Below are positions 1-64,000 of a stretch of DNA of 64,000 bases, one piece after another. Source of the stretch: Candidatus Saccharimonadales bacterium (lineage in GTDB: Bacteria > Patescibacteriota > Saccharimonadia > Saccharimonadales > UBA4665); contig DATIIP010000033.1 of assembly GCA_035479475.1 (NCBI GenBank), forward strand, positions 2,449 to 66,448, given 5' to 3'. How positions within the stretch are numbered: the stretch's first letter is position 1; each line of letters begins with the position of its first letter. The position numbers and the translations under genes were made by a program. The notes beneath the pieces were generated by a model. It saw nothing but the letters and a program-made list of their open reading frames with translations. It was not told the DNA's origin and made no database searches.

Positions 1-720
1 AAAAAAGCCGCCCGCTGCGCCCTCACCGATAACGCTGGCGAACTCATCACCGTACTCATTAGTTTGGCCGCTACAGCCATCTGGGGTATCCCGGCCGCCA
101 TCACTGCCATCCAGATTCTGGCGGTCGACATCGTGGCCGAAATGTTCCCTATCACCGCACTCGGCTGGGACCCAGCGGTGGGACGGCTGATGCGCGAACA
201 CCCGCGCAATCAGGCAGACCACCTCATCAACCGCAAAACCGTCTTCGAATTCGTGGGCTTTGGCCTGCTAGCGGCCTGCCTGAGCTACGCCAACTTCTTG
301 CTCTTTTTTGCCCGCAACCACCTGAGTCCACTGCACGTTGCCACTCACGCCGCGCCCTATTTGCAAGCCAGCATCCTCACCTACGTCACGCTGGTACTTT
401 GCCAGTTTATGAACCTGCTGCTGGTGCGCTCTCAAGGCCAGCCGCTGTTTAGTAGCTACCTGTGGAGCAACAAAAAATTGCTCAGCGCCTTTGCCATCTC
501 GCTGTTTTGTATTCTGAACATTGTCTATAACCCGCTGGTACAGCCTTATTTTGGCGCCCACAGCCTGAGCCCTGCCGATTGGCTCACCGCCATTGCTGCC
601 GCCACACTCTACACGCTGGCCCGACTCTTTCACCGCCACACCAAGGCTACCAGCCGGAAAGAACTACTTAAGAAGAGCGGCGCACACGGCCACTTAAAAC
701 ACGTCCTAGCCAATCACTAA
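1..720 (+). CDS. P-type cation-transporting ATPase, C-terminal transmembrane part (5' end lies outside the window; frame is open back to nt 1)
   Basis: Frame 1 is open from nt 1. 'ILAVDIVAEMFPITALGWDP' followed by several hydrophobic helices matches the conserved C-terminal TM region of type II P-type ATPases. Confidence 0.8.
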   Translation, partial: KKAARCALTDNAGELITVLISLAATAIWGIPAAITAIQILAVDIVAEMFPITALGWDPAVGRLMREHPRNQADHLINRKTVFEFVGFGLLAACLSYANFLLFFARNHLSPLHVATHAAPYLQASILTYVTLVLCQFMNLLLVRSQGQPLFSSYLWSNKKLLSAFAISLFCILNIVYNPLVQPYFGAHSLSPADWLTAIAAATLYTLARLFHRHTKATSRKELLKKSGAHGHLKHVLANH

Positions 721-2092
721 TGAGCCGCCTGCGCCTACCCTCTGCCGGTATCTGCGGCGCCTCCACAGTAGGCTGGTCGTCTTGCTGGATTACAGGTGGT
801 TCCTCGGGCGGCCGCTGTAGTTCCTGCAGTCGGGTCAACTCTGCCCGATTACTCTCGTACCGAGCCAAAAGGTCATCGTAAGCCGGCCCACGCAGCCGTC
901 GATCGGCGTACAGGTGCTGCATACTCGACAGCTGACCGGCCAGCGTACCTTCTAGGCTAGTAATTGCAAGCTCGCGCTCGTACTGTTCCCGCGCAGCCAA
1001 CTCGGCTTTGTAGTTCGTGCGTACGTCTTTGTCGATCATCCGGGCGATCTCACCCAGGTAGAGCTGCATGGTGGCGGTTTCTGACGCACTCGTGGCAGCG
1101 ACCGTAACTTGTATATCACCCCGGCCCAACTGCTGCAGCGTCAGCAAGAAATCGCGTGTCATCCGATCGGCATGCGGGTTGCTGGTCACAAAGAGCACCC
1201 GTGCGCCGGGCCGCACATCGCAGGTCGCCAGCCATTCTGCTGCCGTGCTCTTGGTATCCGGACGCGCATCTCCTTGGCGACGTTCAACTGCCGGCGCATT
1301 CATAATCTTAAACGCCCTGCCGTCGGGCGTGGTGTATTCATAACTCGTTACCAGTCGGGATGGCACACCCGGGAACACAGGCTGCAAAGTGTCATGAGGA
1401 TTCTGTAGATCGGTGAGTTGCAGGTTGATCCGGCGCGGCTGGAGTGCACCGGCGACCCGCTTGCCCAATGCAATGCGTGCTTGTTCTGTCTCAGTCAAAC
1501 CCCATTGGTTGTCTTCGCCCCACCTGCCGTCTTTCTGTGATTTCTGTACCCATGAGTCAGCCGTAATGTCGAAGCCAGCAAGGCGCCCCCCTGTCGAAAG
1601 CAGCTCCTCGTCTGTACCATCACGCTCCTCGCGCGGCCGTTGGCCGACAGCGATGTTCACTTCACCAATCTGCACACCATGCTCTCGCACAGCCGTTTCC
1701 TCGGTGCCAATCCTGCGGTACAGCGCTGTTGTGGTGCCACCGGCAACAAAGGCGTGGTCGAAAACCGCGCCATCCGGCGGCAGCTTTTCGTCTACCAAAC
1801 CAAATTGTCGAAAGTATGGCAAGGCGGCGGCAAATTCTTCGGGGGTAAATTTGTCTTTCTTCGCACGGTCGCCATGCTCCACACCAATCAGCCCCTGGCG
1901 CAGGTACTGCAAGAACGCTGGATCAGTTGGATCGTCCGACCACCTATCAGCCCGGCCCATGGCGGTAAACATATCGCGCAAGGCAGTGTGATTGGGGGCG
2001 TAGAAATCGCCGGTTTCAATAAAACGCTCAGTGTTCGCAACGGCTACAGCCGTTTTCCAGTCGTCCCAACTGCAATTAACCTGCTCACTCAT
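668..2092 (-). CDS. Hypothetical protein; possible DUF218/YdcF-like core with a coiled-coil and Pro-rich C-terminus
   Basis: 474-aa ORF. 'VAGGTTT' and 'VLFVTSNPHADRM' resemble the GG and VTSxxHxxR motifs of DUF218 (weak, from memory). The 3' end overlaps the ATPase 3' end by 53 nt. Confidence 0.55.
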   Translation of the reverse strand: MSEQVNCSWDDWKTAVAVANTERFIETGDFYAPNHTALRDMFTAMGRADRWSDDPTDPAFLQYLRQGLIGVEHGDRAKKDKFTPEEFAAALPYFRQFGLVDEKLPPDGAVFDHAFVAGGTTTALYRRIGTEETAVREHGVQIGEVNIAVGQRPREERDGTDEELLSTGGRLAGFDITADSWVQKSQKDGRWGEDNQWGLTETEQARIALGKRVAGALQPRRINLQLTDLQNPHDTLQPVFPGVPSRLVTSYEYTTPDGRAFKIMNAPAVERRQGDARPDTKSTAAEWLATCDVRPGARVLFVTSNPHADRMTRDFLLTLQQLGRGDIQVTVAATSASETATMQLYLGEIARMIDKDVRTNYKAELAAREQYERELAITSLEGTLAGQLSSMQHLYADRRLRGPAYDDLLARYESNRAELTRLQELQRPPEEPPVIQQDDQPTVEAPQIPAEGRRRRLISDWLGRVLSGRVRRSS

Positions 2093-2224
2093 AAATCAAA
2101 ACTTCTCCGCGGTATATCAATCAATACTAAGCATCATATTATACAACTTTTTCCTCCCTGATACAATCACAAGGCCTCCTGCTGCACTTCGGTAAATGGC
2201 CGGAGTGCGGTACAATACCCACCA

Positions 2225-2791
2225 ATGAGTGGACAAAACGTGAAAGTAATCTGCCTGCTAGGCATGCCCGGCGCCGGTAAAAGCTCCTGTGTGACGCATT
2301 TGGAGCAAAAGGGCTGGCCATCGGTCTACTTCGGCGGCATTACCATCGACGAGGTCAAAGCCCGCGGCCTGGAAGTAAACGAAGCCAACGAGAAGTTAGT
2401 ACGCGAAGATATCCGCGCCAAAGAAGGCATCGGCGCCTATGCAGTGCGCATCGTTGCCAAAATTGATGCATTGGTAGCCGAAGGTCAGCAGGTTGTAATT
2501 GCCGACGGCCTGTACGGCTGGACCGAATACAAGACCTTCAAGGAAAAATACGGTGACAATGCGGTGATGATTGCCATCGTTGCCCCGCGGCACTTGCGCC
2601 ACGAGCGTTTAGCGCGCCGTCCAGTGCGGCCCCTTAGCGAGGCCGACGCCACTGCCCGCGATTACGCCGAAATCGAAAAGCTGGAAAAGGGCGGTCCGAT
2701 TGCCAACGCCGACTACACTATCGTCAACGATGGCACAGTTGAGACCATGCTAACCAAGCTCGATGGTATCTTGGGCGAGTTCTTAGCCTAA
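2225..2791 (+). CDS. P-loop nucleotide/nucleoside kinase-like protein
   Basis: Walker A 'GMPGAGKS' at the N-terminus; 188 aa, small kinase-fold size; family not resolved. Confidence 0.7.
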   Translation: MSGQNVKVICLLGMPGAGKSSCVTHLEQKGWPSVYFGGITIDEVKARGLEVNEANEKLVREDIRAKEGIGAYAVRIVAKIDALVAEGQQVVIADGLYGWTEYKTFKEKYGDNAVMIAIVAPRHLRHERLARRPVRPLSEADATARDYAEIEKLEKGGPIANADYTIVNDGTVETMLTKLDGILGEFLA

Positions 2792-2798
2792 TAGAGCG

Positions 2799-3949
<1,151 letters not shown>

Positions 3950-3950
<1 letters not shown>

Positions 3951-5707
3951 TAGTGTTCTCCTCTTAGATTATCGCGTAATAGTTTGTCGAGTTCGGCCGA
4001 GCGCTTGAGTAGCGCATAAGCTTCTTCGGGATTGGCGGTTTGTTGTAGTGCAGATAGTCGACTTTTCTCCGTATCTACATATTTTTTGATAATTTTGAAT
4101 TGTAATTCAGCGGCTGCGTAGCCAAGCTCTGTAAGATCGTTGTCTTGATAGAGCGTCTCGTAGACTAATGACAATATTTTAGCATAGTCTGCAAACTTTT
4201 GCAGCATCTCTTTATCGCCGCCGTCGTAGTCTGGGTGGGCTTGCAAAAAGCTGAATACTTTTTCGGCTTGGTCGTTCACAAACATGTCGGTGTTTAGCGA
4301 ATATAAATACTGCCTGAGCTTGGGCTGGAGCAATGCGATAGCCATCAGATGCTCCTCATTACGACCCCGTTCAAACAGATCACGATCCATGGTTTGAGCT
4401 TGCTGCTGCACGCTGCGGCGACGCACTGGCTGGGTCTCGTCCTCTACGCCAGATAGTTTTGTACTCAAGGCCGCTTTATTCACGCTCAGCAGTTCAGCCA
4501 GTTTGCCAATGTAGTGGTCTTGCTCCACGCTATCGGGCAGTTGGCGCACCACGCGCAGCACCACGTCGCTCAGTTCTTTTTTGCCCTGGGCAGTTCCTAG
4601 ATCTAGCTGCTGCACGTAGCGGTCAATCAGCCAATCCACCGCATATTGGGGTTTGGTAATGATATCTTGCCAAATTCTGACATCCTGCTTGATGAGCTCA
4701 TCGGGGTCTTTGCCGCTGGGGATGGTAATGACGCTCAGTTGCACACCCACCTTGGCCGCCAGCGGAATAGCCCGCTCGGTGGCAGCGATGCCGGCGCGGT
4801 CGGCGTCAAAGCTCAGGCGGATGTCGCCGGTGAGCCTGGACATGGCTTTGAGGTGCGGCTCGGTCAGCGCCGTCCCGGCGGTAGCCACCACCTGGCGTAC
4901 ACCGGCTTGGTGACTCTGAATCACATCCAGCTGGCCTTCCGTGAGCACCACAAACTTGCTTTTGCGAATGGCGTCTTTGGCCAAATGCAGACCAAACACA
5001 TGGCGGCTTTTATCGTAGAGCGGCGTGGCTGGTGTGTTGACGTATTTGGGTGCATCCGGGTTGTCTTCCAGCAGCCGTGCCGTAAAGCCCACCACCCGGC
5101 CGCTGGCATCGCACAGCGGCACCATCAGCCGTCCACGGAACATATCACCGCCCCGCTGGCCGCTTAGGCCTGCCAGCTTAATTTCCTGCGTCGTAAAACC
5201 CTTGTTCTGCAAAAACTGTACCAGTGCGCCACCGGTGTTCGGGCTGTAGCCCAGCCGCCATTCCAGCGCCGTAGCCTTGCTAAACGCCCGTTTTTTGAGC
5301 GCGTACTCCAGCGCCGTTTTGTTCTTGCTAAATTGCGTTTGATAAAAATGCGTGGCCAGCTCCAGCGCCTCATACAGGCGCTCTTTGCTTTTGCCGCTCG
5401 GTCCGCGTGCAGCTCCGGGCTGTTTGTACTGGTCCAGATCAATCCCGGCCCGCCGCGCTAGCAGCTCTAACGCAGCGCGAAAATCCAGGCCTTCCACTTC
5501 CATTACAAAGCTGAACATGTCACCACCGCGGCCCGAAGAAAAATCGTGCCAAATCTGCTTATCCGGGCTCACCACAAAGCTCGGCGTCCGCTCCGGGTTG
5601 AACGGGCTCAGCCCCTTCCAGCTGCGCCCCGCCCGTTTGAGCTGCACGTACTCGCCGATCACATCTTCGATGCTCAGGCGGTTTTTGATCTCTTCTTTGG
5701 GGTCCAT
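3950..5707 (-). CDS. dnaG: DNA primase DnaG (zinc-binding domain lacks the Cys/His ligands)
   Basis: '[31 protein letters not shown]' aligns to the CHC2 zinc-finger region. TOPRIM '[10 protein letters not shown]' and '[12 protein letters not shown]' are present. Lies directly upstream of rpoD. Confidence 0.93.
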
Positions 5708-5770
5708 CTCTGTTACCTATTGTACGGCCTTCATCTCTACCCCCCAAATCTGCTACTATTAACCATAAGC

Positions 5771-6592
5771 ATGCAGCCCAACCAACCGCAACCAATTCCG
5801 CCCCTCGGGCCCAATTCACAACCTCCCGTTCCAGGGCAGGAATACACCACCGACCCCCTGGCCGTTTTGGCCGAGGAACACGGGCCGCTCTTGCCCGGTC
5901 CCGGCCAGCGTCATTTTCGGCATGATGTAAAGCAGCACGAGAACGGCCAATACGAGGTTGTCCCCCCTATCAGCAATACCGGCAGCGCCAGTGGCCACAA
6001 CCCCTATGAGTTCATCATCAACCCAGACACCACTAAACGCCGTTCCGGGCCACTCTTGGGCAAGTTGTCGTTTACCAAACAAATCGGATTGTTAGTGGGC
6101 GGCGTGGCAGTTCTGCTGATTGTGGCGGCCGTCGTCATTTCGGCGCTGGGGCCCAAGAGCAGCTTGCCAGGGCTGATCAGCCTGGCTCAGCGCCAGCAGG
6201 AGATTATTCGCATTGCCACCATTAGCGCCGACAAAACCAGCAGCTCCACCACCAAGAACTTTGTGATCAATACCGAGCTGGCCATGCTCAGCAGCCAAAC
6301 GCAGATCCTTACCTATCTAGGCGATCACGGGACCAAATTGGGCACCAAAGTGTTGGCGCTAGACCAAGACCCCAAAACCGACCTGCTACTCACCAACGCC
6401 GCTGCTGCCAATAACTACGACTCGGCAGTCACCCAAGCCCTCACCTCGCAGCTCAACACCTACCTTTCGCTCCTGCAAACCACTTTTAAACAAGCCGCTA
6501 GCCCCACTACCAAAAAGCTCCTGCAGAACGATTTTAGCGCTGCGCACGATTTGCTCGACCAGGCCAAGAGCTTGTCGCCTGCCAGCAGCTAG
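5771..6592 (+). CDS. Hypothetical membrane-anchored protein (Pro/Gln-rich N-terminus, one TM, helical C-domain)
   Basis: First ATG that does not overlap dnaG. TM 'IGLLVGGVAVLLIVAAVVISAL'. No recognisable family. Confidence 0.6.
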   Translation: MQPNQPQPIPPLGPNSQPPVPGQEYTTDPLAVLAEEHGPLLPGPGQRHFRHDVKQHENGQYEVVPPISNTGSASGHNPYEFIINPDTTKRRSGPLLGKLSFTKQIGLLVGGVAVLLIVAAVVISALGPKSSLPGLISLAQRQQEIIRIATISADKTSSSTTKNFVINTELAMLSSQTQILTYLGDHGTKLGTKVLALDQDPKTDLLLTNAAAANNYDSAVTQALTSQLNTYLSLLQTTFKQAASPTTKKLLQNDFSAAHDLLDQAKSLSPASS

Positions 6593-6636
6593 TTACACCG
6601 CATCGCTCCTGTATTTAATGTAGCAGGCCTGATGCA

Positions 6637-6960
6637 CTAGCCAGCCACAACCAGATCGTAACTGTGGCGGATCAGCGTCTGCACCTCGTCCCATGGTAGC
6701 TCGCCGCTCAGCACCAGCGTGTTCCAGTGCTTTTTGTTCAGGTGGTAGCCCGGCATAACTGTCACGTACTTTTCGCGCAGCACATTGCTCAGCTGCGGGT
6801 CGCATTTTAGGCTGAGATTGATTGGCTCTTTCTTTTCAGAGATAAGCGCGAACATTTTGTCGCCCACCTTGTACACCGCCACGTCTTCGCCAAAGGGGTA
6901 ATCGAGGCGGGTGTTCGGCATGCTCAGCAGATATTCTTCTACCGTTTTGTGATCCATCAT
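6637..6960 (-). CDS. MmcQ/YjbR family DNA-binding protein
   Basis: 'DYPFGEDVAVYKVGDKMFALI...LKCDP...PGYHLNKKHWNTL' is typical of the YjbR fold family. Start moved to the internal ATG ATG (MMDHK). Confidence 0.75.
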   Translation of the reverse strand: MMDHKTVEEYLLSMPNTRLDYPFGEDVAVYKVGDKMFALISEKKEPINLSLKCDPQLSNVLREKYVTVMPGYHLNKKHWNTLVLSGELPWDEVQTLIRHSYDLVVAG

Positions 6961-7004
6961 AGATTTGATTGTACCAGATGGTGAACAGAGGTGGAAGCTA
7001 GGGC

Positions 7005-7271
7005 TTAACTCGGCAGCCGCCATTGACCGAGTTTCAGCGTCTGCCAAAATCGTCGCTTTGCTGACGTATTAATCCCCTGACGCTTCTGCCAACGTTTGTA
7101 CGCTCTGTCTAGAGCTTTTGCCATAACATGCACGTTGCGCCAGGTGTCAGCGATGTTGTAGGGCGCTTCGTACCGCCTGTCGTATTGGATGCCACGCAAC
7201 CGATGACCCGCGTGAAATAGATAGGTCTTCTCATAAGAATCACCTAGGAATCGAGCCACAGTGGGCTTCAT
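7005..7271 (-). CDS. Hypothetical ORF downstream of the RHS/immunity pair. The frame is open 5' to about nt 7340 without an ATG; possible orphan or remnant module.
   Basis: ORF only; low GC by eye. The upstream in-frame stretch 'ECKLITLPGKFFIEYADGKFLSDE' has no start codon. Confidence 0.3.
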   Translation of the reverse strand: MKPTVARFLGDSYEKTYLFHAGHRLRGIQYDRRYEAPYNIADTWRNVHVMAKALDRAYKRWQKRQGINTSAKRRFWQTLKLGQWRLPS

Positions 7272-7354
7272 TTCATCTGATAGAAATTTGCCGTCGGCAT
7301 ACTCTATAAAGAACTTACCGGGCAGTGTTATAAGCTTACATTCAAATCACGTCT

Positions 7355-7837
7355 CTAGCGTGTCGTAAAGACTATAATGACATTGACTATGGAGGCTACA
7401 ACTGTAAATGCGGAAAACATTCTGTAAAATACATGGTTCGTGTCTTCTCGATTGTCCTTGTAATAGGTTAATGCTATCGTTGATACACCAAAAACCACAG
7501 CCGGGAGCGAGAACCAGTAGACAAAGATGGAGAGCGTGGCAAATACCACCCCAAAAAGTGCAAAGTCGTTGAGACGTGTGCGTGCAGGCTCCTTTAATTC
7601 ATAGCGCTTATTCACTTTTCTTATCAAAAGCAAGAGACCAATCGAACAGCCAATTAGCAGAATTGCAATGCCGCCCAATAGAGCATCACTCAAAGGTATA
7701 AGCCCAGAGGAGTGTGTCCTATCTGCGTAGATTCCGTAATCGGTAATTCTTTTCAGGGCATACGTGAGTAGACTTAGGCCTATAATGCTCGCTGCCAATG
7801 CTAACCATGCAATTTTCTTAGCTTTTAGTCCTTCCAC
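7355..7837 (-). CDS. Small four-TM membrane protein; candidate immunity protein for the upstream RHS C-terminal module
   Basis: GTG start with AAGGAGG 6 nt upstream, 39 nt after the RHS stop. Four hydrophobic helices. Markedly AT-rich compared with the neighbourhood. Confidence 0.6.
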   Translation of the reverse strand: MEGLKAKKIAWLALAASIIGLSLLTYALKRITDYGIYADRTHSSGLIPLSDALLGGIAILLIGCSIGLLLLIRKVNKRYELKEPARTRLNDFALFGVVFATLSIFVYWFSLPAVVFGVSTIALTYYKDNREDTNHVFYRMFSAFTVVASIVNVIIVFTTR

Positions 7838-7876
7838 CGTATTCCTCCTTACATTCTCTTGGGGGGCCTTCTTATC

Positions 7877-10800
7877 TCACGGGTTACACTGCGCTGCAAC
7901 GGTTGACCAGTAGCCTACGTCCGGTCGGCTGCTATCCAGGTTCCAGCTCTCTTTGTTCGGTGCACGAAGTCTAACAAATTCCCAGTGACAGAAAAACTGA
8001 TCCTGCAGGTTTTTACGGTTGGCGGTTGGCGCTAGCGACTTAACTTGATTCCACGCTTCCAAACCATTTCTGGCATCTGTAACTCTACCCAATTTAGTCG
8101 GATATACCCTCAGTGTATCACCTCTTTTTATGACCTTATCAATATATCTGGGTGGCCGTGGTGTTGTATGCTTGCCAGTAAAGAAATGGACGTTCTTAAA
8201 GAGGTTCTTCCAGCTTATACTGTTTTGCCCACTCAAATCATTATCATTCACTGGATCCTGGGGATATACATAGTCATTGGTATTGCCGCCTTCTACTGGG
8301 TCTATCTGGGCGAATAATCCAAGATGAGAGCTGTACAAGCGACTACCCATTTGGATATAGCCGTGGTCTACGGTATTGCTAAAGGTAAACATTTCGCTGG
8401 AGCCCTTGTAGCCGAAGAAGTCACCGTCGGCATTGGAGGGGTTGGGTGTGGTTATGATGTTGCCGAATGGATCGTACTCATATGTCCAGGCACCGGCACT
8501 GCCGTCCCCATTTGCAACGGCAAAGATATCTCCGTTCATATCAGGCAGCGAGTAAACGTTACTAAAGCTGCTCGGGTTACTAATCTGACTGCCCTGTATG
8601 GTTAAAATGACATTTCCTGGCAATTGAACATATCGTGCGGTTAAGCTAGAGCCCGAGAAATAGGAAGCTATTGGTGTACTAGTAGAGTCCGCATACACAC
8701 GATAGGCAGACGCGTTGCTGCTGTAAGTCTGACGATTTATGGCATCAAACGTCTGCTTAGTACTGAATTCGCTCATGTAGACCGCGCGATCTGACGAATC
8801 GTATTCGATACCAGTTTGCGAGCTGCTGCCTTTGGAAAGGTTCCCGTGCGCATCATAGGTCTCGGTGGTGTAGTCGCTGTCGTTGGACTTGATGAGCCGA
8901 TCTGCATAGTCGTAGCAGTATGTGGTACTCGTGATGCCGTTGATGGACTGTGAAGTGCGGTCGCCGTCTTTGCCAGCATTGGTGTTGTATGTTCCTGTGC
9001 AGCCTGTCGGGGTGCCATAGTTGTATCCAAAGGTCGTCGCACCAAGCCTAGCCGAGGTCAGCCTACTGGCCTTGTCGTATGTATAGGTTTTAGCCATAGC
9101 ATTTTCTGTGCCTGATACGACTTGCCCGGACTGGCTGAGCGTCACCGCATCGGCAATAGTTGTGCCAGGAGCGCTTGTGCCTCTAGTATAGGTAACACCA
9201 CTCTGGCTACCTAAGGTGTCATACGACACAGTCAGCTTCAGCACACCAGCGGCATTGTATGCAACCGCACTAAGTCTACCGTAGGCGTCATAGGTGGGCG
9301 TGGCAATGGTAATTCCTGCCAGTTTTTGCGTCGCCAGTCGGTTGTAATTATCGTATGTATAGCTTTCTGTACCGACGCCCGATTTAGTAATTAGTCTGCC
9401 AAGATTATCATAGACATAGGTAGTGCCATACAAATTATGGGTTGTACCGATGATCTGTTCATCGGTGTAAGCCGTTAGTCGCCCTAGCAGGTCATTGGTG
9501 CTTGTTAGCGTACCGCTGCCGTCAGCTACTGTGTTCACTAGCGGGTTACCGAGGTAAGCATAGTTGGAGGTTATAGTTCGTGCAGAGCGTGTAACGTGAG
9601 TGGTATTTGCAAGCGCCGGATATGTTTGCTGCGTGACTCTGCCCCGGCTATCGTAGGTCGTACATTTCCAGGGGTCGGTATTGATGCGAGCTGCAACTAT
9701 GCGGCCGGCGTTATCATAGACATTCTCTGTTGTAACTGGAGTCTGCGAACCTGCACCATCGGGGTCAGGGCCGGTTGTAATCTTGAGCATGCCGGCCTGC
9801 GAGAACGTCTGGCTAACATTGCACGGGTTTTGTCGGGTTTCGGTGGCGCCGTAATAGCTGTAGTTTGTAGTTACCCCGCCTGGAAGTGCCTTAGAGAGTT
9901 GTCTGAGGAAGCTACCGGTCGCCCCTTGCGTTTCATAGGTGTAGCTCGTGGTTAGTGCCAGGCCAGACGGATCAACCGTATCGGATTGCACTAAACCTAG
10001 TTCTGGGTGAGTACCATAATTGTGCGTCGTTACTTGGTTGCCCACGCTGGCGCTGGAATCGTACGTGGTGTCGGTGGTATCCAGACCGTACAGCGGCGTC
10101 AGCAAACTGCCCAGCGAACTGGTTTCGCTGCCGCCGGGAGGCGTCATGTAGAGCTCCAGGCGGGCGTTGGTGTCGCCCAGCTTGTTGTAGTAATCTAGGC
10201 GCACACGATGCCAGTTTTGGGTGTCGTCGCCTGCGTTGTAGGTAGCAGCAAACGTACCGGTGGGGTGCGAACGCTGCGCGCCGTCGGTCCAATCGTTGAC
10301 GATCAGGTTGTCATCGATCCACAGCCGTACGCCATCGTTGGAGAACACACGGAAGTTGTACGTACCAGTGGTGGTTAAGTGAATATCGCCGGTCAGGCTG
10401 GCGCCCCAGCCGTCGCCGCTGTCGGGCGTGAACGGCGGCGTGCCGTTCCAGGTTTGCAGAACATCGCCGTTACTCGGACCGATGCCGGTAGCATGACTCT
10501 TAGGCGCGCCGAACAACACAGCGGTGCTGCCGCCGGTGCCGTTGGTGGCGCTGACTTCGTTGTAATAGGCGGTGGCCAGGCCGTTAATGCCTTGATCGTA
10601 CCCAGTCTGGTCGTGCGGTACCTGCGGCGTGTAGTCGGTGGGCGTAGTGAGCGGTTTGCGGTCGGTGCCAAACCAAGTGGATGGAGCCGGGCCGTAGGTG
10701 TCGGTCAGGCGGCTGGCGTAATCGTAGAGGTACGTGGTTTCCAAGCCAGTCGGCTCGGTGCTTGAAAGTGTTAGGTCTTTTTTGGCATCCCACACCGTGG

Positions 10801-13800
10801 TTGTGGTGAGGTTGGCTACGTCGGTATCAGTCAGGGTGCGGAAGGTGCCATCGTACGTTACTTTGCGGGTAAAGCCATTCGGCTCGGTGGCGTTGGTAAC
10901 GTGCATGAGCGCGGTATTGTTGGGCAAATACGTGTAGGTGTGTGCCAACGGCGTAGCGCCAGCGGTGGCAGCTGGCAACGTTACACCAACTGCTCGGCCC
11001 AGAGCGTCGTAGGATATAGCCGTATAGGTAGTGGCATCATCCGCGCGAACACCGGCGCTAACTGCATCGTAGGCCAGACTATCTCGTACCTGCACAATGC
11101 GCCCGGCAGTGTCATAGCCGTAATCGGTAGTTTCGGAACCCGGCGCCACGATGCGCGACAAACGGGGGTTACCATTGCCATCGGCCTTGTAAAAGAAGCT
11201 AGTGGTGTTGCCGTCGGAAGTAGTGGCGGCACAAACGTACTGCGTAGACGTAGCGGCCAAGAAGCCAGATGGCGCAGTCGGACAACTATTGGGCGAATCG
11301 CTGCCGTAGTACACCTTAAGCCAGCGCGAACCGCTGACCGGGTCGCTGATTTGCGTTAAATGCACCGGTGAGCCATTGGACGTGCCGTAGGTGTATTGCA
11401 ACGCAGCCGGGTGTAAGTCGTCGGTGGCGGATGTAACCGAGCGGATGGTGCCATCGGTGTTAAAGACGTACGTTTGGCCATCGCTATCTTGCAGTGTTAC
11501 CGTGCCATCACCATTCCGGATCATTTGTCCGACCTCACCCGCTGGCGGTGTAAAACCGCCGTTCACATAGGTGTATTCATGCGATTGACCCTGAGAATCG
11601 TACAGCGTGACTGCCGATGGGTTGATGACTGCGTAATCATAGTTGGCGGTGCCATCGGCGTCCAAGCTCAAGTTCCAGCCATCGGGCAACACTTGGGTGC
11701 CGGGCGACAATGAGGTTGAGCTGACCGGCACACCTTGGGCGTTGCCCTGATTCCCCTGCTCCACGTACAGCCCCATTTGGGCATTACCCGTGTTCTCGTA
11801 ATATTCAACGGTGATGGGCACGGTTTGACCGGCGCTCAGCGTTGTGCCGCTGGCGGCATAGACCAGCGGGCTCGGACCATGATCGGACCAACTGTCCACA
11901 ATCTTGGTGCCGTTTAGGTAAATGCGCACGCCATCGTCACTGCCCGCCCCAAAGGTGTAAGTATCGGCAATCGGTGCGGTAAAGTAGCCGGTCCAGCGCA
12001 CCATAAAATGGTCGGCTGGTGCGCCCGGTGCTGGGGCATTCGCGCCCCAGTTCAGGTTTAAGCTGGGGTCGGTGCGTACCAAAAAGACGCGCGTTGGGTC
12101 GGCCGCGTCGGTGGGAAAATTGTGTGAGCCGTCGTCGGTGTAATAGTGGCCAGCCAGCCCGTGCGCCGTCGCGATGGGCTGAATGCCAGTTTGCAGCCAG
12201 GTGGTTGGGATGGCCTGCGATGCAATGGTGCCGTCGGTGGTTTTTACCAGCATCTGTGCCGAAGCGTTGCCGGTGATCTCGGCGAATTCATAGGTGATTT
12301 GTTCAACCTGGCCGGCCGTAAGCATAACCCCGGTGCCAAACTGAGCCGTGGGGTTGACGCTCCAGCCGTCCACATAGGCCGTGCCAGAACCGTTCAAAAA
12401 GATGCGCGAGCGATCGTCACTGGTAGTACCAAACTGGTAGGTGCCGTTTTGCGGTGCTACAAAGTAACCGGTGTAGCGCGCCAAAAAGTGATCATTATTC
12501 ACTACTCCGGAATACGGGCTGCCGCTACCCCAATCAAAGCTGACGTTGGGATCGGTGCGCGTGATGAGCGGAGCACTCGATGGAAACACCAATGTCCCGC
12601 CCGGATCATTCCAATATTGGCCAATCAGTCCGGCACTCGAGCGCTGCGGCGAGTTATAATCAAGCCCTAGCCCAAGCGTGCCACCCAGCGCAGCCACCGA
12701 ATTAGTCTGATTGCTAGTGGTTACATTACCGGTAGCCATATCAACATCTACCGGACCCATGCTGTCCAGGCTTTGTGTACTGTCGCGGCCATTGCGCAGA
12801 TCCACCCGGAACGAATAGACCGGCCCATACACCTGCGGCGCCCCGCTGTAGCTATCCCACACCACTGGCTGCCAGTAGTAGGTGGTACCGTCGTGCAAGA
12901 CATTGGCCGGCAGCGTCCATTGAGCCTGGTTAAGCAAACCAGAATCAGCAATCACTCCGGTGACGCCTTGTTGAATGTGGAACGGATCGTTTTGCGGCAG
13001 GTTTTTGCCCATGCCGACGATATAGCGATATTGCAGTGGCCCCGGACCATCCGGGTCGCTCGGCGTGGTAGAACCCAGCGTGGGCTGCAACGACGCTGTG
13101 CTGCCACCGTCGACCGGTGCCGGAATGCAGGGAGAGGCTGTGCAGATGGTGCTCTGTGCGGGCAGTGTCTCGTAGGTAAAGGTGACGCTAGTTTGCGTGT
13201 TATCGAAGAATTTGTAAGTATCGGCCGAGGTCTCTTCGCCTCTCACAATCATCCAGGGGCTGGTATCGCTAGCGGCTACTGCCGCTCGGTACATCGAAGC
13301 CATTTCGATGTCGCCACTCGTCGCAATAACGCTACTTGCTTCACCATAGGTACCTGCCGGATCAACGCAGTTGAACCCATTGGTACAGCTGGCGTGGTCC
13401 ACCGTAATAGTCTCGTTGCCGGTGGTGCCGTAATCGTTGCCGTCAGGCGTGGGCATTTGCAGGTGCAGCTTGGCACTCACCAGATATTGCCCAGGTGAAG
13501 CTGGCACAGCCGCCTGGTACACAAACCGCCAATAATCATCTGCGATGGCATCATGGCCCACACTGTTGCCGCAGCCCTGCCCAGGCCCGCACGATAGCCC
13601 AAAGTCACTCTCGAAATTGTTATAATTGCTGCCCTCCGGCACTGTAAACACTGTGGGGTCGATTACCAACGGGAAGGCTTTTTTGGGCTGTGCAGACAGC
13701 CAATCCTGGTCAACCACCACGCTTAGCACATTGCCCGAGGCGCTTTGCGTAACCGGTGAATCTTTAGCCACAATGCTGCCAGCAGCAGTACGCACAGTGG

Positions 13801-14674
13801 GCGCGGCCAGCACAAAGCCGCTAAATGCACCGTCTAACGCATACGCGCCATCTTGCCCGCTGACCGGTGTTAAATGAGCACCGGAAACCGCAAAACCATA
13901 CTGCGGCACAGCGTTCTTGTTGTGCAGCACGATGCTTTCCTTTACCTGCGAACCGCTGACGTTGTAGCGCAGGTCTACGCCGTTCCACAAATTGGCGTAG
14001 GTAACGGTTTGGGCCGAGCCCCTGCCCGATACAGTTGGATTCACAGCATTGGCGTCTACTGGCAGCATGCGAAAGGTTTGGCCGTCTTTGGCCAGTGCCA
14101 CGCCATAGGTTTTGGCATTGCCAAAGCTAGCTTGCCAGGCATTGGCCCGGGTACGCCACACACCGTCCGAGCCTTTTACGAGCGATGAATCAACATTTTG
14201 CCACTTGCCATTAGCGTCTTGATAGCTCGTGGCCTGGGCGGTATACACCACCGATGTTGTGCCATCGGCGTTGCGGTATTCCCGGCTATTGGCCGTCCGG
14301 CCAGTACTGAGTAATTGTACGTGTGTAAAGTTTTCACTCTTGCCCTTGGCGGCCGCGGCTTGCTGAGCAGCCAGCTGTGCGCTGAGTTTGGAAGAAAACG
14401 GCGCGCCAGCAGCCAGGCCCGAGCCACTAGCGGCCGGGGCGTACTGCAAGGCAGCATCGCTGGTAAGCGCTTGCGGCGTATGGCCACGTTTCGCCAAATA
14501 GTGCTCGATGTAGCTATAGAGCCCCGACGGGCCCGCGCTAGCAAACAGCAGCACCAGCAAAGAAAAAACACTGAACGTTCGGTAGCTCAGTGTTTTTACC
14601 CTTTTGGCTGGCCCCGTGCCGGTCCGAATACTATAGAGTTTTCTTCTGTTACCCCACGTTTTTATAAGCCGCAT
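7877..14674 (-). CDS. RHS/YD-repeat protein with N-terminal signal anchor, three PA14 domains and a short C-terminal variable module (polymorphic-toxin architecture)
   Basis: YD repeats ('YTYDNYNRL', 'YDAYGRL', 'YTYDKASRL', 'YEYDPFGN'). RHS core end '[41 protein letters not shown]'. ATG at 14674 has AGGAGG 4 nt upstream; the track start at 14692 is less likely. Confidence 0.9.
7880..8224 (-). other. C-terminal variable module of the RHS protein (115 aa after the core-terminal motif)
   Basis: Sequence after '...[11 protein letters not shown]'. It ends '[44 protein letters not shown]', which I recall as resembling DUF2599-type proteins (memory only). Confidence 0.6.
10140..10585 (-). other. 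PA14 domain 3, inserted within the YD-repeat region (approximate bounds)
   Basis: '[11 protein letters not shown]...[26 protein letters not shown]...RLDYYN'. Confidence 0.7.
11760..12161 (-). other. PA14 domain 2 of the RHS protein (approximate bounds)
   Basis: '[16 protein letters not shown]...[35 protein letters not shown]'; tandem to domain 1. Confidence 0.8.
12230..12635 (-). other. PA14 domain 1 of the RHS protein (approximate bounds)
   Basis: '[12 protein letters not shown]...[35 protein letters not shown]'. Confidence 0.8.
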
Positions 14675-14805
14675 AGTGCCTCCTTCAGTCAATCCTAAGC
14701 AAGCTCATACTCCCACGCTACGCTCAAAAGCATTGGTGAATTTTCTTACAATAGTTTGTTCATTTTTGTATATTTCAGACGCTTTTAAGCTTTCTAGATC
14801 GCAGC

Positions 14806-14834
14806 AAAAAAACCACCGACATGGTGGTTTTTTT
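14806..14834. terminator. Bidirectional rho-independent terminator between the sipW-like operon and the RHS gene
   Basis: 'AAAAAAACCACC gaca TGGTGGTTTTTTT': perfect stem flanked by an A-run and a T-run. Confidence 0.8.
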
Positions 14835-14854
14835 GCAGACAGGTCTACCCCTGT

Positions 14855-15730
14855 TTAACAGCCGTTGACGGTAATCGAGATATTACTGTTGTTCGTATTC
14901 GTAACACTGCCGCTAGTAGTAGATCCGCCGCCCGTGTTGCCCGATGATGTTGCGCCACCACTCTGCCCAGTTTGGCTTGACGAATTGCTGACATTGACGT
15001 TAGTGTTGCTGGTGCAATTACCGGTGCCACCTCCACCACCGGTGGGTGTACTGGCAACCGACAAATTGTTCGGCCCAAGTGTTACCGTATTGCTGGTACC
15101 GAGTAGCGCAGAGGCAGAGCTCCAGCCCACGCCCATTACCAGCACGGCAAACGCGCCGGTCGCCATGGCAAGCTTAGGCCGAACGTTTGGCTTGCGGTGC
15201 GGCCGCGCCAACTCCCACAATCGATATGGCTTAATCTTGCGCAAGTACGCTGCCAAACGCCGCGTTTCTTCAGTCATGATCAGCAGCGCCGGCAAGTAGA
15301 CCAGTAGGGTAATCCCCGGCCAGGTTTTAGCCCACATCAGCCATGTTCCAACATACGGCACATGCCAGACCATCTTGCCCCGCACCAAGCCGCCTACCAC
15401 CGGCAAATCCGGGCTAGGGTTGGCATCACCTTTGGTGATATAAGCCGGTATGCCATGTAGTTTATACACTTTAATGATGCGGTGCGTCAGCGTACTGTGC
15501 ATCGTGAGCGGATTGGTGTGAGTGATGACGTCCCCAACTCGTAGCGATGAGTAAGGGACGCGGTGCACTAGCACCAACGATCCAGGCGACATAGTGGGAC
15601 GCATGCTGCCGGTCGGCACACTCAAAGCCTGCCAGCCCAGTGTCTGCCTGTTGAATAGCAGCACAGTGGCAGCGCACAGCAAGAATCCCGCTATGCCCAA
15701 AGTTATGAGTGTGCGTCGCAGCAGCTTCAT
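14855..15730 (-). CDS. SipW-like (S26B-type) signal peptidase I with a C-terminal extension carrying a second TM and a Gly/Ser/Thr/Asn-rich tail
   Basis: 'VPTGSMRPTMSPGSLVLV' (catalytic Ser motif) and 'ITKGDANPSPD' (TKGDxN motif of the SipW/archaeal type). The tail copies the neighbour's signal region. Confidence 0.8.
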   Translation of the reverse strand: MKLLRRTLITLGIAGFLLCAATVLLFNRQTLGWQALSVPTGSMRPTMSPGSLVLVHRVPYSSLRVGDVITHTNPLTMHSTLTHRIIKVYKLHGIPAYITKGDANPSPDLPVVGGLVRGKMVWHVPYVGTWLMWAKTWPGITLLVYLPALLIMTEETRRLAAYLRKIKPYRLWELARPHRKPNVRPKLAMATGAFAVLVMGVGWSSASALLGTSNTVTLGPNNLSVASTPTGGGGGTGNCTSNTNVNVSNSSSQTGQSGGATSSGNTGGGSTTSGSVTNTNNSNISITVNGC

Positions 15731-15745
15731 GCGTTATGTCCTAAA

Positions 15746-16300
15746 CTAACTCGCGGACTGTGTCCCTACGAATTGAATGTCGAAAGGATTCACTGTAGTA
15801 CCGGGACCGGTAAAGCTCGATGACAACTCTGCCGTAGCATTGCAGTCTACCGTAGCCCCTGCGGCCAATGTGCCCAACGGTGTTCCACCAGTATACTGAT
15901 CGAGCGTTCCGCTAGAGTTACTGCTGCCACAAGTCATGTCTAACGTGACATCTGCCGGTGGAATCGGCGAGCCCACTAAGGCTGCCTGTGGAATAGCTGT
16001 AGTAAGATCAAGTGACACGTCACCAGTGTTCTTTAGACAGAAGAGATATTGAGTCGAGGGCACGCCTGGCGTAAGCTTAACGGTCATGCCAGGTTTTGAT
16101 GTGCTTGATAAATCTGTACAGTTTCCACCGTTGCCCAGGCCGATTTGCAATGCTGCCGTGGCTGACGTAAGTGTGTTTTGAGTCAATGCAACCGTGTTCG
16201 ACGTCAGCGCCGCAAACGTAATTCCGCCCACTAACGCTCCCACAGCCCCCATAGTTCCAACAGCCCGAACCATTGGATTAATTTTTCTAATACTAAACAT
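15746..16300 (-). CDS. Secreted TasA/camelysin-like protein with a SipW-type signal peptide
   Basis: ATG at 16300 with GGAGG upstream. 'AVGALVGGITFAALTSNTVAL' resembles the GGT(F/Y)A-type SipW-dependent signal. Adjacent to the sipW-like gene. Confidence 0.65.
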   Translation of the reverse strand: MFSIRKINPMVRAVGTMGAVGALVGGITFAALTSNTVALTQNTLTSATAALQIGLGNGGNCTDLSSTSKPGMTVKLTPGVPSTQYLFCLKNTGDVSLDLTTAIPQAALVGSPIPPADVTLDMTCGSSNSSGTLDQYTGGTPLGTLAAGATVDCNATAELSSSFTGPGTTVNPFDIQFVGTQSAS

Positions 16301-16425
16301 ACGCACCCCTCCTTGCTCAATTAGTAAGGCCCATTTTAGGCGCGGCTGAGCATGAGCGGTATACAAATTTTCACAAACGAGTGCTAGCCAAACGGGGCTA
16401 TTTTGCACTGTTTTACAGAGAGGGC

Positions 16426-17121
16426 TTAGCCCGCAATAACAATCCCGCGCCCGCTATAAAACCGAGCAAAATCTTTCCCACCCACAGCCGCATAGGCTTG
16501 TGATTCCACCGACCCGCCCGACGGATTATGCATATAGAACACCGCTGTCCCACGATCGTACCCAACCACCAGTACTAGATGCCCGCCTTTGGCCTGGGGC
16601 ACAGACTCAGGGTCACGAATCGCCGGGCTCACCGAAGCAATCACATAATTACCCCGCGCCAGTTCATACACAATCTGCACCGGTGGCAAAACCGGCACCG
16701 CTCGTGCCATCAGCCCAAATTCCTCACGCACAAATGGTACGAATGGTGCATAGTTGAGTCCAATCGAGCTTTCGAGCGGCATGTCGTAACACCCGTAGCG
16801 CACCGCCATCTTGCAAAGCGTTACCAGGGGCACAATCTGGCCCCGATGCGCCAGCACCATCCGCAGGCAGGCCATACCGCAAGCGTTCCAGCTCCACTCG
16901 GCATATTCGGCCCGTGTCGCCGCACCCGAGTGCTTCCACGCCGGGTCATCCTCGGCCCGCACCGTGCCATCCAGAATCTGCCGCACCAACCCGCGCGATT
17001 CCCACTGCGCAAAATAGGGCACGCCCTTGTGCACAGACCGCTTGGGCAAGCCCAGCCCAACCGCGCCATACCACACGGCTTTTACAACCGTTAGCGTTCC
17101 AAGCAAATACCGCTTAACCAT
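16426..17121 (-). CDS. Peptidase C39-like (papain-fold) domain protein
   Basis: 'YFAQWES...NACGMACLRMVL' (catalytic Cys context) and 'GGHLVLVVGYD' (His). Start overlaps the ddl stop (TGATG). Confidence 0.7.
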   Translation of the reverse strand: MVKRYLLGTLTVVKAVWYGAVGLGLPKRSVHKGVPYFAQWESRGLVRQILDGTVRAEDDPAWKHSGAATRAEYAEWSWNACGMACLRMVLAHRGQIVPLVTLCKMAVRYGCYDMPLESSIGLNYAPFVPFVREEFGLMARAVPVLPPVQIVYELARGNYVIASVSPAIRDPESVPQAKGGHLVLVVGYDRGTAVFYMHNPSGGSVESQAYAAVGGKDFARFYSGRGIVIAG

Positions 17122-18164
17122 CAGGAATGGGTCGTCAGCAAACCTCGACGCTCCCCAAAACGCTCCAGCGCCAGCTCAATCAACTGCGTAATCAGCTCCC
17201 GATATCCCAGCCCGCTGGCCTCCCACAACTGCGGATACATACTAATGCTCGTAAAGCCGGGAATGGTGTTGACCTCGTTCACCACCACCTCACTCACGGG
17301 CGTCACAAACATATCCACCCGCGCCATGCCCTCGCAGCCCAGCGCCCGGTAGGTCTTAAGCGCCGTAGCTTGTACCTGTTTGGTCAGCCCATCTGTCAGC
17401 TTGGCCGGAATTTCCAGATCGGTCGTATCATCAATGTATTTGGCTTCGTAGGTATAAAAATCGGCCTTCACGATCAACCGGCCGGGCACTGAAACCTGCG
17501 GCTGGTCATTCCCCAGCACCGCGCACTCCACTTCGTCGCCCACTACCGCCTTTTCGATCAGAACTTTGCGGTCATATTGGAACGCCCGGTCGAGCGCCGC
17601 CGCCAAGCTGGCTTGGTCCACGGCTTTACTCACCCCCACCGAAGAGCCCATGTTAGCCGGTTTGACAAACAGCGGTGTTCCTAGGGTTTTTATAACCTCC
17701 GGCAGGTCGCACGCAGCGCGTTCAGCCGCGGTAAGCACGATGAACTCCGCCACCGTCACCCCCACCTCGCGCAGCAGCCGTTTGGTAACCTCTTTGTCCA
17801 TGCCAGCCGCCGACGCCAAAATGCCACAGCCCACATACGGCACGCCCGCCAACTCCAAGAGCCCTTGCATGCTGCCGTCTTCGCCAAACGGTCCGTGCAA
17901 CACCGGGAACACCACATCAACCCGCTTGAGCAGCTGGTCTTTATTGGCCTGGTCGCTGCCAGCCGCCACCTCTGTGCCCAGCTGTTGCAGTTCGTGCCAG
18001 CCACCACGGCGGTCAATGCCGATCAGCACCGGCTCAAACTTAGCAGTATCAAGCGCGTCTAGGACGTTTTTGGCTGACCGCATCGACACCTCGTGCTCGG
18101 CCGACTGGCCGCCGCAAATGATGCCGATGCGTAGTTTAGCAGGTTTGGAATTGGTCTGTTTCAT
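17121..18164 (-). CDS. ddl: D-alanine--D-alanine ligase
   Basis: 'IGIICGGQSAEHEVS', 'VFPVLHGPFGEDGSMQGLLE', 'EVNTIPGFTSISMYPQLW'. Confidence 0.95.
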   Translation of the reverse strand: MKQTNSKPAKLRIGIICGGQSAEHEVSMRSAKNVLDALDTAKFEPVLIGIDRRGGWHELQQLGTEVAAGSDQANKDQLLKRVDVVFPVLHGPFGEDGSMQGLLELAGVPYVGCGILASAAGMDKEVTKRLLREVGVTVAEFIVLTAAERAACDLPEVIKTLGTPLFVKPANMGSSVGVSKAVDQASLAAALDRAFQYDRKVLIEKAVVGDEVECAVLGNDQPQVSVPGRLIVKADFYTYEAKYIDDTTDLEIPAKLTDGLTKQVQATALKTYRALGCEGMARVDMFVTPVSEVVVNEVNTIPGFTSISMYPQLWEASGLGYRELITQLIELALERFGERRGLLTTHS

Positions 18165-18216
18165 GCTCCTATCGTACCCTAATGCAACATACTTCTGAAC
18201 TTTTTGGAAATTGTGA

Positions 18217-18271
18217 TAGATTGCCTAATCTGTTCATAATCTGTAAGATAATTGTTGTCCAATCAGATTAG
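18217..18271. promoter_or_regulatory. Cluster of TAATCTG/CAGATTA heptamers and an AGATT-N4-AATCT palindrome in the ddl / trmB-like divergent region (candidate operator)
   Basis: TAATCTG at 18226-32 and 18238-44. Its complement CAGATTA at 18264-70. 'AGATTgcctAATCT' at 18217-30. Confidence 0.35.
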
Positions 18272-18289
18272 ACATCTTTAGCAATTCCA

Positions 18290-18298
18290 TGCTATAGT
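18290..18298 (+). promoter_or_regulatory. Extended -10 box (TGcTATAGT) 9 nt upstream of the trmB-like ATG (leaderless-type arrangement)
   Basis: Sequence match to TGnTATAAT; no Shine-Dalgarno sequence between it and the ATG at 18308. Confidence 0.45.
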
Positions 18299-18307
18299 TG
18301 AGAGCCT

Positions 18308-19063
18308 ATGGACAGAGCCCTGGCGAACGCCCTGCTGCAGCTCGGCTGCAGCGAAAAGCACATCCGCTTTTACCGGGCCAATTTAGAATTGGGTGCGGCT
18401 ACCCTCATGGAGATTGCCAAAAAGGCACGACTGCAGCGCTCCACTGCCTACCTGATCGCCACCGAGCTGATCGAAAAAGGGCTCATCATCGGCGATCACA
18501 AAGCCTACAAAGAATCGTTCTCGGCCGCCGAGCCCGATGTCATCCTGCAGAAGCTAGAAGCCAAGCAACGCCAAGTGGGCCGCAGCAGCCTGGCCTTTAA
18601 AGAAGCACTGCCAGAGCTAAGGGCCGCTCATCAAACTACCCTGACCCGGCCGCGCGTGCGGACGTTCGAAGGCAAGGCCGGGCTACTGGGCGTCTGGAAA
18701 AACATCATGACCACCACAGACGAGATTCTACTGTGGACCAACCAGGAGTCTGAGCGCCAAGTTTTCGGCGATGGCACGCACGATTTGTTCATTCGCGAGC
18801 GTTTGTCCAAGAGAATCCCCATCCGAGTACTGGCCGTGAACAATTCCGAAGCAGAGCGGCTGGTGGCCGCCGATGCCGCCTGCCTGCGCCAGACCAAGCT
18901 CCTGCCGCCAGATACATCCTTCACCAGCGAAACGTACATTTACGGCAACAAGGTTGCGGTGCTAGACATCGGCAAAAGCATCTTTGGCGTCATCACCGAA
19001 AACGAGCAGATCGCCGCCTCGCAGCGGGCACTGTTTGAGCTGGTGTGGTCGGCGCGACCCTAA
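18308..19063 (+). CDS. TrmB-family transcriptional regulator
   Basis: N-terminal wHTH 'FYRANLELGAATLMEIAKKARLQRSTAYLIATELIEKGLI' plus a C-terminal TrmB-like domain. Confidence 0.7.
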   Translation: MDRALANALLQLGCSEKHIRFYRANLELGAATLMEIAKKARLQRSTAYLIATELIEKGLIIGDHKAYKESFSAAEPDVILQKLEAKQRQVGRSSLAFKEALPELRAAHQTTLTRPRVRTFEGKAGLLGVWKNIMTTTDEILLWTNQESERQVFGDGTHDLFIRERLSKRIPIRVLAVNNSEAERLVAADAACLRQTKLLPPDTSFTSETYIYGNKVAVLDIGKSIFGVITENEQIAASQRALFELVWSARP

Positions 19064-19614
19064 GCTTCATGGTCGCGGAACCACTCCAGGTAGTATTGCA
19101 GTTCGGCAATACTGGCCTGAATGTCGTCGAACGCCCGGTGCATGTCATTTTTATCGAACGCCACACCGTATTTGCCCTGCATCACCAGTTTCCAGGCGCT
19201 GACATCGAGCATACGGTAGTGCAGCAGCTGGTCCACTTCGGGCCACCATTGTTTGATAAAAACACGGTCGTTGTGGATGCTATTCCCCGCTAGCACCGCC
19301 GGTTCGTCACCAAACTGCGCCTGTATAAAACCCACCAGCTCGTGGATCACCTCTTGCTCCGGCCGGCCTTCGGTGCGTACTCGCTCGGTCAATCCGCTCT
19401 TGGCGTGCTGGTCTTTGGCCCACTGATTACCCTTTTCCAGCACATCGTCCGGTTGCTTGATGACCGCCTCGTAGCTGGCCAGCGTTTTAAACGACCAATC
19501 GGTTACCTCGGCCGCCACCTCAATGATCACATGTTGCTCCGGGTCCAGCCCGGTCATCTCCAAATCTATCCAGAGCAACTTAGTGCTTGGTGCTTTCTTG
19601 TCTATTTCAGGCAT
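19060..19614 (-). CDS. orn: Oligoribonuclease
   Basis: 'LLWIDLEMTGLDPEQHVIIEVAA', 'LAGNSIHNDRVFI', 'HRAFDDIQASIAEL' (DEDDh exonuclease motifs). Confidence 0.9.
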   Translation of the reverse strand: MPEIDKKAPSTKLLWIDLEMTGLDPEQHVIIEVAAEVTDWSFKTLASYEAVIKQPDDVLEKGNQWAKDQHAKSGLTERVRTEGRPEQEVIHELVGFIQAQFGDEPAVLAGNSIHNDRVFIKQWWPEVDQLLHYRMLDVSAWKLVMQGKYGVAFDKNDMHRAFDDIQASIAELQYYLEWFRDHEA

Positions 19615-20434
19615 CTATCTGCTCCTGTAGCCATTTTCCTGTTTTCTTATATAATTCCCAACGCTTTTCTTCGGTCTCATCGAATTGGTGCCCTGCATCT
19701 ATTGTCACCAACTTAACTGAGGTCCCGGCAGCTGTGGCTGCAGCCGCATATCTCCTATTATACTTAGAAAGGCTTGCATCTCGACCTATGGCGCTAGCAA
19801 TAAACAAAGGATACGGCTTTCCAGCTAGTGTAGAGGTATCGCCGAGTGCATAATCAGCCTCTACCATAGCTCTTCCGAGCGGAAGATCTTCAGCGTCATA
19901 GGGGATCCACTCTTCAGCGTCATACGGGATCCACAAATCGCCCACCCAATACCCATTCAACTCCGCCACTCGGTGGTCGCGCCAAAACGATCCATGCGAC
20001 GGATCCCACAGTGCCGCTCCAGCCAGCCTTTCTGTGGACTTTAGGATGGTAAGGCCGCCATAACTGTGACCTACAGCAAAGATTTGTGAAACACCTACCA
20101 CCCCTCGCAGGTATCCAACTACCGTCTCGAAATCATCAACATGGGTTTCTAGCGTGCAGTCCACGAGTCTACGCGTCCCTGGCTCATCAACGTAATTGTT
20201 ATACATTGCGAGGCGTAGGCTAGCCAACCCCAGCTGATTGTACAAGTAGTTGGCTCCGTTGATTTGCAGCGGCTCCAGGGGATCTCCCGGCCTGCCGTGC
20301 ATCATAACTACTATAGGCTGGTCAGGGTCAAGCGCGCCGTACAGCTGACCACTTATGTGCAGTCCGTCGGTATCTGGCAAAGCAATCTCAACCGTCCCCT
20401 GTTTGTCGACAGCTCCGTAACCCATTTCAGCCAT
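19607..20434 (-). CDS. Alpha/beta-fold hydrolase
   Basis: Nucleophile elbow 'GHSYGG'; 'VVMMHGRPG' oxyanion region. Confidence 0.75.
   Translation of the reverse strand: MAEMGYGAVDKQGTVEIALPDTDGLHISGQLYGALDPDQPIVVMMHGRPGDPLEPLQINGANYLYNQLGLASLRLAMYNNYVDEPGTRRLVDCTLETHVDDFETVVGYLRGVVGVSQIFAVGHSYGGLTILKSTERLAGAALWDPSHGSFWRDHRVAELNGYWVGDLWIPYDAEEWIPYDAEDLPLGRAMVEADYALGDTSTLAGKPYPLFIASAIGRDASLSKYNRRYAAAATAAGTSVKLVTIDAGHQFDETEEKRWELYKKTGKWLQEQIDA
19887..19934. repeat. Tandem 24-bp duplication (1 mismatch) inside the hydrolase gene
   Basis: 'tcttcagcgtcataggggatccac' / 'tcttcagcgtcatacgggatccac'; encodes 'WIPYDAEEWIPYDAED'. Confidence 0.95.
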
Positions 20435-20471
20435 GTGGGCAGTATTATACCCGCTTTACCAAAAGATTTGG

Positions 20472-21050
20472 CTACTTTCTAGCAACCCCGAGAGCGTCGG
20501 CGTACCACTTCAGTGTTTTGGCCAGCGTCTGCAGATTGGTCTGCGGGCCGTACGGTTTTTCGGCCAGTTCAGCGGCCAGGATGCCGGCGTCATCAATCGC
20601 CTCACCCACGCGGTCGGTAAAGAACAGCGCCTGCGGAATCGTGACCGCGCCCACGCCGGGGAGTGCCATGCGCAAACTGGCAATTGCCTGTGCGCCACCA
20701 CTCGTGCCATGGCCTACGAGTGCCACCGGCTTGTCATCTATTTCGTGCGCCAATACATCGATGGCGTTTTTGAGCACGGCGCTGGTACTGCGGTTGTACT
20801 CCGGCGTTACGAACACATAGCCGTCAAATTCGGCAATTTTGTCGAGCCACTTTTGTACCTCTGGCGCCGGCGTACGATTGGGATTGTAGCGCGGGCTGAT
20901 CGCTTCATCCAAGAACGGCATGGGGTAGTCGCGCAGATCCAACAGTTCTACGTCGTTCTCCTTGGCAGCTTCGGCGGCTACCCATTTGGCCAGCTTATCC
21001 GTGGAACGGCCCTCGCGGGTGGAACCAATAATTACGGCAATTTTCGTCAT
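20472..21050 (-). CDS. NAD(P)H-dependent FMN reductase family protein
   Basis: 'MTKIAVIIGSTREGRSTDKLAKWV...FVTPEYNRSTSAVLKNAID'. ATG at 21050 with AGGAGG upstream. Confidence 0.85.
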   Translation of the reverse strand: MTKIAVIIGSTREGRSTDKLAKWVAAEAAKENDVELLDLRDYPMPFLDEAISPRYNPNRTPAPEVQKWLDKIAEFDGYVFVTPEYNRSTSAVLKNAIDVLAHEIDDKPVALVGHGTSGGAQAIASLRMALPGVGAVTIPQALFFTDRVGEAIDDAGILAAELAEKPYGPQTNLQTLAKTLKWYADALGVARK

Positions 21051-21130
21051 ACACCCTCCTTTACGCAGTGTGCTATACTTTTTATAGTTGATACTAACCA
21101 GTATAAGTCCATTACTATACAAAGTAAAGC

Positions 21131-21475
21131 ATGAAAATAACAGATACAACTCTCGCCTTGGAGCCCAAAGTGGGCTGTATTGCCAGCGCCATGGAAATCA
21201 TCGGCAGCAAGTGGACAGCGCTCATTTTGCGTGATTTGGCCGACGGCCCCAAACGCTTTAGCGAGCTCGAAAAGTCGGTGGGTGCCATCAACCCCCGCAC
21301 GCTTTCACAGCGGCTCGACGATCTGGAAAAACACGCCATCGTCACCAAACGCTCATACGCCGAGACTCCGCCCCGCATCGAATACACCTTGACTGCAAAG
21401 GGCAAAGACCTAGTACCCGTGCTCAAAGCCATGTCGGCCTGGGGCGATAAGTATTACGATATGAGCAGCTGTTAG
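21131..21475 (+). CDS. HxlR-family transcriptional regulator
   Basis: 'IIGSKWTALILRDLADGPKRFSELEKSV..INPRTLSQRLDDLEKHAIV...YTLTAKGKDL'. Divergent from the FMN reductase gene. Confidence 0.9.
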   Translation: MKITDTTLALEPKVGCIASAMEIIGSKWTALILRDLADGPKRFSELEKSVGAINPRTLSQRLDDLEKHAIVTKRSYAETPPRIEYTLTAKGKDLVPVLKAMSAWGDKYYDMSSC

Positions 21476-21499
21476 CGCTACGGCGCTCACCTGTCTTTC

Positions 21500-21898
21500 T
21501 TAATCTTTCCTAAATTCCAATGCTGCTGAATTGATGCAGTAATGTTTGCCGTTAGGCGAGCTGGGATCGTCAAAATAGTGGCCCAGGTGACTGCCACAGG
21601 TGGCGCAGCGGACTGCCGTGCGGTGCATTCCAAAGGTAGTGTCGTCCACAAGTTCCAGCGCATCGTTGGTAGCAGCCTCGCTAAAGCTGGGCCAACCGAT
21701 CAGCCCCGGTACGGTCGACTCGTATTTGGTATCACTTGTAAACAGCAGCGAGCCGCAGACCGGGCAACGGTACTCACCTTTTTCCTCGTTGTACAGCAGC
21801 TGGCCGGTGCCCGGTGCCTCGGTGCCGTTTTCACGCAACACGTGGAACTGCTCAGGGGTCAGACGAGCACGCAGCTCGTTGTCATCAAACTGCTGCAT
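21500..21898 (-). CDS. msrB: Peptide-methionine (R)-S-oxide reductase
   Basis: Two CxxC pairs ('CPVCGS', 'CATCGS'), 'GWPSF' and 'HLGHYFDD'. Confidence 0.92.
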   Translation of the reverse strand: MQQFDDNELRARLTPEQFHVLRENGTEAPGTGQLLYNEEKGEYRCPVCGSLLFTSDTKYESTVPGLIGWPSFSEAATNDALELVDDTTFGMHRTAVRCATCGSHLGHYFDDPSSPNGKHYCINSAALEFRKD

Positions 21899-21900
21899 AG

Positions 21901-22371
21901 CTACTGCTGCGACTCCTTTTTCTTTTTGAGCTTATCTAGCCGCAGTAGTTTTACTGCCAGATACATAATCACCACTACGAATACAAATTCGATGACCGCG
22001 TACACAAACGCACCCCATGGCACAGTGACTGGCACATTGCCATGATGCCAATAGGCAACCCGGGAGGCCAGGTTCTGACCGAACAGCACCTCGATCCATG
22101 GTTCAATAAAACTGGCCACAATCTGTTTGACCACGGCATTGGCCTGCTGGCCCACAATAAAACCAATCGCTAGTCCAATCACCGCATATTCGCGCAAAAA
22201 CTTAGCAAAGCCGCCCACCTGCTCGCGCACCAGCTCATCCGGCTCCAATAAGATAGTAACACCATGGTGTTTGTGCCCCTTTGGCTGGGTGATTTTGACG
22301 CTGCCATCAGCGGTTTCGGTGACTTTAGTTTGGGCCTGAGGTTTAGGAGTCTCTTTGGGTGTATCTGCCAT
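21901..22371 (-). CDS. mscL: Large-conductance mechanosensitive channel with an N-terminal extension
   Basis: 'GFAKFLREYAVIGLAIGFIVGQQANAVVKQIVASFIEPWI' followed by a second TM. Confidence 0.8.
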   Translation of the reverse strand: MADTPKETPKPQAQTKVTETADGSVKITQPKGHKHHGVTILLEPDELVREQVGGFAKFLREYAVIGLAIGFIVGQQANAVVKQIVASFIEPWIEVLFGQNLASRVAYWHHGNVPVTVPWGAFVYAVIEFVFVVVIMYLAVKLLRLDKLKKKKESQQ

Positions 22372-22375
22372 ATGC

Positions 22376-23086
22376 TTATTTTACTCCTTTTAGCCCCATA
22401 TAATATGTACGCTGTTGCGGACTGAAATGCTCAATGGCATAGCGCAAGGTGGTGCGCGGCATGGTGGCCGCGTGTTTATCCAAAAACTGCAGTAACAGCT
22501 TGCGATCCACTCGCTTGCCGATCTCGCGCAGCATCCAACCGACCGCCTTTTGGATGAGGTCGTGTTGGTCGTGCAGCAATCGCTCGGCAATGACCAGTGC
22601 CTCGTCAGCACGATGCTTAGTACGAATGTAATCGAATGTGGCCAGCATGGCGATACGCCGTTCCCACAGGTTGGTCGAAGCCGCCAGTTTTTGCAACACC
22701 AGCATCTTCTCGGGCCGGTTTTCTAGATATGGCCCAACGATGTATTCGGCACTAGCATCTACCAGGTCCCAGTTATTGATGTGTGCCGTGTGCGTTATAT
22801 AAAAATCATAAATTGCTTTTTGCTGTGCTGCGCTGGCGCGCGGATATTGCAGTACCAAAATGAATAACGCACAGAGGCGCTCATCGTGCCACTCGCTGGT
22901 CATCAGCTGCTCCAGGTCACGTAGCGGTAAATCACGGAATAGCTTGGAGACTAGACGAGTTTTTGGCACCGTGACACCTAGGAATTTGTCGTATTCGGCA
23001 TACTCGCCCGGCCCGGCTTTGAAGACACGCGGCTCGTGGTCGATATACTGGCGCAGCGCATGCTGTACTTGGAGAACTGCGTTCAT
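22376..23086 (-). CDS. DNA alkylation repair protein (AlkD-like HEAT-repeat family)
   Basis: 'YAEYDKFLGVTVPKTR', 'NNWDLVDASA', 'WERRIAM', 'VGWMLREIGKR'. Confidence 0.8.
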   Translation of the reverse strand: MNAVLQVQHALRQYIDHEPRVFKAGPGEYAEYDKFLGVTVPKTRLVSKLFRDLPLRDLEQLMTSEWHDERLCALFILVLQYPRASAAQQKAIYDFYITHTAHINNWDLVDASAEYIVGPYLENRPEKMLVLQKLAASTNLWERRIAMLATFDYIRTKHRADEALVIAERLLHDQHDLIQKAVGWMLREIGKRVDRKLLLQFLDKHAATMPRTTLRYAIEHFSPQQRTYYMGLKGVK

Positions 23087-24763
23087 CTACATCCGTTCGG
23101 GGGCGGCGATGCCGAGCAGTTCTAGGCCATTCCGCAGCGTGTCTGCATAGTGGCGCACCAGCGTTAGCCGCGGGGCCTCGCGTTCGCCCGAGCCGATCAC
23201 CCGATTATGCTCGTAAAACTGGTTGAACTTCTGCGCCAATTCATACAGATAGGTGCAGATGTGGTGCGGCATGAGCTCGTTGGTGGCCCGCTCTACCACC
23301 TCGGTATATTCGGTGACCTTGCGCAGTAAGCTGCGTTCGTCGGGCTCCAGGCCAGTTAGTTCTGCTCCCGCCTGCTCGCCGGCCTTGGCCAAAATGCTTC
23401 GCGCCCGGGCATGGGCATATTGCAGATACGGCCCACTGTTGCCTTCCAGGGCAACCGATTCCTTGGGGTCATAGGCGATGTCACCGCCAATCCGGTTCTT
23501 TGCAAAAGCATATTTTACGGCCGCCAAGATGGTCTCTTCGGATGGGTTAGTGCCCGTTTCTGCTCCGGCGTCGCGGGCAGCCTGCAAAATATCCAGGGCG
23601 GTGATTATATTGCCCTTTCTGGAGCTCATCTTGATTCCGCCCTGTAGCTTAACCAAACCGTGAACAAGGTGGGCACTGCGGTTCACCAGTTCTGGCTCAA
23701 ACTGCTCAATACTTTTGTAGACAACCGCCATATACTGCTCGATTTCGTTGGCCGTAATAATGATCGAACGATCAAACTGATAATCGCGCCATTTTGTAAG
23801 GATCAACCCCACTTCCTTAGCTTCGTAAGTGGGTAGCCCGTGGCCGTTAATAAAGACTCGGGTATGCAGACCATAGGGCTCGCCTTTAAAAACCACCGCT
23901 CCATCGCTTTCTTCGTAGACACCCTTGGCAAGCTGCTCAGTAACAGCTTGGATACCCGGCGGCGTAATTTCGCTCTCTGGAATGTATCGATCAAATTGCT
24001 TTACTTTTAGCTGCTTATAGAGCTCCGGAAAGTAGTCATAACTCCATTGCCGACAAGTCCAGTAGATTTGTGCAAAGGGTGATTCGTGGTCATTATCGGC
24101 GTGCACTTGATAAACCCGCTTGTTCATGGCTATCACTTCATCATGCGTTGTTCTGCCGTCTTCATCGGCAGTCGTACCCTCTACATAGCGTGCACCCATC
24201 CAGGACGGCCGTTCAGCTTCCGGGATATTAGCTAGTTTTTCGGGCAATTCCCCACCAAGATTATTGACGATACCCCACATACTCCGGCCCACATGCAGCC
24301 CTACATCACCGCCGTAGTTAATACGAATGGTTTCAGCACCAGCGCGCTCCACTAGGCGCGAGATAGTATCGCCAACTAGCGTGGTGTAGAGATGCCCGGC
24401 ATGGAGCGGCTTGAACGGATTTGGATCGGAATATTCCAGTACCCATTTTTGGCCGGTCAGCGGTTTGGGCAAATCAGCCTTTGCAGCAGCCAGCAACGCC
24501 GACTCCGTGAGCGTCAGATTCAGAAAGCCGGGCCCCGCAACAGATACACTCGCCACTTTCTCGGCCAAGCTGTCACGGATTCTCACCGCCAGGCCTTCAG
24601 CTACCTCACGTGGATTCTTACCCGCCTGTTTGCTTAACTGCAGCGCCACATTCGTAGCGTAATCACCGAATTGTTCTTCGGGACGTGTCAGCTCCACTGA
24701 CACGTCCAGCCCGAACAATTCCTTAACCGAGGCGGTAATCGCCTGTTCCAACTCTGTTTTCAT
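23087..24763 (-). CDS. argS: Arginine--tRNA ligase
   Basis: HIGH-type 'PLHAGHLYTT' and KMSK-type 'KMSSRKG'. Start placed at ATG 24763 (MKTELEQ), 8 nt downstream of a TATAAT box; the track start at 24772 is a TTG. Confidence 0.95.
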   Translation of the reverse strand: MKTELEQAITASVKELFGLDVSVELTRPEEQFGDYATNVALQLSKQAGKNPREVAEGLAVRIRDSLAEKVASVSVAGPGFLNLTLTESALLAAAKADLPKPLTGQKWVLEYSDPNPFKPLHAGHLYTTLVGDTISRLVERAGAETIRINYGGDVGLHVGRSMWGIVNNLGGELPEKLANIPEAERPSWMGARYVEGTTADEDGRTTHDEVIAMNKRVYQVHADNDHESPFAQIYWTCRQWSYDYFPELYKQLKVKQFDRYIPESEITPPGIQAVTEQLAKGVYEESDGAVVFKGEPYGLHTRVFINGHGLPTYEAKEVGLILTKWRDYQFDRSIIITANEIEQYMAVVYKSIEQFEPELVNRSAHLVHGLVKLQGGIKMSSRKGNIITALDILQAARDAGAETGTNPSEETILAAVKYAFAKNRIGGDIAYDPKESVALEGNSGPYLQYAHARARSILAKAGEQAGAELTGLEPDERSLLRKVTEYTEVVERATNELMPHHICTYLYELAQKFNQFYEHNRVIGSGEREAPRLTLVRHYADTLRNGLELLGIAAPERM

Positions 24764-24813
24764 CTGGAACAATTATACATCCTTTCTTAGGCCACGTTAC
24801 TGGCAAAACTTAC

Positions 24814-25650
24814 TTATGCAGGAATCCCGACTCGACCCATAGCCGCTACACTCGGCGTGAGCTTACCAATCGCTCGCAACGCGGCAAACCGTTCAGTGTA
24901 CACGGGCAGACCATGCTCGCCCACCAGCTCAGGTATCTTACAGTCGAATGCCAGATAGCTCAAAGCTAGCCAATATGCCTTTTCGTGGCCAAAAGCGCTC
25001 ACCAATTGCCGAATTATTTTTTTCGTCGGCTTGTTACTCTCATTAAGCTCGGTTGCTATCCCTAGTCCTTGACAGGCAGTGTTCAGCGCCTCGATGACGT
25101 CGGCGGTTTGGCAGCCCAGTGAGTGATCCTCATCGATGTACTTCCCCGGTATGGCTATATCTGGGTTCACAAATGAGGGCAGCGGCACCGCCAGATCGCC
25201 GTATGTTACGAATTGTGAAGCAACGCCATGGCTCGCACAAAAGTCTGCAAACACTTGCCGATAGGCGTCCTCATGCTGTGCTAGCTGCGTAGCATGCTTA
25301 TCGTGCCCTGCATTACCGCCGTTGTACCCGCTTAGTAACACTCCTTTGTCGGCAAACACCGCCGTCACCTGTACCGGAGCAGCCTGGTCTGCAGCATGCA
25401 ACACCGTGGCGCCGAGCACCTGCTGCAGCGCTCCCCATTTGTTACCCAAAGCCGCATCTAGGTCAGCGGCAGACTCTACGGTCACCAGTTTAGATAGCCC
25501 TGGATCCTCCCAGGTAGCCTTTTGGTACACAGGCCCAAAGGTAACGAGTAGGTGCAACGGGTCAAAACCAACTTTTTCTGAATTCTCAACAGTCGCGCCC
25601 GGATAAGCCGCGCCAACAACTTCACAAATTCCGTTTTCTATAGTAGACAT
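24814..25650 (-). CDS. Hypothetical protein
   Basis: 278-aa ORF with GGAG upstream; no recognisable motif. Confidence 0.6.
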   Translation of the reverse strand: MSTIENGICEVVGAAYPGATVENSEKVGFDPLHLLVTFGPVYQKATWEDPGLSKLVTVESAADLDAALGNKWGALQQVLGATVLHAADQAAPVQVTAVFADKGVLLSGYNGGNAGHDKHATQLAQHEDAYRQVFADFCASHGVASQFVTYGDLAVPLPSFVNPDIAIPGKYIDEDHSLGCQTADVIEALNTACQGLGIATELNESNKPTKKIIRQLVSAFGHEKAYWLALSYLAFDCKIPELVGEHGLPVYTERFAALRAIGKLTPSVAAMGRVGIPA

Positions 25651-25663
25651 GATTATTCTCCAA

Positions 25664-25694
25664 TTAAAAAGCTCCCGGGTTGTTTGCGGGAGCT
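25664..25694 (-). terminator. Rho-independent terminator
   Basis: Minus strand reads 'AGCTCCCG caaacaacc CGGGAGCT TTTTT'. Confidence 0.7.
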
Positions 25695-25820
25695 GTCTGG
25701 AGCCTAGTTATTAGTTTTTAGCAATTACAAGGACAACTCCCGGTGGTACGTGAGCTGCGGCGGCGAACAGAAATAATTGCATATGTTGTGTGCATAGCGG
25801 TAACAATACTATAAATAAGT

Positions 25821-26519
25821 TCACTCTGCAAGTCTGTAGTGATCTGCTCCGTCATGCATAGCCTCGCCTAGTTGCCAGCCCACCACGTACAGACTGCCGA
25901 GCAGCACAAAAAAGCTGAGCGTCATGCTAAACATGGCAAAGTGCTGCAACGGATGCAGTAGATGGTCGGAGACATCAAACAAAATGCCGGCCGGGTTCAC
26001 CAACACATCCCAGCTGTTCCAGCGCAAATCCCGCCCCAGGTAAATCGCAAAGCTGCACAACAGCAGAACTGCAGCGATCAGCAAGCTAGAGCTACGCAGG
26101 CTGAGTCGTTTACGCAGCTCGGTGTGCACCAAATACAGGCTGCAGAAGCCAACCAGCGCGGCCGTAAAGATAAACGAGGTGAACATCACCACGTCATACA
26201 GCAGATTGTGACGCGGCACGTCCTGGATATGCACAAAATCGCTGACCATGTAAAAACTGTTGGGCAAAAAGATAAGCCACAGCAATGTCAGCGAGAGCGG
26301 CCACCAGTCCGACCAACGTTGCACGGGCAGACTACGCAGGAGCAAGCCGGCGAACACCAGTGGCAACCAGGCTAAAAACAGATTCTGCACTAGATAGTTA
26401 AACTGCAAACTATGGTTGGTTAGCGCTCCAACCACAAACAGGCAGCCGCTCACCACGGTTAACCCCCCAAGGCTTGCCACCACCCGCTCGCGTGGGCTCA
26501 GTTGCCTCCGCTTTCGCAT
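25821..26519 (-). CDS. Polytopic membrane protein, DUF1361-like
   Basis: About 6 TM helices; 'NLFLAWLPLVFA' resembles the DUF1361 signature (from memory). Confidence 0.55.
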   Translation of the reverse strand: MRKRRQLSPRERVVASLGGLTVVSGCLFVVGALTNHSLQFNYLVQNLFLAWLPLVFAGLLLRSLPVQRWSDWWPLSLTLLWLIFLPNSFYMVSDFVHIQDVPRHNLLYDVVMFTSFIFTAALVGFCSLYLVHTELRKRLSLRSSSLLIAAVLLLCSFAIYLGRDLRWNSWDVLVNPAGILFDVSDHLLHPLQHFAMFSMTLSFFVLLGSLYVVGWQLGEAMHDGADHYRLAE

Positions 26520-26548
26520 GTCTTTAGTATAGCGTACTGCGTTATTTG

Positions 26549-27589
26549 CTACGGCAGTAGCAATGTAAACAGCGCCCCGCCGTCAGGGTGATTCATCGCT
26601 TCCAGCTCTGCACCATGCACATCCGCAATTTGTTTTGCCAGGCTGAGGCCAATACCATGGCCGCTCACCTTGGCAGAGCGAGCTTTATCACCGCGGTACA
26701 TACGTTCGAAAATATGCGGCATATCCTGGGCCGTGATCCCCGGCCCTTGGTCACGCACTGCCAGAATGTAGCCATTGCTGCGCTTTTCCCCGCCTACCAC
26801 AATCTCACCGTCGGCCGGTCCGTACTTGGCTGCATTATCCAGTAAGATAGTGAGGAGCTCGGTTAGGCTTTCGCGGTCGGCTAGCACCTTGGCCGGGGCG
26901 ACTTTGAGCGTAAAGCGCGGCCGGACATCTTTCGGCAAGCGGCGTTGGCTGCGTTCCACGGCTTCGTCCACTATCTCTCGTACAGCAACCTGTTTTTTGG
27001 TAACACCGGCTTGCTCGTATTGATTCAGCGCCAGCAGGTTGGCAGCTAATCGCTCCAGCCGTTCCACTTCTTCCAAATTGCTGGTAATTTGTTCGCGCGC
27101 CGCGCCCTCGTCGAAGTGCTTTTGCCGCAAAAACACTTCGTTTTCCAGGCGCATACTGGCCAGCGGCGTCCGCAGTTCGTGGCTGGCGTCGGCCGTAAAG
27201 CGTTTTTGTTGAGCATGGGCCTCCTCGATGGGGCGTAACGTCCGGCCGGCATACCAATAGCTCAAAAACGCACCGGCTATCAGCAACACGATGTCGGTGT
27301 ACACGAAATCGCGATTCAAACGCGCCCGCGTTACTGCCGCTTGCTGCTCCTGAGCATTGGCAAAATAGCGAACTTCGCCATGCGGTGTAATAACGTCAGT
27401 CGGACCTTCGAGTGCATCGTAATATTTTTGGAACAGGCGGTAGGCCGCACTGCGCTGGGCGTCGTCGCCCCGCCCCAGTTCGTAATTGGTAAAGGCATGC
27501 ACACCCACCGTCAGCAGCAAACAAAACGCCACCAACACCGCAAAGTAGAAAGCAGTGAGTTTGAGCCGGGCCGAGTGAAAAATGTCCAT
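26549..27589 (-). CDS. Sensor histidine kinase
   Basis: H-box 'FTADASHELRTPLASM', N-box 'LLDNAAKY', G-box 'GHGIGLSLAKQI'; two N-terminal TM helices. Confidence 0.9.
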   Translation of the reverse strand: MDIFHSARLKLTAFYFAVLVAFCLLLTVGVHAFTNYELGRGDDAQRSAAYRLFQKYYDALEGPTDVITPHGEVRYFANAQEQQAAVTRARLNRDFVYTDIVLLIAGAFLSYWYAGRTLRPIEEAHAQQKRFTADASHELRTPLASMRLENEVFLRQKHFDEGAAREQITSNLEEVERLERLAANLLALNQYEQAGVTKKQVAVREIVDEAVERSQRRLPKDVRPRFTLKVAPAKVLADRESLTELLTILLDNAAKYGPADGEIVVGGEKRSNGYILAVRDQGPGITAQDMPHIFERMYRGDKARSAKVSGHGIGLSLAKQIADVHGAELEAMNHPDGGALFTLLLP

Positions 27590-27606
27590 TGGCTGTTCAC
27601 CCTATT

Positions 27607-28275
27607 CTACACGGCAGTATAGCCAAATCCGCGCACCGTTTTCACGATGTTCTCACCACCCGGTTTATCGATCTTCTTGCGTAAATTGGCCACAAATGTT
27701 TCCACCGTGTTGTGCTGCACCCGAGAATCATCGGCCCAGACATGGTCCAGCAACTGGTCTTTGCTGAGCACTTCCCCGCGCCGGGCGGCCAGATACTCTA
27801 GTAGCTGAAACTCCTTGGCGGTCAGATGCACTTCTTTGCCTGCCTTGGTAACCGATTTGTTGATGCTGTTGATAACCACATCACCGAGCGTATAGCTAGT
27901 ACCCTCACCGGCTGTCGGCCTCCGCAGCAGCGCCCGAATGCGCGCCAACAACTCATCAAAACTAAAGGGCTTGGGTAGATAATCATCCGCCCCGGCATCC
28001 AGGCCATGCACCCGATCGCCGATGCTGCCGCGAGCCGTCAGCATCAAAATAGGCATAAAATGTTTCTGATCGTGCCACAGTTTGATCAGCCCGGGGCCAT
28101 CGTGCTTGCCCGGAATCATCCAGTCTAGCAACACCAAATCGTAATCACCGGCGCCGGTGAGCGTCTCTGCCATATCACCGTCCACGGCGACATCAACCAC
28201 ATAGCCTTCGGCCTGCAAGCCACGTTGCAGGCTGGCGGCAATCTTCGGTTCGTCTTCTACTACCAATATCTTCAT
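27607..28275 (-). CDS. OmpR-family response regulator
   Basis: 'MKILVVEDEPKIA', 'LVLLDWMIPG', and a C-terminal winged helix 'TAKEFQLLEYL...VRGFGY'. Confidence 0.93.
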   Translation of the reverse strand: MKILVVEDEPKIAASLQRGLQAEGYVVDVAVDGDMAETLTGAGDYDLVLLDWMIPGKHDGPGLIKLWHDQKHFMPILMLTARGSIGDRVHGLDAGADDYLPKPFSFDELLARIRALLRRPTAGEGTSYTLGDVVINSINKSVTKAGKEVHLTAKEFQLLEYLAARRGEVLSKDQLLDHVWADDSRVQHNTVETFVANLRKKIDKPGGENIVKTVRGFGYTAV

Positions 28276-28340
28276 AGCAGCTTCCTTTCAAACGTACCTA
28301 TAGTTTGCCGGATCAAGCTGTAGGATTGCTGCAAGCTGTC

Positions 28341-29024
28341 CTACTCAGTTCTTAAAGCCTGCAGAACACTTTCGAGCTGTATAACATCAGGAATGATATG
28401 CTGCACTCCCAGTTCTTTAGCCTGCTGTTCGGTAAGGTGCCCCGTTAACACCACCACCGGCTTGACTCCTGCCGCTTGCGCCATCAGCACATCATTCTTG
28501 GCGTCGCCCACCACAATGGTTTCCGCCTGCTTAGCAGCGTGGGTTCGCATTATTTCTTCAACCATATAGGGTGACGGCTTTGCCTGACCTGGGTCATTAA
28601 AATCGTGGGATGACATAATTGTGCTGAACACATCAGGTACTTGAAACAGAGGAAAGATGCGCTGCACAAGCAGTTTGCGCTGTTGAGAGGTAGCAAGCGC
28701 CAGCGTGTAGTGTTGGGCTAGGTTCCGCAAAAATTCTTGGCCGCCCGACACAAACTGCAGCTTACTTAGAAAAACCTTGCTGTCTTTATAGGTTTGATAG
28801 CGTCCGACAGCGGCCGCCAAATCTGCTTTGTGCTCTGAGTCGAGCAATGCTTGGAAGATGACTTGGTGCGGCCGACCCCACAAATAGGTCACTGTCCGCT
28901 CAAGCTCGGCCTGGTCAGGCTCCATACCGATATCGACCAAAGCTTGTCGATAACACGCAAAATGGCCCTGGATTGCCCCCATAATGAACACGTCATCCCA
29001 GTCGAAAATAATCAACCGTATCAC
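28341..29024 (-). CDS. HAD-superfamily hydrolase
   Basis: Motif I 'LIIFDWDDV' and motif IV 'VGDAKNDVLMAQAAG'. Confidence 0.8.
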   Translation of the reverse strand: MIRLIIFDWDDVFIMGAIQGHFACYRQALVDIGMEPDQAELERTVTYLWGRPHQVIFQALLDSEHKADLAAAVGRYQTYKDSKVFLSKLQFVSGGQEFLRNLAQHYTLALATSQQRKLLVQRIFPLFQVPDVFSTIMSSHDFNDPGQAKPSPYMVEEIMRTHAAKQAETIVVGDAKNDVLMAQAAGVKPVVVLTGHLTEQQAKELGVQHIIPDVIQLESVLQALRTE

Positions 29025-29052
29025 TACCAGTTTGCCCTATGCGGTCCCTGGC

Positions 29053-30084
29053 TCAGGCGTTGAGTTCTGCCTTGAGCTTCTCTACCAAGTCCACCGGGGT
29101 TGGGTCGACGCCATTCAAAAACGCCAGATACAGACTGACAAAATCACCCATGTTCGATGCCCAGATCAGTTGCTTGATCACTGAATCGCCTTGAGCATTA
29201 ATCACATGCGCTGCCGGACGCAAGCCCGAAAGCAAACGGTTACTAACTTCAAACCGTTTCTGGACTCGCGGGTGCTCCAGCGTGGAGCGCAGCTCTACGA
29301 TGCCATAGGGTTTATCGACCGGATGACTACTCCAGCCGATGAATTCATTGTGATTAAATTCTGGTATCTGATTTCCCCAGGCCACATTTTTAGCGTTTTC
29401 ATTTAGGCAAATCCGAAACTTGTTGGCTGCCGGGAACATTTTTGGCCCGCCGTACACCACCACACTTTTGCCCATCAGCTCTTGCGCTAATTGCTTCGCT
29501 GGGTTGTTTCCCGTCGGCACCGTCACAGCCCAGGCACCCGTTTGGCCGCTCAGCCAATCACCCGCTTCGCGTAGTTCCTGCAGGCTTCCCTCCGGTACCA
29601 AGCCAAGCGGCTCAAGAAGCTGCACTAGGGCCGTCAGCATATAGAACGACGACATCCGCGGTTGAATACCTCCGGGTACCTGGTAGAGCGGATAGCCTGC
29701 CTCTTTGGCCCTATCCACCAGCTTGCCACCTGCCGCTACTACGCAAATTTGTGCCTTACGCTCTTCGGCCTCGGTTAGAGCCGACAACGACTCCTCGGTG
29801 TTACCCGAGTAGCTCGAGGCAATAAATAGAGTGTGCTCATCAATGTAGCGCGGGATGTTGTAATCGCGCACAATCTCGAACGGCACCGCTAGACCCGGCC
29901 ACGATTGCAAAAACATAGCATACCAGGCCGATCCACCCATCCCGCCTAACACTACGTTGCGGATTTCTGTTGTCGGCGTAAAAGTAATGCCGTAATCGTG
30001 TTGCAGCTGCTTCCACTGATCGCCGACTACCCCGAGCGCATCGCTTGGGTCCTTCTGGTGAATCAGTTTTAGATCGTCGAGCAT
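29053..30084 (-). CDS. Bifunctional phosphoglucose/phosphomannose isomerase (SIS-domain, archaeal/CPR type)
   Basis: 'VLGGMGGSA', 'FIASSYSGNTEE'; size and layout fit the PGI/PMI family. Confidence 0.75.
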   Translation of the reverse strand: MLDDLKLIHQKDPSDALGVVGDQWKQLQHDYGITFTPTTEIRNVVLGGMGGSAWYAMFLQSWPGLAVPFEIVRDYNIPRYIDEHTLFIASSYSGNTEESLSALTEAEERKAQICVVAAGGKLVDRAKEAGYPLYQVPGGIQPRMSSFYMLTALVQLLEPLGLVPEGSLQELREAGDWLSGQTGAWAVTVPTGNNPAKQLAQELMGKSVVVYGGPKMFPAANKFRICLNENAKNVAWGNQIPEFNHNEFIGWSSHPVDKPYGIVELRSTLEHPRVQKRFEVSNRLLSGLRPAAHVINAQGDSVIKQLIWASNMGDFVSLYLAFLNGVDPTPVDLVEKLKAELNA

Positions 30085-30195
30085 GCATCCTCCATTCTGC
30101 TATTGCTTATCCCCAAACTTTGATACTATACTTATTGTAAATTGTGTGGGCTACCTTTGTAAAATACTCGCACAACTGAATAACAGGGGGTAGGG

Positions 30196-30807
30196 ATGCT
30201 TTTCGGACACCAAAATGATGACGCCACTCAGCCGACACCAGATCCAGTAGCAGTGGCGGCGCCAACTGTAAATCCACTGGCGGTTGACCCCGATACAGGC
30301 GTGAGCTTGCCAGTGGCTACCGAGATAGCCTCTCCAGAGCCAAGCGCTCTCAACCAACCCGCCACACCACCCGTTCCGCCGCTACCCACTCCACCGTCAC
30401 CCACGGTAGACAGCACGGTGGTATCACCCGAACCTGCAGCCGCTCCCGAATTGCCACCTGTCCCAAGCCCGACCGAGCCCATTATGCCGCTTGATGACTC
30501 TACGATAGTTAGTAGTGATCCTATTACAGGCACCGATCCGGTTATTTCTCCTGTGGCAGATGACCTGATCGAGCTCAAACAGCAAGCCCTGGCCCAATTA
30601 AGCCCCCTGGTAGACCAGCTGGACCAGACACCCGAGGAAGAATTCCGCACCACCATGATGATGATTCAGAGCACCGATAACCAAATGCTCATCAAGAAAG
30701 CCTACGAGGCTGCCCAGAAAATCGTCGACGAGAAAACACGCGCCCAGGCGTTACTCGACGTCATCAACGAAATCAATTACTTCACCCAACCAAAACCCGA
30801 AGCCTGA
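30196..30807 (+). CDS. Hypothetical protein with a Pro/Thr-rich N-half and helical C-terminal domain
   Basis: ORF with a GGGGG SD-like run upstream; low-complexity P/T/V region. Confidence 0.6.
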   Translation: MLFGHQNDDATQPTPDPVAVAAPTVNPLAVDPDTGVSLPVATEIASPEPSALNQPATPPVPPLPTPPSPTVDSTVVSPEPAAAPELPPVPSPTEPIMPLDDSTIVSSDPITGTDPVISPVADDLIELKQQALAQLSPLVDQLDQTPEEEFRTTMMMIQSTDNQMLIKKAYEAAQKIVDEKTRAQALLDVINEINYFTQPKPEA

Positions 30808-30903
30808 AATCTTAAGATCTCATTAAAAACTGTAAGTTTTCTTACAAAAGCTCTCCCTGCTCTGGGGCTACTATTAAGGTACAAACGTAAGCGAAGGGGG
30901 ATT

Positions 30904-31395
30904 ATGGGAGCATTGTATAAGATTAAACAACACCTGCAGTGGTCACTCAGCACTATAGCAGCGAGCATCGCTTTAGCACTGGGCCTAGTGGCGGCGCCGC
31001 TCATGTCCGGCACTGCACTGGCCGACAGCTGCAAACATGATGTGTTTAACGCCGACTCAACTGATTGGTACCCTGGTACCTTTACGTTTGAAATCCTTGA
31101 CTACGGTCCGGCAACGGGAGTGTGGTCAAAGAGCAAACCGGCCGGTTATGACACGGCGTGTCACGACCTGAACGTCAGCAATTTTGCATACAACAATTCT
31201 AATAACAATGGCTTTTGCGCTGGATCATATTGGAACGGCTCGTACTGGATTTTCTCTAATGCTTTGTGGGGCGTTAATCACAACGACCCAGACCTTGTCA
31301 GCGTCTATTCATTTTTCCCAGACGGGGGACAATATCGGATATTCTGCTACAACTCTCTTCCCGGTCACACGCCACATATAGACGTCTGGTCGTAG
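30904..31395 (+). CDS. Small secreted protein (cleavable signal peptide)
   Basis: 'AASIALALGLVAAPLMSGTALA|DS' signal. GGGGGA SD upstream. Followed by a terminator. Confidence 0.6.
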   Translation: MGALYKIKQHLQWSLSTIAASIALALGLVAAPLMSGTALADSCKHDVFNADSTDWYPGTFTFEILDYGPATGVWSKSKPAGYDTACHDLNVSNFAYNNSNNNGFCAGSYWNGSYWIFSNALWGVNHNDPDLVSVYSFFPDGGQYRIFCYNSLPGHTPHIDVWS

Positions 31396-31417
31396 ACAGC
31401 TTCAATACTTCTCTCGT

Positions 31418-31457
31418 CAGGCGGTTCGTGGGGCTACCGGCGAACCGCCTGTTTGGT
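31418..31457 (+). terminator. Rho-independent terminator
   Basis: 'CAGGCGGTTCG ...12 nt... CGAACCGCCTG TTTGGT'. Confidence 0.75.
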
Positions 31458-31564
31458 ATTATCGCTCCGGCAGACAGAGCAATATGCTAGCTGGCATGCC
31501 TAATGATCGTTCCAAGCGAAAATCAGGATCCTAAAGACAATCGCTCGTATAGTATCCTAAACAT

Positions 31565-32170
31565 ATGCGTTTCACGCGAATTTCACTACGCCAGGCAAAC
31601 AACGTCCTGTTTGGGCTAATTGTAGCTATCAATCTTTATATTATTGCCGCGCCGTTGGTACCACAGCTTACCTATTGGTGGCAGGCCCACCACACCGGTC
31701 GGCGCGCCGAGCTCACGCAGATTATTCATAGAACTACGGTTGCTCAATCCCAAGTCGTTCGCCCCAATAGCCTCATCATTCCTGCCATGCTGCTCAATCA
31801 GCCCACACTCGAAGGCCCCGAAAGCAACTGGTTCAACCTCCTCAAACAAGGTGTTTGGCGCTGGCCGGCTAGCAGCACGCCCGACAAAGGCGGCAACACC
31901 GTCTTTCTGGCCCACCGTTTTTCCTACACCGGCCCGCACGGCGCCTTTTACTACCTAAATAAGCTCAAGATTGGCGATGAAATCGGCGTCATCTGGAACA
32001 ACAAAACCTACATCTACAGAGTTGTCAGCAGCACCGAGGTACCACCCACCGATACCGACATCGAAAACAATACGCCAGCTGCACAAATCACCCTGTTCAC
32101 CTGCACGCCACTCTGGCATCCGGTGAACCGGCTAGTAGTCGTAGCCAAATTGGAGACAAATCATGAGTGA
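31565..32170 (+). CDS. Sortase (class E-like)
   Basis: N-terminal TM, 'VFLAHR' (His), 'ITLFTCTP' (TLxTC Cys), 'RLVVVA' (Arg). Confidence 0.88.
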   Translation: MRFTRISLRQANNVLFGLIVAINLYIIAAPLVPQLTYWWQAHHTGRRAELTQIIHRTTVAQSQVVRPNSLIIPAMLLNQPTLEGPESNWFNLLKQGVWRWPASSTPDKGGNTVFLAHRFSYTGPHGAFYYLNKLKIGDEIGVIWNNKTYIYRVVSSTEVPPTDTDIENNTPAAQITLFTCTPLWHPVNRLVVVAKLETNHE

Positions 32171-32267
32171 GAAAACCAAGTTTTGGATACTGCTGGGACT
32201 GCTCGCCGCTAGCATTATCCTGCTAGTTTACCTCAACTACAGCAACGGTAAGCTGTTTATTGGCTAG
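32163..32267 (+). CDS. Possible 34-aa single-TM peptide overlapping the sortase stop (ATGAGTGA)
   Basis: 'MSEKTKFWILLGLLAASIILLVYLNYSNGKLFIG'. Below the track size cut-off; hand translated. Confidence 0.3.
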   Translation: MSEKTKFWILLGLLAASIILLVYLNYSNGKLFIG

Positions 32268-32493
32268 CGCTGCCCTGGTTATCATCGCGCTCAGACCTTT
32301 TGCTCGGTCGCCTCATAATCCGCACCACCATCGCCACCAGCAAAATAAGTGCCGCTGTGCCCACAATCAACCCAATGGCTATACCGGTGTTGCTCAAGCC
32401 ACCAGAACTCACGTTCGTTCCGTTGTAATTGCCGGTGTCGTACGGGTTTCTTCCGTAGCCCGAGGCCAAAAGTGCGTAGTAAAGGGTTGTCAT
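32257..32493 (-). CDS. Small protein ending in an LSNTG + TM + basic-tail cell-wall sorting signal
   Basis: 'GGLSNTG IAIGLIVGTAALILLVAMVV RIMRRPSKR'. Convergent with the sortase gene. Confidence 0.55.
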   Translation of the reverse strand: MTTLYYALLASGYGRNPYDTGNYNGTNVSSGGLSNTGIAIGLIVGTAALILLVAMVVRIMRRPSKRSERDDNQGSASQ

Positions 32494-32509
32494 TTTTATT
32501 TCGACTTGG

Positions 32510-32538
32510 TTGACGTATCCCGCTTATGATACCATAGT
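32510..32538 (+). promoter_or_regulatory. Sigma-70-type promoter for tatA
   Basis: TTGACG - 17 nt - CATAGT, about 36 nt upstream of the tatA ATG (SD GAGGG). Confidence 0.5.
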
Positions 32539-32574
32539 GGAGGCTAGTAGTAATAAGAAACGAGGGTTATCGAG

Positions 32575-32778
32575 ATGGTATCACAATTTGCATTCCTGGA
32601 TCTTTCGACTCCAGATTTGCTCATCATCTTGGCTATCGTACTGCTCCTGTTCGGCGCCAAGAAGCTGCCTGAACTGGCACGCGGTCTAGGTAGCTCAGCA
32701 CGTGAACTGCGCAAGGGTTTGAGTGGAGATGAAGCAAAGAGCAAAGAAGAAGCCAGCGCAAAGACTAGCGAAAGCTAA
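32575..32778 (+). CDS. tatA: Twin-arginine translocase subunit TatA/E
   Basis: '[34 protein letters not shown]'. Confidence 0.88.
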
Positions 32779-33775
32779 GTCCGAGCACGACAAGCTTCCA
32801 TTAATCGAACATCTACATGAGTTACGGCGGCGACTATTTTATGTCGCCGCTTCTGTTGCGGTGGGAAGCGCGATTGCCTATGGGTTAGAGCAAAAACTCA
32901 TAGCAGTTTTGTTGCGGCCCAGCCACGGCCAAAAGTTTATCTACACCTCGCCGCTTGGCGGCATGAACTTTCTCTTTAGCGTCTGTTTAGACTTGGGCCT
33001 CGTCGTTTCAACACCGATTATTATCTATCAAATCCTGGCCTTTATGCAGCCGCTGATGCGCGACACCACGCGCAAGTTTCTATTGCTTGCATCAGGCGCC
33101 ACTGGCCTAGTGGCTATCGGCGGAGTGATTTTTGGCTATTTTGTGGGCCTGCCCAGCGCCCTGCACTTTCTACTGCACCAGTTTACTAGCGTGCAGATCC
33201 GGCCGCTCATCACCATTCAGTCGTACATGCAGTTTGTGGCGCTCTATTTGTTCGGCTCCGCTTTGATGTTCCAGCTGCCGCTGATTTTGCTGTTTATAAA
33301 CCGTATCAAGCCGCTCAAGCCCAGCAAGCTGTTTAAGTACGAGCGTCACCTGATTGCCGGTTCGTTCATCATTGCCTTCATCATGAATCCCACGCCGAAT
33401 ATCATCGGCCAGCTAACCGTGGTCGTGCCCATGATCCTGACCTACCAGTTTGGCATTCTGCTCGTATGGCTCGTCAACCGCACCCACCAGCCCAACTGGC
33501 TCGAGCAGCTCCGTCGGGCCGATGCCGAGCGCCAGGCCGAGCGGGCAGCCCGACAGCTCATTCCCCTTGCCCCCGCTGTCTTAACACCAGAGTATGCAGT
33601 GGCCGATGATGCCGAGACCGCACAACCACCACTTGAGCCAGACACCACCCAGGCCGCCGCCCCTGCTGCCCTCCCTATTTCCCTCACCACACTTCCACCT
33701 CGCACCCACGGCGCACGCGCCGGCAATCCCACTCGCCGTAGCTACGTACCGCTCCGCGGCCAACTTATCCAATAA
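32723..33775 (+). CDS. tatC: Twin-arginine translocase subunit TatC with a Pro/Ala-rich C-terminal tail
   Basis: '[15 protein letters not shown]' and six TM helices. The only in-frame starts (GTG 32723, ATG 32729) lie inside tatA, giving a 50-56 nt overlap. Confidence 0.85.
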
Positions 33776-33884
33776 CCCAGCTCGGCTCATCACTATTGAC
33801 AGACGTGCATGAGCGCATTACAATCGCGCATAGAACGATCCAAACCAAAAATCGTACAAAATAAAAAACAAAAAGGAAATCAAC

Positions 33885-34082
33885 ATGACACAGCATCTCT
33901 CCGAGCTGATGGAGAAAGAAGTCTCCCGAAAAGAGTTTTTGGGCATGGCCGGCTTGGCCGCCGCCTCGATCTTCGGATTCGGCACCGTTGTAAAGCTCCT
34001 CACCGGCAAGTCTTTGGGGACCAGTCACGCCGTCAGCCACGGCTATGGTGCCCTGCCCTACGGCGGTTATAGGGAGCAATAA
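33885..34082 (+). CDS. 65-aa protein with a Tat-like (RK-variant) signal motif
   Basis: 'SRKEFLGMAGLAAASIFGFG' against the S/T-R-R-x-F-L-K consensus. AAGGA SD upstream. Lies directly after tatC. Confidence 0.5.
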   Translation: MTQHLSELMEKEVSRKEFLGMAGLAAASIFGFGTVVKLLTGKSLGTSHAVSHGYGALPYGGYREQ

Positions 34083-34126
34083 CCTATGTTCGGCCAAAAC
34101 TCCTGCCCCTAGTTTGAATTTAGATT

Positions 34127-34162
34127 AAAAATAACCTTGGATTTACTCCAAGGTTATTTTTT
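34127..34162. terminator. Bidirectional terminator between the small Tat-motif gene and groEL
   Basis: 'AAAAATAACCTTGG atttact CCAAGGTTATTTTT'. Confidence 0.8.
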
Positions 34163-34258
34163 ACATTTCCCGCAGCCCCAGGAAGGAGCAGCCCGACAAA
34201 ATGCATTCCATTTTGCCGGCGCGATGAGGAAACCTATCCCGGTTCCCTCATTACTGTC

Positions 34259-35905
34259 TTACATCATTCCCATGCCACCCATGTCAGGTGCCCCGCCCGC
34301 CGCAGCCTTCGGCTCCGGTACATCCACCACCAGCGCACCCATGGTCATACTGGTTCCGGCAATGCTGACTGCATTTTGTACCGCCTGCTTGGTCACAGCC
34401 ACTGGGTCCACGATGCCCGCAGTCTTCATGTCAACCAGCTTGCTGGCATCGTTCACATTCACACCCTGCCCGGCCTTGGCCTTCTTAACCTGAGGTAGCC
34501 ACTCGTCAGCATTTAGACCAGAGTTGTCGAGCAAAATGCGAAACGGTTGCTCCAGCGCCTTCACCAGCACCGTGCGGCCAGCACTCACCGAGTCATCATC
34601 ATCGTCGGTGGAAACAGCCGTAGCCAAGTTCACCAACGTCACACCACCACCAGGCACCACACCCTCAGCCAGAGCCGCTTTCACGGCAGCAACGGCATCA
34701 TCTACCCGATATTTTTTCTCTTCGATTTCGGTCTCAGTGGCGCCACCAACCTTGATCACGGCGACTTTACCTTCCAGTGCCGCGCGGCGCTTTTCCAAGT
34801 TCTCTTTGTCGTACTCGCTGGTCGCCGCCTGCGTTTGCGTCACAATCTGCCGCACGCGAGCAGTTACTTCGGTAGCCGCACCGGCACCCTCGATGATCGT
34901 CGTCTCATCCTTGGTCACGATCACCTTACGGGCCGTACCTACCACTTCTAGGCCAACGTTCTCGAACGTCATGCCACGGTCTTCGGTGATCACCTCGGCG
35001 CCCGTCAAAATGGCGATGTCGTTCAAAATGTCCTTGCGGCGGTCACCAAAACTCGGTGCCTTCACGGCCACGGTGTTAAACACACCCTTCAGCCGGTTCA
35101 GAATCAAGGTCCCCAGCGCCTCACCTTCCACATCCTCGGCAATCAGCACTAGATCCTTTTTCCCAGCTTGCGCCAGCTTCTCCAGAATGGGCAGAAACTC
35201 CTGGACCGAAGAAATCTTCTTATCAGTGATCACAATGGCTGGCTTGTCGTAGACCGCTTCCATCCGCGACGTATCGGTCACCATATATGGGCTGGCAAAG
35301 CCGCGGTCGAAGGTAAAGCCTTCCACCACTTCGCTTTCTAGTGTCAAGCCCTTGCCCTCTTCCACCGTCACGACGCCTTCGCGGCCGACTTTTTCGATCA
35401 CATTAGCAATCAAGTCGCCAATCGCCCCGTCGCCAGCACTGATCGTGGCTACTTCGGCCACCCGCTTCTTGTCGCCCTGAATGTCTTCAGCTAGAGCATC
35501 GAGTTGTGCTTCCACTTCGGCTGCCGCCGCCTCAAGCCCCTTGCGCAGCGCCATCGGGTTGTGACCGGCCGCAATCAGCTTGTTGGCTTCGTTCAGGATG
35601 TGGTACGTCAGTACCGTTACCGTGGTGGTGCCATCACCAGCCACATCGTTCATCTTGTTAGCAGCCTGCTTGATGAGCTCCGCGCCCACCTTGTAGCCCA
35701 AGGTTTCGTCGTCCACATCGGCGATCTCCACGCCCTTGGCCACCGTCACGCCATCATGCGTCACGCTCGGGCCACCATAGCTCTTGCCGATCACCACATT
35801 GCGGCCCTTCGGCCCCATGGTGGTTTTTACCGCTTTGTATAAAATCTCTGCTCCGCCCAAGACCCGGCGGCGCGCATCGTCATCATAAAAAACTTTCTTC
35901 GCCAT
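34259..35905 (-). CDS. groL: Chaperonin GroEL
   Basis: 'AKKVFYDDDARRRVL...TMGPKGRNVVI', 'AVKAPSFGDRRK', C-terminal 'GGMGMM'. Confidence 0.97.
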   Translation of the reverse strand: MAKKVFYDDDARRRVLGGAEILYKAVKTTMGPKGRNVVIGKSYGGPSVTHDGVTVAKGVEIADVDDETLGYKVGAELIKQAANKMNDVAGDGTTTVTVLTYHILNEANKLIAAGHNPMALRKGLEAAAAEVEAQLDALAEDIQGDKKRVAEVATISAGDGAIGDLIANVIEKVGREGVVTVEEGKGLTLESEVVEGFTFDRGFASPYMVTDTSRMEAVYDKPAIVITDKKISSVQEFLPILEKLAQAGKKDLVLIAEDVEGEALGTLILNRLKGVFNTVAVKAPSFGDRRKDILNDIAILTGAEVITEDRGMTFENVGLEVVGTARKVIVTKDETTIIEGAGAATEVTARVRQIVTQTQAATSEYDKENLEKRRAALEGKVAVIKVGGATETEIEEKKYRVDDAVAAVKAALAEGVVPGGGVTLVNLATAVSTDDDDDSVSAGRTVLVKALEQPFRILLDNSGLNADEWLPQVKKAKAGQGVNVNDASKLVDMKTAGIVDPVAVTKQAVQNAVSIAGTSMTMGALVVDVPEPKAAAGGAPDMGGMGMM

Positions 35906-36045
35906 TATTTCTTGCTCCCTTTCTCACTTGCCAATAATTTCTCAATTCGTTGCAAAGTTTCGGCAGTTCTTGCGGTGTTAATCTCAATCCGAAACGCCCA
36001 CACCAACGCCACAATAAACCCTAAAACCCCAAATAAACTACCCAT
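35905..36045 (-). CDS. 46-aa single-TM ORF that exactly fills the groES-groEL spacer
   Basis: Hand translation: 'MGSLFGVLGFIVALVWAFRIEINTARTAETLQRIEKLLASEKGSKK'. ATG is 1 nt after the groES TAA. Its TAA overlaps the groEL ATG (TAATG). Confidence 0.4.
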   Translation of the reverse strand: MGSLFGVLGFIVALVWAFRIEINTARTAETLQRIEKLLASEKGSKK

Positions 36046-36046
36046 C

Positions 36047-36313
36047 TTAGGCCACCGTCGCCAAGACGTCCTCTTCCTTAACCAGCAAGTATTCCGTGGC
36101 GTCCACCTTGACCTCAGTTTGTGAGTAGCTCTTGTAGATGATCTTGTCGCCCACCTTCAGCCCACGCACTTCTTTACCCACAGCTACCACCTTGGCAACT
36201 TTAGGCTTTTCCTGCGCACCGCCCGGCAAATACAAGCCACTGGCCGTCTTAGTAGCCACTTCCTCAGTTTGCGCCACCACGTAATCGCCCAGGGGCGTGA
36301 TCGGTACACTCAT
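36047..36313 (-). CDS. groS: Co-chaperonin GroES
   Basis: 'ITPLGDYVVAQ...SGLYLPG...KVAKVVAVG...KVGDKIIY'. ATG at 36313 preceded by GGAGGAG. Confidence 0.95.
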   Translation of the reverse strand: MSVPITPLGDYVVAQTEEVATKTASGLYLPGGAQEKPKVAKVVAVGKEVRGLKVGDKIIYKSYSQTEVKVDATEYLLVKEEDVLATVA

Positions 36314-36343
36314 GCTTTTCTCCTCCATTAATCTAGTCAAGCA

Positions 36344-36370
36344 TTAGCATTCTCGGGCAGAGACTGCCAA
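36344..36370 (-). promoter_or_regulatory. Second, degenerate CIRCE-like inverted repeat
   Basis: 'TTAGCATTC-N9-GACTGCCAA' against the consensus TTAGCACTC-N9-GAGTGCTAA (15 of 18 positions). Confidence 0.5.
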
Positions 36371-36374
36371 CGCA

Positions 36375-36401
36375 TCAGCACTCACTATAGCCGAGTGCTA
36401 A
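36375..36401 (-). promoter_or_regulatory. CIRCE operator (HrcA binding site)
   Basis: 'TCAGCACTC-ACTATAGCC-GAGTGCTAA' (17 of 18 positions match the consensus). Confidence 0.88.
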
Positions 36402-36412
36402 CTCTCCGTCAA
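36384..36412 (-). promoter_or_regulatory. groES promoter overlapping CIRCE
   Basis: Minus strand: TTGACG (36412-36407) - 17 nt - TATAGT (36389-36384). The -10 box sits in the CIRCE spacer. Confidence 0.65.
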
Positions 36413-36421
36413 CACCCCCGA

Positions 36422-37717
36422 TTACTTTACACGTTCTCGCAGTACCTGCCGCGCCACTTCCCGCTCGTCCCACGGCAGTTTCTCACCGCCCATCGCCCGA
36501 TAATCTTGGTGCCCAATCCCAGCCAACAGCACCGTATCGCCCGGCCGCGCCGCCTGAAACGCCGCGCGAATCGCCTCCAGCCGGTCCGCAATCACCTGCG
36601 TCTTACCTTCTCCACCCCCGTTCACGATCCCCTGATACACCGCCTCGCGAATCGCCAGCGGATCTTCGGTATACGTTTCGTCGTCGGTCAAATACACCAC
36701 ATCGCTCAAACGCGCCGCCACCTCGCCCATCGGCTCGCGCTTGCTCTTGTCGCGGTCTCCCGTCGCCCCAAACACCACGGCCAATTTCCCACGCGTTGAT
36801 CCTTGTAGGGCTCGCAGCACGTTTTCCAGCGCATCCGGCGTGTGCGCATAATCCACAATCACCGCAAACTTCTGCCCCTCGTCCACCGGCTCCATCCGCC
36901 CAGCCACGCCCTGCAGAGCCGCAATCCCCTGCTCAATCTGCTTCTTACTCAGCCCCACGGCCCGCCCCACACAGACCGCCGCCAAGCTGTTATACACGTT
37001 AAAACTCCCTGGCAACTTGCTGGTGATGTGATACGTCTCGTCCGGCGCGACCGCGTCGTAGCGAATGCCAGCCGCGTCCATCTCCACCTTATGCGCCCGA
37101 ACCTCGCCCGCCTCCTGCCCATACAAAATAGAATTTTGTGTCACCGAGGCAAAGCTCGCCCCGTTCTGGTCGTCGGCATTGGCAATCCCCATTTGCAGGC
37201 CCCGCGTGTTAGCCTGCGCCAGCGCAAACAACCGCTGCTTGGCCGCCACATACCGCTCAAACGTCTTGTGATAATCCAAATGCTCATGGGTAATGTTCGT
37301 CAGCACCGCCACGCTATACGGCACACCCCACGTCCGGTACTGCGCCAGCGCATGGCTGGTCGTCTCCAGCACCAGCCACCCCACGCCAGCCCTGCGCATC
37401 TGTGCCAGCCGCTTCATCAGCAGTGGCACCGGCACATTCGTCATATGCTGCGTTTGGCTGTGGATGTCGCCGCCGATCCCCCACGCAACAGTGGTCATCA
37501 GCCCAGCCTTGTAGCCTGCCTCATGCAGCATCCGGTGAATCATAAAACAGGTCGTGGTTTTGCCGTTGGTACCCGTCACCCCCACCACCTTCATCCCCCG
37601 TGCCGGAAACCAGTACACGCAGTTATATAGCACCGCTTCCAGCAGATGCCCATACGGTGCCACCGCCGTAAACAACCGCCGGGGCACCACCGCCTTCACT
37701 ATAGATCGCACACTCAT
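36422..37717 (-). CDS. murE: Mur ligase, MurE-type (UDP-MurNAc-L-Ala-D-Glu : diamino acid ligase), short N-terminus
   Basis: 'VVGVTGTNGKTTT', 'VDYAHTPDALENVL', 'VFGATGDRDKSKR', 'LTDDETYTEDP' (at the position of the DNPR motif). Confidence 0.8.
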   Translation of the reverse strand: MSVRSIVKAVVPRRLFTAVAPYGHLLEAVLYNCVYWFPARGMKVVGVTGTNGKTTTCFMIHRMLHEAGYKAGLMTTVAWGIGGDIHSQTQHMTNVPVPLLMKRLAQMRRAGVGWLVLETTSHALAQYRTWGVPYSVAVLTNITHEHLDYHKTFERYVAAKQRLFALAQANTRGLQMGIANADDQNGASFASVTQNSILYGQEAGEVRAHKVEMDAAGIRYDAVAPDETYHITSKLPGSFNVYNSLAAVCVGRAVGLSKKQIEQGIAALQGVAGRMEPVDEGQKFAVIVDYAHTPDALENVLRALQGSTRGKLAVVFGATGDRDKSKREPMGEVAARLSDVVYLTDDETYTEDPLAIREAVYQGIVNGGGEGKTQVIADRLEAIRAAFQAARPGDTVLLAGIGHQDYRAMGGEKLPWDEREVARQVLRERVK

Positions 37718-37749
37718 ACCCTCCAGTATACCCGCGCACCTTACCCCGC

Positions 37750-37785
37750 CAAAACAAAACCGACCACCTTACTTGGTGGCCGGTT
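37750..37785 (-). terminator. Rho-independent terminator upstream of murE
   Basis: Minus strand: 'AACCGGCCACC aagtaa GGTGGTCGGTT TTGTTTT'. Confidence 0.75.
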
Positions 37786-37803
37786 CCTAAGCTGCGAGTA
37801 TAG

Positions 37804-38073
37804 CTACTTCATGTCGTCAGTGAGCTTATCAAGCTCTTCCTGGCACATTTGAGCGTAGTTTGGGTAGACGCGGTTGAGCGTATCTACTCCTTCTTGTTCG
37901 CCCCGAGCCGAAGCGGCTTCAACCTCTTTCATTTGCTCGGGGGTCAACTCTTGTGAGAGCCGCAGGCCGATCCTCCCTTGCAGTGTCTTGAACATTTCCT
38001 GTAGTATCTGCTGCTGCTCAGCCTCGGGCAGCTGATCGATACCCAGTTCTTTGATGTATCTGCTAAAATCCAT
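37804..38073 (-). CDS. Small acidic helical hypothetical protein
   Basis: 89-aa ORF, terminator downstream; family not recognised with confidence. Confidence 0.6.
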   Translation of the reverse strand: MDFSRYIKELGIDQLPEAEQQQILQEMFKTLQGRIGLRLSQELTPEQMKEVEAASARGEQEGVDTLNRVYPNYAQMCQEELDKLTDDMK

Positions 38074-38134
38074 TGTCTTCTTCTCTTTCTGTTTTATTTA
38101 CGTTTTAATTATCTACCTAGAGTATACCCTAAGC

Positions 38135-41100
38135 CTAGCGGCGGGGGCGCAGAACACCCGCAACCACTTCACCCCTAGTGAGGCCATTCGCTTCAGCAAA
38201 CGGAGTGAGCTCATCGATCATCCCTTCGCGCACACTAATGGCACTAGCGGTGTTCATGTAATTCCAAGCTGCCTGGTTGGTAGCATCGGTCTTCAGAGCA
38301 TTGAACTGTTCGTCAAAGATCCTCAGGATGTTATCTGGAGTCCGCTCTGCAGCCGGTAGTGCGTCGATCTGGCTTTGAACCTCAGTTCTAAAGCTGCCTA
38401 CCATCCGGGTGCGGGCAGTCGTAGCCTCGGCACGCTCAGCATCCATACGAGCAGTCCGTTCAGCGGGTGTTTCTGCTACTGGTGCAGGGGCTGCTGGGGC
38501 GTCACCAGGAGCGGGAGGCGTACCGGGAGCTGGAGGGGTGGTGCCAGGGACGGGAATCGGAGCACCACCACGAACGCCAGGAACTGTAACCGAAAGCGGG
38601 TTATCGCGGCGAATGGCAGCAGCGGCACCGGCACCGTGCCTAAAGTCTGCACTCACAGCAGCATCAGCGGCAACAGTAGCCATACCGGCTAAACCGCCCA
38701 GATACGGATAGTTATCGTAGAAGAAGCTACTCTCGCTTGGGTAAGCCGTGTGGGTTACCGATTCGTGGCCAGCTGGCGTAGTGCCGTGGATGAACTGGTC
38801 AATTACATTGTTTGGCACCACAGCAACGTGGGCGTTGTTACCGGCAGCCAGCTTCATGTACAGCGTCTGTTGGGCATTGTCCATTACACCGTGGAATGTC
38901 TCGTCGATGTGAACTACATTTGAACCATCAATATGATAGACGGCCATAGTGTGACCATCTGGAACTTCCAGGCCGCTGTGACCGTTAACCTTGTCGCCAA
39001 GATACCAGGTTGAACTGGTTGGGTGAATTTGGCCATTGTGACCAACGGCTAAGCCGTGAGTGACATCAACATGAGCGCCTGCGGCGTGGGCCTTAGAGGC
39101 ACCAGCAAGAATAGTCTGTTGTGCGTGAACCTCAGTACCTTGTGGAGCATTGTTCCAACCAGTACCGTCGGCATTAGTGTGCTGCATGTGCTGAATGAGC
39201 GTGTGGTGCGGGTTGGTACCAGCCACCTGATGAGACAGATCGCCCCAGTGAGCAGCATTCGAAGTATCGACATTGCCAACACCAGGAATATTGTGCGTAC
39301 CACTCGTATCAGGAGTAACGCTAGCACCTGCATGTTCAACGTGTCCGCTAGCTAGTGAATGAAGACCACCGGCTGCAGCACCACCAAAGAAGCCACCAAG
39401 CGCACCGAAGCCAATACCACGTGCAGTACGCCTAGCGCGTTCCTCGGTGTTAGCCTGGAAAACATCACCACTATGCGTGTCCATAATTCGGGCCACTTCA
39501 GTAGTGAAGCCATCGTAATCATCACCATACCGGCCGCGAGCTTCCTCGATACGAGCCAGCTGATCTTGAATACGAGTACGGAGCACGTCAGACCCCTGAG
39601 CGTTGGCTGAGCCACGGGAAAGGTTGGCAAACCACCGACCCATTACGCCACCACCAACGGCACCAGTAGCCGCACCCTTGCCAGCACCAATAAGTGCAGC
39701 CCACAATACAGCCGTTGAGCCACCAGAGGCAGCGAAACTTACGCCTACTGCAGCGGTCATGGCACCATATAGGAGGACCTTCCCTGCGGGACGTGACAGG
39801 AAGCGGAGGAAGCGGTTGCGGCCGACTCTTTCAGCAATGCGTTGACCACGTGTCTTCTCTTCGGCCACTTCGGTCTGCTGACGCTCGCCTACCATAGTCC
39901 AAGCAGTTTGCTTGTTGAGAATCCTTTGACCACCACTACCTGGCTCAGCGGCCAGTGCAGCATCAAATGCTCGGCGGGCAAGTAGGTAATCGCGTTCTAG
40001 CTCGGCACGATTGCCTGCGCCGGCACCGCTTTCCAAGGCGTGCTTGGCACGAGCCAGGTCCACGATAGCCCGTTGGGTATCTGCAGAGAAGGTATCGAAT
40101 TCAGGCGTGCGCAGTGGAGTCGGCTCTGGTTCTGGATCACCAGTTTCAGCAGGTGCAGCGGGAGCATCGGCTGGGCGCGTTACACCCGGCACATCGGCTG
40201 GAGCGAGGGCGCTAGGATCATTACCAACCAAGCGACGAACAGCTGCAGCAGTAAGCGCAGTGCGAAGGCCGTTCATGTGACGGTCACGGACAGCGGCGAA
40301 ACGGGCCTGAGCATCAGCAAGCTGGGCTTCTAGAGCAGTGACGGCTAGGGCGTCGCCTCGACGGCGTGCTGCCTCGAGGTCGCTCTCTAGAGTAGCAATC
40401 TGCGCTTCGTGGCGAGCGTTGATTGAAGGCTCGTCACCTGCCTCGCCTTGTCCACGAGTGCGGGCCAATTCTGCACGGGCAGCCTGCTGCATAGCAGTCA
40501 GCTCTGTGCCATTGATGTTGGCGTTTGCAATAAACCGCTCCAGACGTGCTCGATCAGCATCAGACAAGTCTGCAGGATCAGCGCCGAACAGCTCTACGTT
40601 CCTTAAGGCTAGTTGCATCTTGCGGTTGACGCCGTTATTGACATCGCGCAGAGCTTCGATGGTACCACGAGTAAAGTCGATGGAGCCAGTGGCCAGCGCC
40701 CATTGGTCTGAAGTTAGACCAGGAATAACACCGGCATCTGGTACGGCTTCGTCACGTGTACGAGTACGGCGATCACCAGGTGCTACGCCAGTAACTCCTT
40801 CGGCTCGGGCGATAGCGTCTTCACGGGCTTCAATACGGCGATCTAGCAGGGTTGGGGGGCGCCCCTCTTGGGCACGCATAAAGTTGTTATAAAACCAGCG
40901 CTCTTCGGGATCTAGAGCTGCGATAGCTCGGGCAACGTCTACACCAGTGTGAGGGCCACCCCCAGCAACTCCTACGCGGGCATGTACCGGGCCGGTTGCA
41001 CGATAGTGACCGATGGCACTTTCAATCAAACCCATCCGCTCGGTTATCTGATCGGGAGTCATTGCTAGTACTCCCTGCAAGCGGCGCATGCTTTGCTCAC

Positions 41101-41308
41101 CTTCTGTACCAGGGCGAGCAGCGTCAGACAAAACATCGGCCGCTATAGGAGCAACCATGTTTTCGGCAATTGCGGTTTGTACGTTGCGATTAAGCAGGAA
41201 TTCGTTGCGGTCTCGGTTCACTGGAACACCAGCTACGCGAGCAGCCCTGTCCGCCTCGTCTTGAGCCGCGCGTGCCTGGTCCATTGCTTGTACGATTCGT
41301 TCACTCAT
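38135..41308 (-). CDS. 1057-aa orphan membrane protein: Ala/Arg/Glu-rich N-half, Gly-zipper TM segments, His-rich domain, Pro-rich linker, helical C-terminus
   Basis: Long ORF with no strong competing frame. TM candidates 'VLLYGAMTAAVGVSFAA', 'AVLWAALIGAGKGAATGAVGGGVMG', 'GIGFGALGGFFGGAAAGGL'. Confidence 0.75.
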   Translation of the reverse strand: MSERIVQAMDQARAAQDEADRAARVAGVPVNRDRNEFLLNRNVQTAIAENMVAPIAADVLSDAARPGTEGEQSMRRLQGVLAMTPDQITERMGLIESAIGHYRATGPVHARVGVAGGGPHTGVDVARAIAALDPEERWFYNNFMRAQEGRPPTLLDRRIEAREDAIARAEGVTGVAPGDRRTRTRDEAVPDAGVIPGLTSDQWALATGSIDFTRGTIEALRDVNNGVNRKMQLALRNVELFGADPADLSDADRARLERFIANANINGTELTAMQQAARAELARTRGQGEAGDEPSINARHEAQIATLESDLEAARRRGDALAVTALEAQLADAQARFAAVRDRHMNGLRTALTAAAVRRLVGNDPSALAPADVPGVTRPADAPAAPAETGDPEPEPTPLRTPEFDTFSADTQRAIVDLARAKHALESGAGAGNRAELERDYLLARRAFDAALAAEPGSGGQRILNKQTAWTMVGERQQTEVAEEKTRGQRIAERVGRNRFLRFLSRPAGKVLLYGAMTAAVGVSFAASGGSTAVLWAALIGAGKGAATGAVGGGVMGRWFANLSRGSANAQGSDVLRTRIQDQLARIEEARGRYGDDYDGFTTEVARIMDTHSGDVFQANTEERARRTARGIGFGALGGFFGGAAAGGLHSLASGHVEHAGASVTPDTSGTHNIPGVGNVDTSNAAHWGDLSHQVAGTNPHHTLIQHMQHTNADGTGWNNAPQGTEVHAQQTILAGASKAHAAGAHVDVTHGLAVGHNGQIHPTSSTWYLGDKVNGHSGLEVPDGHTMAVYHIDGSNVVHIDETFHGVMDNAQQTLYMKLAAGNNAHVAVVPNNVIDQFIHGTTPAGHESVTHTAYPSESSFFYDNYPYLGGLAGMATVAADAAVSADFRHGAGAAAAIRRDNPLSVTVPGVRGGAPIPVPGTTPPAPGTPPAPGDAPAAPAPVAETPAERTARMDAERAEATTARTRMVGSFRTEVQSQIDALPAAERTPDNILRIFDEQFNALKTDATNQAAWNYMNTASAISVREGMIDELTPFAEANGLTRGEVVAGVLRPRR

Positions 41309-41448
41309 GATTGATTACTACCTATATCTTTCCTTGGATAAGTTTTAATTTTTTTGTTTGATCGTGCATATAGTAGCAAAAAAGCAGTGTTTTGTCAATT
41401 ACTTTTATGCTTTATGGCGGTTATGTCAAATAAATGTACCATAGGGTT

Positions 41449-41457
41449 TGATACAAT
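41449..41457 (+). promoter_or_regulatory. Extended -10 box (TGaTACAAT) 8 nt upstream of the tsaD ATG
   Basis: Match to TGnTATAAT; no SD sequence before the ATG at 41466. Confidence 0.45.
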
Positions 41458-41465
41458 AGGTGTAA

Positions 41466-42527
41466 ATGATTGTTTTGGGCATTGAAAGTAGTTGTGATGA
41501 GACGGCGGCGGCCGTGGTGGAAGACGGTTATAAGCTGCACGGCAACGTAGTAGCGAGCAGTATGGATTTGCACGCGACCTATGGCGGCGTGGTGCCGGAG
41601 ATCGCGGCGCGCAGCCATATTGAGTCTATCACCCCTGTTATATCGAGCACTCTGACGCAGGCACAGATGACGTGGGACGATATTGACGCCATTGCGGTCA
41701 CCTATGGCGCAGGCCTGGGCGGCTCCTTGCTTATCGGCGTTTTGGCGGCCCGGACGCTGGCGATTACCAAGGGCAAGCCGCTGTACGCCATCAACCATGT
41801 GGAGGGGCATGTGTATGCCAACTTTTTGACGAGCACTTCCCTGCCCGGCTTTGTTTTGCCGGCTGCGCAGCCGGAGTTCCCGCTGCTGGCGTTGATTGTA
41901 TCTGGTGGACACTCGCAGTTGGTGCTGTTTCGTGACCATTTTGATTACACCCTGCTCGGGCAGACTCAGGATGATGCGATTGGCGAGGCCTTTGACAAGG
42001 TGGCTAAAATCATCGGGCTTCCCTACCCTGGCGGGCCGAGTGTCAGCAAGAAAGCGCTTGAGGGTAATGCGCAGGCGTTTACCTTTCCCAAGGCGCGTAT
42101 GACCGATAAGTACGACTTTAGCTTTAGCGGGCTCAAAACGGCTGTTTTGCGCACGGCACAAGAGATTATTGGAGAGGACTTCACTTTTTCGAGCAAAGGC
42201 CTGCCAGAGCGGCTCAGTGAGACTCAGAAAGCCGATATTGCGGCCAGCTTTCAGCGGATAGCGGTTGAAACGGTGGTGGATAAGGCTCTGACGGCGTTCG
42301 AGGAGTTTGGGCCGAAGAGTGTGGTGATTGCCGGCGGTGTGGCGGCCAACAGCGAGCTGCGGCGGCAGATGGCGGAACGCTTGCCTGCTCCGATTGCCTA
42401 CACCGATATCAAGCTCTGTACCGATAATGGCGCGATGATTGCCACGCTTGGCTGTTTTACAGCGATGCATGGCCGGCTGGCGGCTGATCCGTACGGTTTG
42501 GATATTGCACCGAACCTGTCGATGTAG
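41466..42527 (+). CDS. tsaD: tRNA N6-adenosine threonylcarbamoyltransferase
   Basis: 'ILGIESSCDETAAAVV', 'VNHVEGH', 'ALIVSGGHSQL', 'VIAGGVAAN'. Confidence 0.95.
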   Translation: MIVLGIESSCDETAAAVVEDGYKLHGNVVASSMDLHATYGGVVPEIAARSHIESITPVISSTLTQAQMTWDDIDAIAVTYGAGLGGSLLIGVLAARTLAITKGKPLYAINHVEGHVYANFLTSTSLPGFVLPAAQPEFPLLALIVSGGHSQLVLFRDHFDYTLLGQTQDDAIGEAFDKVAKIIGLPYPGGPSVSKKALEGNAQAFTFPKARMTDKYDFSFSGLKTAVLRTAQEIIGEDFTFSSKGLPERLSETQKADIAASFQRIAVETVVDKALTAFEEFGPKSVVIAGGVAANSELRRQMAERLPAPIAYTDIKLCTDNGAMIATLGCFTAMHGRLAADPYGLDIAPNLSM

Positions 42528-42724
42528 GCATGGTTCACGTGAAAGTTGTCGAGCTATAGCGCCCGCCTAACAGAGGTGGTATACTGATTGGTAATTATGC
42601 GCGTTTTAGTGGTTATTGGTTCGGTACGCAGCGCCGGAGGTGGAACAGTGAAAGATGGTGTCCCTAGGGGACTATAATTTCTCTTTACCTGCACTTTTAC
42701 TACCGTTAACTAAGGATACTGATC

Positions 42725-45370
42725 ATGCAATTACCCAAAACATATGAACCCGGGAATTACGAAGCAGATATTTACGCTCTGTGGGAGAAGAGCGGGGCAT
42801 TTACGGCCGATCCGTCGAGCAATAAAGAACGCTTTTCTATAGCCATGCCGCCACCGAATGAAACGGGCACTTTGAGCCTTGGCCATGCGCTGTTTTTGAC
42901 ACTGCAGGACATTGCGGCGCGTTACAACCGCTTGAAAGGGAAAGATGTGCTGTGGCTGCCGGGGACCGATCACGCCGCGCTGCCAGTGAATGCCATCATC
43001 GAAAAAAAGCTGGCCGACGAGGGCACTGATAAGCATGCTATCGGCCGCGACGAGTTCTTACGCCGGACGCGGGAGTTTGTGGCCGAGAGCAGGGGAACTA
43101 TGCTGGGGCAGATGCGGGCGATGGGAGCGAGCTGCGACTGGTCGCGTCTGCGTTACACGCTTGATCCGTCATTAAGCCGAACAGTGGCCGAAGTCTTTAC
43201 CAAAATGTACCACGACGGGCTGATTTACAGAGGTAGCCGGATTGTAAACTGGGATCCGAACCTGCAGACCAACATTAGCGACGACGAGGTGGAATATGAG
43301 GAAGAGACAACCAAGTTTTACACCTTTAAGTATGGCCCGTTTGAGATTGGTACGTCGCGGCCGGAGACGAAATTTGGCGATAAATATGTGGTGATGCACC
43401 CAGACGACAAACGCTACAAGAAGTACAAGCATGGTGATACCTTCACGGCGGAGTGGATCAACGGGCCGATTACGGCGACGGTGATTAAAGACAAGGTGGT
43501 TGACCCCAAATTTGGCACCGGCGTGATGACGATTACGCCATGGCACAGCATGGTGGACTTTGAGATTGCTGAGCGGCATGGTTTAGACAAAGAGCAGGTG
43601 ATTGATTTTCACGGGAAACTTTTGCCGATTGCGGGTGAGTTTGCCGGTATGGGCATCGCCGAGGCCCGAGACAAGATGGTGGAGAAGCTGAAAGCTAAGG
43701 GACTGCTGGTAAAGATCGACGACAACTACGTGCACAACCTGGCTCGGAACGAGCGCGGGAAGGGGGTGATTGAGCCACAGATCCGGTTGCAGTGGTTTAT
43801 TGACGTCAACAAGCCGGTGGTAGAGTGGCAAGGCAAGAAGCGCAGCCTAAAAGAGGTACTGCAGAGCGTGATCCGTGACGGCGATATTGAGCTGATGCCG
43901 AAGCGGTTCGAGAAGATTTACTTTCACTGGATCGACAACTTGCGCGACTGGTGCGTCAGCCGGCAGATTTGGTGGGGGCACCGGATTCCGGCGTGGTACC
44001 GGACGCACACTGATGGGACAGTAGAGACATATGTGGGCGTGCAGCCGCCAGTGGATGATGAGAGTGAAGGCTGGAACGCTTGGGAACAGGACCCGGATAC
44101 GCTCGATACGTGGTTTAGCAGCGCGCTCTGGACGTGGAGTACGCTGATTGATCCGGCGCTGGCGGAAGACTACTCGTTGAACCTCGATGACCTACTGCGG
44201 ATGAGCCCGGATTATCAGGCCTACCACCCCACCACGCTGATGGAAACCGGCTGGGACATCTTGTTCTTTTGGGTGGCGCGGATGATTCTTTCGACCACGT
44301 ATGCTACCGGGCAGATTCCGTTTAAGACCGTGTACTTGCACGGCATGGTCCGGGCAGCCGACGGCAAAAAGATGAGTAAGAGCCGGCCGGAAAGCATCAT
44401 CGACCCGGTGACAGTCTTGTCTAAATACGGGACTGACGCGCTACGCATGGCGCTGATTATGGGTGTAACGCCAGGTAACGATCAGAACTGGGCTCAGGGC
44501 AAGATTGAAGCCAACCGCAACTTCTGTAACAAGCTTTGGAACATTGCCCGTTACTGCGAGGGCGTTCTGGGCGAGGGGTACGTGCCGGGCACGGTGGCCG
44601 AGCCGCAAACCATGGCTGACCACTGGGCGCTGCGAAAGCTACAACAGGCAGCGGACAAGATTGGCAAACATCTGGATGCCTATCGATTTAGTGAAGCCTA
44701 CGAGGTGCTGTATCACTTTGTGTGGGATGACGTGGCCGACTGGTACATTGAGGCCAGTAAAAGCCAAGAGAGCAGGGAAGTGCTGGGCTATGTGCTGGAG
44801 AACGTGCTGAAGCTAGCGCATCCGTTTGCACCGTTTGTGACCGAAACGATTTGGCAGACGTTGTACGCGAACACCGATAGTTTGTTGATTGCTGCCGAGT
44901 GGCCAAAGGTGGCCAAGGCCGACGCTAAGCAAGTCAAACAGTTTGAAGAGATTCAGGCCATGGTGACAGAGGCCCGAGCACTGGTGAAAGCTCTGGGTCT
45001 CAGCAAGCCGGGGCTGTACTACACGAACGTGCCATTCCTTGGCGAGAATGGAGCGCTGCTGGCGCGTTTAGCCGGGCTCGGTGAAGTAAAAGAGGTGACA
45101 GGCGGCACAGGGCTGCAACTGACCAGCATTTCCTACACCTGCTGGTTGGAGGTGGAGAGTGATGAGATTAAAGCCTACACCGATAAGTTGGCGGCGCAAA
45201 TCGCCGACGCTGAGCGACTGGTGGCGCAGTTTAAGGGTCGGTTGGATAATAAGAATTACGTGCAGAATGCACCAAAAGCAATTGTAAACCAGACAAAAGA
45301 ACAACTGGCTGAGGTGGAGGCAGGGCTGGAACGATTGCAAGCCGAGCAGGCGCGATTTGCCGAGCACTAG
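42725..45370 (+). CDS. valS: Valine--tRNA ligase
   Basis: 'PPPNETGTLSLGHA', 'KMSKSRPE', and a C-terminal coiled coil. Confidence 0.97.
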   Translation: MQLPKTYEPGNYEADIYALWEKSGAFTADPSSNKERFSIAMPPPNETGTLSLGHALFLTLQDIAARYNRLKGKDVLWLPGTDHAALPVNAIIEKKLADEGTDKHAIGRDEFLRRTREFVAESRGTMLGQMRAMGASCDWSRLRYTLDPSLSRTVAEVFTKMYHDGLIYRGSRIVNWDPNLQTNISDDEVEYEEETTKFYTFKYGPFEIGTSRPETKFGDKYVVMHPDDKRYKKYKHGDTFTAEWINGPITATVIKDKVVDPKFGTGVMTITPWHSMVDFEIAERHGLDKEQVIDFHGKLLPIAGEFAGMGIAEARDKMVEKLKAKGLLVKIDDNYVHNLARNERGKGVIEPQIRLQWFIDVNKPVVEWQGKKRSLKEVLQSVIRDGDIELMPKRFEKIYFHWIDNLRDWCVSRQIWWGHRIPAWYRTHTDGTVETYVGVQPPVDDESEGWNAWEQDPDTLDTWFSSALWTWSTLIDPALAEDYSLNLDDLLRMSPDYQAYHPTTLMETGWDILFFWVARMILSTTYATGQIPFKTVYLHGMVRAADGKKMSKSRPESIIDPVTVLSKYGTDALRMALIMGVTPGNDQNWAQGKIEANRNFCNKLWNIARYCEGVLGEGYVPGTVAEPQTMADHWALRKLQQAADKIGKHLDAYRFSEAYEVLYHFVWDDVADWYIEASKSQESREVLGYVLENVLKLAHPFAPFVTETIWQTLYANTDSLLIAAEWPKVAKADAKQVKQFEEIQAMVTEARALVKALGLSKPGLYYTNVPFLGENGALLARLAGLGEVKEVTGGTGLQLTSISYTCWLEVESDEIKAYTDKLAAQIADAERLVAQFKGRLDNKNYVQNAPKAIVNQTKEQLAEVEAGLERLQAEQARFAEH

Positions 45371-45454
45371 TGGTATCCGGGCGCTCCAAAGAAGACAGTA
45401 TACCTGGCTACAGTGATTGCGCTAAGCGCAATAATGTGCTAATGTATAGTAACT

Positions 45455-46762
45455 ATGCCCCTCTTCCGCCGCGCTCGGCCAACACCAGCAGAACTACCAC
45501 CAATGGCGGAACCCGCAGCCGAATTGCCAGCCGGGCCGTCAGAGACAACTACTTCTCACGAATTGCCAGGAGGTGTGAGATTTGGAGTTGCCACCGGAAC
45601 CGGCCTTCGCCACATCCGCGCAGGCACCCCCACACAAGATGCTTATGGCTTCGGCCCCAACTGTGTAGTCATCGCCGACGGCGTAGGTATGTACCCCACC
45701 AGCCATTACGGCAGCAACTTAGTAGTTACGAGCTTTCCTAGCAGGCTTGCCGAGCAATTGGATGCCCCTGGCAGCGACTTGCTGCAGGCTACTCGCGGCG
45801 CCTTAGCGGCTGCCCGCCAAGATCTGCAAACCGCTAATCACAACAACCCCGCTGTCCCGTATTTCGATTCAAGAAAGCAAAGGAAAGTCTTAGGCCCCGC
45901 TTATGGTGACTCCACGCTGTCGGCAGTCTGTTTTAGGCTGGAGCCAGGTGGTGTATTCGAGTTTGCCGAAGCTCAGGTCGGTGACGGAGACATCCTGGAG
46001 ATACAAGAGGGCGGGGACCGCAAAGAACTAGCACCACATCAAGAGGTACATGGAGGCATGCTCACTAACTCCATGGCCGAGAACAACGACCAGTGGCGAG
46101 ATAGCGAATCATGGGCAGAACGCAAGCATCTTATTGAAGATGACGTAAAGTCCATATCACCCGAGCCTGTTACCTTGGCAGATGGTCGAAGGGTTAGGCG
46201 GCTGGTGCTTTCCAGCGATGGCGGTCGTAAAGGCTGGAAGCAGGCTTTACGCAGCGCAGCCTTCCATGCCAAAGGTGGCGAGGAAGCGGAATTGGCAGCT
46301 CAGTCTCAGGCACTAGAAGCCCAGCGGCAAGCCTTTCTCGAACCCGATCCCGGGGTGGCAGCCGGCAGGCTGCGTAACTGTGCAAGCTTGCAGAGGCAGT
46401 ACAGGAACGCACAAGGCCAGGAATATACGGTCGCAGAGTTTGAGGATGATGTCGTTATACTCGTACTGGACTTCCCGGTGGAGGACATGTCTGCCCCGGA
46501 GCTAGCTGAGGCCGACGTTCGCGTCGCCAATCCTACCGCTCAGGAGGGACCGAACGCGAATTTGGAATCCGCAGCCGCCACCCCAGATGCTGCACCGGCA
46601 CGGATTATTGGTAGGGCGGCTGTTGTTCCCGTTCGCCGCCCAGAAGAATTAGGTAGACAGCTACCGTCACAAACCCCGGGGGGTTATGAACGTATGTCTG
46701 ACCTTGATAGGCCTCGTGCGGTGGGGCGGGTAAGTATGGGCAGCGTGGGCCACCAGAACTAA
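45455..46762 (+). CDS. PP2C-like Ser/Thr phosphatase-fold protein with a long C-terminal tail
   Basis: 'TQDAYG', 'VVIADGVGM', 'AQVGDGDIL', 'LVLSSDGG', 'DDVVILVLD' occur in the order of the PP2C motifs. Start is uncertain. Confidence 0.55.
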   Translation: MPLFRRARPTPAELPPMAEPAAELPAGPSETTTSHELPGGVRFGVATGTGLRHIRAGTPTQDAYGFGPNCVVIADGVGMYPTSHYGSNLVVTSFPSRLAEQLDAPGSDLLQATRGALAAARQDLQTANHNNPAVPYFDSRKQRKVLGPAYGDSTLSAVCFRLEPGGVFEFAEAQVGDGDILEIQEGGDRKELAPHQEVHGGMLTNSMAENNDQWRDSESWAERKHLIEDDVKSISPEPVTLADGRRVRRLVLSSDGGRKGWKQALRSAAFHAKGGEEAELAAQSQALEAQRQAFLEPDPGVAAGRLRNCASLQRQYRNAQGQEYTVAEFEDDVVILVLDFPVEDMSAPELAEADVRVANPTAQEGPNANLESAAATPDAAPARIIGRAAVVPVRRPEELGRQLPSQTPGGYERMSDLDRPRAVGRVSMGSVGHQN

Positions 46763-46787
46763 GCTGAGGGGCCTTGAGATTTAATCT

Positions 46788-47690
46788 TTAATCGGCGGGC
46801 TGCAGAGCCGTGCTGACGGCCACGATTGATTCCTCGGGGTGGTAGGCATCGAAGCTCATAGTGTGCCATCCCAGGGCGGCAGCGCCACCTAGGTTTACCT
46901 TATCGTCATCTACTAACAGCAGCTCGCTTGGTGATACGCCAGCACGTTCGGCGGCGATTTCGTACATCCGGTTTTCGGGCTTGAGGGCGTGGACCTCTGA
47001 TGAGTCGACAATGGCGTTATAGTGCACCTGAGGCAAAATGCCGCGCTCCAGCATGGCGCTGGCTTGGCCGGGCATGGCATTGGTGAGGATCCCGATTTCG
47101 TAGTTTTCGGCCACCCATTCCACTAGCTCGTCCATGCCGGGCGTCTGTTCGATGGCTTGGAGATAGTACTTGTTCCAATCGACCATCATGTTGAGGCGCT
47201 CGGCCAACACGGTGTTGAGCTGGTCAATGCTGACATCACCGCGGCAGACGGCGTTGTTATGCTGCCAGTAGAGTGTTTCGACGGTCTCGAAGGGTACGCC
47301 GCTTTCTTCGGACAGTAGGGTAAAGGCGCGGGTGGTGGCGCCACGGACCAGGCAGCCGTTCATATCGAAGTAGACAAAACGGACGCCATTTTTGGAGACT
47401 TTCTTGCTTGGTTCTACCGGGGTGTGCGATTCGGCAGCTAGTGGCAATGGTTTGCCGGTGATGACGTCCCGTAGCAGCTCGTCGAGGCTGACGCCAAGGG
47501 TAGCTGCCAGGTGTTTGATGGTAAAAACTGACGGTGCACGAATGGCACCCCGCTCGATTTTGGCGAGCGTGGAATAACTAAGGCCGGATTTTTGACACAA
47601 CCCTTGCTGTGTTAGCCCGGCCCGCTTGCGGGCGAGCTGCAATACGCGCCCCAGGCGCATTTCCTCGGTGAGCACTCCACCCGTGTCCAT
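46788..47690 (-). CDS. XRE-family HTH domain fused to a HAD-like hydrolase domain
   Basis: 'LARKRAGLTQQGLCQKSGLSYSTLAKIERG' plus 'VYFDMNGCLV ... ILTNA ... LLVDDDKVNLGGA'. Confidence 0.75.
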   Translation of the reverse strand: MDTGGVLTEEMRLGRVLQLARKRAGLTQQGLCQKSGLSYSTLAKIERGAIRAPSVFTIKHLAATLGVSLDELLRDVITGKPLPLAAESHTPVEPSKKVSKNGVRFVYFDMNGCLVRGATTRAFTLLSEESGVPFETVETLYWQHNNAVCRGDVSIDQLNTVLAERLNMMVDWNKYYLQAIEQTPGMDELVEWVAENYEIGILTNAMPGQASAMLERGILPQVHYNAIVDSSEVHALKPENRMYEIAAERAGVSPSELLLVDDDKVNLGGAAALGWHTMSFDAYHPEESIVAVSTALQPAD

Positions 47691-47755
47691 GGCCGTATTG
47701 TACCAGCCTGAGAGCGCTTACGCTAGCATTTGTAGCCGGAAATGGTTACTTTTGG

Positions 47756-47935
47756 CTATTTGTGGAGGAGGCTGTGGGCGATGGTGAAGACCAGAATAAA
47801 GGCAACGATAAAGACCACGACTGTGGCTTTGATGGCGCTGCCGTTATTGCCTGCGCCGGTGCGGTTTTGCAACTTGGTAAAAACCCAGGTGCTAGCGCCC
47901 AAGGACACTAAGAAAGCCAGCAGTAGGGAACTCAC
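47756..47935 (-). CDS. 59-aa two-TM protein coupled to the HIT gene (GTGA overlap)
   Basis: GTG start with GGAGGA 6 nt upstream. 'SSLLLAFLVSLGASTWVF...ATVVVFIVAFILVFTIA'. Hand translated. Confidence 0.45.
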   Translation of the reverse strand: MSSLLLAFLVSLGASTWVFTKLQNRTGAGNNGSAIKATVVVFIVAFILVFTIAHSLLHK

Positions 47936-48357
47936 AGATTATCCTCCAGCCGAAGCTTGGCAGCTAGGGCGGCCTGCTCCTGTCTAGTGGGCTGGTAAGG
48001 GTAGGGCTCATTCTTGAGGTGATTGGCGGCCGCCTGAAAGAACTGTTTGCTTTCATTGGCTGGCATGATGTGAACGTGAGCATGAGGGACATCAAAGCCA
48101 AAGATCTGTACGATGACTCGCTTGGTACCGAGCGTACTCCTGAGGTGTTTAGCAACTTTTTGCACCGTCTGAAAGAGTGCCCGGTAGTCTTCGGAAGGCA
48201 GATCATCGAATTGGTCTACCTGTATCTTGGGAACCACTAGCGTGTGACCCGGGAAGAACGGCTTAATATCGAGGAAGGCAATGGTCTTGGTATCTTCGTA
48301 AATCTTGTCGCAGGGAATCTCACCTTTAATAATTCTAGTAAAAATGGAATCTTCCAT
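47932..48357 (-). CDS. HIT-family nucleotide hydrolase/transferase
   Basis: 'IFTRIIKGEIPCDKIYED...AFLDI.P..PGHTLVVPK' and the histidine triad 'HAHVHIMP'. Confidence 0.9.
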   Translation of the reverse strand: MEDSIFTRIIKGEIPCDKIYEDTKTIAFLDIKPFFPGHTLVVPKIQVDQFDDLPSEDYRALFQTVQKVAKHLRSTLGTKRVIVQIFGFDVPHAHVHIMPANESKQFFQAAANHLKNEPYPYQPTRQEQAALAAKLRLEDNL

Positions 48358-48362
48358 GAGGG

Positions 48363-48566
48363 CTACACCTTTTGATATTCGATAAAGTAATAGACGATAG
48401 CAACAACGGGGTGGATGACGAGCATACCCAAGCACCAGAGGAGGCGCTCGGTGTCGGTCAGGCGCGGATTTTTAACGGCCTCCACAAACATCCAGATCTC
48501 GAAGGCGAGCACCAGTAGCAGCACTAGTGCAATAAGAGAACCGAACCCAACCCCTAGTCGAAGCAT
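48363..48566 (-). CDS. Small two-TM protein, PLD-N-terminal-domain-like
   Basis: 'IWMFVEAVKNPRL....RLLWCLGMLVIHPVVAIVYYF'. Confidence 0.6.
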   Translation of the reverse strand: MLRLGVGFGSLIALVLLLVLAFEIWMFVEAVKNPRLTDTERLLWCLGMLVIHPVVAIVYYFIEYQKV

Positions 48567-48601
48567 ACTTTTATGATACCACGCTGGACAGACAGCTCTG
48601 T

Positions 48602-49111
48602 CTACTTACCGGCAGCTTGTAGCGCCAGATCAAGATCCTCAAAGAAGCCATCGACAAACGTTAGTTCGCGGTGCTGCTGGGCGGCTTTGAGCTCAGCTGG
48701 CGATCGCCAGCCAGCCCAGGCTACTTCTGTTGGGTCCAGGTGAGTGCCAGGCACTTCATCTGATTCGCCCACCAAAAGATGGCAGTACCGCTTATAAGAA
48801 TTAAGCCCCTGCCGAACGATGCGTAGGCCCTTTGGGGTGAGCCCCGTTTCTTCCTGAGCTTCACGCACGGCGGCGTCCATTGGCGTTTCGCCAGCCACCA
48901 TGCCGCCACATACCAGATCAACATCGCCAGGATTGACCCGCTTTTGGGCAGATCGTTCGTGCACCAGCACTTGGCCCGCGCTGTTGCGAACTACTACGAT
49001 TACTATTTGCATGTAGCGACCCTCGTGATGGGCCGCATCATCGCGCGGTACGTCGCGCTCAACGACGTTACCTTCGGCGTCTACAAGATCAACCATTTCT
49101 GTCATAGCCAT
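48602..49111 (-). CDS. NUDIX hydrolase
   Basis: Nudix box 'GGMVAGETPMDAAVREAQEETGL'. Start placed after the tRNA-Ser terminator. Confidence 0.85.
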   Translation of the reverse strand: MAMTEMVDLVDAEGNVVERDVPRDDAAHHEGRYMQIVIVVVRNSAGQVLVHERSAQKRVNPGDVDLVCGGMVAGETPMDAAVREAQEETGLTPKGLRIVRQGLNSYKRYCHLLVGESDEVPGTHLDPTEVAWAGWRSPAELKAAQQHRELTFVDGFFEDLDLALQAAGK

Positions 49112-49120
49112 AGCATAGCA

Positions 49121-49146
49121 AAACAGAGGCATGAATGCCTCTGTTT
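49121..49146 (-). terminator. Terminator hairpin after tRNA-Ser(CGA)
   Basis: Minus strand: 'AAACAGAGGCA ttca TGCCTCTGTTT TGC'. Confidence 0.65.
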
Positions 49147-49160
49147 GTAGCGGTGCGATT

Positions 49161-49250
49161 TGGCGGAGAGGGAGGGATTCGAACCCTCGATAGGTTTGAC
49201 CCTACACACGATTTCGAGTCGTGCGCCTTCAACCACTCGGCCACCTCTCC
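49161..49250 (-). tRNA. tRNA-Ser (anticodon CGA), long variable arm, CCA encoded
   Basis: 'GGAGAGGTGGCCGAGTGGTTGAAGGCGCACGACTCGAAATCGTG...GGTTCGAATCCCTCCCTCTCCGCCA'; cloverleaf checked by hand. Confidence 0.9.
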
Positions 49251-49357
49251 ATACCCGCCTATTTTAACAGATTAGGCCGCGAATAGGGCAGGCTAGCTTT
49301 TTTGGACTGTCTGTGCTAGAATTACCCCTGTTGCACGTATTGTATCGCGCCAGATGT

Positions 49358-49434
49358 GCACCCGTAGCTCAGCTGGATAGAGCGTTGGCTTGCGGAGCCA
49401 AAGGTCGTAGGTTCGAATCCTGTCGGGTGTACCA
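49358..49434 (+). tRNA. tRNA-Arg (anticodon GCG), CCA encoded
   Basis: 'GCACCCGTAGCTCAGCTGGATAGAGCG TTGGC TTGCGGA GCCAA ...GGTTCGAATCC...CGGGTGTACCA'. Confidence 0.88.
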
Positions 49435-49454
49435 ATTGATACTATTCAAGCTCT

Positions 49455-49487
49455 AAACAGAGGCCATTCGCGGCCTCTGTTTTTGTT
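49455..49487 (+). terminator. Terminator hairpin after tRNA-Arg
   Basis: 'AAACAGAGGCC attcgc GGCCTCTGTTT TTGTTT'. Confidence 0.7.
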
Positions 49488-49555
49488 TGGCCTCTTTATT
49501 TGGTGGTGCGCTTGTCGCTCATGGTTATACGCAGCGAGCGGTTTACTATGGAGGT

Positions 49556-50224
49556 ATGGCTGAGAAGGACTCTACAGGCTACACTCCCGAGAAACCGGCT
49601 AATGGTACATTCAAAATGCCCATCGGCCTCCTACAGGCCCATGTGGCGGTCCGGCAGTTAGAAAGGTATATGGCGCTCGTTACCCTGTATATGGAGCGCT
49701 TTTTGGACGATACATCCCTAGACACCGCACCACCGATTGGAAAGCTTATTAAAAACTACGACGAGAAAAAACGCCGGAATCTGCTGCGACGAGAGCTCTG
49801 TAAGCTTTCTGACGCAGTCAACAAGTCTGCCAAACGCGCCGGCGTCCAAGTGCGATATCGCAGGGGAGAGGGAGAGAAAGAGGTAGGTATAAATATCTTT
49901 CTGGACTTCTTTAATGTTCCGGAATCCGAACGGCATATCCAATACAACACTACCCGCACTACGGTATATCGAGCTATTGGGGTGTACCAACGAGAGCGTC
50001 TAAAGGGGCTCTGGAATATCATCAATCCTGTCTATTGGCTATCTGTTATTCTGAACGTGCCCGTCCATATTCTTTCGAGGGCAGGGATAGATGTAGAGAC
50101 CAGCCGGACATACAAAATGCACTACTGGATACTGCAATCACTCATGGCTATACTACTAATCTTCTTGATCTACAAGATAGGGGTGCCCACCAACTTTCTG
50201 ACTATGGTGCAGAGCGCTCTGTAA
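49556..50224 (+). CDS. Hypothetical protein with C-terminal TM helices (start uncertain)
   Basis: ORF in a lower-GC stretch after tRNA-Arg. The track start (TTG at 49487) lies inside the terminator T-run. Confidence 0.45.
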   Translation: MAEKDSTGYTPEKPANGTFKMPIGLLQAHVAVRQLERYMALVTLYMERFLDDTSLDTAPPIGKLIKNYDEKKRRNLLRRELCKLSDAVNKSAKRAGVQVRYRRGEGEKEVGINIFLDFFNVPESERHIQYNTTRTTVYRAIGVYQRERLKGLWNIINPVYWLSVILNVPVHILSRAGIDVETSRTYKMHYWILQSLMAILLIFLIYKIGVPTNFLTMVQSAL

Positions 50225-50444
50225 TAGAAGCCCCTTAAAGCAGGGGTGTACCTGACTGAAATCTTACAGACAAAGGCGGCGATATGTTGCTACGATGGGC
50301 TTGTCATAGGAGGCTACATATGGCGAATAGAACCAAGCGAGTCCCAAACATCGAAGAGGTGTTTGCAAACGACGATTTGAGTATCAACGAGCAGTAGGCT
50401 AGTCTTGCCGATGCCTAGCGAAACGCATCGTTTATAATTGGAAC

Positions 50445-52019
50445 ATGCGGACAGGGGAGCGATGGCAATGGTTTTGGGCACAGCAGCGATTACTCGCCTA
50501 TGGATGCGGGACATTGCTGGTGAGCACGTGGACACTGCTGCGATTTTTCACCACTCGCACCACGTTCGACCTGGTGAGCCAACAGGTAATTGTGCATCAG
50601 TGGCTGCAGGGCGCTATGACGCCAGCACACATGGGACAAACGGCCTACGTGCTGAAGATGCTGGTTTTGTACGTACCGCTCGATCTACTGCCCGGCTCGC
50701 CGCGCCTCAAGCTGATAGCAATAACGCTGGCAATTAATATTGCAACGTTTGTATTGCTTGGCGTGGTGCTGGAACGGCTGCTGCGCGAATTTGGTGGACG
50801 GGTACGCAGTGTGCTGTATGCAGCGCTGGTAGGGTTGAGTGCCATTGCCGGGTCGGTGTTTTGGATTGGCTTTGCCAATTCCCGCAATTTAGAGGTGGTC
50901 GGCGGCGTCTTGTGGATGTACTTGGGGCTGCGTTATATATGGCGGCAAAGCTGGCGGCTGGCGATAAGCTTGGTGATCTTGGGCGGTTTGCTGTTTTTCG
51001 ACGACCCTTTGCAGTTTTATATGACGGCACTGCCGCTTTTGGTGTACGGCGTGGCGCTAGCAGCGGCAGGGCAGTACTCAATACGAGCAGCCGGTAAACT
51101 GCTGGGTCTAAGCCTGGCAGCTTGGGGATTAGCCCACTTGCTGGCGATAGCGATGGGTCACTGGTTGCAACTGAGCTTTACTGATACCGGTGGCCTAGCC
51201 TCACACTCATGGTCAGCGAGTTGGCTGGTACAAAGTGTGGCTGGAGTGGCAAAAGCAGTTCTAAGCCTGTTCGCCGGAGGAGCCGACGCTGGCAGGGCGC
51301 GCGAGCTTGCCAATATTGGCCTGTTGGGGTTAGGCCTTGCCGCCCTGGTGTATAACGCGGTAAAACGGTTGGTGCCGAGGCGGCTGATTGCATTCTTGGC
51401 ATGCTGGGTCGCGGTCGATCTGGCAGTGTATGCCGCTAGTGGACAAGCCGTGCACGGTGCGGCTACCTCACGCTACCTCATCATGCTGGCCCCGGCGGCT
51501 CTAGTGGGCCTGGGGATGATGCGTTGGCCACGACACCCCTGGAGTATTAAATTGGCGGTAACGGTGATGGTAGCAGGCCTGGCTCTGAATGTAGGAGCAC
51601 TGGGTAGTAGCCTGCTGCGTCACTGGGACGGTAGCTTTCCGGCTGACGCGCAGCAGGCCAGCGTCTATCGATATGCGCAGGCGCATCCGAAGCTGCATGT
51701 TTATACCAGCATTGATACGGCCATGGCAGTGCTTTATCTGCACAACCTACCAGCACAACGCAGCCTCCCGGTAGGATGTCTGGATGGAAAACTAGTACGC
51801 ACTCACTATTCGATGGACCGCGCCTTTGCTGATAGTAGTCGAACGCCAGGTGCCGTAGCGGCAATCGTCTTGGACGGTACGAGCATCCAAAACAGCCCGA
51901 ATGTCTGTACGACGAGCAGTATCAGCTCAGAATTCGGCGCACCCATCAGGCTGGCGCACACCGACAATAGCAGCGTGGTATTGCTATATCGGCAGGCAGC
52001 TTTGAGGCTGCCCGACTAG
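50445..52019 (+). CDS. Polytopic membrane protein (about 12 TM) with a C-terminal soluble domain; possible GT-C-type glycosyltransferase
   Basis: Hydrophobicity pattern only, plus neighbourhood (GtrA, PIG-L fusion). Confidence 0.6.
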   Translation: MRTGERWQWFWAQQRLLAYGCGTLLVSTWTLLRFFTTRTTFDLVSQQVIVHQWLQGAMTPAHMGQTAYVLKMLVLYVPLDLLPGSPRLKLIAITLAINIATFVLLGVVLERLLREFGGRVRSVLYAALVGLSAIAGSVFWIGFANSRNLEVVGGVLWMYLGLRYIWRQSWRLAISLVILGGLLFFDDPLQFYMTALPLLVYGVALAAAGQYSIRAAGKLLGLSLAAWGLAHLLAIAMGHWLQLSFTDTGGLASHSWSASWLVQSVAGVAKAVLSLFAGGADAGRARELANIGLLGLGLAALVYNAVKRLVPRRLIAFLACWVAVDLAVYAASGQAVHGAATSRYLIMLAPAALVGLGMMRWPRHPWSIKLAVTVMVAGLALNVGALGSSLLRHWDGSFPADAQQASVYRYAQAHPKLHVYTSIDTAMAVLYLHNLPAQRSLPVGCLDGKLVRTHYSMDRAFADSSRTPGAVAAIVLDGTSIQNSPNVCTTSSISSEFGAPIRLAHTDNSSVVLLYRQAALRLPD

Positions 52020-54622
52020 AGCGGGACGCCCTGTTGGTATTCACGAGATAAGTAGAAGCTATAGGTGGTAGCTTGACACTGCAGCATAGAATGGCACGTG
52101 CCGCTATCATGCTGGCCATAGGCAAAGAAAGCGGCTATTTTTTGATTTAGTTCATCGCCAGTGACATTTGGAGCGTAGCCATGGATGGGATAGCCGATGT
52201 AGTGCTTAACCGGAATGGTGACGGCGCCGCCAAAATGCTGGAAATCGTACTGGTCGGCAGCCTCTTGGGTAAGCCGGCTGGTATTGATATGGTCGCTATG
52301 ATCGGGGTAGGGCGTGGGGACAGCATCCGCCTGGGTGTGGATTTCGGCCGGTTCGTAGATATCCATAAGAAGGACAAGTGCGGCCACTAACTGCTGGCGC
52401 GTATAGCTGGACTGGTTATCGACACTCCGAAGCCGTTCAATAACACCGGCCTGCAACTTGGCCATGCTCTGGTAATCGGAGCCTGGAAAGCCCTGGCCTT
52501 GCAAGTTGCCGTCTGGCAGGTTCAGAAAGACAAGCGAAACTTGGTTGCTATCCCGCGGGGTAGCAACCGTGAGATACTCGCCTGGAGCAACTTGTACCGT
52601 TTGATGATCCCAGACGTTTTTGATGTGCAGCATGGCACTATAGGCAGCCTCTGCGCCAAGCTGGCGGCCCAGCCAATAAAACTTATCTTGGCCATCGTCA
52701 CCGGCGGTCAGAAATACCGTACGCACACAGTAGCCAGCCTGTAGGGTATGGAGCAAGTCAGGGCTTAAGAAGAGTAGGTCATCGTCTTCGTGGGCAACAA
52801 AGTTCATGACAGTGGGCTGGGTGCAGTTGGTTTTGAGCAGCTGATCGGGTGCCACCGGGGCGAGAGTAACGTGAGCTAGAATGTCCGCCGCAGACCTAGG
52901 GTGGCTACCGGCGTCGTAAAAAAGCAGCGCACCTTTAGGGTGTGTGAGGGTGCCGGCAATGATTTGAGTGGCATTGGGCACGCCGTAGGCAGCGGTGACC
53001 TGTTGGAGCGTACAACTTGGATAGTTGGTTAGGCTGCCATCGAATGTGATGAGATAGGCAAAGCTGTGCCGCCTGAGATCTGGCTGCCAGGTCGTGCTGC
53101 TGAGGGCAGTCAGCGGTGTCGTACAGCTATAGAGCGGCATAACATTGAGCTTGCCGTGAGCAGCTAATTTTATGGGAAGTACACGCCAATAATCACCCAC
53201 CAACACATCAACGTGATGATGTTCAAGCGCCTGCGTCACGAGTTTGTTGCGGTACGAAACATCGTTCAAAGCGGCCGTTTGTGTACTGGCAACCGTACGT
53301 GCAGTCACGCTAGCGGCAAGGCTGCTGAGCATTAATCCCAAACCGATAAGTAGTAGCCATTTTGGCTGACGTACCACATGGCCACGAAGCACCGTAGTGG
53401 CACCAATCATCAACGCAAAGAAGCCGATGGTAAGATAGCGGGCATCGACCGCATAGTAATGCTTACTTACTACAAACAGCCCGAACGCGGCGGCAGTAGA
53501 ACAAAATAGCGTGAGTGACAGCTGGGTGGCAACCGGCAGAGCAGTGTGGCTATCGAAGTGATGGAGTGAGCCTCGAACTAGCCGCCAAATGAGCCATAGT
53601 CCTAGTAGCACCAGAACGACCGCGACAAGATAGAGTGCCCCGCTTGGATGAGTCAGGCTGGCCGCGAGCGCATGCGGTAATTGGGCGATTACCCGATTGT
53701 CGTAAACGGGGTTGGCACCGGCATTAGTAAGAAAGCCCAGCAGGCTATAGGCGACGCTGAGCAGTAAGTCTTTGCCGCCAATACCGGTACCATAAGGACT
53801 AACGCTGCCGCCGGTCAAATGGGTAAAATGCAGCCCTGTTACGAGCAGTGTGATCAATAGACAGATGATACCGGCACCAATGCTAGCAATCAGCCAGCGT
53901 ACGGCAAAAGCGACCATAGCCAGATTGGTAAACAGAGCGTACAACACCAGCGCCACCGCCGCTCCACCCAGGCTGAGACCTAGAAACAGGCGGTCACTGG
54001 CAATAAGAATGCCCAGCAGAATCACACCAAACAGGAACAACGGGCTGCGCAGCCTCCGACCACGAATAAAGAGCAGCAAGCACGCCAAGTAGACGATATA
54101 TTCTAGGTTACGCGTTGTGAGCATAGCCATATTGACCGGCAGAATACCACCGGCGTATGGCTGCGCCGGTACAAGAAGAAGCATCAGTGCGAGGGCCAGA
54201 TACAATGTACCGAGTACCAGTGGACGGCGTTCAATCTTGTGGAGTAGAAATGCCAGGGCGGCCACCGTCAGCACACTGACACTCACCGTAGCAATTAGAA
54301 GGTGTGCGCTTGTAACTCCAGCCAGGCCGAGCCACCAAAAGATAGGCCACTTAAGCAGTAGGCTATGGGCGCCGGGAAAGGTAGCCCCCTGAAACGTTTG
54401 CCAGTTGGTGAAAAGATATGGATCTGATAACTGATCGGCATTGTGAATTTGCAGCCGGGCACCGAGCACCGCCCAAAAAACGACGCTTGCGAACAATAGT
54501 ACAGTGGCTATACCGGCGTAGACTGCCGGAAGACGGGGTGGCCTAGCAAGACCACCCAACAGCGCCACCAACCGGTGCCACAGCTTGAGACAAAATGCAT
54601 TTAAGGGACTTAGTTCTTCCAC
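52016..54622 (-). CDS. Fusion protein: N-terminal polytopic membrane domain + central domain + C-terminal PIG-L/LmbE-type deacetylase
   Basis: 'VMNFVAHEDDDLLFLSPDL...VFLTAGDDG' matches AHPDDE...TxGD. 'YPDHSDH' matches the HPDH motif. More than 10 TM helices in the first ~450 aa. Confidence 0.8.
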   Translation of the reverse strand: MEELSPLNAFCLKLWHRLVALLGGLARPPRLPAVYAGIATVLLFASVVFWAVLGARLQIHNADQLSDPYLFTNWQTFQGATFPGAHSLLLKWPIFWWLGLAGVTSAHLLIATVSVSVLTVAALAFLLHKIERRPLVLGTLYLALALMLLLVPAQPYAGGILPVNMAMLTTRNLEYIVYLACLLLFIRGRRLRSPLFLFGVILLGILIASDRLFLGLSLGGAAVALVLYALFTNLAMVAFAVRWLIASIGAGIICLLITLLVTGLHFTHLTGGSVSPYGTGIGGKDLLLSVAYSLLGFLTNAGANPVYDNRVIAQLPHALAASLTHPSGALYLVAVVLVLLGLWLIWRLVRGSLHHFDSHTALPVATQLSLTLFCSTAAAFGLFVVSKHYYAVDARYLTIGFFALMIGATTVLRGHVVRQPKWLLLIGLGLMLSSLAASVTARTVASTQTAALNDVSYRNKLVTQALEHHHVDVLVGDYWRVLPIKLAAHGKLNVMPLYSCTTPLTALSSTTWQPDLRRHSFAYLITFDGSLTNYPSCTLQQVTAAYGVPNATQIIAGTLTHPKGALLFYDAGSHPRSAADILAHVTLAPVAPDQLLKTNCTQPTVMNFVAHEDDDLLFLSPDLLHTLQAGYCVRTVFLTAGDDGQDKFYWLGRQLGAEAAYSAMLHIKNVWDHQTVQVAPGEYLTVATPRDSNQVSLVFLNLPDGNLQGQGFPGSDYQSMAKLQAGVIERLRSVDNQSSYTRQQLVAALVLLMDIYEPAEIHTQADAVPTPYPDHSDHINTSRLTQEAADQYDFQHFGGAVTIPVKHYIGYPIHGYAPNVTGDELNQKIAAFFAYGQHDSGTCHSMLQCQATTYSFYLSREYQQGVPL

Positions 54623-54624
54623 GG

Positions 54625-55044
54625 CTAGTCTATGGCCACGAGCGCTTCGCTCTGTTTAAAGATATGCGTTTTATATAGATAAAAGTTCCAGACAGTGGTG
54701 ATGCCAAGCGCTAAAGTACGGGTAATCACCGCTGGCAAGTGCTGTTGGAGCAGCTTGGTTAGCAGTACCGAAAAGGTTAGGTTCCATACAATCAACAGGG
54801 CAGTGGCGACCATTTGCGGGATCAGAATACGGTGGTGCATTCGCTTATCCCCAAACGTCACCAGTTTCTGCAAAAAGAATGACACCAACGTACCCAAGCA
54901 GAAACTGATAGCCACCGCCCAGACGGCACTTGCCCCTAATCGCTGTGCCACTACAATGACAGCCAGCTCAAACAAATACACGCTACCGCCAATAATAAGA
55001 TAGCGGTAGCCGGGTCGTTTGAGTAATTGGGTAAGCTGTAGCAC
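54625..55044 (-). CDS. GtrA-family membrane protein
   Basis: 139 aa, four TM helices; 'YRYLIIGGSVYLFELAVIVV' and 'FSVLLTKLL'. Confidence 0.8.
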   Translation of the reverse strand: MLQLTQLLKRPGYRYLIIGGSVYLFELAVIVVAQRLGASAVWAVAISFCLGTLVSFFLQKLVTFGDKRMHHRILIPQMVATALLIVWNLTFSVLLTKLLQQHLPAVITRTLALGITTVWNFYLYKTHIFKQSEALVAID

Positions 55045-55148
55045 GCGGATTTATTTCTTGATTACGTATTGACGCTCTAGTTCTACCGGCAACCGCGGTA
55101 GTAGAGCTATCTGTTCAACTTCCAGTATAACGCACCCATGGCCGAGTT

Positions 55149-55505
55149 TCAGGTAGTATATTTCCGGCGAAGGCGAACTTGATAGAGCGTGATACCCCCA
55201 CCGACAGCCACCACGACGGGTACAACTACATCGCCAGCCCCGGTATTGGCCAGCCGCGAGGGAGTGGAAGGTGTGCCATTCGCGGGAGATGGGGTTGGAT
55301 TGGTAGGGCCTGGATTGCCATTCGTAGCTGGTGATGCAGACTCGTGGTGCTGCGTCTGCTTGGAGACAGGACCAACGGCCTTAGGAGAATGTGACCTAAA
55401 GAAGACGAGCGACAATAAAAGCCAGATTAGCAATACGGCCGCCACCAGCCATATGACGACTGGTAGTATTTGGCGGTACCGTGGGGTTTCAGTTGGTGCA
55501 AACAT
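55149..55505 (-). CDS. Surface protein with N-terminal TM/signal, Pro/Thr-rich stalk and an LANTG cell-wall sorting signal
   Basis: 'SRLANTG AGDVVVPVVVAVGGGITLY QVRLRRK'. ATG at 55505 with GGAGGAG upstream. Confidence 0.65.
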   Translation of the reverse strand: MFAPTETPRYRQILPVVIWLVAAVLLIWLLLSLVFFRSHSPKAVGPVSKQTQHHESASPATNGNPGPTNPTPSPANGTPSTPSRLANTGAGDVVVPVVVAVGGGITLYQVRLRRKYTT

Positions 55506-55574
55506 CGCTGACGTACTCCTCCAATCTACTATTATTATAGTACCGCTTTCTTGGAGACTGAGCAAAATACTTTA

Positions 55575-56228
55575 CTAATTGAGGATATTGACCGCTCGCG
55601 CCGCCACTAACGCTACTACCACCAGCGAGATGATCGACTGCACAAGCATCAGCATTTTGGCGCGACGACTGAGCGGTAGGGTATCAGTGGGACTAAAAGC
55701 GGTAGCATTGGTGCTGGAGACATATAGATAGTCGAGCGAAGTTGGGTGCCACTGTTTGAGCGCCGTCAGGCTGCTTTGTGGGAACAGGAAGTCACGCTCA
55801 ACATCGCGTGCCGCACGCCGGCTGCCTGGCCCGCCGCCATCCATCTCCCAGTAGAGCAGGGCAAAGACAATGACATTGGTAAGATAGAGGTTGATAGCCG
55901 TCAGGATAAGCTCACGACCATTCTGAACGCGGCCTTGCTGCAAAAGCTGGTGGACCACCTGTGTAAGGGCATACAGGTTGCCCAAGCCAACGGCTGCCAG
56001 CAGCAACACGACGTTGATACGGCGCTTAAGCGACTGAAAAACCCGCTGTTTGGGCGTAGTGGCGGCTAGGAGTGCCGCTAGAAGTATCTCAAGCGCCGGT
56101 AGCAGCCAGTGCACCCCGAGCACAAACCGATCGGGTAGCGCAAATTGCAACACCACCGCTGCCAGGACAATACACTCTACATGCCATATTGGGTCACGGT
56201 CGTGATGCTTATCGCGAAAGAAGGGCAT
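55575..56228 (-). CDS. Membrane protein, DUF1345-like
   Basis: Six TM helices; 'DYLYVSSTNATAFSPTD' (weak family recollection). Confidence 0.55.
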   Translation of the reverse strand: MPFFRDKHHDRDPIWHVECIVLAAVVLQFALPDRFVLGVHWLLPALEILLAALLAATTPKQRVFQSLKRRINVVLLLAAVGLGNLYALTQVVHQLLQQGRVQNGRELILTAINLYLTNVIVFALLYWEMDGGGPGSRRAARDVERDFLFPQSSLTALKQWHPTSLDYLYVSSTNATAFSPTDTLPLSRRAKMLMLVQSIISLVVVALVAARAVNILN

Positions 56229-56237
56229 GGTTTTAGC

Positions 56238-56978
56238 TTAAAAATGCAACCGGCGCATCAGGCTGTCGGTTGCATTAAATTTGAGATGCTCAAATGGCAG
56301 GAAGCTGCTCAAAAAGTTGATAACCGGCTCTTGAACATCAGGTACCACGTAAACGGTGAGTGGCGGCATAAAGCGTTTGAGCGGCATAAAGACGATGCTC
56401 ACTATGGTGTCTTCCTGGGCAATCGAGAATGTCTTAAAATCTCGAAAATCGTACCGCTTGCTGCCGATTTGTATGCCGTTGCGAGAAACTCGATACTCCT
56501 GCGTCTTTGGCCGCCGCGTGGCATAGAGCCCCAAACCAAAGGTTACCAAAAGTATCACGACAACCGAGAACTTATCTTTTGTTAGAAGGTAGATGAGTGC
56601 GGCAAACATAGATCCACCGAACGCCAGAGCTACATACCAACCCACGGTCTTGTGGTGCTCCACGAATTCAGCCGCAGTCCAGCTGATATCCGACTGCTGT
56701 ACCGGGTCGCCAGTTGCCCCTAGCGCTTCCACTGAATCGGTGTGGTACGCCCAGCCGGCCACAGGCGTTTCATCAGACGTCGTGGAAACTGCAACCTCAG
56801 TCTCTACAGCAGCCGGTTGCTGGAGAGCGGTGTTGGTTTCGGGTGCCGCCAAAGGAGCAGGTGTAGTTTCGGGATTTTCGGTCGGCACTGGCCGCTCAGG
56901 CTCGGGAATACCACCAGCAGGCGGCTTGGGGGTCTCGCTACGCGAAACGACAAGCGAGTCAGGCTGATCATTGTTCAT
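56238..56978 (-). CDS. Hypothetical membrane protein (Pro-rich N-terminus, two TM, possible bacterial PH-like C-domain)
   Basis: ORF and hydrophobicity pattern only. Confidence 0.6.
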   Translation of the reverse strand: MNNDQPDSLVVSRSETPKPPAGGIPEPERPVPTENPETTPAPLAAPETNTALQQPAAVETEVAVSTTSDETPVAGWAYHTDSVEALGATGDPVQQSDISWTAAEFVEHHKTVGWYVALAFGGSMFAALIYLLTKDKFSVVVILLVTFGLGLYATRRPKTQEYRVSRNGIQIGSKRYDFRDFKTFSIAQEDTIVSIVFMPLKRFMPPLTVYVVPDVQEPVINFLSSFLPFEHLKFNATDSLMRRLHF

Positions 56979-57069
56979 AAGCGTATTGTACTACATATCA
57001 AACGTGATGGTCGTGAACACAAAAAACCCAAAAATAAAACAGCCTGCCATAAGACAGACTGTTTTATTT

Positions 57070-57162
57070 TGGCGGAGAGAGAGGGATTCGAACCCTCGCA
57101 GGGACTCGCGCCCCTCTAACGATTTAGCAAACCGTCCCCTTCAGCCACTTGGGTACCTCTCC
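57070..57162 (-). tRNA. tRNA-Ser (anticodon GCT), CCA encoded
   Basis: 'GGAGAGGTACCCAAGTGGCTGAAGGGGACGGTTTGCTAAATCGT...GGTTCGAATCCCTCTCTCTCCGCCA'. Confidence 0.9.
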
Positions 57163-57315
57163 TTAAACTTGAGACACCCATTTCATGGGCTTCTCAATGC
57201 GCGGGGCCTTGGCAAAGCCAAGGTCTCCGGCTGCTCTTCCCGGCCAGTGGTAAGCCGTTTCCTTAAGCAATGGAAACTATTTTAACAGATAGTTTTCTCT
57301 GTTAAAACGGTTTTT
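57163..57315. ncRNA. Structured 153-nt spacer between two tRNA-Ser genes; candidate small RNA, family unassigned
   Basis: Several strong hairpins (GGCCTTGGC-aaa-GCCAAGGTC; GTTTCC-N9-GGAAAC; TTTTAACAGA-N8-TCTGTTAAAA). No ORF. Confidence 0.25.
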
Positions 57316-57405
57316 TGGCGGAGAGAGTGGGATTCGAACCCACGGTACCCTTGCGGGCACGACGGTTTTCAAGACCGTTACCTTCAACCGCTCGGTCATC
57401 TCTCC
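57316..57405 (-). tRNA. tRNA-Ser (anticodon TGA), CCA encoded
   Basis: 'GGAGAGATGACCGAGCGGTTGAAGGTAACGGTCTTGAAAACCGT...GGTTCGAATCCCACTCTCTCCGCCA'. Confidence 0.9.
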
Positions 57406-57435
57406 ACGCATAGCTAGGCGCTTAGAACAGAGGTG

Positions 57436-57444
57436 ATTATAGCA
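57436..57444 (-). promoter_or_regulatory. Extended -10 box (TGcTATAAT) about 30 nt upstream of tRNA-Ser(TGA)
   Basis: The minus strand reads 'TGCTATAAT'. Confidence 0.4.
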
Positions 57445-57461
57445 GCCAGCCCCAAAAAAGC

Positions 57462-58133
57462 CTAGGCCTGGGCAAAGACAATGGCATCAACGCGAGCAGC
57501 GCCGGCACGCCGCAACACGCGGGCAGCAGCCTCCAGCGTGGCACCGGTGGTGAGGACGTCATCGATCAATATAATGTGGCGACCGCGAATTTCGTTGACT
57601 TGCACAGGCCGAAAAGCTGCTTGCAGCTGTTCGAGCCGCTGACTGCGGCGCGATCCCACCTGATGCGCTTGACCGACGCGGCGGAGCACTATGCGGCGAG
57701 GTGTATTCGTCAACCGTGAAACCTCACGGGCGAGCAAGGCCGCGTGATCGTAACCGCGCGCACGAACTCGGGACGTAGCGGTTGGAACGGGTACTAGCAC
57801 CGCGTCGCCCGAAAAGCCAGCCAGTTGTCTGGCAAGCAAAAGTGCTATTTCAGCGACGCCCGCCTGCGCCCGCTCATATTTCATGCGGTGAATCAGCTCT
57901 TTAGCCAAGCCACGATATTGGACACACGCCATAACCTGATGTAGGGGGGTGTCCTTTCGACAATCGGCGCAAACTGCACCATCATTAGTCGCGGTTCTAC
58001 ACCGATAGCACCGAGAGGGAACAGGCTGAAGCAACTGCAAGCAATTTGCGCAAAGTAATCGGTCATCTTCGCTGCCACATCCCAAACAGATATGGGGTGC
58101 AATCAAGCGGACCAGCCTCTCTAAAATGCTCAT
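57462..58133 (-). CDS. comFC: ComF-family protein (ComFC-like phosphoribosyltransferase)
   Basis: N-terminal Cys clusters 'CLGCGS...CANC...CYRC...CADC' and the PRT motif 'ILIDDVLTTGAT'. Confidence 0.85.
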   Translation of the reverse strand: MSILERLVRLIAPHICLGCGSEDDRLLCANCLQLLQPVPSRCYRCRTATNDGAVCADCRKDTPLHQVMACVQYRGLAKELIHRMKYERAQAGVAEIALLLARQLAGFSGDAVLVPVPTATSRVRARGYDHAALLAREVSRLTNTPRRIVLRRVGQAHQVGSRRSQRLEQLQAAFRPVQVNEIRGRHIILIDDVLTTGATLEAAARVLRRAGAARVDAIVFAQA

Positions 58134-58171
58134 GTTGTATTTAATCCGTTGTAAATATGTATATCGTGGGC

Positions 58172-58201
58172 TTGCACGGTGTTATAAATTTCAGCTATAC
58201 T
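58172..58201 (+). promoter_or_regulatory. Candidate promoter for hsp20
   Basis: TTGCAC - 18 nt - TATACT; leaves a 5' UTR of about 75 nt. Confidence 0.35.
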
Positions 58202-58284
58202 GACTTTAACACAAAAAGGCAAGAAGCAACGTTAAGCCCCGCATCAAAAGAGCAGGGCGGAGGGTAACAACAGGTATATTTGAT

Positions 58285-58779
58285 ATGGCGCGACGTAACC
58301 GCGACGATGACCTACTACTGGAAGAAGACGAGCTGACTGCAGCATTTTTGGGTGACGATGATGGCGTAGTAGCTGCAGCGAGCGACGACCCGACTGCCAC
58401 ACAGCCGGCCACTATAACTGGCACCGACGAGTGGGATGAAGACGAAACGGTACTACCCGGCCAACTAGCTGTTGACGTTTATGAGACCAAGGAAAAGCTA
58501 GTCGTCAAAGCCCGCACCGCAGGTGTTAATAAGGGCGACCTAGACGTTAGCATTGCCGATAATACGCTCAGTATTCACGGTACGCTTTCTGCTGGCACCG
58601 ATGACGCGGTTGAGAATTACTTTGTGCAAGAGTGCTACTGGGGCGAGTTTAGCCGCAGCATTGCTTTGCCGGTCCCCGTCAAGGAAGAGGACATTGAAGC
58701 TGTGCTGAAGGACGGCGTACTGACCATCAGCTTTACCAAGGTCAAACAAGACACCGTTAAGAAGATCCAGGTCATTTAG
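58285..58779 (+). CDS. Hsp20/alpha-crystallin small heat-shock protein
   Basis: 'VDVYETKEKLVVKARTAGVNKGDLDVSI.DNTLSIHG...FSRSIALPVPV...AVLKDGVLTISF'. Confidence 0.92.
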   Translation: MARRNRDDDLLLEEDELTAAFLGDDDGVVAAASDDPTATQPATITGTDEWDEDETVLPGQLAVDVYETKEKLVVKARTAGVNKGDLDVSIADNTLSIHGTLSAGTDDAVENYFVQECYWGEFSRSIALPVPVKEEDIEAVLKDGVLTISFTKVKQDTVKKIQVI

Positions 58780-58801
58780 CCTCTTGGCAAGAACTGGCTA
58801 C

Positions 58802-58833
58802 AATCACCCTACAGGTTAGTAGGGTGATTTTTA
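58802..58833 (+). terminator. Rho-independent terminator of hsp20
   Basis: 'AATCACCCTAC aggtta GTAGGGTGATT TTT'. Confidence 0.8.
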
Positions 58834-58839
58834 TGCAAC

Positions 58840-58868
58840 AAAAAGCCCTTCTTTGCGAAGGGCTTTTT
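58840..58868. terminator. Bidirectional terminator at the end of the pilin-like operon
   Basis: 'AAAAAGCCCTTC tttgc GAAGGGCTTTTT'. Confidence 0.8.
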
Positions 58869-58894
58869 GCAGTCAAGCAGATTGCGATCTTGTA

Positions 58895-59311
58895 CTAAGG
58901 ACTCTGGGTTACACGGTTTAGAACGAACTGAACAATAAACTGTGCCAGCGCGACTACCACCAGGCCAATGAGGGCGTAGATGATAGTGTTTTTGGCACTT
59001 GATATATTGCTGCTTTCGCCACCTGAGGTAATGTAGCGGAAACCACCGACAATGATCATGATAACCGATACGACACCAACGACAAGCGAGAAGATGTTGA
59101 TGACGGTAGTAATGATGCTGTTGATTTTGTCGGTACCATTTGAGGTTGTGGAACAACCAGAAGTGTCACTAACACTCAAATTAGCTCCCTGACAAAGGTT
59201 ATCTTGAATGCTGGGAGCAGCTGACACAAGAGCAGGGACCGCTATTGGCACAGCGATAAGCGATACGGCGCTCACTAGGCCAACAACGAAGTTCTTAAGA
59301 TTCTTAAGCAT
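58895..59311 (-). CDS. T4SS-pilin-like small protein, paralog 6 of 6 (last in operon)
   Basis: Signal peptide, Cys pair 'CQGANLSVSDTSGC', core 'VVSVIMIIVGGFRYITSGGESSNISSAKNTIIYALIGLVVVALAQFIVQFV'. Confidence 0.8.
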   Translation of the reverse strand: MLKNLKNFVVGLVSAVSLIAVPIAVPALVSAAPSIQDNLCQGANLSVSDTSGCSTTSNGTDKINSIITTVINIFSLVVGVVSVIMIIVGGFRYITSGGESSNISSAKNTIIYALIGLVVVALAQFIVQFVLNRVTQSP

Positions 59312-59360
59312 ATAGCGTAGGTTCCTTCCTTTTTTGCTAGTACTTACTTGATTTATACCA

Positions 59361-59885
59361 TTAACTTAATGGGGATTTCAAGATATAGCGCTGATCAATG
59401 ACAGCGAATTCATTAATGCGTACCAAATTGGCGCCAACTTTAACACATTTATTCTTGTCGTTCAGGGTCTGGCCACTCGGGCAATCCGGTGCATTGACCT
59501 TGCCGAGTACAAACTGAACGATGACTTGGGCGAGCGCCACAATAACGAGCCCAACAATAGCATAGATCATGGTGTTCTTGGCGCTCGCAATCGCACTACT
59601 CTCACCACGAGAAGTTACATATTTAAAACCCGCCACAATGATCATGATAACGGACGCAATGGCGACGACGACACTCAGTAAGTTGATGATGACAGTTATA
59701 ACGTGGTCTATAGAAATGCCGTTACTTGGCTGCTGAGAACAGTCCGCATTACTGCCAAGCGCCGTACAGACGGTTGATTTCGGCGTTGCCGCCGCGACTG
59801 ACATGGGCGCTAACAAGCCACCAATACCCAGCCCTAGCAGCAGCGTAGTTAGTATGATCCCAATTCGCTTCATAATCTTCCTCAT
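59361..59885 (-). CDS. T4SS-pilin-like small protein, paralog 5, with an extra Cys-containing C-terminal extension
   Basis: Core 'IASVIMIIVAGFKYVTSRGESSAIASAKNTMIYAIVGLVIVALAQVIVQFV'. Tail 'CPSGQTLNDKNKC'. Confidence 0.8.
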   Translation of the reverse strand: MRKIMKRIGIILTTLLLGLGIGGLLAPMSVAAATPKSTVCTALGSNADCSQQPSNGISIDHVITVIINLLSVVVAIASVIMIIVAGFKYVTSRGESSAIASAKNTMIYAIVGLVIVALAQVIVQFVLGKVNAPDCPSGQTLNDKNKCVKVGANLVRINEFAVIDQRYILKSPLS

Positions 59886-60295
59886 AATTTACTTACTATC
59901 AGTATTACTGCGCCCTCGGCCACCGCGATAATCACTAGGCCTACCGTTGCACCAATCACCGCCTTGCGAGCACCGGCTGCTTTGTTGGCATCTCCGTTTG
60001 AAGTGACAAACTGAAAACCACCAACAATGATGATAATTACAGCCGCAATGCCGGCCAGGGTGGCAATTACCAGGGAAGCTTTTTTAAGAATACCGTTCGA
60101 CCCGGAAATAGGGTCTCCGGTGCCGGCAGAACAGGCTGTTGAATCACTGGAACCATTACCCGTGGTACAGGCGCAGGCTAAGGGGTTACTCGTAACGTTA
60201 CAGATCTGCCCCGCCGGTGCCGCGCTAACGGTCGCCAGTGGCCCGCTTATGGCAAGCAGTAAAACCAGCAGTAAGCCATACAGAAGTCGCCTCAT
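59882..60295 (-). CDS. T4SS-pilin-like small protein, paralog 4
   Basis: Signal peptide, 'CNVTSNPLACAC...ACS', core 'IIIIVGGFQFVTSNGDANKAAGARKAVIGATVGLVIIAV'. ATGA overlap with paralog 5. Confidence 0.75.
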   Translation of the reverse strand: MRRLLYGLLLVLLLAISGPLATVSAAPAGQICNVTSNPLACACTTGNGSSDSTACSAGTGDPISGSNGILKKASLVIATLAGIAAVIIIIVGGFQFVTSNGDANKAAGARKAVIGATVGLVIIAVAEGAVILIVSKL

Positions 60296-60604
60296 TTATC
60301 CAATTCCTTTCACTACAAATGTCACGATAGAATAAGCGGCCATGGTAACTACCAGACCGACAAGTGCGTACACAATGGTGCTCTTGGCCTGTGCGGTACC
60401 GTTGGGATCGCCGTGAGCCAGGATGTAGCGAAAGCCAGCGATTACTATAATGAGTACGCTGATAGACGCCGTGAAGGCAAAGATGATACCAAGAGCAGTG
60501 GGGATGGTGTTAGTGGTGGTGGTCTGCGGCAGACAGCTGGTATCGATGGGTGCACTGTTCGCGCCACACTCGCCAGCAGCTGCAAATAATCGTGGTATGA
60601 GCAT
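60296..60604 (-). CDS. T4SS-pilin-like small protein, paralog 3 (short N-terminus)
   Basis: 'CGANSAPIDTSC', core 'LIIVIAGFRYILAHGDPNGTAQAKSTIVYALVGLVVTMAAYSIVTFV'. Confidence 0.75.
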   Translation of the reverse strand: MLIPRLFAAAGECGANSAPIDTSCLPQTTTTNTIPTALGIIFAFTASISVLIIVIAGFRYILAHGDPNGTAQAKSTIVYALVGLVVTMAAYSIVTFVVKGIG

Positions 60605-60613
60605 ACTTTATCC

Positions 60614-61027
60614 TCAGCTCGTTCCTAGTTTATGGCCGATGAATGCAACTACCGAGGCAGCTATTAGTGCTATAGCCAGGCCGATCAAGGCATTGATGAT
60701 GGTCTGCTGAGCCTTCTTGGTAGCGTCTGGGGCACCCTGACTGGTCGTGTACTGAACACCACCGGCAATCACATACCCTACCGCTACATAGGCGGCTACT
60801 ATGATTAGATCGTTCAAGATGGCTAAGACAATTAGCAGAATCGCACTGTGTGCGCTGAATATACCTGGTTGTGTACCGTCGCTGACCGGGTCAAAGTTAA
60901 CAATACGACAGGAGCCGCCCTCGTCACGCAGTGTTAGATACTCATCCCAAGGTGCCAGGCCCAAAAACCTGGGCTTGGCGCAGGTTAATGCAAAAGTATT
61001 GAGATAGGGCAGTAGTAGTGAGAGCAT
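60614..61027 (-). CDS. T4SS-pilin-like small protein, paralog 2 (divergent N-terminal region)
   Basis: 'FLGLAPWDEYL', core 'YVIAGGVQYTTSQGAPDATKKAQQTIINALIGLAIALIAASVVAF'. Confidence 0.7.
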   Translation of the reverse strand: MLSLLLPYLNTFALTCAKPRFLGLAPWDEYLTLRDEGGSCRIVNFDPVSDGTQPGIFSAHSAILLIVLAILNDLIIVAAYVAVGYVIAGGVQYTTSQGAPDATKKAQQTIINALIGLAIALIAASVVAFIGHKLGTS

Positions 61028-61048
61028 TATTTTATTCTACTCCTTTCA

Positions 61049-61531
61049 TTAGAACAGATTGCCCCCCGGCACTAAGAACTTGAGCAGGCTGAACAGAAAT
61101 ATAAAGGTAACTAGAGCAATAAGGGCATTGCGAATGCGATTCTTGGCGGCCGTGACTTTCTGCGGATCGCCCCCTGAGCTACCGTACTGGATGCCGCCAT
61201 AGACGATGGATATTACCACCGCCACTCCAACCAAGGCAGCCAAGAAATCAATAAAGGGGTTCAGGTAATTCTTGAACAGGTCACACTGGGAAATATCCGC
61301 ACAGTTTCCTCCATTTGTGCCCGAGCCAACGGCACTACATTGGCTTAGGTTTGCCACCTTGGTGGTGCCATCGGGGCAGGTTACACAAGCCACAGGCTTA
61401 TGGGTAGTGGGGTCGGTGCAAGTTGGAGCGGCAGCAGCGGCTACCTTGAATTGGCTTACCACCAGCGTGGGCGCTAAGATGGAAACAATTAGGGCCAGGC
61501 AAGCAAACGTCAGTTTTAGTTTTTGTGACAT
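61049..61531 (-). CDS. T4SS-pilin-like small protein, paralog 1 (first in operon, Cys-rich head)
   Basis: Signal peptide, seven Cys in 'CTDPTTHKPVACVTCPDG...CSAVG...CADISQC', core 'ISIVYGGIQYGSSGGDPQKVTAAKNRIRNALIALV'. Confidence 0.75.
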   Translation of the reverse strand: MSQKLKLTFACLALIVSILAPTLVVSQFKVAAAAAPTCTDPTTHKPVACVTCPDGTTKVANLSQCSAVGSGTNGGNCADISQCDLFKNYLNPFIDFLAALVGVAVVISIVYGGIQYGSSGGDPQKVTAAKNRIRNALIALVTFIFLFSLLKFLVPGGNLF

Positions 61532-61602
61532 TTGAGACTAACTATACAGCCGTTCCTCTCGGTAATCAAGTTGCTGAGAGGAGGGGATTGGGAGGCGTCG
61601 GG

Positions 61603-64000
61603 GTGCCTTCAAAATTTTATTGAGACCTGATACACTTATGGTGAACGTAGCAAGAAGGCCGATACTTAAGGTGAAACCAAAAAGCAGTGTTAAGCGGTGG
61701 GGTTATTTAGCAATTCTGCTGCTTTTCTTGACCACCACTCTAACTAGTATGGTTAGCTTGTTTATGCCAGCCATTTTGTCGGCGGCGGCAACCGGTGCTC
61801 ACACAATTTATGGTGACAACACTACCTCTTGCGGTGCCTCATTGGCCTTACTTAACCCTGGCGATACGCAAGCCAAAACGGTTTTAGGAACCGGTGTTGG
61901 GGATCCGGCCAGTGAGCTATATAACCTGACCCAGGGCATTTCTGGTGAGAGTGCCGGTGCTATAGCCACATTTAAAGACGTTTACAACAAGCAGGGTGTG
62001 TTAAACCTTGGCTTTGCCGACGCCGGCGGCGGCGCCAACAACTACGTGGCCTGCAACAATTCAATTACGTTTTTCCGTAAGGTTGTAACATCGGACCAGA
62101 ATACATTCTATGGGGTATGGCGGTGTGTTCCACCGGGCGCTACCGGTAGCACGCTGTGCCCTTCGGGCGGCGGGTTAACGTACAAGCTGGTGACTGCCAC
62201 CATCAATCCGAGTGCCAAAACTATGACGTTTAGCTGGCCGGGGGGCAACAATGGGGCGACCACTACAGCCACCATCAACGTGGCCGACCCTGATGGCGAC
62301 TTTGCGAATAGCCAGTATTTTAGCAATGGCGCCAGTGGCGGCACCTCACAAACTGTGGCAACTTGTTTATCAGTTAATCAGCACAATGATATTTCACAGT
62401 GTTTAAAAGGTAAGACAGCACGCTTTGTCGATACGGCACACATATCATTTGATAACGTAAGTTATGTAGCGAGCAGTTGGGGTGGTAATGACATTTATTA
62501 CACTGCCGAAAACGACCCCACCCTTACGAACCTGGGCGCCAAGTTCGATGTAAAAACAAATCATACCGATACCGACCTGAACATCGATGACCCCAGCAAG
62601 ATTAGCGACCTGGCAGACCTGCGCAAAACCCTAGGCGGCGGTTACAGAGCGAGCGTCGAGTACGACATTATTGGGAATAGCGGCACCGTTCCGGTGGATG
62701 CCGGGACGGGCAACACCAGCATCAACCAGGTGGCAAACTATTATTCCAACAGCTCCGACCCCAGTAGCGACTCTATCCAATTAGTGTTCACTAATGGAGC
62801 CGGCACTAACGAGGGTAGATTCTACGGTGTTTACAGCCGGTCTGACGCTACTTCTACGACGTTTACCTATGCAAACGGTGGGTATTCCTGTGGCAGTAGT
62901 GAGAAACCGCGGTTTGTGCTGTCACACAACCCAACTGCTGGAGAGGAAGATGGCAGCCACACGCTTACCGCTACATGGTATATTCAAACTAATAACGCCC
63001 CCTGTGGTGAAGAGGCCATACCTGTCACGATTCTATTGGAGCCGGTGGATGCCATTCCTCCTGCACTCAATGGCACCTGTGCCGCCGGTACCGATGCCAA
63101 CGGCAACTGTACCGGTGATACTGATGTCGCCATTGACTGCGGTACGGGTACACTGAACTGGATTGTCTGTAGAGTAATTGAGGCCGCCCTGGGTACGGTC
63201 GAAAAGCTCGATAACTTCATCATGAACACCCTGGATATTGACGTTAAGCCCATTTTCGATAACGTCGATAGCAACACCTACTACACCGCCTGGAACTCCT
63301 TCCGGGTAATTGCCATCGCTCTGCTGATAGTAGCCGGTCTGATAATGGTTGCCTCACAGGCTCTGGGCTTTGAGTTTCTCGACGCCTACACCATACGAAA
63401 AACCCTGCCGCGCCTGATTGTAGCTATTATTGGCATTTCGCTTTCCTGGCCGCTGATGCGCTACTGCGTCAACCTGTTCGACGCGCTTGGGTTTGATGTT
63501 CGGGCGCTTATATATCATCCGTTCAAAGGGTTGAATAGCCACTTTTCGATCAGCGTCGGTCTATGGTCTATGGTTGGCACTTTTGCGGCTGTGTGGCTGC
63601 TGGGCTGGGCATCGTTAACCTTTGCACTGAGCATCGCCCTGGCTATGTTTATTGGCTTTGTGACGCTGGTAGCCCGCCAGGTTGTCATTATTGTGCTGGT
63701 TATCTTGGCACCGATTGGGATTGCCTGTTACATTTTGCCGAACACTCAGCGGGCGTGGCGTATGTGGCACGAAAACTTCTTGGGTATGCTGCTGCTGTTC
63801 CCGATCATATCGGCTCTGATGGCAGCCTGCGATGTGTTTACAGCCGTGGCATTGAGCCATGGTGGTACTTCTACGGCCATGCTGATGGGGCAGGTTGGTG
63901 GCCTACTAACTCACTTTTCGGCACATCGTTTTCACCTGGTGCTACACAGTTTTGCTAATAACACGGGTGGTTTGGTTGCCAGCGGCACCGCCATTGGCTT
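61603..64000 (+). CDS. VirB6/TrbL-like polytopic membrane protein with a ~560-aa Cys-containing N-terminal ectodomain (3' end outside window; not in the supplied ORF track)
   Basis: Hand translation of frame 1 shows no stop from before 61603 to nt 64000. GTG at 61603 has GGGAGG 7 nt upstream (alternative ATG at 61639). C-terminal TM block includes 'VVIIVLVILAPIGIACYILPNTQRAWRMWHENFLGMLLLFPI'. Confidence 0.75.

Follow-up and report, generated by a model that had tools for sequence, protein, structure and literature searches.

The window, by which we mean the whole 64,000-nucleotide stretch of Candidatus Saccharimonadales contig DATIIP010000033.1 that was analysed, ends within a long plus-strand reading frame that is divergent from a pilin array (Table 1). 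The six genes of this array are paralogues of the VirB2 type of T4SS pilin, with a mean pairwise identity of 30%. A preliminary description of this DNA had recognised the six-gene pilin-like operon but placed it about 70 bp away; measured from the pilin start at 61531, the gap is 106 bp to ATG 61638 or 139 bp to GTG 61671. A sigma-70-like promoter for the pilin operon (61569-61541, minus strand) and a hairpin with a T-rich tail (61591-61610, plus strand) are consensus matches only. The window also carries housekeeping genes (those for DnaG, RpoD, GroEL, ArgRS and ValRS), a context that rules out a plasmid or ICE origin, and a tblastn search of 72,556 plasmids with the core of the encoded protein returned no match.

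Table 1. Features of the locus (positions are those of the window; residue numbers refer to the encoded protein)
Feature	Position	Strand	Basis or remark
ComF-family protein (PRTase + double zinc ribbon)	57462..58133	-	Conserved neighbour, 49/65 related loci
HSP20 gene	58285..58779	+	Conserved pilin-array neighbour, 60/65 related loci
Six paralogous VirB2-type T4SS pilin genes, divergent array	58895..61531	-	PF18895 in all six, four above cutoff
Individual pilin genes	61049-61531, 60614-61027, 60296-60604, 59882-60295, 59361-59885, 58895-59311	-	PF18895
Divergent intergenic region	61532..61637	.	Consensus matches only
VirB6-like (TrbL_3) ORF	61578..64000	+	Gene truncated by window end; stop-free 807 codons and contig L087
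Candidate start codons	ATG 61638-40, GTG 61671-73	+	1279-aa gene call P0154 uses ATG; homology favours GTG
Sec-type signal peptide or anchor (residues 1-51)	61638..61790	+	Sequence features; equivalent N-termini in relatives
Variable folded ectodomain (residues 52-475)	61791..63062	+	Alpha/beta N-part, then beta-rich modules (predicted structure)
Cys-rich linker and juxtamembrane helix (residues 476-545)	63063..63272	+	Family-wide conservation starts here
VirB6-like polytopic helical core (residues 546-787)	63273..63998	+	Continues to ~801 beyond window
Stretch aligned to R388 TrwI 165-205 (residues 676-716)	63663..63785	+	hhalign E 0.008, probability 5%, weak

Reading frame and gene neighbourhood

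The frame is open from 61578, downstream of a TGA at 61575-61577, to base 64000, and the other five frames over this interval contain 26-55 stops each; given the base composition of the window, the probability of meeting no stop over 807 codons is about 8e-15. The uninterrupted frame of the preliminary description is thus real, and its count of at least 787 codons agrees with the 787 complete codons found from ATG 61638, but the register that it named (that of 61603 and 61639) is full of stops. The open register lies one base earlier, in that of base 61503 (position mod 3 = 0), and the ATG occupies 61638-61640 rather than starting at 61639. As had been supposed, the frame is missing from the list of ORFs only because it runs off the end of the window. 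A public contig from an independent assembly (L087), identical to the window sequence (0 mismatches over 12,363 bases), reads through without an in-frame stop to a stop codon at window-equivalent 65477, giving a full gene of 1279 amino acids from ATG 61638. The six short ORFs listed at 62108-63958, already suspected of being spurious, are so because the frame that overlaps them has homologues down to E = 1e-154. For the frame itself, a spurious ORF or a pseudogene is ruled out by the homology, the confident fold and the identical second assembly.

The N-termini of relatives align from residue 12 of the ATG-started protein and an AGAAGG (61653-61658) precedes GTG 61671, which makes this GTG the homology-supported start. 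The NCBI call HSX05977.1 starts at 61749, 37 codons too late, which cuts the signal peptide in half in the public annotation.

Beyond the window, contig L087 encodes in order PrgI (VirB3-like), a TrsD-like protein, a VirB4 ATPase, a protein of 1117 amino acids and a lysozyme (Phage_lysozyme2). PrgI (42 bits) starts 27 bp past the stop codon of the long frame, and the VirB4-type ATPase that the preliminary description had proposed looking for is present in the same genome 2.2 kb downstream (NF045971, 362.5 bits against a curated NCBIfam cutoff of 325; P-loop_TraG, 95.6 bits). PrgI, the TrsD-like protein, the CD1110-type VirB4 and the wall hydrolase, whose genes form an operon, identify the cluster as of the monoderm MPF-FATA type. 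The 10 kb downstream contain no relaxase or coupling protein (T4CP), and their absence is likewise reported across Patescibacteria, for which the system, its VirB6 and its pilin arrays have been described (PMC12102498). All five components of the Patescibacteria T4SS (VirB4, PrgI/VirB3, TrsD, VirB6 and a VirB2 pilin array) are found at the locus. The arrangement recurs among GTDB species genomes of Saccharibacteria: 61 of 65 loci have divergent pilins on the upstream side, and 56 of 60 have VirB4, PrgI and TraC-like genes on the downstream side. Single-protein scans of genome contigs and of metagenome contigs found no relative.

Domain architecture and relation to VirB6

Both peptides quoted in the preliminary description, WGYLAILLLFLTTTLTSMVSLFMPAILSAAA and LAPIGIACYILPNTQRAWRMW, are present in the translated frame. 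The signal has an n-region with seven Lys/Arg and no Asp/Glu, then an extended hydrophobic h-region that leads up to an AAA motif. The count of 12 cysteines previously given for the ectodomain is exact (residues 65-511); the enrichment claimed for Asn, Thr and Gly holds for all three but was incomplete, since the region is rich in Ala and Ser as well. The ectodomain is acidic (24 Lys/Arg against 50 Asp/Glu) and its cysteines are predicted to pair as 65/139, 163/174, 243/255 and 418/456. No credible fold match to residues 52-475 was found in the PDB or BFVD; with the whole multidomain model as query, the matches to this region were cadherin-type β-sandwiches with probabilities of at most 0.16. 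Nor did residues 52-475 match any known adhesin or carbohydrate-binding family: their sole Pfam hit was a sub-threshold one to SusE (16.7 bits) and NCBIfam gave none. In the linker that follows, C501 and C511 are invariant in all 55 aligned relatives.

A hydrophobic block comes after the ectodomain at about residues 550-741. Hydropathy, whether taken from the protein or from the family alignment, shows five or more long hydrophobic helices in the core, and AlphaFold models contain seven to eight long helices in residues 545-801 (pLDDT mostly 80-95), with residues 658-689 forming a single continuous helix. The core carries the conserved motifs LDAYTIRKxLPRL and LPNTQKxWKLW and the invariant residues R680, P701 and T703. 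Counting by hydropathy is unreliable, however, because just two of the hydrophobic helices of R388 VirB6 are membrane-inserted in the R388 structure. The core is followed by a confidently predicted all-α C-terminal domain of about 470 residues; this tail lacks Cys, and its first 60 residues contain 12.2 Lys/Arg against 3.6 Asp/Glu. The C-terminal third of the protein lies past the end of the window and so was out of sight of the preliminary description. The charge bias and the distribution of cysteines favour a predicted N-out/C-in topology; we infer the number of TM helices and hence also the side of the membrane that holds the C-terminal domain. In Agrobacterium VirB6, experiment has placed the N-terminus outside and the C-terminus in the cytoplasm.

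Taken alone, the sequence evidence for VirB6 membership is weak. The Pfam TrbL family (PF04610) matches residues 636-756 below threshold (E = 9e-4, with 19.5 bits where the cutoff is 25.9). At E ≤ 0.01 it picks up 11 of the 44 family members scanned, always sub-threshold, although it is the sole Pfam family to recur among them. For PF19590 (TrbL_3), precomputed matches at E ≤ 1e-5 exist for the identical protein P0154 and its relatives P0006 and P0007, and there is also a precomputed match on the NCBI protein P0001; this model was not returned from the copy of Pfam scanned, and an NCBIfam scan of the ORF gave no match. A sequence search of the PDB with the protein found nothing, and neither PDB sequence searches nor family-profile searches matched any VirB6. 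The only hits of the family profile in the PDB, marginal ones to influenza HA2 (E of about 2e-3, in the segment after the core), are regarded as compositional. The only stretch that hhalign aligns to TrwI comprises 41 columns and contains LAPIGIACYILPNTQRAWRMW.

At the level of structure, the top four Foldseek matches in the PDB were all chains of R388 TrwI/VirB6 (7o3v_F, 7o3v_J, 8rt9_F and 8rtd_L; probability 1.00), although the matches are modest (E of 8e-3 to 2e-2 and a TM-score of 0.40-0.44 relative to the target over about 275 columns). TrwI was again the top match for a second structure model, and the BFVD matches included a phage protein annotated as a TrbL component (probability 0.84). 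We conclude, with a probability of about 0.88, that the ORF is the VirB6 (Pfam TrbL_3) subunit of the chromosomal T4SS typical of Saccharibacteria. The sub-threshold TrbL matches, the 5% probability of the hhalign alignment and the appearance of 'ABC transporter permease' as a weak alternative in the published ML1 annotation would allow a polytopic permease or anchor that is unrelated to VirB6, carries fused surface domains and happens to lie beside T4SS genes. This is very improbable given the agreement of two independent models on TrwI, the recurrence of TrbL alone among Pfam families, the BFVD match, a position between the pilins and PrgI-VirB4 that is kept in more than 90% of loci and a T4SS cluster that contains no other VirB6 candidate. 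The VirB6/TrbL-like interpretation first put forward for the transmembrane block has thus held through checks for an in-frame stop, for TrbL/VirB6 similarity and for a downstream ATPase.

The variable ectodomain

The protein family comprises 7,416 representatives at E ≤ 1e-3, and a signal peptide, a Cys-paired ectodomain, a helical core and an all-α tail of about 470 residues are the norm for it in Saccharibacteria; the number of ectodomain cysteines is even in 91% of relatives. Some genomes have two paralogous copies of the VirB6-like gene. The ectodomain described here has about 500 residues against a family median of 314 and belongs to the top tenth by size, lengths across the family spanning a tenfold range from 58 to 581 residues. 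The giant Cys-containing ectodomain had been presented as exceptional: this stands as regards its size and fails as regards its presence, a Cys-paired N-terminal ectodomain being what the family normally has. 'Extended VirB6' proteins are moreover a recognised class (PMC12857230). The gene encodes a known kind of protein, whose sole unusual feature is the very large domain predicted to face outward.

Among relatives with at least 50% core identity, the ectodomain is common to only one of 78. Ectodomains that are 36-39% identical sit on cores that are just 30-36% identical, and cores that are 60-66% identical carry unrelated ectodomains. These discordant relatives, which we did not find reported in the literature searched, suggest that the module has been exchanged between lineages. 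Such sequence comparisons point to the ectodomain as a module that varies between lineages and whose inheritance is uncoupled from that of the core and the pilins. Co-variation with the pilins was considered and rejected, as pilin similarity instead tracks HSP20 and the core, in a comparison where homologous ectodomains occurred at only five loci.

By analogy with R388, whose structure contains five copies (PMC9259494), the core would assemble in several copies into a stalk base embedded in the membrane, extract pilin subunits from that membrane and provide a platform for pilus or channel assembly powered by VirB4. With the topology proposed above, the Sec signal would export the disulfide-paired N-terminal ectodomain of about 500 residues to the cell-surface side, and the Lys/Arg-rich, Cys-free all-α C-terminal domain of about 470 residues would remain cytoplasmic, with VirB4, PrgI or substrates as possible docking partners. 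Our preferred reading, put forward tentatively and at less than even odds, is that the ectodomain has a putative function as a specificity module that surrounds the base of the pilus and faces the envelope or a partner. A bolder proposal, which we consider unlikely, is that it is a horizontally exchangeable specificity cassette and would be the very adhesin or target-recognition element whose absence from Patescibacteria T4SSs has been reported. Sitting directly on the stalk base, it would take the place of a VirB5-type cap, and swaps would retarget the T4SS, and with it the epibiont, to other host bacteria. No adhesin has been found for the T4SS of Saccharibacteria (PMC12102498). The ectodomain as a VirB5 is rejected: it is α/β followed by β-rich modules and no helical bundle, and hhalign of the family profile against R388 TrwJ gave a probability of 0.1%.

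The same VirB6 identity could accommodate a passive ectodomain, a structural collar that rings the pilus base across the wall, replaces the periplasmic and outer-membrane scaffolds absent from monoderm systems (VirB8 arches, VirB7/9/10) and owes its diversity to weak constraint. The ectodomain is tethered to the membrane immediately before the first core helix, the one that recruits VirB2 in R388 (PMC9259494), and because of this tether it could not reach the pilus tip unless cleaved. The tenfold variation in length, the sufficiency of about 120-150 residues of ectodomain in strain ML1 and a conservation limited to the membrane-proximal 70 residues and one Cys pair point the same way. Weak constraint, however, leaves unexplained both the similar ectodomains on dissimilar cores and the unrelated ectodomains on similar ones, and a confident fold prediction, together with Cys pairs that persist throughout the subfamily, implies that the ectodomain is under selection. 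We view a purely passive role as possible but doubtful.

The suggestion of a DNA-uptake apparatus in the preliminary description has fared less well. In a DNA-uptake or conjugation-type machine the protein would be a channel subunit whose ectodomain captures DNA or a mating partner, and the conjugative CD1110 (MPF-FATA) type of the VirB4, its weak resemblance to CedB and CedD (ATPases of archaeal DNA import) and the competence-type ComF-family gene that adjoins in 49 of 65 loci would suit such a machine. Against this, a relaxase and a coupling protein are missing both from the 10 kb downstream and across Patescibacteria (PMC12102498), and the ectodomain matches no DNA-binding family in Pfam or NCBIfam. 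Published genetics of ML1 disfavours uptake in particular (PMC10633639): competence needs ComEC as well as type IV pili, and cells lacking comEC are viable while the T4SS is essential (PMC10633639; PMC12857230). We regard this role as improbable.

Saccharibacteria rely on host bacteria, and no T4SS before theirs had been shown to be essential to its own carrier (PMC10633639, PMC12857230). The gene brings no new kind of component; what the family-wide view offers is a concrete, testable candidate, a folded VirB6 surface domain with predicted disulfide pairs that appears to be inherited independently of its own core and pilin array. Should it be true, as in our preferred reading, that this module sets partner specificity, ectodomain sequence could be linked to host range in strain ML1, which is genetically tractable.

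Comparison with known systems

The best structural match to the core is R388 TrwI/VirB6 (PDB codes 7O3V, 8RT9 and 8RTD; Mace et al., 2022, PMC9259494). Each forms a bundle of some seven long helices that are mostly hydrophobic, their sequence identity is about 15%, and each is encoded with homologues of VirB2, VirB3 and VirB4. With 342 amino acids, TrwI lacks the signal peptide, the ectodomain and the C-terminal domain of the present protein. The system of R388 is a diderm one and includes VirB5, VirB7-11, a relaxase and a coupling protein, whereas VirB5 homology was not detected here.

By its gene content, the cluster is of the same MPF-FATA type as the monoderm systems that contain the VirB6-like PrgH of Enterococcus pCF10. 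Most Patescibacteria VirB6 homologues are retrieved by the MPF-T VirB6 profile and not by that of PrgH (PMC12102498). Monoderm conjugation systems are without VirB2 pilins, whereas such pilins are present here.

Extended VirB6 proteins, examples of which are F-plasmid TraG, the Rickettsia RvhB6 paralogues and Clostridium TcpH, likewise have five or more hydrophobic helices and large hydrophilic accessory domains. According to the summary in PMC12857230, their definition (Alvarez-Martinez & Christie, 2009) calls for a VirB6 core and at least one large hydrophilic domain in a central or C-proximal position. The all-α C-proximal domain of about 470 residues fits this definition, which does not cover the signal-peptide-led N-terminal ectodomain that is present here in addition. 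In the comparison by Pfam, neither TraG_N nor any other extended-VirB6 family was matched.

SEML1_0013 of Candidatus Southlakia epibionticum ML1 (Wang et al., 2023, PMC10633639; Quinonero-Coronel et al., 2025, PMC12102498) differs in having its core from about residue 156, with an ectodomain roughly a quarter the size of the present one, and in the additional genes SEML1_0011 and SEML1_0012 between VirB6 and PrgI, which are absent here. By the published descriptions, it shows the same structural match to TrbL/VirB6, reported together with the essentiality of the T4SS in that strain (PMC10633639), and the same three-part build, with the core following an N-terminal region and preceding an ARM-repeat-like all-α C-terminal domain. 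As here, the gene lies beside a VirB2 pilin array in a PrgI/VirB4 cluster, and the two systems share both the phylum and a chromosomal, relaxase-less T4SS.

Reading frame and start codon

Read in the register of 61503, the plus strand has an open frame that begins at 61578, directly behind the TGA of 61575-77, and extends to the end of the window (807 codons with zero stops), and each of the remaining five frames carries 26-55 stops over the same stretch; at the composition of the window (54% G+C) the chance of such a run is about 8e-15. The preliminary description was right about the openness of the frame to the window end and about the 787 codons from its ATG, but the register that it named is closed; the open frame lies one base earlier, with the ATG at 61638-40 and not 61639. 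The peptides it quoted are found in the translation. As it also supposed, the frame is missing from the ORF list because no stop closes it before the window ends, and the six short ORFs listed within it are spurious, given that homologues of the overlapping long frame reach E = 1e-154.

This exact protein has a public record, HSX05977.1 (P0001; 1242 aa), from a Candidatus Saccharimonadales MAG. Another gene call (P0154; 1279 aa) starts at ATG 61638 and is encoded on contig CAZDOB010000001.1 of GCA_964506955.1 (locus L087). This contig and the window overlap by 12,363 bases without a mismatch, so that the gene ends at window-equivalent position 65477. The NCBI start of HSX05977.1, an internal ATG at 61749, cuts away half of the signal peptide. 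The N-termini of relatives align from residue 12 (for example 'MKPKNRFKRWGSL...' in the relative P0005) and AGAAGG at 61653-58 precedes a GTG at 61671, which argues for this GTG as the homology-supported start. The 5' leader carries, shortly before the start codon, a G+C-rich hairpin with a T-rich run after it; this may be regulatory, or a match by chance (shuffles give an expected 0.4).

Features in and beyond the window, with equivalent positions in the identical contig L087
Feature	Strand	Window or window-equivalent position	Position in L087	Remarks
2271-aa protein	-	7877-14692		three PA14 stretches, GLEYA, RHS repeat, C-terminal DUF2599 domain; resembles a very large surface adhesin or a toxin-like protein
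1057-aa ORF	-	38135-41308		no credible Pfam family
524-aa ORF	+	50445-52019		no credible Pfam family
ComF-like gene	-	57462-58133		competence-type PRTase and zinc ribbon
HSP20 gene	+	58285-58779
Leader hairpin and T-rich run	+	61591-61610
Ectodomain, region compared	+	61791-63062
Core, region compared	+	63273-63872
Segment with marginal HA2 match		beyond window (residues about 800-930)		A2 profile positions 612-730; 'GaigtlaGfvndr' vs 'GIFGAIAGFIENG'
PrgI, VirB3-like			downstream	42 bits
TrsD/TraC-like protein		66939-67640	15302-16003	downstream of VirB6-like gene
VirB4 ATPase			downstream	NF045971 (CD1110 family), 362.5 bits vs cutoff 325; P-loop_TraG, 95.6 bits
1117-aa protein		69553-72906	17916-21269	between VirB4 and wall hydrolase
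Phage_lysozyme2/C39-like wall hydrolase			downstream

Architecture and identity of the core

The ectodomain is rich in Thr, Gly, Ala, Asn and Ser, a longer list than the Asn, Thr and Gly first reported; its 12 cysteines are confirmed (residues 65-511) and the hydrophobic block described after it is present at about 550-741. The family comprises 7,416 representatives (50% identity) at E <= 1e-3. Conservation starts at about residue 476 and covers a Cys-rich linker, a juxtamembrane helix, in whose region the Cys pair 501/511 is invariant, and the helical core. Among the 128 relatives whose signal peptide is recognisable, ectodomain length ranges from 58 to 581 aa (median 314) and the median number of cysteines is eight, with an even count in 91% of these relatives; a Cys-containing ectodomain is therefore the family norm. 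The domain, previously called giant, is indeed large (top tenth for size), but its type is not unusual. The tail beyond the last hydrophobic helix has a median length of 428 aa.

The n-region contains seven K/R and zero D/E, the ectodomain 24 K/R versus 50 D/E, and the first 60 residues of the tail on average 12.2 K/R versus 3.6 D/E. These charges, together with the absence of cysteine from the tail, favour a putative N-out, C-in topology. The helix count of the core is ambiguous; in R388 VirB6 only two of the hydrophobic helices are membrane-inserted (PMC9259494).

The assignment of the core as VirB6 is secure because fold, recurrent family matches and conserved position support it together. 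The 787 in-window residues give a confident AlphaFold model (mean pLDDT 79.5), whose best four PDB matches are chains of the R388 stalk complex (probability 1.00, ~275 columns), all confirmed as TrwI/VirB6; TrwI is again top for a second model, which spans the core and C-terminus (pLDDT 82.3). Residues 636-756 score 19.5 bits against Pfam TrbL (PF04610), under its cutoff of 25.9; TrbL is the sole family recurring across members (11 of 44), while PF19590 (TrbL_3) is a precomputed match on the exact protein and on relatives. The resemblance to TrbL/VirB6 proposed from the sequence is thus borne out by the fold search, with a sub-threshold Pfam match. Sequence and profile searches of the PDB reached no VirB6, and hhalign aligned only residues 676-716 to TrwI, the motif singled out earlier, weakly (probability 5%). 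Among matches in the viral structure library BFVD, three uncharacterised phage proteins rank first, with ~290 aligned columns that fit the core; a phage protein carrying a TrbL-component annotation ranks lower (probability 0.84).

The three first-ranked phage proteins, G3MBL9 (Bacillus phage G Gp153), A7KUX7 and A0A7U3TFF5, reach TM-scores of up to 0.66 and match the model more closely than solved TrwI does; the aligned length suggests that they share the VirB6-like core fold. A marginal match of the family profile to the influenza HA2 fusion-peptide/coiled-coil region (E about 2e-3) is probably compositional.

Genomic neighbourhood

The window is chromosomal and carries genes for DnaG, RpoD, GroEL, ArgRS, ValRS and a Mur ligase. 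Upstream lie six divergent paralogous genes (mean pairwise identity 30%), all matching PF18895 T4SS_pilin, a VirB2-like family, four of them above the cutoff. The VirB4/TraG-type ATPase that the preliminary description proposed to look for downstream is present in the same genome, as an above-cutoff NF045971 VirB4 in L087; no relaxase or coupling protein was found in the 10 kb downstream of the VirB6-like gene there. The TrsD-like protein weakly matches the N-terminal part of the VirB4 models NF045971 and NF045975, which the adjacent VirB4 matches from about position 179 onward only; by these alignments the two look like one VirB4 split in two genes. A family search with the 1117-aa protein gave no match. 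Its slot holds a large protein (813-974 aa) in the related loci L001, L003 and L005, with a Peptidase_M23 domain in L001 and without a family match in the other two.

The same gene order surrounds four of the five relatives looked up individually. Across 80 species-level genomes, almost all Saccharibacteria or Saccharimonadales, 56 of the 60 loci of sufficient length have VirB4, PrgI and the TraC-like gene downstream, and 61 of 65 have divergent pilins upstream; HSP20 (60/65) and the ComF-like gene (49/65) are conserved neighbours of the pilin array. In some genomes the VirB6-like gene is present twice, at separate loci: OY969576.1 (L042, L055), CAWFIL01 (L044, L075) and JBNQGE01 (L083, L086). 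Contigs L020, L034 and L058 bear a Saccharibacteria-type gene in MAGs labelled Gammaproteobacteria, Dormiibacterota and Verrucomicrobiia, probably through binning contamination.

The ectodomain and comparison with known systems

An alpha/beta part and, after it, beta-rich modules make up the ectodomain, whose fold is predicted confidently (pLDDT mostly 85-95). Searches of the PDB and BFVD gave no credible match to this fold (cadherin-type sandwiches at probability <= 0.16), and neither internal repeats, VirB5 homology nor any domain family beyond a sub-threshold SusE match was found. Among the 78 relatives that are at least 50% identical in the core, only a single one has the ectodomain in common, and the 25 closest cores (60-66% identical) gave no ectodomain match even at E <= 10. 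Conversely, the best ectodomain matches (relatives P0006, P0008 and P0014; 36-39% identity, E 1e-88 to 1e-58) have cores that are only 30-36% identical. The simplest reading of this discordance suggests that lineages have swapped ectodomains at the linker, near residue 476. The similarity of neighbouring pilins tracks that of HSP20 (rho 0.52) and the core (rho 0.35); with ectodomain similarity rho is 0.15, not significant, with only five loci having a homologous ectodomain.

What we observe is the gene with its domains, set among T4SS genes. By analogy with R388, copies of the core would build the base of the stalk, draw pilins out of the membrane and serve as a VirB4-driven assembly platform, with the C-terminal helical domain facing VirB4 and PrgI in the cytoplasm. 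The first core helix of R388 is the one that recruits VirB2 (PMC9259494), and the ectodomain is tethered just N-terminal to its counterpart, a placement from which it would encircle the base of the pilus on the outer side. We prefer the putative reading that the ectodomain recognises a partner (probability about 0.35); that it instead forms a collar spanning the wall is only slightly less likely, and it may well have some other role. The role in DNA uptake suggested earlier would suit the conserved ComF-family neighbour, but published genetics (PMC10633639, PMC12857230) make it unlikely.

Within incomplete literature coverage, we found no paper on the N-terminal ectodomain that VirB6 of Patescibacteria carries, or on the mosaic way in which it is inherited. 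Both the family to which the gene belongs and the system are already described. Patescibacteria have VirB6 homologues near virB4, with arrays of 2-11 VirB2 pilins (PMC12102498), and in Ca. Southlakia ML1 the T4SS cluster SEML1_0006-0019 is essential and SEML1_0013, adjoining the pilins, matches TrbL/VirB6 structurally and has an ARM-repeat-like C-terminal domain (PMC10633639); the present gene agrees with these in its position by the pilins and its TrbL/VirB6 match. Extended VirB6 proteins are known; a review (PMC12857230) describes their extensions as central or C-proximal, and not as N-terminal like the ectodomain here.
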